Shown here: positions 1 through 64,000 of the stretch, piece by piece
How positions within the stretch are numbered: the stretch's first letter is position 1
Layout: each line of letters begins with the position of its first letter
Origin: Crassostrea angulata
Taxonomy: Eukaryota
NCBI RefSeq assembly: GCF_025612915.1
Contig: NC_069115.1
Location: forward strand, 8,295,492-8,359,491
Direction of reading: 5' to 3'
Length of the DNA stretch: 64,000 nucleotides
Translations under genes and position numbers: made by a program
The notes under the pieces: model-generated
What the model was told of the DNA's origin: nothing
Databases searched by the model: none
The model's input: the letters and a program-made list of their open reading frames with translations, nothing else

Positions 1-2743
1 ACTGTACTTGGGTGCTACAGATAAATCCATAGCAATCCTCGATGAACATAACAGTGATTGCAGTGTGAAAAAAATATTATGTAGACTGTTTTACCGTACA
101 TGTATCACTAGGTGAGATCCCTTCTCATTAACAGCATATTACACTAACATGCAGAATAAACTCTACGCACTGACATGCATATTTCGGTATTCATCTGATT
201 ATGTTAAGGCATGCATCATATGTACATGCATCTGAAAATAAGATAACGTATGGTACAAATCGTTAACTTTGACATTGATATGATTTATTATATAAGTGTC
301 ATTTTGATACAATATTAAGTTGGTAAGATGAATACAATGAATTCAATCACGCTTGAATATAATTTTACAGATTTTAATGATGGAAACCATGCTTGTTGCT
401 CCGAGGTACATGTGACGTATCATTTTCTCGCGTTGTGCACACTACATGTATTTACATCATAAAGGGGACGCAAAACAATCAAGTAAATGTTTTAAAGTGG
501 TCCATTATCAGCCATTTATCAAATTTGATTAAAAGTTTAATCAAAGAGACTTTGAAAATGTAAACATAATAAGAAACAATGTGAGCTTGTAGACATATTT
601 TGGCCCGTGGTCGATCAGAAGTGTATATGAAACATTGAAATGCTTATTAATAACTTTCTTATTAAATATTAGGTACCTGAGTTAATCTTAATCGCTACAT
701 ACATTGATTCACTACGTATATATAAACATGTTTTAAGTTATAAGTACACCGATACATGGCTCCTGGTAGGTACACGGCTCCTGGTGTAGGTACATGCTGC
801 CCACCCAGGCATCCAATACGATCAGTGTTCCGTCTCCGAGCGTCAGACATCTACCGCCTGATGTATTAAAACAAGCCAATAGGAAAACGCCAGGTATCGA
901 GGGCATCAAGCAGCTAAATGTTATTTGAGTCTGTACGCACCAATCGCACTAGATTACGTAGTTATCATTAATCTTCTGGCAGATGAGAGTCACGAAGCCC
1001 GTTGATGCAGACAGCCAATAAAGAGAATGAAAACACGGTCGCCGTACTTATGCAGGTTAAACGAACATATTTATTTACTTAATGGTTGAAAATAAAATCT
1101 TCACCAAAAATGATGAAACATACACTTTTTTCTGGTGCTAGTGTTCGTTATATTTCCTATGCCATTTTAAAAGCTATCTTCATTTCCTGGACATAGTCAA
1201 CATGGTACAAATGCTATCCTGAACCGCAATTATATTCCTGCAGCAGCTTTAAAAGTTGCAAAATCAGAAAATGGAATTCGAGAAGAGCGGAGATAATTTA
1301 GTTTTTGGGATCACGATTTCTTTTAAAGATCAACATTAGAAGTAGGGTTAAAAGCATTTGTCCATATTATACCAATGTACTTTAACATTGTGCTTTTAAT
1401 ATCAACTAGCAACTATTTTTTGCGTGTAATTTCCAAAAAGAGAAATGGTGCAATATCTTTATTTAATCTTGATTAGCTGTAATTAAGTATTAATTATTTG
1501 AACCTTTCTAATGTGTGATTGCTTTGACTGTGTTATTCAGTACCCTTCTGTTTCATCATCTGACTCCTTCCAATCTTAAACAATGTGGTAAAATGTTTGG
1601 CCGTATTTATACGTCTTACAATAGTTGCAGAACAAGAAATATAAAAATCAATTGTTTATAAGCTATTTGTAAAAATGAATTGCTGAGAGATCGGTTCTTC
1701 TATTGACTGGTTGTTTTAACATCATTTTTGGGGGGTTCACTGGGCAAAAGGATGTTATCGCACGAATAAAGAAATGATTAAACCCTATGTATTAATCATA
1801 TACATGTAATCGATTATAATCCTGTCAATTCACGTATAAGCATGTTTATGTTAATTATCTGGCTGCAAGCTCTGTACGCATTACACTTAAAGTTCTGTTT
1901 ACATTCATTTCTGCAGCAAAAATAAAGAAGACGTTGTCGTTTACAAAAAGGAAGATTTCGTTGATTCCTTTGCTTACACTTTTTATAACATAATTGCATA
2001 AAAAAAATTGTATTCGTTCATAGAACCCTTTTTATGAGAAGGTAAAAATATTAAATAGATCTTGAACAATGGAAGATCAAGTTTTAAAGGGTTTACTTTA
2101 GTGATCGTACACAAATAAACATCCTTTATCTATAATAAAGATCAGTTTTTGAAAAGATTTGTTTATAGATACATGCATAAGAAACGAATGTACCTAACTA
2201 AAAAAGCAATTGAAATACTCTCTGGATTCTAGTATGCATACTGTATTGTAAAGATATGTAAAGCTAAATAGTTCGTAACTTGAAGGTTGTTTTATCACGT
2301 GTTTGTGGATTACTATGTTACTTACCATGGTCAGGTCTTTTTTGATTCTTTTAATTTTTTTAAATATGATTTAAATATGTTTGCTATTAACATTGACAAC
2401 CAGGTGTTTATGGGTTTACTAGAAATATGTTATTTAAAATGGTCAGGTTTTTAAAAAGTATTTTATGTTTAATATATATAAATGCTTTTGAAACACCAAT
2501 ACTAAGAAAGTGTAAGTTGTGATGTAAAAATACATGAATGCAGCAATAAAAGACAACAATTGTCTTGTAAAAAAACCCGCAATTCCTCACTTATTGTCCC
2601 TTATAGGCCATATATTAAAATTTATTTTTTAAGTTATATTTGACTAAAATAGTAGATTGCTCAAGATTTATGGTAAACTTATAGTAAAGGCATACCCAGA
2701 ATATTTAGACCAGTACAACAGTTTTTTCGGTTGAAATATTTCA

Positions 2744-3372
2744 CCCCTGCGAATGTTTTTGTCATTTAAATTTAGACCACGTGGTTTTACTTGACCCTTT
2801 CAGTTTCTATTTCCTAGAATCTAGTTACATGTACTTGCAGTCAAATATAAAATCTATACTTTTTTTTTATTTTAAACTTTATATCCATTTATTGGTGGAT
2901 ACGCTGTACAATGAGTTCTAGAAAGAAATGGGACAATAGAAATAGGTTTTTATGATCTTGCAACAATTAACATGCTTAGAAGCGACCCCCCCCCCCCCCC
3001 GGATTAATTTTCAATCCGCGCCTGACCTAGTCATAGCATCAGTAGTGAAACAGACTATACTATTTTATGAAGGATGTTCCTTGAAATTGGCTCGATAAAC
3101 TATGTTTTAATTCAAAACAGACATTCTTTTATTTTTTGAAAAGCATGGTAATGCACACATAAGCATCAAACATGGCTATGATTTTATTATTAAAAGCAAC
3201 CCAATGTTTATATTTTAAGAATATTTTCCGAACACTTATACTTCCGCTCAAAATTTCACAGGAACTGAACAAATCTCGGGGAAGTCTCGAGAGCTTTCAT
3301 TCGAGCACCTCTGGATTTATTACATACTAAGCAACGATAAGGAAAACATTCCGAACACATTCGCAGGGGTGT
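2744..3372. repeat. Candidate MITE (~630 bp) bounded by the 15-bp inverted repeat CACCCCTGCGAATGT, containing a C15 homopolymer
   Basis: 2744-2758 CACCCCTGCGAATGT vs 3358-3372 ACATTCGCAGGGGTG; TATTT on both flanks; poly-C at 2986-3000. Confidence 0.35.
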
Positions 3373-3526
3373 ATTTGTCGACAGTTATATAGATTTTTAA
3401 ACCGATCTGGTGCATTTCAAAAGTAGAACTTTCTATTTCTCATTAACTTACTTTGTTTCACGTTTGACGCAATTTATAATTATATGAACTCTAACAATGC
3501 AATTTTTTTTTATTTCAAGACATGCC

Positions 3527-3533
3527 ATTATCA
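3527..3533. repeat. 7-bp direct repeat ATTATCA flanking the palindromic element on the left (candidate target-site duplication)
   Basis: ATTATCA lies directly outside the left terminus; an identical 7-mer sits outside the right terminus at 15323-15329; it is direct, not inverted. Confidence 0.6.
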
Positions 3534-4417
3534 GAGGTATAGAATAGGGTACTTTTTATATCCTATAACCAGGCACTATAACCAGGATGTGCGCATTCGC
3601 GAACCAACTTTCCATCGGGATCGGTAAACGATTGGGAGGAAATTCGAAAGCTATTTGGAGGAACTTCGAACTGATATATGTGCAATTTAAAAATGCGATT
3701 TTTATATGAAAAATATGATCAGAAGTGATAAAAATGTTATGTACATTAGATTTTACACCAAAAAATTAAATAAATAATTGAGAGAACAATCAAAATCAAT
3801 GTTACAGGAAAACAACAGGCACTTAGCATCGGAGGGGGGGGGGGGTTGGAATGGGGGCAGGGACAGGGGGACGGGGCCGCCCTCCAGCACACGTTTTCTC
3901 GCAGCAAATATTTTTCTTGAATTTACTTATAAAAAAGTAAATTAACATACAGTTGCACCCCCCAATGCTTTTGGGACCATGTAAAATTTGAAATGAAAGA
4001 GAGGAAATAAACTGTGAAATTGAAGTTAAAGGTACACTTAGCCCCCTACCCCCACGGATTAGGATTTTCAATTATTTAAAAAGTATTTTTGAGTTGGTTT
4101 TTTTTTTCAAGGCAAGATTGGATGAGTCTGCCCTCAACCCACTTTGCTACGATGCTGGGTGCCTGAACAAAATATCATGGTTTCATTACATACATGTATG
4201 CTAGTATAAAGACTTTATGTAAACCAATATTATCTCGTGCATTGTTCCATTCACCAGGTTCTACAAACACCTTAGTCCAAAATAAATAAAAAATCCAAGA
4301 CTAGGAGGGGAAGAAAGAAGAAATCTATTTTCCTTTTTTTTTTTACTCAGGAGCTATTTTGTTGGGGGGGGGGGGTATTAGGGATGAACAGGTCACTGAC
4401 CCCTTGTAGATCTACCA
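3534..4417. repeat. Left unique terminal inverted-repeat segment of the foldback element (contains G12 and G11 homopolymer runs)
   Basis: Reverse-complement match to 14401-15322 read by eye at ~98% identity; G-runs at 3834-3845 and 4365-4375. Confidence 0.8.
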
Positions 4418-7400
4418 ATGACCTATCACCAGGGTCTGTATACACATAACCAGGGTCAGTATACCCATCATCATGGTCTCCAGGGTCAGAGTACCTATCA
4501 CCAGAGTCTGTGTACCCTTCACCAGAGTCTGTACACCCATAACCAGGGCCAGTATACCCATCACCAGGGTCTCCATACCTATCACCAGGGTCAGAGTACG
4601 TATCACCAGAGTTTGTGTGCCCATCACCAGGGTCTGTACACCCATAACCAGGGTCAGTATACCCATCACCAGGGTCTCCATACCTATCACCAGGGTCAGC
4701 GTGCGTATCACCAGAGTCTGTGTGCCCATCACCAGAGTCTGTACACCCATAACCAGGGTTAGTATACCCATCACGAGGGTCTCCATACCTATCACCAGGG
4801 TCAGAGTGCGTATCACCAGAGTCTGTGTGCCCATCACCAGGGTCTGTACGCCAATAACCAGGGTCAGTATACCCATCACCAGGGTCTCCATACCTATCAC
4901 CAGGGTCAGAGTGCGTATCACCAGAGTCTGTGTGCCCATCACCAGAGTCTGTACACCCATAACCAGGGTTAGTATACCCATCACGAGGGTCTCCATACCT
5001 ATCACCAGGGTCAGAGTGCGTGTCACCAGAGTCTGTGTGCCCATCACCAGGGTCTGTACGCCAATAACCAGGGTCAGTATACCCATCACCAGGGTCTCCA
5101 TACCTATCACCAGGGTCAGAGTACGTATCACCAGAGTCTTGGTGCCCATCACCAGAGTCTGTACACCCATAACTAGGGTCAGCATACCCATCACCAGGGT
5201 CTCCATACCTATCACCAGGGTCAGAGTACGTATCACCAGAGTCTGTGCGCCCTTCACCAGAGTCTTTACACCCATAACCAGGGCCAGTATACCCATCACC
5301 AGGGTCTTCATACCTATCACCAGGGTCAGAGTACGTATCACTAGAGTCTGTGTGCCCATAACGAGGGTCTGTATACCCATAACAGGGCCAGTATACCCAT
5401 CACCAGAGTCTCCATACCTATCACAAGGGTCAGAGTACGTATCACCAGAGTTTGTGTGCCCATCACCAGAGTCTATACACCCATAACCAGGGCCAGTATA
5501 CCCATCACCAGGGTCTCCATACCTATCACCAGGGTCAGAGTACGTGTCACCAGAGTTTGGGTGCCCATCACCAGGGTCTGGATACCCATAACCAGGGTCT
5601 TCATACCTATCACCAGGGTCAGAGTACGTATCACCAGAGTCTGTGAGCACATCACAAGTGTCAGTATACACATAACCAGGGCCAGTATACCCATCACCAG
5701 GGTCTCCACACCTATCACCAGGGTCAGAGTACGTATCACCAGAGTCTGTGTGCTCTTCACCAGAGTCTGTACACCCATAACCAGGGCCAGTATACCCATT
5801 ACCAGGGTCTTCATACCTATCACCAGGGTCAGAGTACGTATCACCAGAGTCTGTGTGCCCATCACCAGGGTCTGTATACCCATAACCAGGGCCAGTATAC
5901 CCATCACCAGGGTCTCCATACCTATCACCAGGGTCAGAGTACGTATCACCAGAGTCTGTGTGCCCATCACCAGAGTCTGTACACCCATAACCAGGGCCAG
6001 TATACCCATCACCAGGGTCTCCATACCTATCACCAGAGTCAGAGTACGTGTCACCAGAGTTTGTGTGCCCATCACCAGGGTCTGGATACCCATAACCAGG
6101 GTCAGTATATCTATCACCAGGGTCTCCATACCTATCACCAGGGTCAGAGTACGTATCACCAGAGTCTGTGTGCCCATCACCAGGGTCTGTATACCCATAA
6201 CCAGGGCAAGTATACCCATCACCAGGGTCTCCATACCTATCACCAGGGTCAGAGTACGTGTCACCAGAGTTTGTGTGCCCATCACCAGGGTCTTCATACC
6301 TATCACCAGGGTCAGAGTACGTATCACCAGAGTCTGTGTGCCCATCACCAGGGTTTGTATACCCATAACAGGGCCAGTATACCCATCAACAGGGTCTCCA
6401 TACCTATCACCAGGGTCAGAGTACGTATCACCAGAGTCTGTGTGCCCATCACCAGAGTCTGTGCACCCATAACCAGGGCCAGTATACCAATCACGAGGGT
6501 CTCCATACCTATCACCAGGGTCAGAGTACGTGTCACCAGAGTTTATGTGCCCATCACCAGGGTCTGGATACCCATAACCAGGGTCAGTATACCTATCACC
6601 AGGGTCTCCATGCCTATCACCAGGGTCAGAGTACGTATCACCAGAGTCTGTGTGCCCATCACCAGGGTCTGTATACCCATAACCAGGGCCAGTATACCCA
6701 TCACCAGGGTCTCCATACCTATCACCAGGGTCAGAGTACGTATCACCAGAGTTTGTGTGCCCATCACCAGGGTCTGTACACCCATAACCAGGGTCAGTAT
6801 ACCAATCACCAGGGTCTCCATACCTATCACCAGGGTCAGCGTGCGTATCACCAGAGTCTGTGTGCCTATCACCAGGGTCTGTATACCCATACCATAACCA
6901 GGGTTAGTATACCCATCACCAGGGTCTCCATACCTATCACCAGGGTCAGAGGACGTGTCACCAGAGTCTGTGTGCCTATCACCAGGGTCTGTACACCCAT
7001 AACCAGGGCCAGTATAACCATCACCAGGGTCTCCATACCTATCACCAGGGTCATTATATCCATCACTAGAGTTTGTGTGCCCAACAACGGGGTCTGTACA
7101 CCCATCACCAGGGTCAGTATACCAATCACCTGGGTCTGTATACCCATAACCAGGGTCAGTATACCCGTCACCAGGGTCTTCATATCTATCACCAGGATCA
7201 GAGTACGTATCACCAGAGTCGGTACACCCATAACCAGGGTCAGTATACCCATCACCAGGGTATGTACACCCATAACCAGGGTCATTATACCCATCACCAG
7301 GGTATGTACACCCATAACCAGGGTCAGTATACCCATCACCACGGTCTCAATACCTATCACCAGGGTCAGAGTACGTATCACCAGAGTCTGTGTGCATGCT

Positions 7401-8560
7401 CATGACCAGGGTCTGTACATCTGTAGCCAAAGTCAGCATACCCATCACCAGGTTCTCAATACCTATCACCAGGGTCATAATGCCTATCACCAGAGTCAGA
7501 GTACGTATCACCAGAACTATAAAAATATCACCTGGGTCATTATACCTTTTAGTAGGGTCAGTGTTCGTAGTACTAGGGTCTGTGTGCCCATCATCATGGT
7601 CTGTATATTCATAACAAAGGTCAGTTTACCCTTCACCAGGGTCTCCATACCTATCACCAGGGTCAGCGTGCGTATCACCAGAGTCTGTGTGCCCATCACC
7701 AGGGTCTGTACACCCATAACCAGGGCCAGTATACCCATCACGAGGGTCTCCATACCTATCACCAGGGTCAGAGTGCGTATCACCAGAGTCTGTGTGCCCA
7801 TCACCAGGGTCTGTACGCCAATAACCAGGGTCAGTATACCCATCACCAGGGTCTCCATACCTATCACCAGGGTCAGAATACGTGTCACCAGAGTCTGTGT
7901 GCCTATCACCAGGGTCTGTACACCCATAACCAGGGCCAGTATACCCATCACCAGGGTCTCCATACCTATCACCAGGGTCATTATATCCATCACTAGAGTT
8001 TGTGTGCCCAACAACGGGGTCTGTACACCCATCACCAGGGTCAGTAAACCAATCACCCGGGTCTGTACACCCATAACCAGGGTCAGTATACCCATCACCA
8101 GGGTCTTCATATCTATCACCAGAGTCAGAGTACGTATCACCAGAGTCTGTACACCCATTACCAGGGTCAGAATACCCATCACCAGGGTATGTACACCCAT
8201 AACCAGGGTCATTATACCCATCACCAGGGTATGTACACCCATAACCAGGGTCAGTGTACCCATCACCAGGGTCTCAATACCTATCACCAGGGTCAGAGTA
8301 CGTATCACCAGAGTCTGTGTGCTCATGACCAGGGTCTGTACATCCGTAGCCAAAGTCAGTATACCCATCACCAGGGTCTCAATACCTATCACCAGGGTCA
8401 TAATGCCTATCACCAGAGTCAGAGTACGTATCACCAGAACTGTAAACATATCACCTGGGTCATTATACCTTTTAGTAGGGTCAGTGTTCGTAGTACTAGG
8501 GTCTGTGTGCCCATCATCATGGTTTGTATATTCATAACAAAGGTCAGTTTACCCTTCACC
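4418..8560. repeat. Satellite array, left arm: 105-bp higher-order repeat made of 5 x 21-bp subunits (consensus subunit CCCATCACCAGGGTCTGTACA), ~39 units, degenerating towards the centre
   Basis: Visible 21-nt periodicity grouped in fives; the ORF-track translations show a 35-aa period (ITRVCVP ITRVCTP ITRVSIP ITRVSIP ITRVRVR). Confidence 0.85.
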
Positions 8561-9227
8561 AGGGTCTTAATACTTTTACCAGGATAGTGTACGCATCAAT
8601 AGGGTCTGTGTGCCCATCACCAGGGTCAGTATACCTAACCAACAGTCAGTGCACTTATCATTAGGGTTTGTATATCCATTACCTGAGTCAGGTAATACTG
8701 ACCCTGTTGATAAGTAGAGTGACACTGGTGATAGGTATACTGATCCTGGTGAAGAGCACACATACCTTGGTGATACGTACACTCATGACCCTTGTGATAG
8801 GTATACTGACTCAGGTGATGGTTATTCTTACCCTGGTTATAGATTTTGAGATTCTGGTGTTACGTATGCTGACCTTAATATATCTACACTTTTGTGTATA
8901 CCGACTCTGGTGATGGATATATACTGACCCCTGTGATTGGCTACAGACCCTTGTGATACGTACACTGACTCTGTCGATAGGTATACTGACCATGGTGATA
9001 GAGAATGTGATAGATATACTGGTGATAAATGTACTGACTCTTGTGATAGGTATACTGACCTTGGAGATGGGCCCTCAGACCCACGGATGCGTACACTGAC
9101 ACTGCCGTTAGGTAAACTAACTCTGGTGATAGGTAATAGGTAGAGTTATCCTGGTGAAAGTCTACTGATCAAGGTAATGGATGTACAAACCCTGAAGATA
9201 AGTGCACTGACTGTTGTGATAGATATA
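8561..9227. repeat. Degenerate central junction of the palindrome; symmetry centre ~8680-8694 (TACCTGAGTCAGGTA)
   Basis: Diverged 21-bp subunits switch orientation around the near-palindromic 15-mer at 8680-8694. Confidence 0.6.
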
Positions 9228-12200
9228 CTGACCCTAATGATGGGCACACAGACTCTATTGATTCGTAAACTATTCCTGGTGATAAGTATTTAGACCCTGG
9301 TGATGGGCATACTGGCCCTGGTTATGGGGGTACAGACTCTGGTGATGGGCACACAGACTCTGGTGGTACGTACTCTGACCCTGGTGATAGGTATGAAGAC
9401 CCTGGTGATGGGTAAACTGGCCCTGGTTATGGGTGTACAGACTCTGGTGAAGGGCACACAGACTCTGGTGATACGTACTCTGACCCTGGTGATAGGTATG
9501 GAGACCCTGGTGATGGGTATACTGACCCTGGTTATGGGTATCCAGACCCTGGTGATGGGCACACAAACTCTGGTGACACGTACTCTGACCCTGGTGATAG
9601 GTATGGAGACCCTGGTGATGGGTATACTGGCCCTGGTTATGGGTGTAAAGACTCTGGTGATGGGCACACAGACTCTGGTGATACGTACTCTGACCCTGGT
9701 GATAGGTATGGAGACCCTGGTGATGGGTATACTGGCCCTAGTTATGTGTATACTGACACTTGTGATGGGCACACAGACTCACGTGATACGTACTCTGACC
9801 CTGGTGATAGGTATGAAGACCCTGGTGATGGGTATACTGACCCTGGTTATGGGTATCCAGACCCTGGTGATGGGCACACAGACTCTGGTGATACGTACTC
9901 TGACCCTGGTGATAGGTATGAAGACCCTGGTGATGGGTATACTGGCCCTGGTTATGGGTGTAAAGACTCTGGTGAAGGGCACACAGACTCTGGTGATACG
10001 TACTCTGACCCTGGTGATAGGTATGAAGACCCTGGTGATGGGTATACTGACCCTGGTTATGGGTATCCAGACCCTGGTGATGGGCACACAAACTCTGGTG
10101 ACACGTACTCTGACCCTGGTGATAGGTATGGAGACCCTGGTGATGGGTATACTGGCCCTGGTTATGGGTATACAGACCCTGGTGATGGGCACACAGACTC
10201 TGGTGATACGTACTCTGACCCTGGTGATAGGTATGAAGACCCTGGTGATGGGTATACTGGCCCTGGTTATGGGTGTACAGACTCTGGTGATGGGCACACA
10301 GACTCTGGTGATACGTTCTCTGACCCTGGTGATAGGTATGGAGACCCTGGTGATGGGTATACTGGCCCTGGTTATGGGTGTACAGACTCTGGTGATACGT
10401 ACTCTGACCCTGGTAATAGGTATGGAGACCCTGGTGATGGGTATACTGGCCCTGGTTATGGGTGTACAGACTCTGGTGATGGGCACACAGACTCTGGTGA
10501 TACGTACTCTGACCCTGGTGATAGGTATGAAGACCCTGGTGATGGGTATACTGGCCCTGGTTATGGGTGTACAGACTCTGGTGATGGGCACACAGACTCT
10601 GGTGATACGTACTCTGACCCTGGTGATAGGTATGGAGACCCTGGTGATGGGTATACTGGCCCTGGTTATGGGTGTACAGACTCTGGTGATGGGCACACAG
10701 ACTCTGGTGATACGTACTCTGACCCTGGTGATAGGTATGAAGACCCTGGTGATGGGTATACTGGCCCTGATTATGGGTGTACAGACTCTGGTGAAGGGCA
10801 CACAGACTCTGGTGATACGTACTCTGACCCTGGTGATAGGTATGAAGACCCTGGTGATGGGTATACTGGCCCTGGTTATGGGTGTAAAGACTCTGGTGAA
10901 GGGCACACAGACTCTGGTGATACGTACTCTGACCCTGGTGATAGGTATGGAGACCCTGGTGATGGGTATACTGACCCTGGTTATGGGTATCCAGACCCTG
11001 GTGATGGGCACACAAACTCTGGTGACACGTACTCTGACCCTGGTGATAGGTATGGAGACCCTGGTGATGGGTATACTGGCCCTGGTTATGGGTATACAGA
11101 CCCTGGTGATGGGCACACAGACTCTGGTGATACGTACTCTGACCCTGGTGATAGGTATGAAGACCCTGGTGATGGGTATACTGGCCCTGGTTATGGGTGT
11201 ACAGACTCTGGTGATGGGCACACAGACTCTGGTGATACGTTCTCTGACCCTGGTGATAGGTATGGAGACCCTGGTGATGGATATACTGACCCTAATGATG
11301 GGCACACAGACTCTATTGATTCGTAAACTATTCCTGGTGATAAGTATTTAGACCCTGGTGATGGGCATACTGGCCCTGGTTATGGGGGTACAGACTCTGG
11401 TGATGGGCACACAGACTCTGGTGGTACGTACTCTGACCCTGGTGATAGGTATGAAGACCCTGGTGATGGGTATACTGGCCCTGGTTATGGGTGTACAGAC
11501 TCTGGTGATGGGCACACAGACTCTGGTGATACGTACTCTGACCCTGGTGATAGGTATGGAGACCCTGGTGATGGGTATACTGACCCTGGTTATGGGTATC
11601 CAGACCCTGGTGATGGGCACACAAACTCTGGTGACACGTACTCTGACCCTGGTGATAGGTATGGAGACCCTGGTGATGGGTATACTGGCCCTGGTTATGG
11701 GTGTACAGACTCTGGTGATGGGCACACAGACTCTGGTGATACGTACTCTGACCCTGGTGATAGGTATGAAGACCCTGGTGATGGGTATACTGGCCCTGGT
11801 TATGGGTGTACAGACTCTGGTGAAGGGCACACAGACTCACGTGATACGTACTCTGACACTGTTGATAGGTATGAGGACCCTGGTGATGGGTATACTGACC
11901 CTGGTTATGGGTATCCAGACCCTGGTGATGGGCACACAGACTCTGGTGATACGTACTCTGACCCTGGTGATAGGTATGAAGACCCTGGTGATGGGTATAC
12001 TGGCCCTGGTTATGGGTGTAAAGACTCTGGTGAAGGGCACACAGACTCTGGTGATACGTACTCTGACCCTGGTGATAGGTATGGAGACCCTGGTGATGGG
12101 TATACTGACCCTGGTTATGGGTATCCAGACCCTGGTGATGGGCACACAGACTCTGGTGATACGTACTCTGACCCTGGTGATAGGTATGAAGACCCTGGTG

Positions 12201-23348: not shown

Positions 23349-23497
23349 CTAATTAAGGACGTAGTGTCAGTAAGTGAGGCCACGAATTGGTCGACGCGAG
23401 GCAATGCGGAGGCTCAGTACAAGGCCCTCAGATGTCAGATATCCCATGTATCAGGAGGCCTACCCAGACAGATCCTAGATATCCTCAACCTGAAACA
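23349..23497 (+). CDS. PARP4: PARP4 exon 8 (start of the PARP regulatory/catalytic region)
   Basis: Acceptor CCTTTCAG|CTA; encodes LIKDVVSVSEATNWSTRGNAEAQYKALRCQISHVSGGLPRQILDILNLK, compared with human LIRDMVNVCETNLSKPNPPSLAKYRALRCKIEHVEQNTEEFLRVRKEVLQ; donor ACA|GTGAGT; ends in phase 2. Confidence 0.85.
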
Positions 23498-23648
23498 GTG
23501 AGTTTAGTACAATATTGTTCAAGATATCATTAATATCAATATCAGACCTTGAAGTACATGTAGATGTCTTCGATCTTGCATGTACTTCAATTAATCAGTG
23601 ATATTCTCAATCTGAAATGGTCTGATATATGTTTGCTTCATATAACAG

Positions 23649-23783
23649 AGGGGAAGAAATGAGAATTCAGAATGTATATGCCATACATCGGCCCTCAGAG
23701 AGTGAGAAATTCCGCTCAGACCTGAGTTCCATGCCTCTGTTTCATGCCTCCAGTGCAGAAAACTTTGTTGGAATTCTCTCCAG
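23649..23783 (+). CDS. PARP4: PARP4 exon 9 (PARP catalytic domain)
   Basis: Encodes (Q)GEEMRIQNVYAIHRPSESEKFRSDLSSMPLFHASSAENFVGILS, compared with human VLQIFRVGRVNETTEFLSKLGNVRPLLHGSPVQNIVGILC; acceptor TAACAG|A; donor CCAG|GTAAAA. Confidence 0.9.
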
Positions 23784-23879
23784 GTAAAAACTAGTTAATT
23801 ACCTTGTTGTCTAAAAATGTTCAGTTTTTGTTGTAATGAGAGAAATTATAGTGTTATTATGGTTAATGTAATATTACAG

Positions 23880-23978
23880 AGGTCTCCTAATGCCAAAGGT
23901 TGTCGTCGATGACTACGGAGGAAAGAGAACTGATCCAGGAATGCTGGGACATGGGATCTATTTTGCAAGCTCCGCAAG
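23880..23978 (+). CDS. PARP4: PARP4 exon 10 (PARP catalytic domain)
   Basis: Encodes RGLLMPKVVVDDYGGKRTDPGMLGHGIYFASSA, compared with human RGLLLPKVVEDRGVQRTDVGNLGSGIYFSDSLS; acceptor TTACAG|A; donor AAG|GTGTGT. Confidence 0.9.
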
Positions 23979-24690
23979 GTGTGTTCTCAATCATAATGAT
24001 AACGTTCTTAAAACTCACACAGTCATGATGATGGTAAATTTCAATGACTTTCTTGCTAGTTATTTTGCTGTGATACATAAAGGACTATGTGCGGTATGGT
24101 CAAATATCTGCCCCCGATTTCAACCAATTTTTAAATAGTATCGTATAAAAATAAACTCTTCACAAATCATTGTATAGAGGATGCCTATAACTTTAATGCT
24201 GATTTTAGTCATCATTGCTCATTCGCTGTTTATCTATGACATCAACTAAATGACATAATTCCTGCAAATTTGCAAACAAATGAAAATATTCTCATTTTTG
24301 CTCTATATTTTGCATTCGGAAGTATAGAGCGCAGGTCTGCTCAAGTGCGATTTAAACATATGTTTTTCTTCAGAAAGTTATACACATAATACTAAAAAAT
24401 GGTACTTGAGCAAGCCTGCGCTCGATGTTTCCCAGTCTAAAAACCATCGGAAAACACCCATATTTTGTCACAAAACATTAATTTATCAAAGAAATGCAAT
24501 CTTCATGACGTCATTTCTACATTATGACGTCACTGTGGTGATAACCTTCTACACCTTTATTTCCAATATGATTTTAACTATCTTTCACCTTATTTTTAAA
24601 GCTTTTTCTAAAACTTTGATTTTGGGGGCAAAAAATGCATAAAACCGCACATAGTCCTTTGACAGGGGATACTTTTGCAATTTTTTGTAG

Positions 24691-24874
24691 TACAAGCATA
24701 AAATACTCCAAACCAAGCAAAACCAGAAACACGCGGATGATGCTTGTCAGCCAGGTGGCGCTAGGAACCACGCTGGACGTGTACAAACATCAGTGGGACC
24801 TCACAGCACCACCCAGTGGCTACCACAGCGTCCATGGGGTGGCTGCCACAGAGGGGGTGGAGTCTGACTTTCAG
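24691..24874 (+). CDS. PARP4: PARP4 exon 11 (PARP catalytic domain)
   Basis: Encodes (S)TSIKYSKPSKTRNTRMMLVSQVALGTTLDVYKHQWDLTAPPSGYHSVHGVAATEGVESDFQ, compared with human TSIKYSHPGETDGTRLLLICDVALGKCMDLHEKDFSLTEAPPGYDSVHGVSQTASVTTDFE; acceptor TTTGTAG|T; donor CAG|GTGAGT. Confidence 0.9.
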
Positions 24875-25480
24875 GTGAGTAGATTTTTTAGTGGACTTCA
24901 CTTTCGTGAGAAGAAGTTTTCAGGTGAGTAGATTTTAGGGATGTAAGTGGATTTTACTGCTGGGGGAAATTCATCTGTTAAAAATGAAGTTTTCTGAATA
25001 TTTTATGCTCAACATAATGGGAGTTTTTGAAATTCAGAGCATATCGTACGTATAACTTCATATAACAGCAATTTCACTGTTAATTTCCTTCCTTTCAATA
25101 CAATTTTTTATATGCTCCCAAAAACGTGGGGGCCAACTCCATCTCAATTTACTTTTTTTTTCTCTGTAAATTAAAAAAAAAAAATGTTTGCTGTGGAAAA
25201 AAAAGCCCCCCTGGCCCCCTGATGCTACATGTATTTGCCTGACATGAATGTTTCTACCACCAAAATTTTTGTTTGATTGCTCTTTATTATTTTGTATTAA
25301 TTTTATCAGGACTTTGTATTTCACGGCATGCATGTTTCTTTGTGATTTTTGCACTATGCTGAACCATCAAAAATGAACTTATGATCATGATAAAGACTGA
25401 TTTAACTTTTACTATGTTTCTTGGTATGAATTTGGTATCTATAACTCACAAAATTGATGTTTTCATCATGTTGACTTTAG

Positions 25481-25625
25481 GACGATGAGTTTGTTGTGTA
25501 CAGCACAGACCAACAAATGTTGAGTTATCTCGTTGAGTTCACCATTGGCAACGAGATTCCTGTCGAGATTTCTGTTGAAAAAGAGGCTTTGGAAAGGGAG
25601 GAAACTCCAGAAGAGACCATTATAG
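25481..25625 (+). CDS. PARP4: PARP4 exon 12
   Basis: Encodes DDEFVVYSTDQQMLSYLVEFTIGNEIPVEI..., compared with human DDEFVVYKTNQVKMKYIIKFSMPGDQIKDF; acceptor GACTTTAG|GAC; donor ATAG|GTCAGT; ends in phase 1. Confidence 0.85.
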
Positions 25626-25943
25626 GTCAGTGATAGAAAATATTTTAAATACAAAAGAAAATCACTCATAATGCCCAATTCAAGCCTTTTTAGTATAAAA
25701 TTATTATTATAATAAAACGATAACATGGAATAAGAAATTACTTGGCTATTCATGTTTTTAATTTGAGAATAAGACTTAATTTAGATACATGTATACCTAC
25801 AAATGTATTAATACAAGTAAACAAAAAAATGAAAATGTATATGAAACTTTTATTTCATCTGTGTTTTTTTGACTAAACAGTAATTTAAGAACAGTAACTA
25901 TTATAGATAAAATTTCAAGATATTTTGCTGGTTGATTTTGCAG

Positions 25944-26074
25944 ACATCAGCGATGTACATGATGTCACAAACCCATTGACAAAGGTCAAGGCTGGCTTGG
26001 TTTCTAATGACAACACCCCTGTTACTCTACTTGAAGCCCATATCCGAGCTAAACTGATTGACTTGGCAGGGGAG
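25944..26074 (+). CDS. PARP4: PARP4 exon 13
   Basis: Encodes (D)ISDVHDVTNPLTKVKAGLVSNDNTPVTLLEAHIRAKLIDLAGE, compared with human ..AGLQDASGNLVPLEDVHIKGRIIDTVAQ; acceptor TTTTGCAG|AC; donor GAG|GTAAAC. Confidence 0.8.
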
Positions 26075-26502
26075 GTAAACAGTTTAAGTTGAAAAAAGTA
26101 ACTTTGAATTCATAATTTTATCTCCCCTTAGATTTGATAAACATTCTATTCATAAAACATTCCCTTAAAAATAAAGAGATACGCAACATAGCGCGGTGTT
26201 AAACATTTAATTGAGGGTTTTTTAGCAGAGTTTTATCAGCTCAAATTAATTAAGAAAATTTCTGATTGTTGATTACATTTAATATGATTGTACACATGCA
26301 GTCAATCAGACACTACAGTAGGGTAAAATTGTATTCAATAATTAATGATAACTTCAAATGTGTTTAACTTTTTACAGTCTTTTTAGAATATATGAAATCG
26401 ATGATCATGATCAATGCAACTTGGTCATTGACAAGTAAAATTTGATTGAAGTGGCAAACACATACTGATTTTGATGTATCAACATTTGTAGTACAAGTAC
26501 TG

Positions 26503-26646
26503 CATCAGTATTTGGTTCGGTTGTCAGGTGGTGGTGTTACAAGAGTACCACAACAACGATTGATTGTAATAGTACATCAGTATTTGGTTCGGTTGTCAGG
26601 TGGTGGTGTTACAAGAGTACCACAACAATAGTGACCAGGCCCTGGA
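26503..26646 (+). repeat. 72-bp tandem duplication spanning the intron 13 / exon 14 acceptor of PARP4
   Basis: CATCAGTATTTGGTTCGGTTGTCAGGTGGTGGTGTTACAAGAGTACCACAACAA at 26503-26556 and again at 26575-26628. Confidence 0.85.
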
Positions 26647-26824
26647 GGCTAAGTACGTCTTCCCGCTGGATGAAATGGCGGCGGTGTGTGGCTTTGAGGC
26701 GTTCATCAATGGGAAACACATCGTTGGGGAGGTGAAGGAGAAAGAGACGGCCCACCGGGAATACAAGCGGGCCGTCCAGGAGGGGCATGGGGCGTACCTC
26801 ATGGACCAGGACGAAGAAACACCG
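26600..26824 (+). CDS. PARP4: PARP4 exon 14 (VIT domain)
   Basis: Encodes VVVLQEYHNNSDQALEAKYVFPLDEMAAVCGFEAFINGKHIVGEVKEKETAHREYKRAVQEGHGAYLMDQDEETP, compared with human VIVFQTYTNKSHVPIEAKYIFPLDDKAAVCGFEAFINGKHIVGEIKEKEEAQQEYLEAVTQGHGAYLMSQDAP; acceptor TTGTCAG|GTG (second copy of a 72-bp tandem duplication); donor CCG|GTATAC. Confidence 0.9.
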
Positions 26825-27139
26825 GTATACATGATGCAGTTTTTAAAATCAAATTTCATTTCATTTTAGCATGATTAACAATAAGTTGTTAGATAATGCA
26901 GTAAGTATGGTGAACATTCTGAAGGTAGGGGTAAACGATCATATTCCTTTATGCCTTAAAAAAATATTAGACATTCATGAAGGTAAAACTGAAAAAAGGT
27001 TAAAAAAAAAGAGACAGAGAGACCGATTTTGTTGAATGAATCTGACCGTAGTCATGAGATTGATTGTTATATTATGCTTCCTCACTGCCATACCCCTCAT
27101 ACATTTACAAAGAGGTACATGTATTAAGAGTTATCCTCT

Positions 27140-27960
27140 CATGTTTTTATACCCCCCGCAAACGAAGTTTGGGGGGGGTATATAGGAATCACCTTGTCCG
27201 TCCGTCCGTCTGTCCGTCTGTCTGTTCAATTCGTGTCCGGTCCATATCTTTCTTATGGAGAAACATTGGAAGTTTTTACTTCACACAAATATTGCTTATG
27301 ACCTAAGGGTGTGTCATGACCTTGACCCAAGGTCATTTGGGCAAGGTCAAGGTCACTGGCAGAAAAAGTTCAAAATTTGTGTCCGGTCCATATCTTTTTA
27401 ATGGAGAAACATTGGAAGTTCTTATTTCACACAAATATTGCTTATGACCTAAGGGTGTGTCATGACCTTGACCCAAGGTCATAAGGATTAAGGTCACTGG
27501 CAGAAAAAGTTCAAAATTCGTGTCCGGTCCATATCTTTTTGATGGAGAAACATTAGAAGTTCTTACTTCACACAAAGATTGCTTATGACCAAAGGGTTTG
27601 TCATGACCTTGACCCAAGGTCATTTGGGCAAAGTCAAGGTCACTGGCAGAAAAAAATCAAAATTCGTGTCCGGTCCATATCTTTCTTATGGAGAAACATT
27701 TGAAGTTCTTACTTCACACAAAAATTGCTTATGACCTAAGAGTGTGTCATGTCCTTGACCCAAGGTCATTTGAGCAAGGCCAAGGTCACTGGAAGTAAAA
27801 GTACAAAATTCATGTCCAGTCCATATCTTTTTAATGGAAAAATATTGGAAGTTCTTAATTCACATCAAGATTGCTTATAGTCTGAAGGTGTGTCATGACC
27901 TTGACCCAAGGTCAATTGAGGAAGTTCAAGGTCATTGTTTCAAAAAAAAATCGGGCTCAG
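27140..27960. repeat. Intronic (CCGT)n microsatellite followed by a ~146-bp tandem repeat (~5.5 units); same architecture as the pearl/Helentron internal arrays
   Basis: GTCCGTCCGTCCGTCTGTCCGTCTGTCTG at 27195-27223; repeat anchors GTGTCCGGTCCATATCTTT at 27233, 27379, 27520, 27666 and 27812; each unit contains TGACCTTGACCCAAGGTCA and AGGTCAAGGTCA motifs. Confidence 0.75.
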
Positions 27961-28630
27961 TATACTTATAATTCAAAATGTTTATATTAAATGGCTGCTT
28001 GACATGTGGAATTTTGTTTGATTCGAGTCATGTTTGTTAACATAAGGATGCAAATGTCCTCATGCATTAACAGTTAACTTGAACTAAAATGGAATTTGAA
28101 GAATAGAGATTGGTTTGTGTACTCATATTAGCATTAACAGTTTTATTAAAAAATAGAGCAGTTATTATGTATAGAAAATGGACAGTGAAATAGATTCATC
28201 CAATGTTTTCTATAATAGAAAAAATACATGAGTTATGATTTTCTTAGCGGGGGGTATCAATTGTGAGCTTGCTCACAGTACCTCTAGTTGTGTTTGTCTA
28301 TCGGTCCATTCCCATTAAAACAGCAAATACTCATACTTGGAACCAAGGTTAATGTTGTTTATGTCATTGTGTCATGACCTTGAACCATGGTAATTTGAGT
28401 AATTGGCAATTGCAAGGTTAAGGTCAAACAACATTGCATTTTTCTCAAAAAGCTAGTTGGGATATTGTGAAAGCTAAGTTTAAAAAGAGAATAGATATAA
28501 ATACATCCTGATTCAACTAAAAGTGTGTAGTTGAATCAGGATGTATTTATATCAGTTTACTCCTCATAGACTTGATTTAGAATTTATCACGTACATATTT
28601 AACAATTGGCGGACTTTTTGTTTGTTACAG

Positions 28631-28801
28631 GAGGTGTTCACGGTCAGCGTGGGGAACCTCCCCACGGGGGCTGTGGTGGTCATCAAGATCACCTATGTCA
28701 CAGAGCTACAGGTGGACGGTGATCTCATCAACTTCCGTCTCCCAGGCAGCGTGGCACCATGGAAACAAAAATTTGTTGACGCACCAGAATTCAAAGACAA
28801 G
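28631..28801 (+). CDS. PARP4: PARP4 exon 15 (VIT domain)
   Basis: Encodes EVFTVSVGNLPTGAVVVIKITYVTELQVDGDLINFRLPGSVAPWKQ.., compared with human DVFTVSVGNLPPKAKVLIKITYITELSILGTVGVFFMPATVAPWQQ; acceptor TTGTTACAG|GAG; donor AAG|GTTTAA. Confidence 0.9.
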
Positions 28802-29053
28802 GTTTAATGTTTAATTGTAGCAGACAAGTTCTTAATAAAGCAGTGAATATCAAAAACAAGTGCCATTGGCTATATTTCTAGTCTATATTTCAGTTGATAA
28901 CTCATGAACATAAAATATAGATTTTTATGGTCATTTGGTGTTAACACTGTGGAACCATTATTTTTCCTAGTGGCCATTTTGGGGAGATAGTCTTTGTTTA
29001 TATATTATTGATAAATAATTTTCTGTTTTACTGTCTGTCTGCTCTTTGTCATA

Positions 29054-29164
29054 GAGCTGGGACACAGTACAGGTGGGAAACACCTGCTGTAGTGTACAGG
29101 TGTATGTAGACATGCCCTTTGACATCCGGAGTCTGGAGTGTCCCACGCATAAAGTACTCTCCAA
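29054..29164 (+). CDS. PARP4: PARP4 exon 16
   Basis: Encodes SWDTVQVGNTCCSVQVYVDMPFDIRSLECPTHKVLSK, compared with human SFSLTMSIEMPYVIEFIFSDTHELKQK; acceptor TGTCATAG|AGC; donor CAAG|GTAATC. Confidence 0.8.
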
Positions 29165-29405
29165 GGTAATCTATAGATACATTATCCACTTTTCTTATAC
29201 ATGTAATGATTTTGGTTTAATGTTATAATTATGTTGTAACAGGATTATTCTGTTTAACTCACATGTAGGCTAAACTTGTGATAGGAAGAGAAGATACATT
29301 GCACATATTGAAATAAGATGTACATTGTCAAAACTTCTAAAAGCAAGCTGGCAATTTTCCTATGTATTAAAAACACTACAAAATTACTAATTATATTATT
29401 CACAG

Positions 29406-29537
29406 AGGACAGCCACAAAGGCCGTGGTGCAGATGAAAGACAATCAGATGTTGGAGGATGGATTCCAGCTTCTGATCGGTCTAGCAGAAATCCATGTTCC
29501 GCGGATGTGGGTCGAGTCCGATGAAGGAGGGTCACAG
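29406..29537 (+). CDS. PARP4: PARP4 exon 17
   Basis: Encodes RTATKAVVQMKDNQMLEDGFQLLIGLAEIHVPRMWVESDEGGSQ, compared with human RTDCKAVISTMEGSSLDSSGFSLHIGLSAAYLPRMWVEKHPEKESE; acceptor TTCACAG|AGG; donor CAG|GTGAGT. Confidence 0.9.
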
Positions 29538-30001
29538 GTGAGTCTGGAAATATATGGAATTCTCAGGGAATAGTTTTAATTTAATTTATATTTACAATTG
29601 GGTTGCTTGTAAAAATGATGATTAAATAAAGATAAAATTTAGAAAGCAGAGAAAGATGAAATATAATATTTTACCCATTATCCAGCAAGAGGACGAGAGC
29701 AAGTTCATTGTCCACAAGACAGCAGCTTTTTTTGGAGGCAAAGCTGATTGCGTAGTATTGCATTTAAAATACATTTTACATTTTTATACATTTTACATTT
29801 TACATTTTTATACATTTTGAAAAATTATATTACTGGTATCTTAATGGAATAAACATTATTGAAATAGACATCAGGCATTAGTTATGTAAGTCCTCACCAT
29901 TGGGCTTTGTTATAGCTCTATAGCTTGGTTTGGATCTTAAAGTTTTGAACATTCAAATAACCTAAAGTGACAGTCAATCTGACAGCTTGTGACTTTACTA
30001 G

Positions 30002-30188
30002 GCATGCATGTTGACCTTTTACCCGGAGTTTGAGGCTGATGAGGAGTCAGAGGTTGAGGTCATCCTGATGATTGACAGCTCCAACTCAATGAAGGACTCC
30101 TCCCACCGTGATGCCAAAAAGGCTGCTCTCCTTGTGTTACATCTCATGGATCCAACATGGAGGTTCAATGTGGTCTCATTCGGGACAG
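30002..30188 (+). CDS. PARP4: PARP4 exon 18 (vWA domain)
   Basis: Encodes ACMLTFYPEFEADEESEVEVILMIDSSNSMKDSSHRDAKKAALLVLHLMDPTWRFNVVSFGT, compared with human ACMLVFQPDLDVDLPDLASESEVIICLDCSSSMEGVTFLQAKQIALHALSLVGEKQKVNIIQFGT; acceptor TTACTAG|GCA; donor ACAG|GTATAG; ends in phase 1. Confidence 0.9.
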
Positions 30189-30196
30189 GTATAGTT

Positions 30197-30198
<2 letters not shown>

Positions 30199-30246
<48 letters not shown>
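30199..30246. repeat. (GA)24 microsatellite 11 bp downstream of the PARP4 exon 18 donor
   Basis: Direct read. Confidence 0.95.
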
Positions 30247-30251
<5 letters not shown>

Positions 30252-30318
30252 AGCTAGTCCAAAATGGAAATTATTAGGTACATGTAGTTGTAAAATTTTA
30301 TGGTTTTTTGTCTTTTCA

Positions 30319-30392
30319 GCATTCAGAGAACTTTTCCCATCGAGTCTACCAGCCAATAAATTCAATGTACAGACAGCAAGGCAGCATATTCA
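30319..30392 (+). CDS. PARP4: PARP4 exon 19 (vWA domain)
   Basis: Encodes (G)AFRELFPSSLPANKFNVQTARQHIQ, compared with human GYKELFSYPKHITSNTMAAEFIM; acceptor CTTTTCAG|CA; donor TTCAG|GTCTGC. Confidence 0.8.
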
Positions 30393-30955
30393 GGTCTGCC
30401 AGTTACACAAACAAATGTATTTGTACTAGTCATGTACAAGCATGTAGTCATGAAAAGACGTGTAATATAATAAAACAAGACAAAAACATCTTTTAAACAC
30501 CAACTCAGGTCCATTATATTCAGTTTGCCTCTGAATTACAAAATGTCGAAAAATAAAACGCAGATTTGCAAATTTATTAATCTTAGACTAAATGAAATAT
30601 TGAACATAGATAACAGAGATTGTATGAAATTCTATTAATTTTAAAACTTAAGAGGGAGAAATGATATTATAATATCATCTTAATTATTGCTGAAGAAGCT
30701 AGGGAGAGGGGAGAACTTGGTCTGAAGACCATCAAGAGAGTCTGTTGAGAGACCGATGATGGTGATATTTAAAGGTTTATAGATGAAAAAAATGAAATAA
30801 ATATAGACAAGGCATCAATATTTTTTTTTCAAAAATATAGACGGACTATAAATTTCCGGAATCAAACATATGCAAATACATATACATGTAGATATACCAC
30901 AAAAGTAAGGAAAACATTGTAAAAAAAATTATGAATGTGTTGACATTTATTGCAG

Positions 30956-31143
30956 AAATTACAAGCAAACCAGGGTAATACTGAACTCTGCAGGCCTTTA
31001 CACTCTTACTACCTCCTTAAATCAGAGAGTTCCACCAGGAACATCTTCCTTTTCTCTGATGGCTATATCAACAATGATGAGGATACTCTGGTCAAAATAT
31101 CCCAGAACTCTCAACACACAAGGGTCTTCACTATGGGAATCAG
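30956..31143 (+). CDS. PARP4: PARP4 exon 20 (vWA domain)
   Basis: Encodes KLQANQGNTELCRPLHSYYLLKSESSTRNIFLFSDGYINNDEDTLVKISQNSQHTRVFTMGI, compared with human ..MGNTDFWKTLRYLSLLYPARGSRNILLVSDGHLQDESLTLQLVKRSRPHTRLFACGI; acceptor TTATTGCAG|AAA; donor TCAG|GTACTG; ends in phase 2. Confidence 0.9.
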
Positions 31144-31387
31144 GTACTGTAAATTCCTTATTTTACGTGAGTACCTAATTCCGTGATTCATCCGTTTTCC
31201 ACTAAATCGCAAGAACATAAAATCGCGAATGCCGAATTTTAATCAAAGTTACTTATATTTTACATCTGTCCGAAAAATGAAAGCGAAATTTTAAAATTCA
31301 CGAGATGTTTTTCTCGCGATTTTACGCGGATATTAACTCCTCGCTTGTAATTAGGAATCTACAGTATGTAAAGAACGAGTTAAGCTC

Positions 31388-31560
31388 TGTATGTGGCTCA
31401 GTGGTCATACATGTTAATCCAGTAACCTAAAGGTCACTGGTTCAAGCCTGCTTTGGTCACTTGATGTTGTGTGCTGTGTCGTTAGACAAGGCACTTTATC
31501 TGTATTTTTTCGGTCAACCTAGTTTCAATGGGTACTAGCTGGCTTATGCCAGTAGTTAGG
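31388..31560 (+). mobile_element. Candidate tRNA-derived SINE in PARP4 intron 20
   Basis: Pol III box A-like TGGCTCAGTGGTC and box B-like GGTTCAAGCCTGC about 40 bp apart, followed by a non-tRNA body. Confidence 0.35.
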
Positions 31561-31987
31561 GATACCTGTGATGGAATGGCGTCCCATCAAGAAGGAAAAG
31601 AGTAGAGAAAATCTCAGTGTAATGCACAGGGCAATGTCAAATTTGTCTCTGATCCTTTTGCTGTCAGAATTACATGTTTTGATTGTTTGTCAAGTAAAGA
31701 TACTTAGAGTCATGAAATTCTATTGGATTAAAAATCTCCATATTTGCTAGAAATATTTTTACCAATACTTAATGATAAAGTATTGAATTGTTTCATTTCT
31801 TCTATACTACAATATGTGTCATGATTTGGAAGAGCCATAATTGTAAAATAGCAACATAATAACTGCAATATTGGCCTCAAATTGGTGGAACTTTTCTATG
31901 TTTTGATCATATTAATGAAACATAAAACAATCTTAAGTTTGCAAGCATAATGAGAAGTTACAATGTTGTAATTTCTCTCACCAACAG

Positions 31988-32087
31988 CTCTGTAGCAAAT
32001 CGTCATCTCCTGAAAGCAATAGCCAGAGTTGGAGCAGGCTCTTTTGAATTCTATGATTCCAAGTTCAAATCCAAGTGGGAAGATAAG
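31988..32087 (+). CDS. PARP4: PARP4 exon 21 (vWA domain)
   Basis: Encodes (S)SVANRHLLKAIARVGAGSFEFYDSKFKSKWEDK, compared with human GSTANRHVLRILSQCGAGVFEYFNAKSKHSWRKQ; acceptor CCAACAG|C; donor TAAG|GTAAGT. Confidence 0.9.
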
Positions 32088-32331
32088 GTAAGTTCTATGG
32101 TTCTAAGTTCAAATTCAATTGGGAATTCAAAATAAGGTGACAGAATGATATAATTAAGCAGTTATGAATATATTAAAAAGCAATTCTATTGCACTAAAAT
32201 CTACCACCATGTAACGGTATGTATACATTTACAATTCATCCAAATTGTAGAATTTTATAGAATATGCCATTATATTACTAAAAAGTAATGGAGACTTTCA
32301 ATAATTATATGTTTTTTATTTGTCTTGTCAG

Positions 32332-32499
32332 GTCAGATCCCAGTTACAGAAAGCGGCCCAGCCAGTGCTGACCTCGGTGTCCGTTGACTGGCGCCATGAC
32401 GACCAGCACCCTGCACCAATACAAGCTCCACAGCAAATCACCGCTCTGTTCAGCGGCTCACGCCAAGTGGTCTACGGATTCGTGGACAACTGCTACATG
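32332..32499 (+). CDS. PARP4: PARP4 exon 22
   Basis: Encodes VRSQLQKAAQPVLTSVSVDWRHDDQHPAPIQAPQQITALFSGSRQVVYGFVDNCYM, compared with human IEDQMTRLCSPSCHSVSVKWQQLNPDVPEALQAPAQVPSLFLNDRLLVYGFIPHCTQ; acceptor CTTGTCAG|GTC; donor ATG|GTGACT. Confidence 0.9.
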
Positions 32500-32694
32500 G
32501 TGACTGGCTTTATTTTATACTGTAACCAACTTTTTATAGAGGATGCAATTTTATGAGTAAGGGGTATGGAGGAAATCCCCAGAAATTGAGCTAACATGAA
32601 TATAAATGGTGCCACTTTGGCAGTATTTTGTCTCAATTTTTAACAGTTAATCCAATCAGCTGTAAGTTAATTATTGGTATATTACATATATTAG

Positions 32695-32775
32695 GCTACC
32701 CTAAAAGCAAAGATTGGTGTTCAAGAGATATCTACTATTGTCTCGACCTCTGACCTCAGTGTTACAAAGGGCAAG
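32695..32775 (+). CDS. PARP4: PARP4 exon 23
   Basis: Encodes ATLKAKIGVQEISTIVSTSDLSVTKGK, compared with human ATLCALIQEKEFRTMVSTTELQKTTG; acceptor TATATTAG|GCT; donor CAAG|GTAAGA. Confidence 0.8.
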
Positions 32776-33048
32776 GTAAGAGTTCAAACTACTGGTACAT
32801 AAAAGCTAGATTCTTATCTAAAGGATATAATGCTTTTAATTATCATAGTTACATTGTTATAATTCAGAGATTTCAGAAAAATGGTACATGTATAAATTGA
32901 TAACAACTAGTATTTATTCATTTTGATATATAAGCAGATTTTCTTAATAATGTACACTGTGGTTTATCAATAACATACCATCTTGTGAGATGATATACAA
33001 CTGATACCATTTTAACACTGCGTGTCATTGTTGAGATTCTGCTTGTAG

Positions 33049-33129
33049 ATGCTGCACAGATTAACTGCCAAGGGAGTGATCCGAGATTGGGAGGACGGAG
33101 TTCTCTCCCCTGATAGGACCGGCCATGAG
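33049..33129 (+). CDS. PARP4: PARP4 exon 24
   Basis: Encodes MLHRLTAKGVIRDWEDGVLSPDRTGHE, compared with human TMIHKLAARALIRDYEDGILHENETSHE; acceptor GCTTGTAG|ATG; donor GAG|GTAAAC. Confidence 0.9.
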
Positions 33130-33329
33130 GTAAACAATGCAGTACTTACACATAATGTCCATTTTTTTTTTTCCTGTTCCCTTTCTGAGATCTTTGTGTA
33201 AAGTTCACATGGAAAATTCTGTCTTGTGTGCCTACAAAATAACAGAAGAAGGGATTCACTGACAGGAAAGACTAATGAGATTTAGAGTATGATAACTGTA
33301 TACTGGGATTTAAATATTCCTCTTTGTTT

Positions 33330-33500
33330 TATTTTTGCCCCTTTCGCCTTCATGTCTGTGGGCGAATTCAAGACTGGGGATTTCTAATGTGACAGTCTTA
33401 TATTATCTCTTTAAATACAACTGTGTCTGGGCGAATTCAATATGGGGCGAAACTGTTTGCAAGTGTAGAAGGGCGAAAATTACTCGGGGCTAAAATAACC
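33330..33500 (+). repeat. Interspersed repeat with GGGCGAATTCAA / GGGGCGAAA subrepeats; an inverted copy lies at 53760-53960
   Basis: ATTTTTGCCCCTTTCGCC at 33331-33348 vs GGCGAAAGGGGCAAAAAT at 53922-53939, and further matching GGCGAA-type blocks. Confidence 0.45.
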
Positions 33501-33543
33501 CTGTTATACAGTATTTCATTTTTTGCACTTTTTGCACCCACAG

Positions 33544-33645
33544 GTTAAGAAAATGAACCTGAAACAATACGTCATTGAGCTGAGCAAGAGGTACTCCATT
33601 GTGACCTCACTGACCAGCTTTGTAGCCATTGAAAAACGAGAAAAG
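33544..33645 (+). CDS. PARP4: PARP4 exon 25
   Basis: Encodes VKKMNLKQYVIELSKRYSIVTSLTSFVAIEKREK, compared with human MKKQTLKSLIIKLSKENSLITQFTSFVAVEKRDENE; acceptor CACCCACAG|GTT; donor AAG|GTAAAT. Confidence 0.9.
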
Positions 33646-33715
33646 GTAAATGTTGTTTACTTTTATGATTGGGATCCGATAAAATTTGTTTCACTTTGAA
33701 ACTTGAGGTGAAAAG

Positions 33716-34850
33716 TTACCGTAATCCGGTGAATATAATACGCACTTTTTTACCAGCATTTTTTACCGTGAGAAAGGGATGCGTATTATACATCCCTATA
33801 GGATTTGGACATATTTTTTCCTTAGCTGAAGCACAGGGTATCATACTGCCGTATTACCTATGCTGTTCACAGACAGGACCGATACCCCGCTATACATTGT
33901 GACATTCCTTCATTATCACATATATATATTATTATTAACCCTTAGGAAATCATTGTTATAGCATGTAATTAAAGAAAATGTACACTTTAAGTCTGTTAAT
34001 AAATAAACTGTTTCAAAATGGCCTTTAAAAATTAATTTGAACTGCCTATTCTTTATCTCTGTGTACGCCGCCATTACTATAACAGTTGTTATTAATAGAA
34101 TGCGGACTTGGATGGCCACGTGCTATTTGTAACCGATCTTTGAAAACAGCTTACACATCATTTGGCTCATTTTTAACAATTTTCATGTAATGCTAATTAA
34201 TTTATTGCAAATAATTATGAATATAAATAATTCTATAACCTAATCCGTTAATTTGGAAGCCATTGAAACAGTTGTGCTCCCCCACCGCTAACGCTTGACA
34301 CCTTGGGTATCTCAGACACCCCCCTTGGGCTATGTGTACTATACACAACAGAACTATTTGTGCATTTATTTTATTATGTTCCAGGCCTCTAATTGATCAC
34401 TTTGATCGGAGTGAATTAAGAATTTAATAAGGTCCGTTATCTCCATACCTGTACATCGTCCGTTTTTCACTTCACAGGGATTGTAATGACTAAACAATTA
34501 TATAACCTTGTTAAAAGTAGTTGATTTTATTTACGGTAGAATATTTAATACTAGGTCTATTTAAAACATTGATTATGAATTAAAGATATTTCCGCGATGT
34601 ATTAGTTACAATAAATCCGTATCTAAAAAAATATTGCGTTTTTCTTATTTACGGTAGCGTATTCCCGCGATGAAGTTTCAAGCGTGTATACAAAGTATAA
34701 CTGCTTTATTGATACTCAGCATTACCGTTTGGTTAATTTTTTTTTATGCGTATTATACATCCCAACAAGCTTTTTTTCACCATTTTCAGGCCCAAAGTGG
34801 GGGGTGCGTATTGTACACTACTGCGTATTATATTCACCGGATTACGGTAA
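33716..34850. mobile_element. TIR-bounded non-autonomous element (~1.1 kb) in PARP4 intron 25
   Basis: TTACCGTAATCCGGTGAATATAATACGCAC at 33716-33745 vs its reverse complement GTGCGTATTATATTCACCGGATTACGGTAA at 34821-34850; internal TGCGTATTATACATCCC recurs at 33781 and 34741; no clear TSD. Confidence 0.45.
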
Positions 34851-35134
34851 TAATAACTGGGCCCACTTTCTTAATTTGTTCAATAACTAACGGTAAAGTG
34901 ACTCTCTCATGAGATCATTTGAACAGCACTCACTGAAGCAGTTTTTTTTAAATCTGCCATATTAAAAGCTGTATAAAGAAATAATGTATTAGCACACTGT
35001 CAGTAACTAAAATTACGCATCCTGGTAAAATTTTTCTTCAGAAGGTGTTGTAAAATAGTGTGCATTTTATCGCAGTTTCAATTTGGATATAAAAATTATA
35101 AATGGTCCAGAAAATGTTGATCTTCATTAATTAG

Positions 35135-35626
35135 TAGGGCTGGGACGATACTGTACTGAGCCGATTCGGTACATATCACGATACATGAGATGCGATACGA
35201 TACATATCACGATACATTGCAATTAAATGAAAACATGAATAAAAGTTTAAAATTTATTCAACCTGCCGATGTATTACCGCATGTCCAAATTTATTTTGTT
35301 ATATTCATAATGAGCGTTGCACAATTTACAAATTACTTTAGTCTCGTGTACACTAGTTTTTCATAAACAAGTACTCCAAAAGTTTTCCACACTCCATATT
35401 TACCCTCCTAACAGTTTTGACAACTTTACGAGGTTTTCCGCCATCTTTGTACTTTCATATTAGGCGCGCGGACTAAAAATAGCCGATATATGAAGCTCGG
35501 ATATTTTTGAAAAATTAAAAAAAGTTTGGTAAGGTATCGTTGTATTAATGGTAAATGTATCGATCCAAATATCGTCAAAATAAATACCGCGATGCACCGC
35601 TGCATCGGTGGATCGTCCCATCCCTA
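35135..35626. mobile_element. hAT-type MITE (492 bp) in PARP4 intron 25: TIR TAGGG(C/A)TGGGACGAT with an 8-bp TSD TTAATTAG
   Basis: Left TAGGGCTGGGACGAT (35135-35149), right ATCGTCCCATCCCTA (35612-35626); flanking TTAATTAG at 35127-35134 and 35627-35634 fits the hAT TSD pattern nTnnnnAn. Confidence 0.6.
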
Positions 35627-35780
35627 TTAATTAGAGAATATGAAGAAATGTCATTTCTATTAAGTACTTCAGTATTTGAAGATATTCTATTCTTCAAAAT
35701 AGTGTAGATGATTGGTTATAGTTAGACTCCATATGATCAGTAAATCAATTCATTGGTCGATAATTTGTACAATATTTCAG

Positions 35781-35873
35781 GATGAGGTTGTCTCGGACTC
35801 TGCCCCAGTTATAAAGGACTTACTGACCAAGGAGGATGTAGATGTGCTGACTTACCTATCTTGGGACAATGAG
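35781..35873 (+). CDS. PARP4: PARP4 exon 26
   Basis: Encodes DEVVSDSAPVIKDLLTKEDVDVLTYLSWDNE, compared with human SPFPDIPKVSELIAKEDVDFLPYMSWQGE; acceptor ATTTCAG|GAT; donor GAG|GTAACA. Confidence 0.85.
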
Positions 35874-35934
35874 GTAACAATCCAATCAAATCTTTGAAAA
35901 CTTAGAGATTTGAGCCAATGATTTTATTTTTTAG

Positions 35935-36230
35935 CTCACCTAGCTGAGTTAATAAAGGCTCCAGTAAGCTTCCCTGATTAAAATATGTCTATTGCCTTTC
36001 AACGTCAGCGTTTATTTTGTCTTTATTGTAAACTTTTCACATTATCTTTTCTTCAGAAGACTGGGTTAATTTCAACCAAACTATGCGTAAAACATTTTTG
36101 GGGGGAGGGTGTCCTGTTTTGTTCAAATGAAGGGCAAGGTCACCTTTAAAGGGGAGATAATTGAGGAAGAGTGAAAATATGGTGGGGTAAACAAAATTCC
36201 AACAGCTCTGAAGCTTTATCTTTCACCTTT
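35935..36230 (+). repeat. Diverged 5' fragment of the AGCTCACCT..-type (Helentron/pearl-like) element in PARP4 intron 26
   Basis: TTTTAGCTCACCTAGCTGAG...AAACTTTTCACATT...AATTTCAACCAAACT...GGGGAGATAATTG parallels the 5' ~300 bp of copies A and B. Confidence 0.45.
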
Positions 36231-36263
36231 TGATCTAACCAAGATTCTTGTTTTGTATTTCAG

Positions 36264-36347
36264 GATGAGGCAGTCCCAGATTCTTCTCCAGCGATGGGGG
36301 ATGTCGACATGCTGTATAATAATTTTTATGCATCATCGGATAATGAG
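36264..36347 (+). CDS. PARP4: PARP4 exon 27 (a paralogous duplicate of exon 26; possibly an alternative cassette)
   Basis: Encodes DEAVPDSSPAMGDVDMLYNNFYASSDNE; same phase (0/0) and same DE.V.DS.P....D......Y.S.DNE skeleton as exon 26; acceptor GTATTTCAG|GAT; donor GAG|GTTACC. Confidence 0.55.
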
Positions 36348-36714
36348 GTTACCATTTAAATCTGTGCTAACTGTAGTTAATCCATAGGATTTTCAGCATA
36401 TTAATGCTGTTTATTAAACCAATAAAACAGCTCTGAACCAATGAAATTTCACTAGCTATTTAAAATTAGCTCTGTCTTATAGTATATATCTATTATATAT
36501 ACATGTAAAGATTAATCTGAGAAACAATGTTTATACTGTATAGTTATCTGTAATCATCTTAAAACATGTTTGTTACCTAATGGTACCTAATACTATGGTT
36601 TGATATCCCAGAATACATCATTTAGGTTGCTCTGTTTATGTCTTGATGAGAGTCATGGTCTCACTTAGATGCGAATGCCATGGAAACCCCTGCCTGACAC
36701 GCATATTGGCATAG

Positions 36715-36822
36715 CACACATAATGACATAGCACATATAATGACATAGCACATATAATGACATAGCACATATAATGACATAGCACATATAATGACATAGC
36801 ACATATAATGGCATAGCTTTTT
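36715..36822. repeat. 17-bp minisatellite (ACATAGCACATATAATG) x ~6
   Basis: Direct read. Confidence 0.8.
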
Positions 36823-37232
36823 CAGCCTGTCTCTGGCTTGCCACTTGGTTTTTAACTTTCACACCTACATGTACAAGCCTGACAGTGTATCTTCTACTTC
36901 TTAAGATAAGGTAGTGGGGGTCGGAACACTGAGACACTGCAGACCTCAAGTGTTTACCGTTATTCCGTGTCATTTACCATAGGTATTCAAGATTCATAAC
37001 TTGCTCTACTGTTGTCAAACTTGGGTGCTGGGAAGATGCATATAATGGAAAATGAAGTTGCAACGATAGTTATATTCTCTTGATGCAGGGTTGTTAATTA
37101 ACATACTGTACCATTAACTGGTACACAGTATAGTCTGACTGTTTAATGCCATAGGCACTGAATTAAATGTCATTGAGATCGGTTCATTTTCATTTTAGCA
37201 ATCAATTTTACATGAAATTGTTTTCATTAAAG

Positions 37233-37409
37233 GAATTGGAAGAGCTGAAATCAACAAACAGTGAAGAGAAGTTCTTGAGAGAGGAAAGGGGGACATCATC
37301 AAGTGAAGAAGAAGAAGAAGAAGAGGAGGAGGAGATTTTAGAAGAAAATGGGAAAAAGGGAAAGTCAAGGAAATTTCTTTCAAGAATGCGATCATGCAGA
37401 ATACCAGTG
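37233..37409 (+). CDS. PARP4: PARP4 exon 28 (acidic/basic linker)
   Basis: Encodes ELEELKSTNSEEKFLREERGTSSSEEEEEEEEEEILEENGKKGKSRKFLSRMRSCRIPV, loosely compared with human ..LSKRKHRKIPFSKRKMELSQPEVSEDFEEDG; acceptor CATTAAAG|GAA; donor GTG|GTATGA; phase 0/0. Confidence 0.6.
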
Positions 37410-38489
37410 GTATGAATTTAATTAAATCTATTTTTAATCATATGTTTGTTTTGAAAAAAATTTTAGGTACTGGAACATGCTTACTGAAAAGTTGGGGTTT
37501 TTTTGGCAGTCGTATTAAGGCAAGAAGTCCAAATCTCACCAAGAATCATTTAAAAGTACAATTTTAGTACCCATTGTTGTATTTAATTGTTTTATTCAAT
37601 GAAATACTGTAAACGTATTATATTTGGCATGTACGATATTTGGTGGAAATTTAATTTGTATTTGAACAAGTTGGTGTGGATTTGAATTAGCGTATTCCTG
37701 AATGTGACTATTCTAATACATATATGCATGGCATTTATGGATGTACTTGATTTAGCGGACGCCGCATTCCGCCAAAAGTTCTAAATAGAATACACAGCCA
37801 AATGTAATACATATACAGTAGAACATGTAAATAAAAATAAATTCTAAGTAGTTATTCAATGAATTTGGTTTAAATATTGCAGCAGCTTTATTGAAGTACA
37901 TAACTGTCATGTACTTTGTTAAGTTTTCAAAATTCTATGGAATTGAATTGAATTTTCAAAAATCTCCAAATCTAGTTATTTTAATATTCATAATCAGCTG
38001 GCTTCAAATAATATACCTGTATTACTCACTTCATAAAGACTTTTACCTTTACCTTTATAAGAATTAAGGCGGACATACTTTGTATGATAAGACTTCTTAA
38101 TAAGCTTTTAATTTTATGCTGTTTATGTACCACCGAATTTGCTTGTTATATTTCACAAATACTCTCCACTACTATAGAGAATCAATCACTTAGACAGAGA
38201 ATATGATTATCTGACCTTGACCCTTCATGACACAAGGACCTCCATTGTTGCTGAGTTTTCATCATGTTCATTTTGATCAGTTTTTCAGACTGACCTTCCC
38301 TATGACTTTGACTGCATTATTTCTTATATTGACCCTATATATCCCAGCTTCAAAGACAGACAAAAGTTTATACAGTTTTAATCCAACTATTTTATCAATT
38401 TGTAATCAAAATTGTGCATAAAAACCAAAATTCAGTTATCATATTGTAAGTATCAAAACTATAAGTCTGAGTAAAAAATTTGATTGCAG

Positions 38490-38724
38490 CAGGCTACAGT
38501 CCCAATGGCCATGATGGCATCAGAAGTTTCCTTTCAAGCTTCACCAGATAAGATAACTGCTGATTTTAATGTGTATGAGGATTTAGATAAGCAAGATGTG
38601 ATGCATGAAGAACAAGACCCCTCTGCTCAGGCCAAGTATAGGATCAAGATGGGGGGACTTGGCTACAAGGGGGACATAGTGAGCAGGGGACTGAAGGACA
38701 CCTGTGTTGAGAGTGAGGTTACAG
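38490..38724 (+). CDS. PARP4: PARP4 exon 29 (divergent C-terminal region)
   Basis: Acceptor GATTGCAG|CAG; ORF QATVPMAMMASEVSFQASPDKITADFNVYEDLDKQDVMHEEQDPSAQAKYRIKMGGLGYKGDIVSRGLKDTCVESEVT; donor ACAG|GTAAGA; phase joins exons 28 and 30; no clear human match. Confidence 0.5.
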
Positions 38725-39188
38725 GTAAGAAATAGGAAACTGAATTAGTTACTGGTAATACTGTACTAAAGCAATGTAATATGAGGTCACAAGTAAGACA
38801 AAGTCTCAAACAGGTTAGAATACAAGTAGAGCAATGTAATGACATATATAATATCTAATAATGTCTTAAGACAGGGCTCCATCAAACCTTGTAGCTTTAA
38901 AGTTTTCTGAAGAACATGATTATTTGTTTATTTCACTTAGTTTGAGCCAATAAATCTAAGACTGACACTTTCACTGTAAAGTAACTGTTTATGTGCTTTA
39001 AAACATTGCTTTTTCTGCATTATGATGAAATTGCAACTTGTAAAATAAATGAAAAATATCATAAGCTTTCTTTTTTTATAAAATAAAAAGCCTTAGGGAA
39101 ATTAAACACCACCCTGTCACATCTGTTTTTGTAAATATTGGCCTGATAAACAAGTAATTAATTTTTATGGCCTTACTCTCTTTGCCAG

Positions 39189-39775
39189 GTTCCAAACCAA
39201 GAGTTGAGAAAGTTATAGATGAATCTACAGGTAGCCCCACATTTTATGGGTCTGCTAAAGGTTTCAAAGAATCAACTTTAAAAATAATGAGAAAAAGGGG
39301 GTTTTTTTGCAGGAGGTCGACAGGTGTAATATCTGTAAATATAGATCAAACATGTTCACTACCTCCTACACTAGATCCTAAACCACTTCCTACACTAGAT
39401 CCTACACCAACTCCTACACTAGATTCTATGCCACAGCCTCCTGTATTAGCTCCTAAACCTATACCACCAGCACTCGAAGTGGAGCCTAATTTTTACAATT
39501 CACTATCAAATCGATCCCAAACAGTTTTAAGTAAACAGGCACGTATACCAGCTTTACCAAGCATGGAAGCTTCTAGGTCTTCTGATGAACTGCAGCCCCG
39601 GTTAAAATCTACACAGCCTGTTTCGTGGAGATCATGTCCATTACCCCTTCACAGGCCCTCAAAGAAGAGAGTACTTTCTCCACCTTCAGATCCCTTTGTG
39701 TCAATTTATGATGAATCTGAACCACTGTTGGGAGAGGAGAATGTCCCCCTCATCCAAGCATTCCCCCGGATGTGA
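39189..39775 (+). CDS. PARP4: PARP4 terminal exon (proline-rich C-terminus, stop TGA at 39773-39775)
   Basis: Acceptor CTTTGCCAG|GT; a 195-codon ORF rich in P/S/T (..TLDPKPLPTLDPTPTPTLDSMPQPPVLAPKPIPP..), like the proline-rich tail of vertebrate PARP4; the last ~10 codons and the stop lie inside a repeat copy; internal introns cannot be excluded. Confidence 0.5.
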
Positions 39776-39813
39776 TGGATGAGGGGCATTCTTGGAAGAC
39801 AGCCTGAGGCTGA

Positions 39814-39950
39814 GGAGTATCAAGTAGCATTATTTCCTGGCTATTATGCTCGGGATCGCCCTTCAAAAAAAGCTAAAAACCTACCTGGAAGTGACGTCAC
39901 ATACCGTATAAATAGTGCTTCCATTGTGATAAACACTCATAATTTTAAAG
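39814..39950. repeat. Left copy of a ~135-bp inverted repeat pair bracketing a 4.7-kb AT-rich segment; it begins inside the PARP4 3' end
   Basis: GGAGTATCAAGTAGCATTATTTCCTGGCTATTATGCTCGGGATCGCCC...AAACACTCAT is the reverse complement of 44700-44836; in addition 39745-39830 is the reverse complement of 40020-40095, forming a local hairpin that includes the PARP4 stop codon. Confidence 0.7.
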
Positions 39951-42900
39951 CAGATTTATTGTCAAATATGTATTTTTATTTGAGGTGGGATAAACAATTC
40001 TCAAAACCCATACAGGGAGGGAACCTTGATACTCCTCAGCCTCAGGCTGTCTTCCAAGAATGCCCCTCATCCATCACATCCGGGGGAATGCTTGGATGAG
40101 GGGGACATTCTTTTCATCCAGCCTTCGGCATATCGGAGTATCAAGTAGCATCTTCAAAGTATTTGACAATAAATAAAAATCCTTCCAAGTAGAGAAGATT
40201 CTCAATCAATGATTTAAATAAACATATACCATTTTAATAAATCAACTTTGGTTTCATCATGTGGAAACACAAAATTGCTTTATCATCTTAGCCACAAAAC
40301 ACATCAAATGTACCCATTATTTTCCTCACCAATTTCTATAATAATTGTCCATATTGTGGCTGCATGATTAATGTTTTCTCAGAAAATAATGTTTTAAAAC
40401 CATTTTGCCTCATTTCTCTGCGATATACCGTAATAAAATACATTGTTTGTAAAATTCAAACTATCTAATTTTCTGTCTGTAAGATGTTAATAGAAAGAAG
40501 AATGAATTGCATTCATTGAAATGTCAGATTTCACTGTCTGATATATAGGGTACATTATAATACACATATAATACAGCTATAATGTAATTAAATGTATGAT
40601 CTTCTAGCTTCCAATGTAATGTAGAAAACAAATGTTTTCTTCCTTGAATATAAAGTACCACCGGTATTATATTCATGCATGATTAAGTTTTGCAACATAA
40701 CTAAGGTACAATGACCCTCTGATCAGAAAAATATTTACTCTTCATTAATTACTTATATGTCAATCATTCTTTTATAAACTAAAATCATATTTATATATAC
40801 ATGTATATCCTATTTTGTCTAGCTTGTATAGCTATATATTAGGATCAGTTAAGTTTTCTTTGAAACTTAGATATTATCAGTAAAAGCAATAGTATTCACT
40901 TGTGTACAGAAGGCTGTCAGGTATAATCTTGTCTGATGTCTTTGAACATCAACGTTCCTTTCTTAATTGAAAATTCTTAAATCAATATCTATGACTTTCC
41001 TGGTATGTGGTATTTATTCAAAAATCAAAATGCTAATCTTTCATAACACATCCATTTTGATATATTAATACACTGTACAACCAAACTCTGCATGAATTAA
41101 TTAGTTTTAAGAAAACTAATTTCAAAACTTGCTATCTTTTCTAAATTTGATAATTATATCTTCAATTTGAAATAGGTTAATATAAATGACCTATGTTAAG
41201 ATTTTAACCTCTAGCTAGGTACTGTTTTCTCTTAAAGAATATGGAATTCATATTTCATTTTCCATAAATCTAATATATGTATCATTATAAACAATCTATT
41301 ATTTACATATACATGTATATTCATGGAGTATATATAACTTTTCCCTATAAAGTGGGAACATTGTATGACATTAATTTTTTGTGTATTAACAATTTATGAC
41401 AAGATATGAAATCTAATATCAAGTTCTTTGTAATGTCATTTTTTGGTCGTCAATATATCTATATTCATGTAATCACAATGAGACCAACAATTGAGAACTG
41501 TAAACAGGACTATTTTTGCCCCATGTTATTTTCTTAGATTGTAAACATTTTTGTCCCAATTAAAACTTGCCCAGACAAAGCTTTGTTTATAGAGAGACAA
41601 GGTAGGGGATTGTAATTCGCCTAGTCTTCATCAATACACCCACTGGCAAAGAGACAAAAAATAAAACAGGAACAAATGTGTTCCCTGTAATCGTTCTTGG
41701 AATTTATGAATGATCAGATATGTTATATTTATGGTAACATTATTTACATATATGCCAGCAGCTAAATATGAGTAAACATTTCTTCAATATTAAATATTGT
41801 ACTATAATATCTTTGTCCATATGATCGAGTGATATGATTAAACACAATCACTATCTTGAAATAACTTATTATAATCAAATTTCATATTAAATGAAATAAG
41901 CGAAAGTATAAATCCTGTTAATTCATATATTCAATCAATATGACACAATTAGAAAATACAGAAAAAGAACTTTCTCAATCTTTTGCAAAAGAAATTCAAT
42001 CATCTTTAATATTAAAAAGTTTTTCCCATCATTTTAATTTTCTGTTGCAGCTACTACATAGCCTTGTGTTTACACAATGTCTTAACACATATATCTGTAA
42101 AGTTAATATTTTCTAATCTATTCTGATTCAAATTCTGAATAATATGTACCAGAAACGTTCTAAAATCTGTTTTAAATTTGTAGTATCATATATACTAAAC
42201 ACCATTAGCAAGTAAATACATGCAACATTTGTCTTTTCATGAAGACTTCAGTTCTGATGATAAGTTCTGAAGAGATAATCAATAATTATTCACATATACT
42301 GGAAACCATTCCAATGCATCAACTAATACATATATGGTAAGTATATAATAAATGTATGAAAATCAGTTTGTTCTTTGCTTTTTCTCAATATGAACATTGT
42401 AAACATGGTGCTAGCTAGTGTATCGTAATTCCATATTAGAGTTACTCATGTAACCCATCTTTTATAAAGAGAATCTCAAAAAATAAAATTTCAGTGTCTC
42501 TAAATATATAATCAAACATAATCTCATGTTTCATATCGTATATTCAATACTCTATTCAATAACTTATAACTGTATATTGCCAATTTACCATTCAATTATA
42601 TCTCTTCCATTGCAATATTCTATTACAAATGTACGTATTTTTACATTTAAAATCCTTATCACTGGATTTTTCCTTAAAGAGGAAGGTTGTAAAACAACTG
42701 ATCTCCATTGACAATTTGTCTTGGTATAAAATTGCTTGACATATGGTAAAAGTTTAATTCACCAAATTCTTAAGATAGAAATAAAAGATGGTCACATATA
42801 GTCTCTTTCTTTAATATATACTGTATTCTTTCATTTCAATCTAATTGAGCATGTACCATACTTTGGTAATAAGTTTTGATGTTTCTTTTTATAACAACTA

Positions 42901-44279
42901 GGGTTATAGTGAACATTGTATTATTTCTGGATTTTCATTCTGACCACATTGATCCTCTTTCACTCTGAACCTTTTCTTTTGGTATTATATCTCAGGATTT
43001 CAGCAATGTATCAAACAACTTCATTTCTTTATATCATACAGTGTCATAACAATACTTATCAAGCCTTAGTTTCCATGAAGTCTTCATTTAAATTAGCTTA
43101 AAATAAATTCATGTATGGTGTCTGAAATCAAATCATCTAAGTCAATAAATGTTTGGTTCTTTGTTCCTCATATCATCCTCATTAATCATATAATGATGTG
43201 CAGGTTTATGACTTTTGTAATAATTATGGATGCAAAAAACAATTAAATAGTAAAACCATATTAATTATTTGACTGAATACATGTACATTAATTACCGGTA
43301 CATGTACTTATTTTAAAAGTACTTTTCAAGTCAAGTATCCTGATGTTTGTTTGATTTCTCTCTATTACTAACTTAGACATATATATGGCTTTCATTCAAA
43401 TTTTTAAATCAATACTGGTACTCATGTTTTCAACATTCACTGTCACTTCAAGTCAAACTTTATACCTCTTAACTCAAATTTTATATCTGAATAAAACTGC
43501 ACAAACAATTGATACAATTCAAAACACTGCATGGATTGTCTTTTGCACCCATTACAAACAGTTATCAATTTAATTCTCTAATATTTTATGAATCAGTTCG
43601 TCTTTCAAAAAATTCATGATTCTCCAAGATTTTAAGCTTCTTTCTTCCAAACTTCACAACATGCACAACTTCGACTGTACAATGTAATATAAATAAATGT
43701 AATGTAGACAATCATCTTTTCTGTGACAATAACTTGAAAACACCATATATTATGTGTTATAGAAAACATACGTATACGTAAGCTTCTCATCCCAGAATTA
43801 AAACATTTCACAGCCAATGTATTGCTCTGAGAAGCAAAATAAATTCCTGTTCATTAGTGAAATTTCTTGTTTGGTCTTCTATGACACCAAATAATATTAC
43901 TGATATCATCATCTGTACTTATTTCAACCATGTGCAAACTGATGCCTTAAATACTTCTTTTTTATCATGATCAATAAACCAACATTAATTTCATGTAATG
44001 TATTGCATCAGCCTGTTCTGATGTTCTAAATTGACATCTTCTTTCACCTACATGATTTAGTACAGTTGTATTATTAACCTGACTGTTATTTTGTTCAAAC
44101 TTCAGACCTTTGGTCATTTTACTATGAGCATTACATTTTGTAAAATGTGGGTCGTAAACCAATTATCTCCAGTATCAGTCAGCAGTTAAGAGAAATTTCA
44201 TCTCTTGTCTCATTTATATCCCTGATATTGAGATCAATAAAACCATAAGAAAAATCTGAACACAGCGTGTTCTAATTGT

Positions 44280-44525
44280 ACTGTACTATTTAATATATAC
44301 ACAGCGTGTATATTATTCAACTTGCGGTGTAAAATCTTCTATATAGTCCAAGTTCTGAACACAACGTGTTTTATAAACTTACTATCAACCAATACACAAC
44401 GTGTACTGTAAAACTTGCGGTAAAATATATTCACGACAAAATTCTGAACACAGCGTGTTCTTATCGTGCATTCAACAAATACACAACGTGTATTGTACAA
44501 CTTGAGTTGTAAAACCACATGAACC
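44280..44525. repeat. Tandem repeat (~60/120-bp units) built on ACACAGCGTGT / ACACAACGTGT motifs
   Basis: CTGAACACAGCGTGTTCT...ATACACAACGTGTACTGTAAAACTTGCGGT recurs ~3 times. Confidence 0.6.
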
Positions 44526-44699
44526 ATGTGTAAAACGAAAAGCACGGATTATCAATCCTTTCAAACCAAGACTTCGTCATTGGTAGATTTAATTCGTTTT
44601 CAAAGGCTTTACAAACCTTGCAACTAAGACCACGTCTTAGAAAATTTATTAACACCGCAATAACCATATAACCGACAAGGGCTCATGTCCCGATGTCGC

Positions 44700-44836
44700 C
44701 AGAAAAAATATGAGTGTTTATCACAATGGAAGCACTATTTATACGGTATGTGACGTCACTTCCAGGTAGGTTTTTAGCTTTTTTTGAAGGGCGATCCCGA
44801 GCATAATAGCCAGGAAATAATGCTACTTGATACTCC
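44700..44836. repeat. Right (inverted) copy of the ~135-bp repeat; partner of 39814-39950
   Basis: ATGAGTGTTTATCACAATGGAAGCACTATTTATACGGTATGTGACGTCACTTCCAGGTAGG...GCTACTTGATACTCC. Confidence 0.7.
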
Positions 44837-44962
44837 GATATGCCGAAGGCTGGATGAAAAGAATGATATGAATGTTGATATCACGTTACAAGGGAAGTTG
44901 CTGCCTTCAGAAGAAGGTGAAAAATCAACAAGAGGTTAGTATAGAGAAATATCTGAGTAACA

Positions 44963-44965
<3 letters not shown>

Positions 44966-44998
<33 letters not shown>

Positions 44999-45082
44999 AT
45001 TCTGATCACATTTTGTCTGTCGTCCGTCTGTCCGTCCGTCTGTCCGTAAACTTTTCACATTTTCAACATCTTCTCAAGAACT

Positions 45083-45114
<32 letters not shown>

Positions 45115-47098
45115 TCATCCTTAGGCAAAGGGGATTCAAAGTTGTGAAAATTAAGGGTCACACCCGTTTTCAAGGGGAGATAATTAGAAATTAATGAAAA
45201 ATTTCGAGAAATCTTTAAAAATCTTCTTCTCAGAAACTAAACAGCCAGGAAATCTGAAACTTGTGTGGAAGCATCCTCAGGTAGTGTAGATTCAAAGTTG
45301 TGAAAATCATGACCCCCAGGGGTAGGGTGGGGCCACAATGGGGGGTCGAAATTTTACATAGGAATATATAGAGTAAATCTTTAAAAATCTTCTTCTCAGA
45401 AACTAAACAGCCAGGAAATCTGAAACTTGTGTGGAAGCATCCTCAGGTAGTGTAGATTCAAAGTTGTGAAAATCATGACCCCCCAGGGGTAGGGTGGGGC
45501 CACAATGGGGGGTCGAAGTTTTACATAGGAATATATAGAGTAAATCTTTAAAAATCTTCTTCTCAGAAACTAATCAGCCAGGAAAGCTGAAACTTGTGTG
45601 GAAGCATCCTCAGGTAGTGTAGATTCAAAGTTGTGAAAATCATAACCCCTGGGGTTAGGTTGGGGCCACAATGGGGGGTCGAAGTTTTACATAGGAATAT
45701 ATAGAGTAAATCTTTAAAAACCTTCTTCTCAAAAAATAATCAGCCAGGAAAGCTGAAACTTGTGTGGAAGCATCCTCAGGTAGTGTAGATTCAAAGTTGT
45801 GAAAATCATGATCCCTGGGGGTAGGGTGAGGCCACATTGGGGGGGGGGGGGGTGTTAAAATTTTACATAGGAATATATAGAGTAAATCTTTAAAAATCTT
45901 CTTCTCAGAAACTAATCAGCCAGGAAAGCTGAAACTTGTGGGAAGTATCCTCAGGTAGTGTAGATTCAAAGTTGTGAAAATCATGATCCCTGGGGGTAGG
46001 GTGAGGCCACATTGGGGGGGGGGGTGTTAAAGTTTTACATAGGAATAAAGAGTAAATCTTTAAAAATCTTCTTCTCAGAAACTAATCAGCAAGATGATTC
46101 TTTTTAATTGTTAAGACTTTGGCTCCTGGACAATCCTTCGGCCTCACAAGAAGGTTCAGAGTTTGATGTAGCTAAATATCCCATATATAAACAATTGTAA
46201 AGGATCTTTTTGAGAACTGCAATACTCAACATGTGATATGACTATAAAATTGAAGCAGGCAGCTATTTTTTCATTAGAATCTTTTTGTATTACTGTTTTG
46301 GGTTAATTATTGCCTTTGATTTATTGATTCTTGAATATTTTAATTAATGCATCCGCTGTTAACCAATTAATGTGATGATTATTTTTATACAATAATAAAT
46401 ATTCAATGTATATAAGTTGTTCTGCATAAGTAGTTTTGGGTTAGGCTGGATTAGTTTGTTTATTTTTGATTTCCAATTTTTAGATACTATGAATTATTTT
46501 AGGCTGGCACATATATAGGGACAGTGTCTATTGCATTGCAACGAGTGACTGTTTGGGGTTAAACTTGAACAGGTACGGAGAGATTGAGGGTGTTGACATC
46601 CCTGCTCTTTCTAGTCTTCGTGTTTTTCTAACCAACGATACAGAATGTGCGGTCATTTCTGCCCTGTATCGCATTGATACAAGTGTGCGGTCATACCTGC
46701 TTGTATTGGTGGTGGTTGCGGCGGAGCACTAGTGTATGGTCATCCCTGCTGGTGTTCTGGCCTTTCTAGTGCAAGTGTGCGGCACTCCCTGCGTTAGGTT
46801 GAGCTGTTGGCGCAAGTGTGAGGTCATCCCTGCTTGCGTTATCTCTGCTTGCATTAACGTTGGTACCTGTTGAGTTGCGTAGGTGTGCGGTCATCCCTGC
46901 CTGCATAACGTCGAGTCCCTATATATGTGCAGGAGCGGTGATTAAAGTCTGCTCTTGTAAATATTTTCAGCAATCAGGGCTATCCGAGTTCCAAGGGGGA
47001 AAAATGGATTTTATTTATACAGGATCTACATGTATTAATGTACATTGTCCAGATTGTATTATGACTCCATTAAGCTGACTTTATCATACCTATTGTTC

Positions 47099-47135
<37 letters not shown>
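44966..47135 (+). mobile_element. Helentron/pearl-like non-autonomous element, copy A: 5' hairpin AGCTCACCTGAGCT, (CCGT/CTGT)n microsatellite, ~160-175-bp internal tandem array (~5 units), 3' hairpin GGCCCATGGGCC; with an extra ~0.7-kb internal insertion
   Basis: Shares ends and internal array with copies at 58444-60848 and 55283-55724; tandem units at 45211-46085; an additional block at 46250-46960 carries a ~60-bp repeat (GTGTGCGGTCATCCCTGC, about 6 copies). Confidence 0.6.
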
Positions 47136-47136
<1 letters not shown>

Positions 47137-47529
47137 CTTAATATTCAATCAAATTAGATTACAATAAAAAAAACTATTAATAAATATAGGTAAGATAGAG
47201 AAACCTCCGAGTAATTTAATTTCTGTCTGATTTAAACAACTTAATTTAAGGTACTACATGTCAATCATGAACTTTATAAGATTTATAACTCATTTAAATA
47301 CACTACGGCTAATGCGGATTGCGTATTAAAGCAAGTCCTCGTGGTGTGAAATTGATCGCGGTTTAGCATAGGTAACTCAGGTAAAACCGCGCATCCTCGC
47401 GGTACAGCTTCTCACCTTGTCCACAACGTTGCGGCACTGTGAAACCAATCTCAGGTGAAAACTTTCTTGTTTTGAATGCGAGTTACCTCCCCCAATTTCT
47501 TCTCGTATGAGAAATATGATTGAGGGAAT

Positions 47530-47910
47530 TAATGAATATTAATTCATATTCCTTTATTTTATAAATGGAGTTGACTGTTACAATAATTATTTATTATTAT
47601 TAATTAAAAAAAAAAAGTTGGGGATACAAAAGGAACGTGTAATTATGCTAACACAGAACTTTGTATACTATTTTGTATACTAGCTGGTAAGCGTTACAAA
47701 TTAAATCTTGGCACATTCATCGCTGATATTTATTGATTCATATTTCTTTATTTTATAAACGGATTTGATTGTTACAATTTATTATTATTATTATTCAAAA
47801 AAATTGAGGGAAATAAAAAAAACTTGCAATTATGCTAAATAAATTCAGAATTTTGTATACTATTTTGTATACTTCTTAGATTTACATATTAAATCTTGGC
47901 ACATTCCTTG
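47530..47910. repeat. Tandem duplication of a ~190-bp AT-rich unit
   Basis: TTCATATTCCTTTATTTTATAAATGGAGTTGACTGTTACAAT... repeated with ~85% identity. Confidence 0.6.
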
Positions 47911-50475
47911 CAGGCAATTATCGGTTCTCAATTAATTAGATTAATTAACAAACATTTCATCAAAATATCTTATTTAACCTCGGGACTTCAGATCCTAATT
48001 GGCATTTCATTTACAGTCTTTCATAATTAATTCATAGTTTACCTTCAAAACATACCTTACACTTGGTAATTTCACTTAAATACCTTTAAAGAATTTGTTT
48101 AATGAAAAACAAAGTACATTGTAGATATAAAATGTTTTAAATTGCACTCGCTTAATACCGATGGACCCGATTCGATCCCGTGATCGACAGTGGTTGTGTG
48201 TGATAGGGAATGGTGGTGGCCCGCTTGGACACGTGGGTATTTTCGGCCAACGAAAGATATTAATATAATTTGTAGAACTTGTTTATCAATCATTGTAAAT
48301 AAAAAAGGTTCAGTCAGTTTAAGAAAATGCTAATGTTAAAATCGTGTGTATTTAAAAACTGACTTTCCTATCCGATTTGGCAAAAGTATGATGTTCAATG
48401 GATCGCCCAATATTTTAGTTGGTCGTTCAACCAATCGGGATTTGAAAATATGAATGATCCTTTATTCTGGAAAATCCATCACATGTTAAAATTTCGCAGT
48501 GTCAGTTGACCAACAGAAGAAAGGGAATTGCGTAACATTACATATACAGTATGTGTATACAGAATTTGAGTGGTTGCCGTTAGGGTGGGTGACCTGCAGC
48601 AATAAGTGTGACTTTGGTGTCAGCTAAATAGAAATATATAGTCTGTTCTTACAAACAGCGAAATTTTCTTGATAGAATTATTTAATTTGAAATATGTGTA
48701 ATATTTGTTTACAAAATACATCTATGAAATTACCTCATAATGATATACTTTACACTCGATTAAAATACATTTAACAAACAGACTATAACCAGGGTTAATA
48801 AGAAATGGAGATTGGAATTGAGAACACAGCTACAGTAAATTTTATATATACATCTAGTATTTGTTCTTTTAAAATGGGAAAAATGTGATTGTTCGAAGGA
48901 ATGTAAACTTTAAATCATTATTGGAATCATATGAACATACGACTTGTGTTTGTGTGCAAAAGTAAAAAAAAAACTTCCTTACACGATGTGTGATACTGAT
49001 ACATTATTTATTCCTCGAGCCATGTTAAAATTAAGAAAGTTTTAATTTTCAAGTTTCTTAGAATTTTATATATATTGATCTTTGAGAGAACGAGAGAGAG
49101 AGAGAGAAGGTTTCTCAACATTCGATAAGATTTCTCAAGGCACGTGAACAGAGCACGGGTGCTAGCTGTCACAGACGGGAAGTGCTATGTAATAGTAATA
49201 CACACCTGTAAACACTGTACTTGTCAGTGTATGAATTATGCATTATTTTGTGTTCGAATATAGACGGTCTACCTAAAGGGCTTGCGTTATTTATTGTCCC
49301 CTTCATGATTATAATAATGCATTATTGCATGCCATTCATCAAACTCCCTTTAAAATTTTACTTTTTTCTGAAAACGGCTACATGTATGAATACTTTACAG
49401 CTGCTTTACAGGTAACTCTTTTGGCTCGAACTATGATCGCGCGAAGTGAGTCTCCGGTCCAGTTTTTTCCCCCAATATAACTAAGCAAATTTACTCTCTT
49501 GATCTATCGAAACCCTTGATCCCTCGAAATTAAACTCCAGTCCCATTATTCATAATCTATTGTTTCTACTCTCGATACCTTGAAAAGGCTGTGTATATGC
49601 AAGCGTTACCTAATCTTAACACCTACTTGCAATGGTCATTTAATTGGATCAAGGGGTTAGATGCGGGACCCATAAAACACACTAGAGTAGAAATAATACA
49701 CACTCTCAAAATCAATCACATGTGAAATCAAAACAAGCATAATTGATTGGATTTAATGGTGTAATAATTGTTTTAAGATCATGCTTTGATCATTGATAAG
49801 ATGAATTTTTCTATGTTAAAAAATTGATTGATCCGCCTATCTCGACACAAAATATGCGTCAAAATTTACAGTATGATGTCACAGCGATCAGTCAGTTTAT
49901 ATTTATCGTTGTTGGACTTATTTGACTACAAAGTTGCACACATAGGTAATTTTTAATGTAGCTGAATGTTTTAGTTCCCATAACAATCGGAAATTATTTT
50001 ATCTATTATTTAGCATTTTTGACGACTTGTTGTTTTGTATGATGTCATAGTTAAAATTTCCCATACTTTCTGGTCGGCGCAACCACAAATTAAAGTAAAC
50101 CTTAACAGTGCTGCGTAATGGGAAAAACGTGCAAGTTGAGGCCTACGGTAGCGCCCTCATAATAGTACATCGCGTAATATTTGCCTTCTTAAAATTTGTG
50201 GCACTTTATTAACTCATCATATGCAAAAACAAACTTTAAAATATTACTAATTTTCAAGTACACGTATATATGCATGATTTGCGTAATACACTGCTATGTT
50301 TGGGACTCTTGTACGTTATTAACAAAATACATGTAGCAGTAGTTTCCTAGAAGTTTTTGTTGAAAACAATTCAAAAGAAAATAATGAATTTCTCTTCCAA
50401 TAATGTCTAAATTCTAACAATAATTTAAGAACACAGCTTTTTTTTTCTTCTCGATTTAATCCCTGATACAGAACA

Positions 50476-51971
50476 TACGAGGGTTGTCCAAAAAGTTCGT
50501 GGACACATGTAATTTCATTCTAAATAACGACGCTATATTTAGAAAAGTATTAAAATATTTTAATATAGACTATAATAATGCATGTGTATAAAAATCAGAA
50601 CAATGTTCATTCTCATAATGTAGTTATCACTACAAAAACATTGCCTGTACAGGCCGCACGGCCCAGTCTGACGGTTACACGACGTTTTTATAACGTCGTA
50701 CGTAGCGCGTTGGTTTCTGTCACTTTTCAACGTAGTCACCTTTGCACTGCAAACACTTCTCACACCTTCTTAGCCATGAATCGAACACATCCGAATACCA
50801 TTTACTGTCGATTTTAGATACAATGGTTCGAGTAGCATATTTAAGTCCATCAGAATCCTCAAATCTTACTGACCTCTTAGCTGTGATTTGATGAAAGGAA
50901 AAATTGCAAAATCCATCGGAGCAAGATCCGGACTGTATGGCGGGTGTTAAAGAAGATCGAATCCTAGGAGTTCGATTTCCAGACACGTGGAAGCTGCCGT
51001 ATGTGCAGGTGCATTATCTTGGTGTAGGATGATATTTCAAAGGTCTACAGCCATGGCAGGGCGTTTTTTCTTAATTGCCTTAACTAAGTCGCGGCGTAAC
51101 ACCTGTAATAAATAAAACCAATGTTTCGTTTGGTACACTGTATGTGGCTTTAGAATATGTGAATTTATTCATATATATAGTAATTAAATAAATCAAAATT
51201 AAGATTAGAATGTCCGGGTATTAAATTTATGAATTACGATATGCTAAATGTAGCGAAATGGAGGTTTGCTAACATCACTTATTGACGCGACTTCTCTTAA
51301 CGTCAGACGTCTGTCCTTCATGACAATGTCATGAATGCGGGATTTCGTTATATATCGTCACAAAGCAAAGGCCTTCCACTTCTTTCAGCGTCTTTTAAAT
51401 CGCAAACTCCATCCGAAAATCGTTTGTGCCACTTGTAGACTAGTGATCTTGATATGTGTCGATGCCTTTTTGTGTTCTCCATCATTTGTTTCGTTTGGAT
51501 AGGTGTTTTCCCCGAGTCTACGCAGAATTTAATGATGGCGCGCTGTTCCATGCGATCCGCCGACGTCGCTTTTTCTGGCGTTTTCAAAGACATGTTCTTG
51601 CCATAAACTCCTTGAAATATCCTCTGCTCAATTAAAAACAGCTTTAAATGACGTATGAAAATGACGTTCACAATTCCGACTACGTCACAGTTGAATATTT
51701 TGACGTTTTTACCTGTATTAAAAATACTGTTAATATTCATATCTTAAAACTCAATCTCGAAGTTTGGACAATTTTGACAATGGGCCGTTCGTGCTTTTCG
51801 CGACACTTTAATACAGTAAAATTTAAGTTTAATTTTAATGAAAACATTCAAAACCACTTTAATCTGATTTGGAATTTTATGACAAATATTTTGGTATACA
51901 ATATGCATATATAAACCCGTTTAAAATGACAAAAACGCGATTGTCCACGAACTTTTTGGACAGCCCTCGTA
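50476..51971 (-). mobile_element. Degenerate mariner-like element (~1.5 kb) with 30-bp TIRs; the transposase is fragmented
   Basis: TIR TACGAGGGTTGTCCAAAAAGTTCGTGGACA at 50476-50505 and its reverse complement at 51942-51971; TA dinucleotides at both ends; minus-strand ORFs encode a mariner HTH (MEQRAIIKFCVDSGKTPIQTKQMMENTK..DAERSGRP, 51348-51740) and a catalytic/C-terminal region (..PHPPYSPDLAPSDF.., WLRRCEKCLQCKGDYVEK, 50720-51060), out of frame with each other. Confidence 0.8.
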
Positions 51972-52095
51972 CACCTGTTACGGTGTCTTACACCATCGCG
52001 GTATAATCATGGCCCCGCTATCACCGCAATGACAATACCGCGAAGGTGTATCAATAAAAGGATTAAAACACCATCACAGTGTCGCAGGAAAATAC

Positions 52096-52440
52096 GGGAT
52101 CCGTGTTGGCCGTAGTGTAGCTATAGGCTGGAGCAAGTAGCCTTATTGATCTGCGTTGGCTGTAGTGTAGCTATAGGCTGGAGCAAGTAGCCTTATTGAT
52201 AGAAAAACAACACATTTTACAATTCCCTGCTTGTAAAATAAAATGTCAATACAATAACTTTACACTCGTAAATGTAAAGTTTCTATGAAGTGTTGATTCA
52301 AGATCCTATACATGTATCTGTTTCACCATGTAGGACCGGTGGTACAGGAAGGAGATATAGGAACAGATTCAGATTTGCCTCCACCACCACCACCACCACC
52401 ACCACGACCAGATATTGATTATATGGGTGCACTTGCCAAA
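52096..52440 (+). repeat. Segmental duplicate I: 55-bp tandem doublet plus a splice-acceptor-preceded exon-like block encoding (V)QEGDIGTDSDLPPPPPPPPPRPDIDYMGALAKKLAMRKRG
   Basis: 52125-52400 aligns with 52868-53110; GCCGTAGTGTAGCTATAGGCTGGAGCAAGTAGCCTTATTGATCTGCGTTG occurs twice in tandem (52096-52200). Confidence 0.6.
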
Positions 52441-53047
52441 AAACTAGCCATGAGAAAACGGGGCAGTCAGTTTCACTTACATATACATTTACATCTTATG
52501 TACATATACTTTATATCAAAATATTGGATGTATCTATCAGACAAATACTATAAAATAATGTGTATGTATACATTGCAAAATGTATCTATGTTTATCCGCA
52601 ATACTTATACTCTGGTATATGAATATGTGAAAGTTAAAAAAAAAAAGAACTTCAAAGTGAAAAATCAACAAGAGGTTAGTATAGAGAAATATCTGTATAA
52701 CATTTTTTCTGACTCAATCAATTTAGATTACAATAAAAAACTATTAACATAAGTACGGTATGTAATTTAGAGAAACCTCTGAGTAATTTAGCTTAATTGT
52801 CTGATTTAAACAACTATAGGTACATGTCAATCATGAATTTTGATAAGATTTATTATTCATTTCAAAAGCTATAGGCTGGAGCAAGTAGCTTTATTGATTA
52901 TAGCAAAACAACACATTTTGCAATGCCCTGCTTCTAAAATAAAATGTCAATACAATAACTTTACACTAAGTCTGGTAAATGTAAAGTATATACCTATGAA
53001 GTGTTGATTCAAGATCCTATACATGTGTCCTATACCATGTAGCATCT

Positions 53048-53518
53048 GTGATACAGGAAGGAGATTTAGGAGCAGATTCAGATTCAGATTTGCCCCCACC
53101 ACCACCACCACTACCACGTGCACCACATATTTCACCACCACATACACCACCACCACAACAGCAACAACTAGTACCGACCCCACAACAACAAGGGCCACCA
53201 ACACAACAACAAGGGCCACCACAACAACAAGCACCACCAAGTTCTACATGTTCAGTGGCCCCTACACCTACCCATAATGCCCAATCATCAAGTCCACAGA
53301 GAGAGAAAATACCAGGGAATTCTATTTCTAATAAAGAAATACATGACATATTTGTTTCATGGGGAATTTTATCAGCAAATCGTAGAATAAAAAGTCAATC
53401 AGCTACTCCAGTTCATCGTAGAACTCCATCATCAGGAAGAGTGAACAGTCAGTCTCTGATTTTACCACTTAATGTTGTTGAGTCATTCGTTAACAGCTTT
53501 GACAATTTTACAACTTAA
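53048..53518 (+). CDS. Candidate terminal exon/ORF of a proline- and glutamine-rich protein (paralogue of the 52312 block); function unknown
   Basis: Preceded by TACCATGTAG (acceptor-like); 156-codon ORF ..QEGDLGADSDSDLPPPPPPLPRAPHISPPHTPPPQQQQLVPTPQQQGPPTQQQGPPQQQAPP.. then a non-repetitive 90-aa tail to TAA; low-complexity, no recognisable domain. Confidence 0.3.
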   Translation: MIQEGDLGADSDSDLPPPPPPLPRAPHISPPHTPPPQQQQLVPTPQQQGPPTQQQGPPQQQAPPSSTCSVAPTPTHNAQSSSPQREKIPGNSISNKEIHDIFVSWGILSANRRIKSQSATPVHRRTPSSGRVNSQSLILPLNVVESFVNSFDNFTT

Positions 53519-53759
53519 GCAAGTCTTGGGGTTGCCCCTTTGTGAGGAAGTTTACTGGGGATAAATAGAAGTCTATCTCATTTACATATTATGTCCAGTT
53601 TTTGTTAAAATAGTTCAAGATTTTTGTTGTTTTAAAAGGTCCATGTTGTTGCTTTAATAGGTCCAATGTTTTTGTTAATTCCAGGTCCATTTATTCCCAA
53701 GTTCAGTGTGGGTTATAGGACTGGAAAGCTTGAACCTTCAAACACAGGTAAAACATGAC

Positions 53760-53960
53760 TACTGATTACAGTGTTTTTTTTGCCCCTTGTAATTTTTGCC
53801 CCTGAAGTTCAACATTTGTTAACAGTTGCGCCCGGTCTCAAATTTGCCCACAGTTGTGGTTAAATAGAGATATTACAAGACGTTGGGATTCGCCCAGTCT
53901 TAAATTCACCAACTGGCAATTAAGGCGAAAGGGGCAAAAATATAATGGGGGCAAATGTCT
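53760..53960 (-). repeat. Inverted copy of the GGCGAA-subrepeat interspersed element
   Basis: See 33330-33500. Confidence 0.45.
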
Positions 53961-55282
53961 CCCTGTTTACAGTAACATGATAACATACAGAAAAAAATTA
54001 TTACCACTTCAAAAACTTTGATATTTTTTAGGAATCTGAATTGTGTTAAAAACATAAAATACATGTTGTTAATATTTATTATACATGTATACTTGAAAAT
54101 CACACTGTCTTTTTATTCAGTCAACTGACCATTACCTTTAAGGATGACGTTTACTCAGAATGAAAAAAAAATCCACTGATGATAATGAAAAACCATCTAT
54201 TGTGTGTTATAGACCTTTGCTTGTATTGTTATTTTTCACTTTCAGAAAAGTAGGTCAATGACCTACTTTTTGAGTTAATGGCCATTGAATATTTATTGAA
54301 AAATCAAGAAAAATCCGATAAAATTTTACACTACGATTGAGATTTTCTTAATTAAAAAAATATTACAAATAATTAAACACTTTAAAAAATAAGATACACT
54401 TTATGAATGGTAGTGGCACTAAATAAGTACACAACATTAAGATTTCAGCATAATTTTTTTTAATTTATTCAGTCCGAATTTCCTCTATCATTTTTCAAAT
54501 CCCTTCCCATTTTTGATTCAATTTTACAAAAAATTGAATGATGATAATACAAAAACATTTATGGTATTGAACTACTTATATTGACCAAATTCTGTTGGCA
54601 TAAAATTTATATGAGGTCAATGATCAAAATTTTGAGATATGGTGTCTTTTATCGTTTTTAAGCATTTTTCAATATTTTTATTATTCGTGCCATAAGATTA
54701 TTTTTATGAATAAGTGAGGTAAAACTAACGGAAAATATGCAAAATTACTTACACTTAAATATAAAATCCTAACTTTTAATATTAGACTACTGCCAAAAAA
54801 CTTTTAGCAGAAAACAAAATCTGCAAAATTTAGTCCGAATTTCCTCTGTTTGACAAAAAATCAACTTTTGTTTGAGTCTAATTTCATAATAAAGTAAAAC
54901 TATTGAATGTTTTGTCAATAATAATTCATTTCATAAATACTTTTTGTGTTTAGAACAAATTTTACTCATTACATTGAACTTTATATTAATCGGAATTTGA
55001 GAACTCAAACCCTGAGTAAATAACACCCTTAATATGACATTTTCTTTTCAATAAAAAGTATAGGAGTCACATTTCAAAGTTGGGCGAATTGATTTTGAAA
55101 AGAAGTTTGGATTCTTAATTTTTGTTTTATACAAATTTTAGAGGAATCAAATAATGTTGAACCTAAAACTTGGTTTGCCCTTAAAGATCATAGTACACAA
55201 TTCATACTAATTAAGTTAATTTTATTATTATACCATAAATGATTTATTCTGAAATATGCCACAAATGTTAATGCTTTTTATA

Positions 55283-55724
55283 AGCTCACCTGATTTGAAA
55301 GCTCAAGTGAGGGGTCAAAGTTTTACATAGAAATTTATAGAGTAAATCTTTAAAAATCTTCTTTTAAGAAACTAGTCAGCCAGGTGATTCGTTATAATTG
55401 TTAAGACTTTGGCCTCTGGACAATTTTTGGCCTCACAAGGGATTCAGAGTTTCATGTAGGTTTATATCCCAGATAAAAGCAACTGTTTAGGATCTTTTGG
55501 AGAATTGCAATACTCAACATGTGACTTGACTATAAAATCATCTTAGAAAAGGGACTTATGATTATAAACATAAGAATATCCAGGGGGAAAATGGATTTTA
55601 TTTATACAGGATCTACATGAATTATTGTCCATGGGTAGATAGTTTGTATTAAGACTCCATTAAGCTGATTTTATCATACCTATTAGTCCTCAGGTGAGCA
55701 ATGTGGCCCACAAGCCTCTTGTTT
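55283..55724 (+). mobile_element. Helentron/pearl-like element, copy C (short form, internal tandem array reduced to ~1 unit)
   Basis: Ends AAGCTCACCTGA.. and ..CCTCAGGTGAGCAATGTGGCCCACAAGCCTCTTGTTTAAA match copies A and B. Confidence 0.6.
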
Positions 55725-55783
55725 AAAATGTATATATATTCACTGTAAAATAATTCAAGTTCATGTTTTTTGAAGTGTTTCAG

Positions 55784-55819
55784 AGAATAAGTGATGAAAA
55801 AGTTTTGTCTACTGATGAG
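55784..55819 (+). CDS. Hsp70-family gene, short exon before the substrate-binding domain (tentative)
   Basis: Acceptor TGTTTCAG|AGA; donor GAG|GTAAGG; encodes RISDEKVLSTDE, roughly where Hsp70s have ..ILSGDKSENVQD..; phase fits the next exon. Confidence 0.35.
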
Positions 55820-55904
55820 GTAAGGGATAATTCAATCAGGAAATTTTGTTAAAAAGGATGCACAGTATTATTTTATGTTTTATTAGTTCTAAGTTTTATT
55901 AACA

Positions 55905-56150
55905 AACATGTACTGTGGAATCATCATTGTTCGTGGGGAACCAATGTTCATGGCTTTCATGGGTAACCATTGCCCACGAATTTACATCCCCATGAACCTA
56001 TACAGTCACAATCATTTGTTTAATATTCATTAGAATTATCCTGATTACTCTACCAACAAATTTACGTCCCCCAAAAACCAGGAAAAGTTTGGCTACCGAC
56101 GAACATTGACCCCCATGAACAAAAATGATCCCACAGAATTCTTTTTAATA
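55905..56150. mobile_element. MITE of the same ACTGTGGAATCAT family (copy 2, diverged right end)
   Basis: TACTGTGGAATCATCATTGTTCGTGGGGAACC ... GATCCCACAGAA. Confidence 0.5.
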
Positions 56151-56377
56151 GAGTTTTACAATGTATCATAAATTGATGTGTTAATGATATTAAATGTCTT
56201 ATGATTTAGGCAATGTAATATTATTGTGGGTTTTTTTTAAATATTCAACAGACACATCTAATATTTGCAATATGAATGACAAAACATTAATTTTATATAA
56301 AAGTCCCAAGTTTTTAGATCCTGGTTAAATTATTAAAATGATAATTGCACTTGACAGTTAATATTTTGATATTTCAG

Positions 56378-56500
56378 ACAGATGGATTAACCCTTTGTTT
56401 GATTGATACAACACCTTTGGCTCTTGGCGTCGAAGATGTGGCTGGCAATTTTATTGTCATTATTCCACAAAATACCAGTATACCCTGTAGGAAAAACCAG
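56378..56500 (+). CDS. Hsp70-family exon (start of the substrate-binding domain)
   Basis: Encodes TDGLTLCLIDTTPLALGVEDVAGNFIVIIPQNTSIPCRKNQ, compared with canonical Hsp70 [36 protein letters not shown]; acceptor ATTTCAG|ACA; the 3' end needs a non-canonical GC donor (CAG|GCATGA) to join the next exon in frame. Confidence 0.6.
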
Positions 56501-56942
56501 GCATGATGTTTTCATTATTAGAATATTAAGTAATATTTTTTAGTGATTAATCTGCATAGGCTTTTTAGGAAATTTTATTAGGTTTAGGCAAGTAGCTATG
56601 TTGTAATTATTTAAAAACTCTGGATCTCACTGTATTAAATTTGACTTTCATTTTGAATCAGAATACAGATTTTGATTAGTTCAAACTTGTAAAGATTTCA
56701 GGCACTAGCTATTCTTTTAGGGGGGGGGTCATGATTTTGCAAAGTGAAAGTGTTGAAAGTTATTTTTTGCTTCACAAGTAAAATGTAAATTAAATCTTAA
56801 AGAATTTAAAACAGAATTTCTTTTGGCAAATCAACATCTCGTTTAAATTCATATGTTTGTACAGAGAAATTGTGATGATCATCATATTTAATAGTTCATA
56901 ACCTCACAGTGCTTTCAGTACTTTGATAATTGCATTCTTCAG

Positions 56943-57047
56943 GCTTTCACATGTACTGATGCTGATCAGACTATGGCTGATATCCATGTATATGAGGGCT
57001 GTTATAAAGAGGCCAAAAAGAACAACTTCCTGGGACATCTTCAGATT
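56943..57047 (+). CDS. Hsp70-family exon (SBD beta)
   Basis: Encodes AFTCTDADQTMADIHVYEGCYKEAKKNNFLGHLQI, compared with Hsp70 [35 protein letters not shown]; acceptor TTCTTCAG|GCT; donor ATT|GTAAGT. Confidence 0.75.
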
Positions 57048-57566
57048 GTAAGTAAAGTTTACTAGTGGTAAACTAGTGTGACTTGGTTGGCGATTATGTT
57101 TCTTTACTTCTTTAATAATATAATTAGTGTTAATAGGTTTTTTTGCCTCTATGAATTTGGAGGGGAAGTAGGAGAGGGGCTGGTTTCTTTATATGGACTT
57201 ATATTAATAAATGATGCATCTAAGAAATCATTTTCTCCAAACATTTACATTCAGACGTATATATTAGAAAAAAAATACATGTATATTAAACATTATTATA
57301 ATAAAAGGGTAACTTTACCGGAGATTATGATAAACGGGGAAGAGTTGATAAAGTATGGGGGGTCAGTGATGTAATTTGGCAAATGTGACCCTAAATAATT
57401 TGGCTGACTTAGCAGGTATGCAAAATACATATAGACTGTATGTCACAATGACTCAATCTGTCAGTAATTGAACATGAATCATCAATGATACATATATCTT
57501 GATTGATACAAAGAAGAACCTCAGTAATTGAACATGAATGATACATTTATCTTGACTGATACAAAG

Positions 57567-57687
57567 GAGAACCTTGGAGCCTCTTCTCCTGGAAGGTCCT
57601 GGGTCACCGTTACCATGGAAGTCGATGAAAACAATGTACTCATAGTGGCAGTCAAAGACAATCAATCAGGAACAGAACTCATATCAG
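57567..57687 (+). CDS. Hsp70-family exon (SBD beta)
   Basis: Encodes ENLGASSPGRSWVTVTMEVDENNVLIVAVKDNQSGTELIS, compared with Hsp70 [41 protein letters not shown]; acceptor ACAAAG|GAG; donor TCAG|GTCAGA. Confidence 0.75.
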
Positions 57688-58067
57688 GTCAGAAGATCTC
57701 TCAGTGAACCGGTAATTGGTCCACATTATGTTACCGTACATTATTATCCTTGCATGTTTGTTTTGTATGTAATATTAATTATTCCTAACAAAATTTGTCG
57801 CAGGTGTTTTTTGACACGTTATTCAGTCCCGTTTTTTTTTGTAAGTGCAACTCCTCTTGATTTTTGCACAGAATTTCCTAAAACTTTGTAAGGAATTGGG
57901 ACATAATATGTAGATATGTATATTACATGTACAAGGAAATTTCAGTTCCATTATTTTTGCTGGGAATTTTCGCTCTTTAGGCCATTTATTGAATGTAGTT
58001 CATGTGTAATGAAAATTTTTTGAATAAAATTCCAGTGGTATATTACTTTATTTTTCCTTTTAAACAG

Positions 58068-58162
58068 TTACTATTGATAAAGAAAAGAGGAATTTGAGCA
58101 GGGAACAAGTAGAAAATATGGCTGAAAGTGCAGATACAGAGGATTACAAGTCTCTAATTATG
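58068..58162 (+). CDS. Hsp70-family exon (SBD alpha lid)
   Basis: Encodes (V)TIDKEKRNLSREQVENMAESADTEDYKSLIM, compared with Hsp70 [30 protein letters not shown]; acceptor TTTTAAACAG|TT; donor ATG|GTACTG. Confidence 0.7.
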
Positions 58163-58189
58163 GTACTGTTAAGCTTTAAGTCTGCTTTA

Positions 58190-58432
58190 TGTAACTACTG
58201 TGGAATCATTACAATTTGTGGTGGCTCAATTTTCATGGTATTCGTGGGTAACCCTTGCCCACGTATTTACATCCTCAGTGAAATCTAATTATAAAAGGTT
58301 AAGATTACCTACTGAAACTGAAATCTGACTCATCCATGAAATTACATCCCTGGCCCATGAATAAAACAAAAAACCCACTTCAGGAAAATTAGCCCCCAAG
58401 AAATTAAATGATTCCACAGTTTATTACTGTGT
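58190..58432. mobile_element. MITE of the same ACTGTGGAATCAT family (copy 3, inside an Hsp70-like intron, directly 5' of Helentron-like copy B)
   Basis: TACTGTGGAATCATTACAATTTGTGGTGGCTCAATTTTCATGG ... AATGATTCCACAGTT. Confidence 0.55.
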
Positions 58433-58443
58433 GTCTGATTATT

Positions 58444-58505
58444 AGCTCACCTGAGCTAAAAGCTCAAATGAGCTAACCTGATCACATTTTGTCTGTCGTC
58501 CGTCT

Positions 58506-58537
<32 letters not shown>

Positions 58538-60810
58538 ACATCTTCTCAAGAACCACTGGGCCAATTTCAACCCAACTTTGCATAAAGCATCCTTAGCCTA
58601 AAGGGATTCAAAGTTGTGAAAATTAAGGACCATGCCTTTTTTTGCAAAGGGAGATAATTAGGAATTTATGAAAAATTTGAGAAATTTTCAAAAATCTTCT
58701 CACGAACCATTAGACCAGGAAGGCTGAAACTTGTGTGGAAGCATTCTCAGGTAGTGTAGATTCAACGTTGTGAAAATCATGATTCCCTGGGGTAGAGTGA
58801 GGCCACAATGGGGGGGGGGGGGGGGTCAAAGTTTAACAAAGGAATATATAGAGTAAATCTTTAAAAATCTTCTCAGAAACTAATCAGCCAGGAAATCTGA
58901 AACTTGTGTGGAAGCATCCTCAGGTAGTGTAGATTCAAAGTTCTGAAAATCATGATCCCTGGGGGTTGGGTGGGGCCACATGGGGGGGGGGGGGGTGTTA
59001 AAGTTTTACATAGGAACATATAGAGTAAATCTTTAAAAATCTTCTTCTCAAAAACTAATCAGCCAGGAAAGCTGAAACTTGTGTGGAAGCATCCTCAGGT
59101 AGTGTAGTTCTGAAAATAATGACACCCCGGGTAGTAGGGTGGGGCCACAATGGATGGGGGGGGGTCAAAGTTTTACATAGGAATATATAGAGTAAATCTT
59201 TAAAAATCTTCTTCTCAGAAACTAATCAGCCAGATGATTCTTTATGATTGTTAAGATTTTGGCCCCAGGACAATTCTTCGGCCTCACAAGAAGGTTCAGA
59301 GTTTGATGTACCGTATTTTTCGGGGCATAGGCCGGTATTTTTTTCCACCGATGAGCGAGCCCCGGCCTATCCCCCGGGATCGGCTATTCTTAGACTCAAA
59401 GTTAAAAAAATTGAACAGTAAAATATAAAATCCACTGTTTTTATCCGTTGTACTGTTGTAGCTATTTATTATGAGGGTTGTTTTTTTTTCATCCGTTTGA
59501 ACTATTGTTCGATAGTTGTCCAGTTGATAATTTTTGTAATGACATCGTGAGTAATAAAATTTACAGTACTGTACAAGGTATTTCTTTACAATCCCAATCA
59601 AAAGATTTTTTTTCCCACGTTCGTGTATGAACCCTGGAAACTGTTATTGCGTAGTAAAAAAGAAAACGAAACCGGGTAGAATGTAATATGACGGAATTTT
59701 GGCGAATTCTTCATGTCTGCGTTCATAGGAATCACTGGTCTTGGGTGTAGAATAAATCAAATGCTATGTGTTTTTACAGTTAATTTTCTGTTGGATGAAA
59801 TAACGGTATTCTGGTGTCGTGTGTATATACAAAGGTGTGAAACCCGTGACTAAAACACAGCCTGGGGGCACGTAGCCTAGTGTACACAGTTACACTTCAT
59901 TGCATTAACTGTGTTTTTAACATTACAACTTCTCTGCATAACGACAAGTCACTATATAATTAATTAATGGAAAGAACACAAATTAAATATTTTATGTTTG
60001 GTATTTCGTTTTCTCATTCATAGCGATTACGGGGGATAACTCTATTTGAATATGAAACCACGTGTTGAGCTAATGGACGCCATACCCCGTATTTACAAGT
60101 AGCTTTCAAAGTATAACTTGATTAAATGAGATTTAGCAATAAGGTATTAATAAAATATAAAAGGTTTGGTAAAATATTATATTTAGTTCTACCAGACAGA
60201 ACCACGGAGGTTGGTGTTGCAATTATATTTACACTATGTAAAATTACGATGCACAACGATACACCGACGAATACAGAAGAGACCAAACAGCCACAAAACA
60301 CAGATTAATTTTTAAAAATTGCTTGAAATATATATGTTAAGCAAATTTAATAACTTTAATTACTCTTTTGACTTTCTACATCGATATTCTGAAAGTATAT
60401 ACTTAATACGGTGACTTTCTTTATCAGCGGTCATACTTTCACTATAGTAATCATCGATTGAAAACCGGCTTATCCCCCAATTAGGCTAGTCTAAGGATTT
60501 TTCTTGAATTTTGTCTAAAAATTAGCAATTCGGCCTATGCCCCACATCGACATATGCCCCAAAAAATACGGTAGGTTTATATCCCATATATATAAACAAT
60601 TGTTAAGGATCTTTTTGAGAACTGCAATACTCAACATGTGATATGACTATAAAATCACCCTGTTAGAAAAGGGACTAATGATTATAAACATAAGAATATC
60701 CAGGGGGGAAAATTGATTTTATTTATACAGGATCTACATGTATTATTGTACATTGTCCAGATAGTTTGTATTATGACTCCATTAAGCTGATTGTATCATA
60801 CCTATTGTTC

Positions 60811-60847
<37 letters not shown>

Positions 60848-60848
60848 A
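58444..60848 (+). mobile_element. Helentron/pearl-like element, copy B, interrupted by a nested TA-flanked TIR insertion at 59311-60571
   Basis: Same 5' hairpin, (CTGT/CCGT)n and tandem units (58690-59230) as copy A; 59281-59310 and 60574-60848 are contiguous in copy A. Confidence 0.65.
59311..60571. mobile_element. Nested non-autonomous TIR element (1.26 kb) with an 18-bp TIR CCGTATTTTTYGGGGCAT and a TA target duplication
   Basis: CCGTATTTTTCGGGGCAT at 59311-59328 vs ATGCCCCAAAAAATACGG at 60554-60571; TA at 59309-59310 and 60572-60573, while the homologous site in copy A has a single TA; no transposase ORF. Confidence 0.6.
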
Positions 60849-61127
60849 ACCATGATCTACTTGTTGATTATTTAGTGCTTACTTGACCATTGTAAAAAAA
60901 CAATATGGCATTGCGGAAGTAACATCTGGTACTGATTCTTTGCTGTTGGAGGCTTTTTAAATTACAAAAAAATGACAGACGCAAATTAAATAAAGTTGAC
61001 CATAAATCATTTTATTAACCAAGTTTTTTTTCAAACACAGTGTGATTAAAATATATCTGTTAGGTTGTGAATTGTATTAACACCTCTAAATACATTAATA
61101 TTGTGGTTTTTGCTCATTTTTATGTAG

Positions 61128-61182
61128 ACTTCAGGGATGAGATCCAAACTACCTTCCTTACCTAGTGGACTGACAGAAAAAA
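61128..61182 (+). CDS. Hsp70-family small exon (tentative; it restores the phase between flanking exons)
   Basis: Acceptor TTTTATGTAG|ACT; donor AAAAAA|GTAACT; encodes TSGMRSKLPSLPSGLTEK plus 1 nt, which gives the phase 1 required by the next exon. Confidence 0.35.
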
Positions 61183-61290
61183 GTAACTTTACAACCTAAA
61201 CAATTACTTCTTTATTCACATATATTCTGAATTATTGATATGAATCAATTTATTTGTCTATTGATGTTTATTTCTGTCTTGCATTGGCAG

Positions 61291-61400
61291 CACTGGATGA
61301 CATCAACAGCTATGGTATAGGGACGTCAGTCAGTAACATCAGGAAGAGGTCCCCCAACCTCAGCCTCTCCTCTCTTAGATCCATGTTCAGTATCCAACAG
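61291..61400 (+). CDS. Hsp70-family exon (C-terminal lid)
   Basis: Encodes (T)LDDINSYGIGTSVSNIRKRSPNLSLSSLRSMFSIQQ, compared with Hsp70 ..NALESYAFNMKATVEDEK..; acceptor TTGGCAG|CA; donor CAG|GTAGCC. Confidence 0.55.
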
Positions 61401-61903
61401 GTAGCCTTCTCTCTCTTCCACTCCTTGGCCAAGTATATTTTAAGCAATAATATTTTATCTATTTAAAAGTACAATATCTACAATTTAAAGCTTAAAAATT
61501 ATTTTTCCCATGTCACATAGGATTGATCCTATGACACTTGTGATTTTTCCTATGTGACATAAGATTGTACACATGTGACATAAATTTGTACCCCTGTGAC
61601 ATTAGATTGTAATCACGTGACAGAGGATTGTACCCATGTGACATAGGAATGTATCCTTAGCACAATTGTTCCTATGTCACATAGATTTGTTTCGAAATCA
61701 CATAGAATTGTTCCCATGTCACATAGGATGTGTTTACATGTGTTCCCATGTCACATAGAATTGTTCCACTACCATTGTCCACTAAAGGATGGTTACCATG
61801 TCAAATGTCTTTTATTTTGACACCTATCACCTCCCTTGTTTATACATTTAACTATTTAATGTAAAAATGCCATTTAACAAGTTATTAAAATTATTTTTAA
61901 CAG

Positions 61904-62003
61904 AACTGTTTATGGAAGCTTGATGAGAGTTTAGACGAGATGTTTGGAATTGACAGCAAAAAATGCAAGGACATCCTTCAGAAAGCTGGCCTATCTTCAC
62001 TAG
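61904..62003 (+). CDS. Hsp70-family exon (C-terminal)
   Basis: Encodes NCLWKLDESLDEMFGIDSKKCKDILQKAGLSSL, compared with Hsp70 ..ILDKCNEIINWLDKNQ..; acceptor TTTTAACAG|AAC; donor CTAG|GTAATC. Confidence 0.5.
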
Positions 62004-62240
62004 GTAATCAAATTGAGTTTGACTTAATTCATCCAATCAATGAATATTTTGTAAACAAAATTAATAGACTAAGTGTATACAGTAAACTTCATCATTTATC
62101 CATGCAGTAATATGTGGACATCCTTAACTTGTTAGGTTTATACAGTTATACATTTGAACACTTAACGTTAGACTGCCATATTTGATAAATCAGAACCTCA
62201 TAAAATTTTATTTTATATTATTATCTTTTTTTTTCTCCAG

Positions 62241-62428
62241 GTAAACAAGTAACATCAGAGGTGTTTGACATCCTCTCCTCTGCTATAGCCCTGCTCCTCA
62301 TATACAAAACAATTGTCCCAGAGTTATTCCCTCTTAATTTTTCTAACCCAAACACCATGGAAACAGCTTACACAATGGTGAAAGAGAGGTTAGAGGGAAT
62401 GAGCAGTGAGAATGCATCACTGGTGTAA
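62241..62428 (+). CDS. Hsp70-family terminal exon (stop TAA at 62426-62428)
   Basis: Acceptor TTTCTCCAG|GT; ORF (G)KQVTSEVFDILSSAIALLLIYKTIVPELFPLNFSNPNTMETAYTMVKERLEGMSSENASLV*; phase-consistent with the previous exon. Confidence 0.5.
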
Positions 62429-64000
62429 TCACTGAGGAGTTCTGTAGCGGTATACATGGCCAAGAGGCAGAAGTACAACTGGGTCTGCAGCATGCTGGAA
62501 TTAGGTCACTCTTGGGAGGTAGTGGCCAGTAAGATGCTTGGGTATACATCCTCATAAAGAAACAGGGGGCCTTTATGTTGGCTAGGGTTACACATCCTCT
62601 CTAAGAGATTAAAGATATGATGTTATCAGTCAGTTCATAAGTACAACAAGATTATGAGATGGATTATTTTCATCTCTGTGTTAAAGTTTCTAGTATACAA
62701 TGTGTTGTAATATTGAACAATGCAATTATGTGCATATGTCATTCATTTCTTGGCATAATATTATTTGTGGATTTACAAAATCTTCATTGTCGGACTTAAT
62801 TGCAATGAGTGCAATAATTATTGAATTTAAATTTCTTTGTTATATTGTTAATACTTGTATTCAAACAGCTAAAATATTCTAATTTTTGTATAATATCATA
62901 TAATTGTTTTTTACAGATGATATATTGGTGATAAAAATATGTGCTTTATTTCAATAAAACAAATTGATGGATATTTATAACTAGATGACTGTACTTGGAT
63001 AAGAGCACCTTTTCCATAAAACAGGTATTTGTCGTGTGTCTTGATTAGTTTTTGTATGGAAAACTACATATATGTAGTTTTGACAAAGTTTTGATGTTAT
63101 ATTTTTTTATGTGAGTTACACAATCTTTTACGTTAATGATAGGAATCTTGGAACGTTGATAAGCATGCATTTATTGTAAACGCACCTGACCAGAATCTTA
63201 ACATGAATATTAACCTTTAATTGATTTGATTATTTTTTATTAACTGTTTATTTTGTTTAATAATTTAACGTTTTATCCGGTGTACAATGTATGTGAACTT
63301 TACAAATAAACATCTGTTTATTAGGTATATGTCAATAAATCAACTCTTATTATTATATATATTTTTTTAATTTATATGGATTATTTAACTTGTTATTAAG
63401 ATTAATTTTTTTATCTTATAAAATATTGAAAAATTAACTATAATTTTGGCAATGATGAAATATTCCTGTTTATTTTTTAAAAAATTTGCAAAGTTATATA
63501 TTATTCAAGTTAATGTTTAAAATTTCATTTGTATTTAATGTTAATGAATTTATCAAACTGTTTATCAAAATGATGTTAGTTTTTTTTTTGGTTTTTTTTT
63601 ATGTATTTAGTGGTTAATATCCTAATTTTAAGTAATTTTACATCATAGTTATTAAGTGTACTGAAAACACTACATAGGAACTTCAGTCTTCATTTTTGTG
63701 CATCAACTGTGTACATGTGCACAAAAAATTGCTCATACTTAAGAATCTCATAGAGTAGTGTACTTCTTACAAGTACATTTTTTATTTCCCTTTTTTATTG
63801 CTTTTTTTTTTCGATTTTTTATGTTTTGCTTTGTTAAAAATGAATAATATTTTTTTTATATTTATATTTTTATACTGCCTTAATCTGTGATAATTGTTTA
63901 ATTTATTATAATATTGAACGTTTTAAAATAAAGCTGCTTGAATTGTTTGTGCTTTGTTTTCTTATAGTTTAATTATTATATAGAATGATATTCTATTGGC

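Follow-up and report, generated by a model that had tools for sequence, protein, structure and literature searches.

The window, a stretch of 64,000 nucleotides of Crassostrea angulata DNA, contains an inverted structure of 11,789 bp with ends at 3534 and 15322, composed of two arms that meet within satellite DNA (Table 1). The left arm measures 5,154 bp; the right arm, at 6,635 bp, is 1,481 bp longer. They carry 39 and 52 recognizable 105-bp units, respectively. The outermost 30 nt of the two arms are identical at all 30 positions in inverted orientation, and the homology ends abruptly at these termini. The outer ends sit in distinct unique flanks, one on each side. A possible stop codon of a putative minus-strand exon (15357–15484) lies approximately 30 bp from the structure.

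Table 1. Features of the inverted structure and its immediate flanks, in window coordinates
Feature	Position	Strand	Description
Left 7-bp direct repeat ATTATCA	3527–3533		Candidate target-site duplication; abuts the inverted terminus
Left flanking domain (FD)	3534–4428	+	895 bp, non-satellite; begins GAGGTATAGAATAGGGTAC
Left tandem-repeat domain, CgiSat33	4429–7980	+	Mostly canonical, identity to consensus at least 0.9
Left-arm tandem duplication	6800–8641	+	Period of about 932 bp; copies 6800–7722 and 7732–8641, 94.3% identity
Left inner domain, decayed CgiSat33 monomers	7980–8687	+	Per-unit identity 0.72–0.92, then below 0.6
Perfect 9+1+9 palindrome	8678–8696		ATTACCTGA-G-TCAGGTAAT; satellite strand switch at 8687
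Middle segment	8697–9168	-	472 bp, most decayed monomers; right-arm orientation
Right inner domain, decayed monomers	9169–9375	-	9169–9305 is the specific inverted partner of 8555–8687
Right tandem-repeat domain, CgiSat33	9376–14412	-	Strongly homogenized; patchwork of recent duplications
Right FD	14413–15322	-	910 bp, inverted copy of 3534–4428; closes with the reverse complement of GAGGTATAGAATAGGGTAC
Right 7-bp direct repeat ATTATCA	15323–15329		Matches the left copy

The two FDs are 99.2% identical, differing by seven substitutions in approximately 890 bp (0.79%) and by seven indels. These indels lie mostly inside homopolymer runs, which points to some sequencing noise in the consensus. 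The outer boundary of the FD reads GAGGTATAGAATAGGG, and the left FD contains subterminal direct repeats formed by two copies of CTATAACCAGG (3563–3573 and 3576–3586). The 9-mer ATAACCAGG of these repeats occurs once in every satellite unit; the motif common to terminus and satellite is statistically weak, with a score of 24 against a null of 18.1 ± 2.2 (maximum 30). Elsewhere in the window, a partial match to the FD is located at 25063–25181, with 74–78% identity over 100–120 bp. At both ends of the structure, ATTATCA matches at seven of seven positions; abutting 7-mers would match by chance with an empirical probability of 2e-4, which increases to 1.3e-3 when 0–2 nt of slack is permitted. 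The direct repeat stops at 7 bp, where the 8-mers CATTATCA and ATTATCAA differ. At this one locus, the repeat is indicative of a target-site duplication. If the structure is an insertion, the predicted empty site would be GACATGCC-ATTATCA-ATGGGCTTC; neither an empty site nor a host repeat bearing the flanks was found within the window. In an alternative alignment, the inverted homology is prolonged through CCATT..ATCA with two gaps, under which the target-site duplication would vanish.

The arrays in both arms are composed of CgiSat33, with 21-bp monomers arranged five per 105-bp unit. The monomers were located by consensus scanning and dynamic-programming segmentation, using the reference consensus from the supplement of PMC8268682. 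The arm consensus differs from the published one at one of 105 positions on the left and at three on the right, and 24 left and 44 right units are at least 90% identical to it. Every monomer core left of 8687 is in plus orientation and every core right of it in minus orientation, while a 9-bp deletion is common to both arms. In the left arm, the canonical array is broken at 7050–7640 by the first copy of the duplicated decayed block. The 932-bp duplication covers the decayed inner block together with about three canonical units; its copies are 5.7% diverged, and the same event is seen in the unit-type strings STUVWXY / STaWbY. The right array has a mean of 4.9 mismatches per 105 bp and includes stretches of 400–740 bp at 98% identity or above (some reaching 100%), with duplication lags of 924, 1449, 1554, 2058, 2478, and 3507 bp.

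An earlier note on this DNA had equated the 1.48-kb excess of the right arm with one super-repeat of about 1448 bp, gained by unequal exchange within a single arm. The right arm does show a lag of 1449 bp, but its five other lags are equal or stronger. The excess is instead the net result of the 932-bp left duplication, several right-arm duplications, and the one-sided middle segment of approximately 470 bp. Unequal exchange or duplication is supported as the process, and it reshaped the two arms independently. The near-identity attributed to the outer units holds for the FD and the first 105-bp unit, and is lost from about 4562 inward. Collinearity of the arms is likewise limited to the FD and the first satellite unit. 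Further inward, the collinear partner ranks only 15th to 44th among placements, and the collinear divergence of 7.2% equals the ordinary between-unit background. Judged by these comparisons, the arms beyond the first unit are best described as independent arrays of one satellite.

The 15-mer TACCTGAGTCAGGTA, described previously as near-palindromic and as the centre of symmetry, is present at 8680–8694 and extends to the perfect 19-nt palindrome, whose central position coincides with the strand switch. Within the 10-kb satellite, no other perfect palindrome has arms of 7 nt or more. The junction consists only of satellite, and no non-satellite spacer was found at the strand switch, in agreement with the reported absence of a unique spacer and with the reported arm lengths of about 5.15 and 6.63 kb. 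A decayed zone is present on both sides, as had been noted, although it extends over approximately 0.7 kb each (left, about 7980–8687; right, 8688 to about 9375) and not 1.2 kb. The decay on the left appears longer because the 932-bp block is tandemly duplicated, and the monomer order 1-2-3-4-5 is still readable in the left inner domain. The segment at 8555–8687 pairs by homology with 9169–9305, at approximately 88–90% identity and with odd variants in common. Consequently, 8697–9168 constitutes an unpaired segment, and position 8687 by itself does not define the axis of homology. This middle segment, bounded by TCAGGTAAT (8688–8696) and TCAAGGTAAT (9169–9178), is about 70% identical to canonical units and has a GC content of 43% versus 52%; no specific partner for it was found in the left arm.

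Alignment of the arms against distance from the centre, which the earlier note had proposed, revealed that the divergence is not uniform but climbs toward the centre. Among positionally homologous segments, it is 0.8% at the outer ends and reaches 10–20% beside the centre. The gradient claimed for an old palindrome decaying from its centre outward is real, whereas the sharp termini, the candidate target-site duplication, and the modular layout favour a foldback-type transposon insertion over a palindrome that formed and decayed in place. The decayed inner and middle parts may be old monomers that were inherited and are not reached by array homogenization, or they may result from palindrome-centre instability. 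P0001 resembles the decayed centre no more closely than it resembles canonical units, and this comparison accordingly does not demonstrate an inherited centre. The one-sided middle segment would ease the retention of a long palindrome.

Based on its organization at the sequence level, the region 3534–15322 probably represents a single insertion of a non-autonomous foldback-type DNA transposon. It possesses two long terminal inverted repeats (TIRs) with identical termini, and the number of repeats differs between the arms. The candidate target-site duplication flanks it at this one locus, and the arms are modular, with an FD, tandem repeats, and inner and middle domains according to the scheme of PMC4079207. 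In the proposed mechanism, a transposase supplied in trans would recognize the identical termini, perhaps together with the CTATAACCAGG repeats next to them. The target would be cut with a 7-bp stagger and the element pasted in, thereby duplicating ATTATCA. The sequence itself shows that unequal exchange or slippage altered each arm array on its own, be it before insertion, after it, or both; the left 932-bp duplication and the right-arm duplications with lags of 0.9–3.5 kb yield unequal arms and a loss of collinearity. By analogy with described families, unequal arms and degenerate inner and middle domains would be ordinary traits of such an element (PMC4079207, PMC3573991). It may have inherited its decayed centre instead of acquiring it in situ. 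The 7-bp duplication falls within the 7–8 bp of the P superfamily (Galileo-like) and is shorter than the 8–10 bp, typically 9 bp, of the Mutator/Foldback superfamily (Drosophila FB and Tetris). Most foldback elements are assigned to the latter superfamily, with which a 7-bp duplication is at odds. The foldback-type element is a known kind, not yet reported for CgiSat33 or for bivalves.

A close parallel in layout is Tetris, a foldback transposon of Drosophila virilis with FDs of up to 866 bp (PMC4079207). Similar to Tetris, the oyster element is non-autonomous, consists almost entirely of long TIRs, and is built from the same modules, with outer FDs of up to 866 bp there and of 895 and 910 bp here. 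Repeat number is unequal in the two arms, and in Tetris it also varies between alleles. The tandem repeats double as a genomic satellite, and a short motif is common to the FD and the repeats, albeit weakly in the oyster element. In contrast, the arms of Tetris reach at most 1.7 kb with few 220-bp repeats, whereas those described here span 5.2–6.6 kb with about 35–52 units of 105 bp. The target-site duplications of Tetris are 8–10 bp and Mutator-like, compared with 7 bp here, and the middle segment of the oyster element is decayed satellite itself. The hosts are an insect and a bivalve, respectively, and the likeness described here is one of layout. Galileo, a foldback-like Drosophila element of the P superfamily, has a 7-bp target-site duplication (PMC3573991, PMC3688188). 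It shares with the oyster element this duplication length, long TIRs with internal tandem repeats, and a difference in repeat number between the TIRs of one copy ("independent TIR dynamism"). However, its TIRs measure at most about 1.25 kb with 2–3 repeats of approximately 210 bp, and its autonomous copies carry a gene for a THAP-domain P-like transposase; its resemblance to the oyster element is one of structure. The oyster arms of 5–6.6 kb are far longer than those of either Tetris or Galileo, which argues against the foldback assignment.

The usual carriers of oyster satellites are the Helentron-associated non-autonomous elements Cg_HINE (PMC7492417). They resemble the present structure as mobile elements, dispersed over the genome, in which conserved end modules enclose a satellite-like array, and the window contains a typical example, a CgiSat01b array following a GTCY-type microsatellite (45015–46090). 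HINEs are characterized by a microsatellite in the left module, a 3' palindrome in the right module, short subterminal inverted repeats, end modules that differ from each other, and no target-site duplication (PMC7492417). Here, both ends are formed by one inverted 0.9-kb sequence, a 7-bp duplication is present, and the array switches strand. Large genomic palindromes, such as the ampliconic palindromes of sex chromosomes, are maintained by gene conversion, with collinear arms that are near-identical throughout, usually a unique spacer, and genes. The oyster structure resembles them as a kilobase-scale inverted repeat with near-identical outer arms, but it has no genes and its collinearity is limited to the outer 1 kb. 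Unlike in a conversion-maintained palindrome, with its whole-arm collinearity and near-identity, the collinear placement ceases to be the best match at about 4560.

A chromosomal palindrome could also have formed in place, if a CgiSat33 array and approximately 0.9 kb of its flank had been inverted and duplicated, for example by hairpin or foldback repair, with the 7-bp repeat arising by coincidence. Its later history would comprise decay from the centre outward and the lengthening of one arm by unequal exchange. Such an origin accommodates the climb in divergence from 0.8% at the outer ends to 10–20% near the centre and the clearly independent remodelling of the arms. It is also consistent with a junction that is a perfect 19-nt palindrome inside a monomer, as snap-back at a short inverted repeat predicts, and with the failure to find a further copy of the element. 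We nevertheless regard it as unlikely. It leaves to chance an abutting 7/7 repeat at sharp, identical termini, with a probability of about 2e-4 to 1e-3, and uniform point mutation cannot yield 25–30% divergence at the centre against 0.8% in the outer domains. A more than 15-fold excess in mutation rate, or ongoing conversion confined to the ends, would be needed. Furthermore, the left 932-bp duplication (5.7%) looks older than the divergence between the FDs, but the right arm lacks it. The dispersal of CgiSat33 on 8–9 chromosomes and the apparent presence of an inverted FD pair at another locus likewise speak against an origin in place.

An assembly artefact appears even less plausible, whether as a misjoin of two CgiSat33 arrays in opposite orientation, an array collapse or expansion, or a chimeric palindromic long read. 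Long homogeneous arrays are hard to assemble, and the right arm contains stretches of 98–100% identity at several lags; the FD indels are mostly of the homopolymer type, and exact arm lengths depend on read-level support. However, a foldback read would give symmetric, near-identical arms up to the contig end, whereas the arms here are unequal and non-collinear with different unique flanks. The same 7-bp duplication at both ends suggests one insertion, and the specific homology across the junction between 8555–8687 and 9169–9305 is unexpected for a random misjoin. The earlier argument against a fresh foldback artefact is upheld by the same unequal, non-collinear arms, distinct flanks, and 7-bp direct repeats at both ends. 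We give next to no credence to a pair of divergently oriented genes for heptad-repeat proteins of the beta-roll or antifreeze-like type, despite open reading frames of up to 1,023 amino acids and a frame (MGILALVMG...) that scores 143.6 bits against Pfam PF21300, the grass antifreeze beta roll. Four of the six frames are open simultaneously as a by-product of the repeat, the variable columns are distributed 9/9/10 across the codon phases, and the sequence is that of a catalogued satellite. A search of 5.8 billion proteins with the translated satellite frames returned a single uncharacterized gene model, at 47% identity. The PF21300 match itself was rejected as a periodicity artefact, a summed V-x-G match with no individually significant stretch. 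No credible Pfam domain was found in the structure, and no match to a tRNA/SINE origin or to Rfam families was obtained in 3000–16000. By these measures the structure lacks coding capacity, in keeping with a non-autonomous element.

With regard to further copies of the putative foldback-type element, a protein search with the six-frame FD translation returned one gene model only. The end of the Magallana gigas gene model K1PGZ0 contains peptides derived from FD 4112–4195 on one strand, followed by peptides from 4174–4079 on the other strand; this order points to two FDs in inverted orientation elsewhere in the genome. LOC117693138, also a gene model of Magallana gigas, has CgiSat33-like monomers in one orientation running into the other. 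These two gene models offer hints, at the level of sequence, of further copies; no contig placement was found for either. An exact scan for the 21-nt terminus gave no matches in viral contigs and a single match in metagenomes (L001), which was dismissed as coincidental, since nothing else of the window is present in it. No transposase open reading frame is present in the window, and these searches of viral contigs, metagenomes, proteins, and the window itself yielded neither a further complete copy nor an empty site or a transposase. The mobility of the element is accordingly inferred.

In Crassostrea (Magallana) gigas, CgiSat33 is dispersed on 8–9 of the 10 chromosomes and has been catalogued without any Repbase or transposon association (PMC8268682). 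That catalogue describes neither flanks nor a 21-bp substructure nor an inverted arrangement, whereas the array analyzed here is part of an element that has inverted termini and is flanked by a repeat resembling a target-site duplication. The spread over 8–9 chromosomes fits carriage by a mobile element. As a tentative extension, CgiSat33 arrays might have been spread genome-wide by an undescribed foldback family of elements exceeding 10 kb, with 7-bp duplications, possibly P-like, in which the decayed centre is inherited and stabilizing.

Oyster satellites are unusual among satellites in that they are scattered as short arrays, and their spread has mostly been attributed to Helitron/Helentron carriers. 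If the foldback reading is true, carriage by such elements explains the presence of CgiSat33 on 8–9 chromosomes and constitutes a second dispersal mechanism, by a route independent of Helitrons and Helentrons. The element would also be the first of the foldback type described in a bivalve. Genome curators should annotate palindromes of this kind as transposon insertions and not discard them as assembly artefacts. Under this reading, inverted repeats of 10 kb with perfect ends could also give rise to inversions and fragile sites in oyster genomes, as has been shown for Galileo in Drosophila.

The window has a eukaryotic look, with a GC content of approximately 35% and numerous dispersed tandem repeats, and it contains an inverted structure (the element, 3534–15322) whose two arms meet at position 8687. 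Both arms are filled by a 21 bp minisatellite, which spans 4429–14412 with indels nearly absent; its copies lie only on the plus strand in 4429–8496 and only on the minus strand in 8729–14392, with none elsewhere in the 64 kb. The centre is marked by a perfect 9+1+9 palindrome (8678–8696), unique in the satellite for perfect arms of at least 7 nt, and within it we recovered the 15-mer (8680–8694) on which an earlier note had centred the symmetry. The monomers form a five-monomer unit of 105 bp. CgiSat33 is one of 52 Pacific oyster satellites whose consensus sequences are published in the supplement of PMC8268682, and the left-arm and right-arm consensus sequences differ from it at 1 and 3 of 105 positions, respectively. 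At the sequence level, the satellite of the arms is CgiSat33, which is reported to occupy 0.05% of the genome, with ~3,000 monomers on 8–9 of 10 chromosomes, and is listed without a Repbase or transposon association (PMC8268682). The inverted homology runs beyond the satellite into approximately 0.9 kb of ordinary sequence per side, the flanking domains (FDs), and 3525–4450 aligns with 15333–14391 at 96.5% identity, indels counted. With their ends fixed, the arms as assembled are 5,154 and 6,635 bp long, in agreement with the inequality described earlier, and differ by 1,481 bp.

The arms are mirror images at their outer ends only. Between the left (895 bp) and right (910 bp) FDs there are 7 substitutions (0.79%) and 7 indels, the latter mostly within homopolymer runs, and an irregular array start, including a 9 bp deletion after the third monomer, is common to both arms. 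From the second 105 bp unit inward (~4562), the collinear partner in the opposite arm ceases to be the closest match; such partners rank 15–44 among placements, and the collinear divergence of 7.2% equals the general unit-to-unit divergence. The near identity formerly ascribed to the outer units is accordingly confined to the FDs and the array start. Typing of the 105 bp units showed that the left arm is heterogeneous and the right arm strongly homogenised (means of 7.7 and 4.9 mismatches per unit, respectively), and 40 of the 45 canonical right-arm units have their nearest neighbour in the same arm. The right arm consists of a mosaic of recent duplications, with 400–740 bp stretches at 98% identity or more and lags of 924, 1449, 1554, 2058, 2478, and 3507 bp, while the left arm carries a single 932 bp tandem duplication (6800–7722 and 7732–8641, 94.3% identity). 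Therefore, the 1.48 kb difference between the arms is the net of many events; the single ~1448 bp super-repeat previously invoked to explain it corresponds to a 1449 bp lag that is not special among the others. These findings show that the two arrays were remodelled independently of each other.

Toward the centre, the right arm keeps an identity of 0.9 or above to the CgiSat33 consensus down to ~9375, with values of 0.70 and ~0.65 beyond. Left-arm identity drops at ~7050–7640, returns to 0.96 at 7666–7876, and drops again from ~7980 to the centre. This double dip is caused by the 932 bp duplication, and the decayed zone therefore measures ~0.7 kb per side, so that central decay is borne out at a smaller extent than the ~1.2 kb first estimated. 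The monomer order 1-2-3-4-5 is still traceable in the decayed left part, which therefore consists of old CgiSat33 units and not foreign DNA. The final 130 bp of the left arm (8555–8687) pairs with 9169–9305 at ~88–90% identity, with unusual variants in common. The intervening one-sided segment shows ~70% identity to canonical units, shows no greater similarity to either neighbour (65–67%), and has a shifted GC content (43% vs 52%). The centre thus holds satellite only, as the claim of no unique spacer implied, though with this one-sided segment.

The inverted homology ends sharply, and each terminus reads GAGGTATAGAATAGGGTACTTTTTATATCC, identical at 30 of 30 positions. A 7 nt direct repeat, ATTATCA, abuts both termini (3527–3533 and 15323–15329), and the flanks outside it are unrelated, unique sequence on each side. 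The empirical chance of an abutting 7-mer match against the window background is 2e-4, or 1.3e-3 with 0–2 nt of slack. A gapped alternative, CCATT-ATCA-GAGG versus CCATTGATAATGAGG, requires two gaps; it would be explained if the target CCATTATCAATGG were itself nearly palindromic. Two subterminal direct repeats, CTATAACCAGG, begin 29 and 42 nt inside the terminus. The 9-mer ATAACCAGG also starts the fifth monomer of each satellite unit and is nearly absent elsewhere in the window, but the terminus–satellite alignment scores only 2.7 SD above shuffles, a hint that this motif is common to the subterminal repeats and the satellite units.

Considering the identical inverted termini, the target-site-like duplication, a body of two long inverted arms only, and no coding capacity, the element is probably an insertion of a non-autonomous foldback-type DNA transposon carrying CgiSat33. 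The earlier note held instead that a palindrome had formed and decayed in place. Divergence does climb from the outer to the inner part of the arms, and the junction resembles a snap-back, but the 7 bp duplication would then have to be a coincidence, and one and the same duplication would need to have decayed by 25–30% centrally but by 0.8% in its outer domains. Such an origin is unlikely; the observations of the note largely hold, the inward rise in divergence included, and a foldback insertion is the more economical explanation. The array lengths rest on the assembly and need reads for confirmation. Nevertheless, an assembly artefact is improbable, since unequal, non-collinear arms, differing unique flanks, a duplication common to both ends, and specific homology across the junction exclude a symmetric foldback-read artefact, in line with the note's own rejection of a fresh foldback. 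That the repeats are coding is scarcely credible: four of six frames are open, the variation is unphased, and the match to Pfam PF21300 (grass antifreeze beta roll) contains no individually significant stretch. This match, at 143.6 bits from the plus-frame satellite translation of 11358–14429 (MGILALVMGVQTLV...), is an artefact of V-x-G periodicity and a potential pitfall for automated annotation.

The module order of the element fits the scheme of Tetris, a Drosophila foldback-type transposon in which the flanking domain reaches 866 bp at most and is succeeded by the tandem-repeat outer domain, then by the inner and middle domains (PMC4079207). Galileo, also from Drosophila, has 7 bp target-site duplications and differing internal tandem-repeat numbers in its two terminal inverted repeats, resembling the oyster element in both respects (PMC3573991). 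Arms of unequal length and arrays that change independently are thus usual in the foldback class, and by this analogy the unequal arms would need no special locus history. The duplication length is a pointer to P-like elements, which it suits better than Mutator/Foldback elements (8–10 bp). A HINE, the usual, Helentron-derived carrier of oyster satellites, does not fit: its left and right modules differ and it lacks a target-site duplication (PMC7492417), whereas the element has the same inverted ends and a 7 bp duplication. The published layout of Cg_HINE (PMC7492417) is the same as that of a microsatellite preceding a CgiSat01b array elsewhere in the window.

Coordinates of features in the window
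Feature	Position	Strand	Detail
Left and right FDs	3534–4428; 14413–15322		
One-sided middle segment	8697–9168		~470 bp; monomers very old; TCAGGTAAT and TCAAGGTAAT at its borders
FD part seen in K1PGZ0	4079–4195; mirror 14650–14766	both, in succession	
Possible terminal exon	15357–15484	minus	follows AG acceptor; reads ...TVIESTTTTTERPGINLALLLGASVLPLLLLVPAGLVGALTSG*
Hairpin or MITE-like palindrome	16888–17037		150 bp; 86% self-complementary; ~1.6 kb right of the element
Short tandem-repeat clusters	22568–22921; 61501–61741		17–21 bp, 81 bp; TATGACA / ATGTGACAT-like motifs
Sole other FD similarity in the window	25063–25181	inverted	74–78% over 100–120 bp, to FD 3911–4028
Tandem repeat	27228–27934		146/287 bp period; 4.9 or 2.4 copies; 87–88% identity
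Transcript blocks	38873–39743 and 44860–44946	plus	Logan contig alignment
Tandem arrays	45015–46090; 58682–59233		166–173 bp period
Microsatellite	45015–47		GTCTGTCCGTCC
CgiSat01b array	45209–46090		166 bp; Cg170 type, C. gigas satellitome

Hints of further copies are indirect. A six-frame protein query with the FD gave a sole match, K1PGZ0_MAGGI, an M. gigas gene model ('thyroid adenoma-associated protein'). Its C-terminal 56 residues correspond first to one strand of FD 4112–4195 (27 of 28 identical) and after that to the opposite strand of 4174–4079, so that this other M. gigas gene model contains FD sequence as an inverted pair. This suggests that the model absorbed an inverted pair of FDs of this transposon. 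The satellite-frame query likewise had a sole match, LOC117693138, whose N-terminus reads frames of one monomer orientation and then those of the other, and to which the element centre is no more similar than canonical units. DNA scans of viral and metagenome collections for other copies returned nothing or a chance match. The FD similarity within the window may reflect a shared older repeat module.

Beside the element, the peptide of the possible terminal exon has a hydrophobic, GPI- or TM-like tail and gave zero matches in a protein search; its stop codon lies ~30 bp from the right terminus, which may place the insertion in a 3′ UTR. A spliced alignment in two blocks (96.9% and 100% identity) links the window to a Logan transcript contig (ERR13913530, L002), which encodes a proline-rich protein of ~220 aa without a Pfam domain; the window therefore contains an expressed gene. 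Together with the CgiSat33 and CgiSat01b matches, this transcript assigns the window to Crassostrea/Magallana gigas or a very close relative. The CgiSat consensus file contains neither of the two 16-mers with which the 146/287 bp repeat was sought. The short tandem-repeat clusters may belong to a different transposon family, as its subterminal repeat regions.

A foldback element of this kind would be mobilised by a transposase acting in trans, through cut-and-paste with a 7 bp staggered target cut, and its satellite repeats might offer extra transposase binding sites, as in Galileo. Changes in array length would stem from slippage or unequal sister exchange. The decayed centre may consist of inherited old monomers escaping homogenisation or be a breakage/repair product at the palindrome tip; whichever its origin, the asymmetry of the middle would favour the stability of a palindrome this long. 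Our literature search found no report tying CgiSat33, or bivalves, to foldback elements. The foldback reading would supply CgiSat33 with a carrier, and confirmation by a genome-wide search would make such an element a first among bivalves.

Follow-up and report, generated by a model that had tools for sequence, protein, structure and literature searches.

The PARP4 gene and its interrupted exon

The 64,000-nt stretch of oyster DNA analysed here (the window) carries a vault PARP gene whose open reading frame runs into one arm of an inverted repeat and stops there. This raises the question of whether the gene ends within the repeat, or whether the repeat has come to lie inside the gene. Using tblastn, the C. 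gigas PARP4 protein XP_034334283.1 (2148 aa) was mapped to a whole gene at 18031-62554 on the + strand. The matches are collinear over aa 1-2148 of the C. gigas protein, with an HSP-level identity of ~86%, and the protein has BRCT, PARP (catalytic), VIT and VWA domains and an HSP70-like stretch. The name PARP4 was taken from the protein cluster of P0007, which includes the same C. gigas protein. Judged by its collinearity and domain content, the gene is an orthologue of PARP4 (vault PARP). Its parts around the repeat are as follows:

18031-62554, + strand: coding-exon span of the PARP4 orthologue (40 collinear tblastn matches to C. gigas isoform X1, aa 1-2148)
39189-39743, + strand: 5' part of the interrupted internal exon (acceptor CAG/GT at 39188/39189; about aa 1379-1564)
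39743-39775, + strand: nine element-supplied codons (VPLIQAFPRM) and the TGA at 39773-39775
44866-44934, + strand: 3' part of the interrupted exon (DMNVDITLQGKLLPSEEGEKSTRG), then the donor GAG/GTTAGT
52334-52465, + strand: next PARP4 coding exon, the first of at least 10 downstream of the insertion

The interrupted exon is internal (it corresponds to aa 1379-1588 of the 2148-aa C. gigas protein), and without the insert it is 624 nt long and in frame. As it stands, the open frame enters the element for nine codons and then stops. All 11 related ORFs (61-98% identity) continue ...EENDMNVDITLQGKLLPSEEGEKSTRG, which is encoded here at 44866-44934, and none of the 11 ends in VPLIQAFPRM. C. gigas XP_034334283.1 likewise reads through STRG into PVIQEGD..., continuing ...EENDMNVDITLQGKLLPSEEGEKSTRG and beyond. 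The uninterrupted continuation comprises 25 more codons from 44866-44934 and then at least 10 further exons to ~62554; aa 1560-2148 were placed by tblastn in order at 44850-62554 on the same strand, and the part of the gene 3' of the insertion encodes ~585 residues, the MVP-ID C-terminal region among them. Since at least 10 further PARP4 exons lie downstream, the TGA at 39773 is, on the sequence evidence, a premature stop supplied by the element and not the natural end of the gene.

An earlier note on this DNA had placed the PARP4 stop and last codons inside a repeat arm, and had described the region as the extreme C-terminus and 3'UTR of the vault PARP. Its first observation stands, in that the last nine codons of the open frame and the TGA at 39773-39775 do lie inside the left arm. 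The description of the region does not: this is an internal coding exon split by an insertion, which continues at 44866-44934, and neither the PARP4 stop, nor its last exon, nor its 3'UTR is found here. The proposal that the repeat donates the terminal codons is borne out, because orthologous and allelic sequences free of the repeat do not end in LIQAFPRM followed by a stop. It is exceedingly unlikely that PARP4 ends naturally here, on top of a dispersed repeat or with an end that such a repeat donated, or that the 3'UTR was rearranged by a repeat-mediated inversion, the other possibility that the note had raised. The open frame does stop at 39775, inside the left arm, but in uninterrupted alleles and in the C. 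gigas protein the frame continues for the 25 codons and through the exons beyond them, and there is no inversion, as flanks and empty site are collinear. A natural stop, last exon or 3'UTR of PARP4 at this position was rejected on these grounds.

Empty-site alleles

The uninterrupted exon was present in other oyster read sets. One empty-site contig (L001) is 99.3% identical over 902 nt, intron included, and joins 39743 directly to 44860. In this contig and in a second one (L002) the join has a 6-nt overlap, with one AGAATG (...GGAGAGGAGAATGATATGAATG...). A contig from SRR6063306 matches the window at 99.3% identity, and L002, the contig that encodes P0007, matches it at 94% at the DNA level. 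AGAATG thus occurs once in the empty site and twice in the filled site:

39738-39743, + strand: left AGAATG copy, single in the empty site
44860-44865: right AGAATG copy, the last 6 nt of the right terminal inverted repeat

The empty site is GGAGAATGATATG, which reads GAGAATG/ATATG across the insertion point and lacks TT, and the flanks of the insertion are collinear with it. As read from these alleles, the event is a clean insertion into an internal coding exon. We consider that a young, multi-copy, non-coding inverted-repeat element of ~5.12 kb has very probably inserted into an internal coding exon of PARP4, and that the insertion would be carried by the assembled individual or haplotype of a Crassostrea/Magallana oyster.

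An assembly artefact, that is, a repeat-induced misjoin or false insertion with no real allele behind it, is very unlikely. Perfect inverted repeats of 46-87 nt are hard to assemble, and no other data set yielded either of the PARP4 junctions: exact look-ups of three junction ORFs returned none elsewhere, and both junctions were seen only in this window. However, the two junctions fit to the base and have the 6-nt AGAATG in common, and the exon remains collinear across them, which a misjoin would not produce; the odd fold-back at the left end also recurs, 98-99% identical, in data of other samples that were assembled independently.

Architecture of the element

The inserted element spans 39744-44865 (~5.12 kb; 5,116-5,122 bp) and is built of the following parts:

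39744-39786, + strand: module X, a 43-nt near-palindrome at the left tip (TCCCCCTCATCC, 21-nt loop, GGATGAGGGG)
39787-39830, + strand: module T, variant a (CATTCTT...GGAGTATCAAGTAGCAT)
39831-39946, + strand: module B, left copy of the long inverted repeat, which holds TGACGTCA and TATAAATA motifs
39947-40024, + strand: module U, unique 78 nt, which with B forms the loop of a 374-nt fold-back
40025-40111, - strand: inverted copy of T (variant a), X and AGAATG, the second arm of an 87-nt perfect hairpin
40106-40151, + strand: module T, variant b (46 nt), which repeats the right terminus internally, inverted and without mismatch
40152-44703, no strand: AT-rich interior (GC 26-31%) with no ORF above 68 aa; 42975-44299 is missing from L004
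44236-44520, + strand: subterminal array of ~90-nt units near the right end only, with ACACARCGTGT six times
44704-44865, - strand: right terminal inverted repeat (B' and T variant b), where homology to L004, L041 and L043 ends

Both inverted pairs reported earlier are real. The first, given as 39745-39830/40020-40095, shifts to 39738-39824/40025-40111 (87 nt, 100%). The second, of ~135 bp and given as 39814-39950/44700-44836, is refined to 39814-39946/44704-44836 (133 nt, 99.2%), and with gaps it extends to 39787-39946 against 44704-44865 (162 nt inverted, 92.6%). A third related fragment, put at 40095-40145, was located at 40106-40151; it is a perfect inverted copy of 44820-44865 (46 nt, 100%) and also a diverged direct copy of 39787-39830. 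The region 39730-40120 folds at -243 kcal/mol (z = -24), and module X with its flanks (39738-39792) forms a DNA hairpin at -16.6 kcal/mol (z = -5.4). Module X, the outermost 43 nt on the left, has no partner at the right end, and the tips of the element match poorly as inverted repeats (TCCCCCTCATCCAAGC against the reverse complement CATTCTTTTCATCCAGCC). The inverted ends showed no tandem structure. Since these modules also flank unrelated DNA at four further loci, the 87-nt hairpin and the 133-nt pair are, by comparison of these copies, parts of the modular ends (X, T and B) and move with the element. A ribozyme or structured RNA in the repeat, such as a hammerhead retrozyme, was rejected, since Rfam covariance models gave no match within 38500-46500 (E <= 1) and none that reached the gathering score anywhere else in the window.

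The block between the arms was confirmed to hold no ORF above 68 aa, so this copy has no transposase ORF, and stops recur about every 15 codons in each of the six frames. A protein search with the 68-aa ORF adjoining the right end gave no candidates, and exact look-ups of nine interior ORFs found all of them absent from the collection. The ORF at 39779-40099 is indeed the repeat read through, as had been suggested, and has no Pfam match. Neither a microsatellite module in the element nor an HUH or tyrosine-recombinase gene linked to it was found. The tandem array, earlier placed at 44280-44525, is real; its motif ACACARCGTGT has six copies on a single strand at 44260-44491, where chance would give 1.8 over the entire window.

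Copies at other loci

The end modules were found at four unrelated loci in independent assemblies, at 93-99% identity. L003 carries the left end X-T-B-U-T'-X'-T, 98% identical over 1.5 kb, in a different flank, while in L041 and L042 the left end starts directly with T. L004 has the right end with a 1.3-kb internal deletion, and in L043 module X is joined to an end with a 'right' interior. In every copy (L003, L041/L042, L004 and L043) the homology ends at identical nucleotides. Module X is identical in L003 and L043, module U is also present in L003, L041 and L042, the 116-nt module B is 97.7% identical to its copy in L004, and the subterminal array recurs in L004 and L043. Taken from these comparisons, the element is young, since its arms are 99-100% identical, multi-copy and non-coding, with inverted-repeat ends. 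The earlier suggestion of a large non-autonomous TIR element is supported by the empty-site alleles, the copies at unrelated loci and the deletion derivative. We infer that it would be a cut-and-paste transposon (class II, TIR-type), one that is non-autonomous and moved in trans.

Positions 737-1072 of L041, its tail, have no relation to the window; this contig is probably chimeric. The 17-mer GGAGTATCAAGTAGCAT also matched 30 metagenome and six viral contigs; these matches were dismissed as chance because nothing beyond the 17-mer is common to them and the element.

Consequences for PARP4

Could the element be spliced out, leaving PARP4 intact? As a newly gained, introner-like intron it would use the GT at 39743 and the AG at 44861, and would add one in-frame Asn codon. 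With an assumed 3-nt AAT duplication the element does start with GT and end with AG, the frame is kept, and 58 in-frame, stop-free donor/acceptor pairs exist. The splice signals, scored with a weight matrix built from 27 introns of the same PARP4 gene, nevertheless make this reading quite unlikely. The boundary donor AAT/GTCCCC reaches -0.4 bits, as against 3.5-12.0 for real donors, and the boundary acceptor, which has no pyrimidine tract, reaches -2.7 bits, as against a median of 7.9 (range -0.9-15.1) for real acceptors. Upstream of the stop no donor exceeds 6.1 bits, and no ORF with ...EENNDMN... was among the related ORFs found. Like introner-like elements, the PARP4 element has inverted-repeat ends, lies in a coding exon and admits a frame-preserving GT...AG reading at its edges, but its edge signals are below every real site of the same gene. 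Because these signals are so poor, the element is probably not built to act as an intron.

If the transposon interrupts the exon as we propose, the insertion allele would yield a truncated or non-functional PARP4 transcript, which might be rescued by skipping of the in-frame 624-nt exon or by use of weak cryptic splice sites. It resembles other exonic transposon stop alleles in lying inside a coding exon, in supplying a few codons and a stop, and in the absence of the element from other individuals and sister taxa; what sets it apart is that a vault PARP is hit upstream of its MVP-ID region and that an 87-bp perfect hairpin stands at the new stop. For annotation, this implies that what looks like the C-terminus and 3'UTR of PARP4 in this assembly is an artefact that the transposon insertion produced. 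A gene model that accepts it as it stands would drop the ~585 downstream residues, including the HSP70-like stretch as well as the MVP-ID C-terminal region. The insertion may represent a natural truncation allele of the vault PARP, and oysters homozygous for it, if they exist, would offer a free test of the role of the PARP4 C-terminus. It is also one more case of the heavy recent transposon load in oyster genomes.

Comparison with known element classes

Non-autonomous class II (TIR) transposons with long inverted ends include fold-back-like forms such as Galileo and Tetris. The PARP4 element shares with non-autonomous TIR transposons its inverted ends of ~160 nt, a short direct repeat relative to the empty site, several copies of 93-99% identity with the same termini at unrelated loci, a deletion derivative, a non-coding interior and subterminal short repeats near one end. 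It differs from them in its poorly matched tips, in having no transposase ORF in this copy, in the extra 374-nt fold-back of duplicated end modules at one end, in the restriction of its motif array to one end, and in a 6-nt repeat that overlaps sequence constant in the element. As far as the evidence goes, this is an ordinary kind of insertion by an oddly built element.

Other classes fitted less well. A MITE was rejected on size (5,116-5,122 bp as against a few hundred bp); only a part of the element, the left-end unit at 39787-40062 (276 bp, with 38-nt inverted ends), is of MITE size. A fold-back element was rejected, as the inverted ends make up ~160 nt of 5.1 kb and only the left end folds back (374 nt). 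The bivalve KolobokP composites, whose long terminal repeats are direct (PMC9587614), were also set aside, the repeats of the PARP4 element being inverted. Cg_HINE elements are non-autonomous Helentrons of C. gigas, which insert without duplicating the target and favour TT within T-rich DNA (PMC7492417). They come from the same host group and, like the PARP4 element, have an embedded short tandem array, a palindromic sequence near the other end, and a short terminal sequence with a nearby complementary repeat (hairpin) at one end. In contrast to them, the PARP4 element has AGAATG on both sides and inverted repeats of 133-160 nt, and lacks a microsatellite module. A Helitron, for which insertion at AT is expected, or a Helentron, which inserts at TT, was rejected, since the empty site has no TT, the junction carries a 6-nt repeat, and no placement of the boundaries within that repeat yields TC...CTRR ends.

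Target site and integration

From the standpoint of transposon biology, the interest lies in the modular hairpin ends and the recurrent AATG. In a set of six junctions, in which only one copy has both ends visible, AATG lies immediately outside four (chance ~0.006 per site at this base composition), so that a true 6-bp duplication and AATG-directed insertion are indistinguishable. By this sequence comparison, the AGAATG repeat may not be a true target-site duplication.

It is improbable, though conceivable, that the family is not a classical staggered-cut transposon and integrates beside a fixed AATG without true duplication, the second AGAATG being the element's own end. The mode would then be hairpin-guided single-strand transposition of the IS200/IS605 kind or a tyrosine-recombinase-like crossover at a short core. 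Such a mode would fit AATG directly outside four of six independent junctions, the constant CATTCT that begins every module T, even the internal copies, and a stable tip hairpin that is present or absent at either end among the copies. Against this, there are just six junctions and one copy with both ends, an HUH or tyrosine-recombinase gene is not linked, 160-nt inverted repeats and a deletion derivative are typical of cut-and-paste elements, and a strong target preference accounts for AATG equally well. The chances are also slim that the family represents an undescribed kind of metazoan DNA transposon, with a removable 43-nt end hairpin and integration immediately 3' of AATG without true duplication, in which hairpin guidance or core crossover replaces the staggered DDE cut and T'-X'-T at 40025-40151 is a fossil of joined ends.

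A piggyBac-like model was rejected, in which AATG would be a 4-bp duplication and module T would start at CTTTTC: the facing modules T2 and T3 both carry CATT outermost, so CATT is part of the inverted repeat and not of a direct duplication.

An insertion interrupts a PARP4 exon

A search of the protein collection with the 202-aa ORF ending at 39775 recovered 11 ORFs from Logan read-set assemblies, with identities of 61-98%. All of them match the window ORF up to ...DESEPLLGEEN and then run on as DMNVDITLQGKLLPSEEGEKSTRG, where the window ORF has VPLIQAFPRM and a stop. The comparison with relatives that the earlier note had proposed came out in favour of its idea that the repeat donated these codons, as the ..LIQAFPRM ending occurs in 0/11 related ORFs. 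Window 44866-44934 encodes the DMNVDITLQGKLLPSEEGEKSTRG continuation. L001, an empty-site contig from SRR6063306, is 99.3% identical to window 38842-39743, intron sequence included, and after 39743 passes directly to 44860-44946, with a 6-nt overlap, AGAATG; L002, a second empty-site contig, shows the same join. Since both contigs run from 39743 directly into 44860, 39744-44865 (5,122 bp, one AGAATG counted) is an insertion missing from other individuals and related taxa. The exon is uninterrupted in every other sequence, the 61%-identical relative included, and these sequences show the empty state to be the ancestral one.

The inserted element supplies a premature stop

The cluster of P0007, the protein encoded on L002, includes C. 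gigas isoforms of PARP4 (vault PARP), among them XP_034334283.1 (2148 aa), in which ...EGEKSTRG is followed by PVIQEGDLG... and ~560 further residues. Using tblastn, aa 1-2148 of this protein were found to be collinear with window 18031-62554.

PARP4 exons around the insertion (tblastn)
39182-39742 + 44850-44936: interrupted exon, aa 1379-1588
52333, 53048, 53678, 56375 ... 62240-62554: exons downstream of the insertion, at least 10

The earlier note had placed the end of the PARP4 gene here, which is wrong: the protein reads on into 44866-44934 and at least 10 exons. Because C. gigas PARP4 continues, with these exons mapped downstream, the TGA at 39773-39775 is a premature stop that comes from the element and cuts off ~585 residues. 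Transcripts would extend the frame by 9 codons of element sequence before this stop, and AATAAA motifs inside the element, at 40168, 40217 and 40236, could end the truncated message. Skipping of the interrupted exon would keep the frame, since it measures 624 nt without the insert.

In the Pfam search, BRCT, PARP, VIT and VWA fell before the break and an HSP70-like stretch after it; the last 290 residues carry the UniRef name 'PARP4 MVP-ID C-terminal domain-containing protein'. The HSP70 match is clear (PF00012, 77 bits, profile positions 381-515; aa 1810-1946 of the protein P0033, approximately 56375-58162) and lies after the proline-rich region and before the MVP-ID part at the C-terminus. 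Human PARP4 is not known to have an HSP70 stretch; that of the oyster protein may be specific to the lineage, or the gene model may be a fusion. In addition, a 37-nt stretch over the exon end and splice donor (44914-44950) recurs with 97% identity at 52654-52690, just past the next exon, and a PVIQEGDLG.DSD..PPPPPP module occurs twice in the PARP4 protein. Together these suggest a possible old exon duplication.

Modular structure and other copies of the element

The inserted DNA is built of modules, an inverted copy being marked by a prime.

Modules of the element
39744-39786: X, a 43-nt near-palindrome
39787-39830: T, variant a
39831-39946: B
39947-40024: U
40025-40105: inverted T(a) and X
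40106-40151: T, variant b
40152-44703: interior
44704-44865: B' and T(b), inverted

Repeat search and BLAST confirmed the inverted-repeat pairs described in the earlier note, whose coordinates were 5-16 nt off. Reverse complements are formed by 39738-39824 with 40025-40111 (87 nt, 100%), 39814-39946 with 44704-44836 (133 nt, 99.2%) and 40106-40151 with 44820-44865 (46 nt, 100%), and a gapped alignment pairs the left arm 39787-39946 with the right end over its full length, 44704-44865 (162 nt, 92.6%). These repeats are far beyond what chance can account for. The fold of 39730-40120 has an energy of -243 kcal/mol (z = -24). The bracketed block was also correctly described as AT-rich and non-coding, with a GC content of 26-31% and no ORF above 68 aa, and the tandem array near its right end was found at 44236-44520, where ACACARCGTGT occurs six times on one strand.

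L003, an ENA metagenome scaffold, carries the full left end, X-T(a)-B-U-T'(a)-X'-T(b)-interior, at 98.1% identity over 1.5 kb and with a different flank. In L041 and L042 the left end begins straight at T(b)-B-U...; L004 has a right end that is 93-95% identical and lacks 42975-44299, and L043 reads X-T(b)-B and then 'right' interior. Since the same modules adjoin unrelated DNA in all these contigs, the fold-back seen at the stop codon belongs to the element and travels with it. The family includes deletion derivatives, and it is young because the arms are 99-100% identical and the copies 93-99%. The window copy is non-coding, as stops fall roughly every 15 codons in all frames.

Within module B (39886-39912 and 44738-44764), the palindromic TGACGTCA is followed 9 nt on by TATAAATA, a pair that looks promoter-like, pointing into the element from both ends. 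The ORFs P0013 and P0016, over the element right end in L004 and L043, were called with TGA as a sense codon, which is a gene-caller artefact on eukaryotic contigs. L041 is a metagenome contig of low coverage whose tail (737-1072), with an ORF of its own, is related to neither the element nor the window; the contig is probably a chimeric assembly.

Junctions

Read from outside inward, AATG lies just outside the element at four of six independent junctions.

Junctions with AATG (the slash marks the element boundary)
Window left: GGAGAATG/TCCCCC
L003: AAAAATG/TCCCCC
L043: CGAAATG/TCCCCC
L041: ATAATG/CATTCT

In the empty site AGAATG occurs just once, and both ends are seen in the window copy only. 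A true 6-bp duplication with strong target preference, an insertion adjoining AATG without duplication, and a join through 4-6 nt of microhomology would each account for this pattern. Since module T always begins with CATTCT, the reverse complement of AGAATG, both internal copies included, the right-hand AGAATG looks like element sequence. Copies differ in whether they carry X, and this holds for both ends; alone, X forms a stable hairpin (-16.6 kcal/mol as DNA, z = -5.4).

Nature of the element

In its behaviour the element resembles a non-autonomous TIR transposon, a likeness at class level with no superfamily assigned. A large element of this type was the alternative offered by the earlier note, and its repeat ends, its other copies and the empty site bear this out. 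Exonic transposon insertion alleles are a known feature of the oyster genome; the event is ordinary in kind, and the element is oddly built. A MITE is ruled out by its size, and a classical fold-back element by ends without tandem subrepeats. No known RNA family matched it. Nor does it belong to the Helitron/Helentron HINEs described for C. gigas, which make no duplication and prefer TT (PMC7492417), or to the KolobokP elements, whose terminal repeats are direct (PMC9587614) whereas those here are inverted.

The best reading is a cut-and-paste element that is non-autonomous, was mobilised in trans and landed in the PARP4 exon recently. An unlikely alternative is that the element acts as a spliced intron. 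With weight matrices derived from 27 PARP4 introns, the boundary donor AAT/GTCCCC scored -0.4 bits and the boundary acceptor -2.7 bits, where real donors range over 3.5-12.0 and real acceptors over -0.9-15.1 (median 7.9). Ahead of the stop, no donor scored above 6.1 bits. As its boundary sites score poorly against these introns, the element is probably not built for splicing.

Other repeats and ORFs

A 167-nt tandem repeat (45209-45600; 2.4 copies, 98% identity) lies in the intron right after the interrupted exon. Within intron 44935-52333, a 130-aa ORF on the minus strand (51348-51740; ..RAIIKFCV..SRSLVYKWHKRF..RSGRP) gave only a weak Pfam match to HTH_23 (18 bits, below the cut-off); its sequence is similar to the helix-turn-helix found at the N-terminus of mariner-type transposases. 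Upstream of PARP4 exon 1, two very large 21-nt minisatellite arrays (4480-8635 and 8896-14361; ~198 and 260 copies) meet in opposite orientation near 8.7 kb. They have a 315-nt higher-order unit and a GC content of ~52%, and yield long spurious ORFs in all frames.
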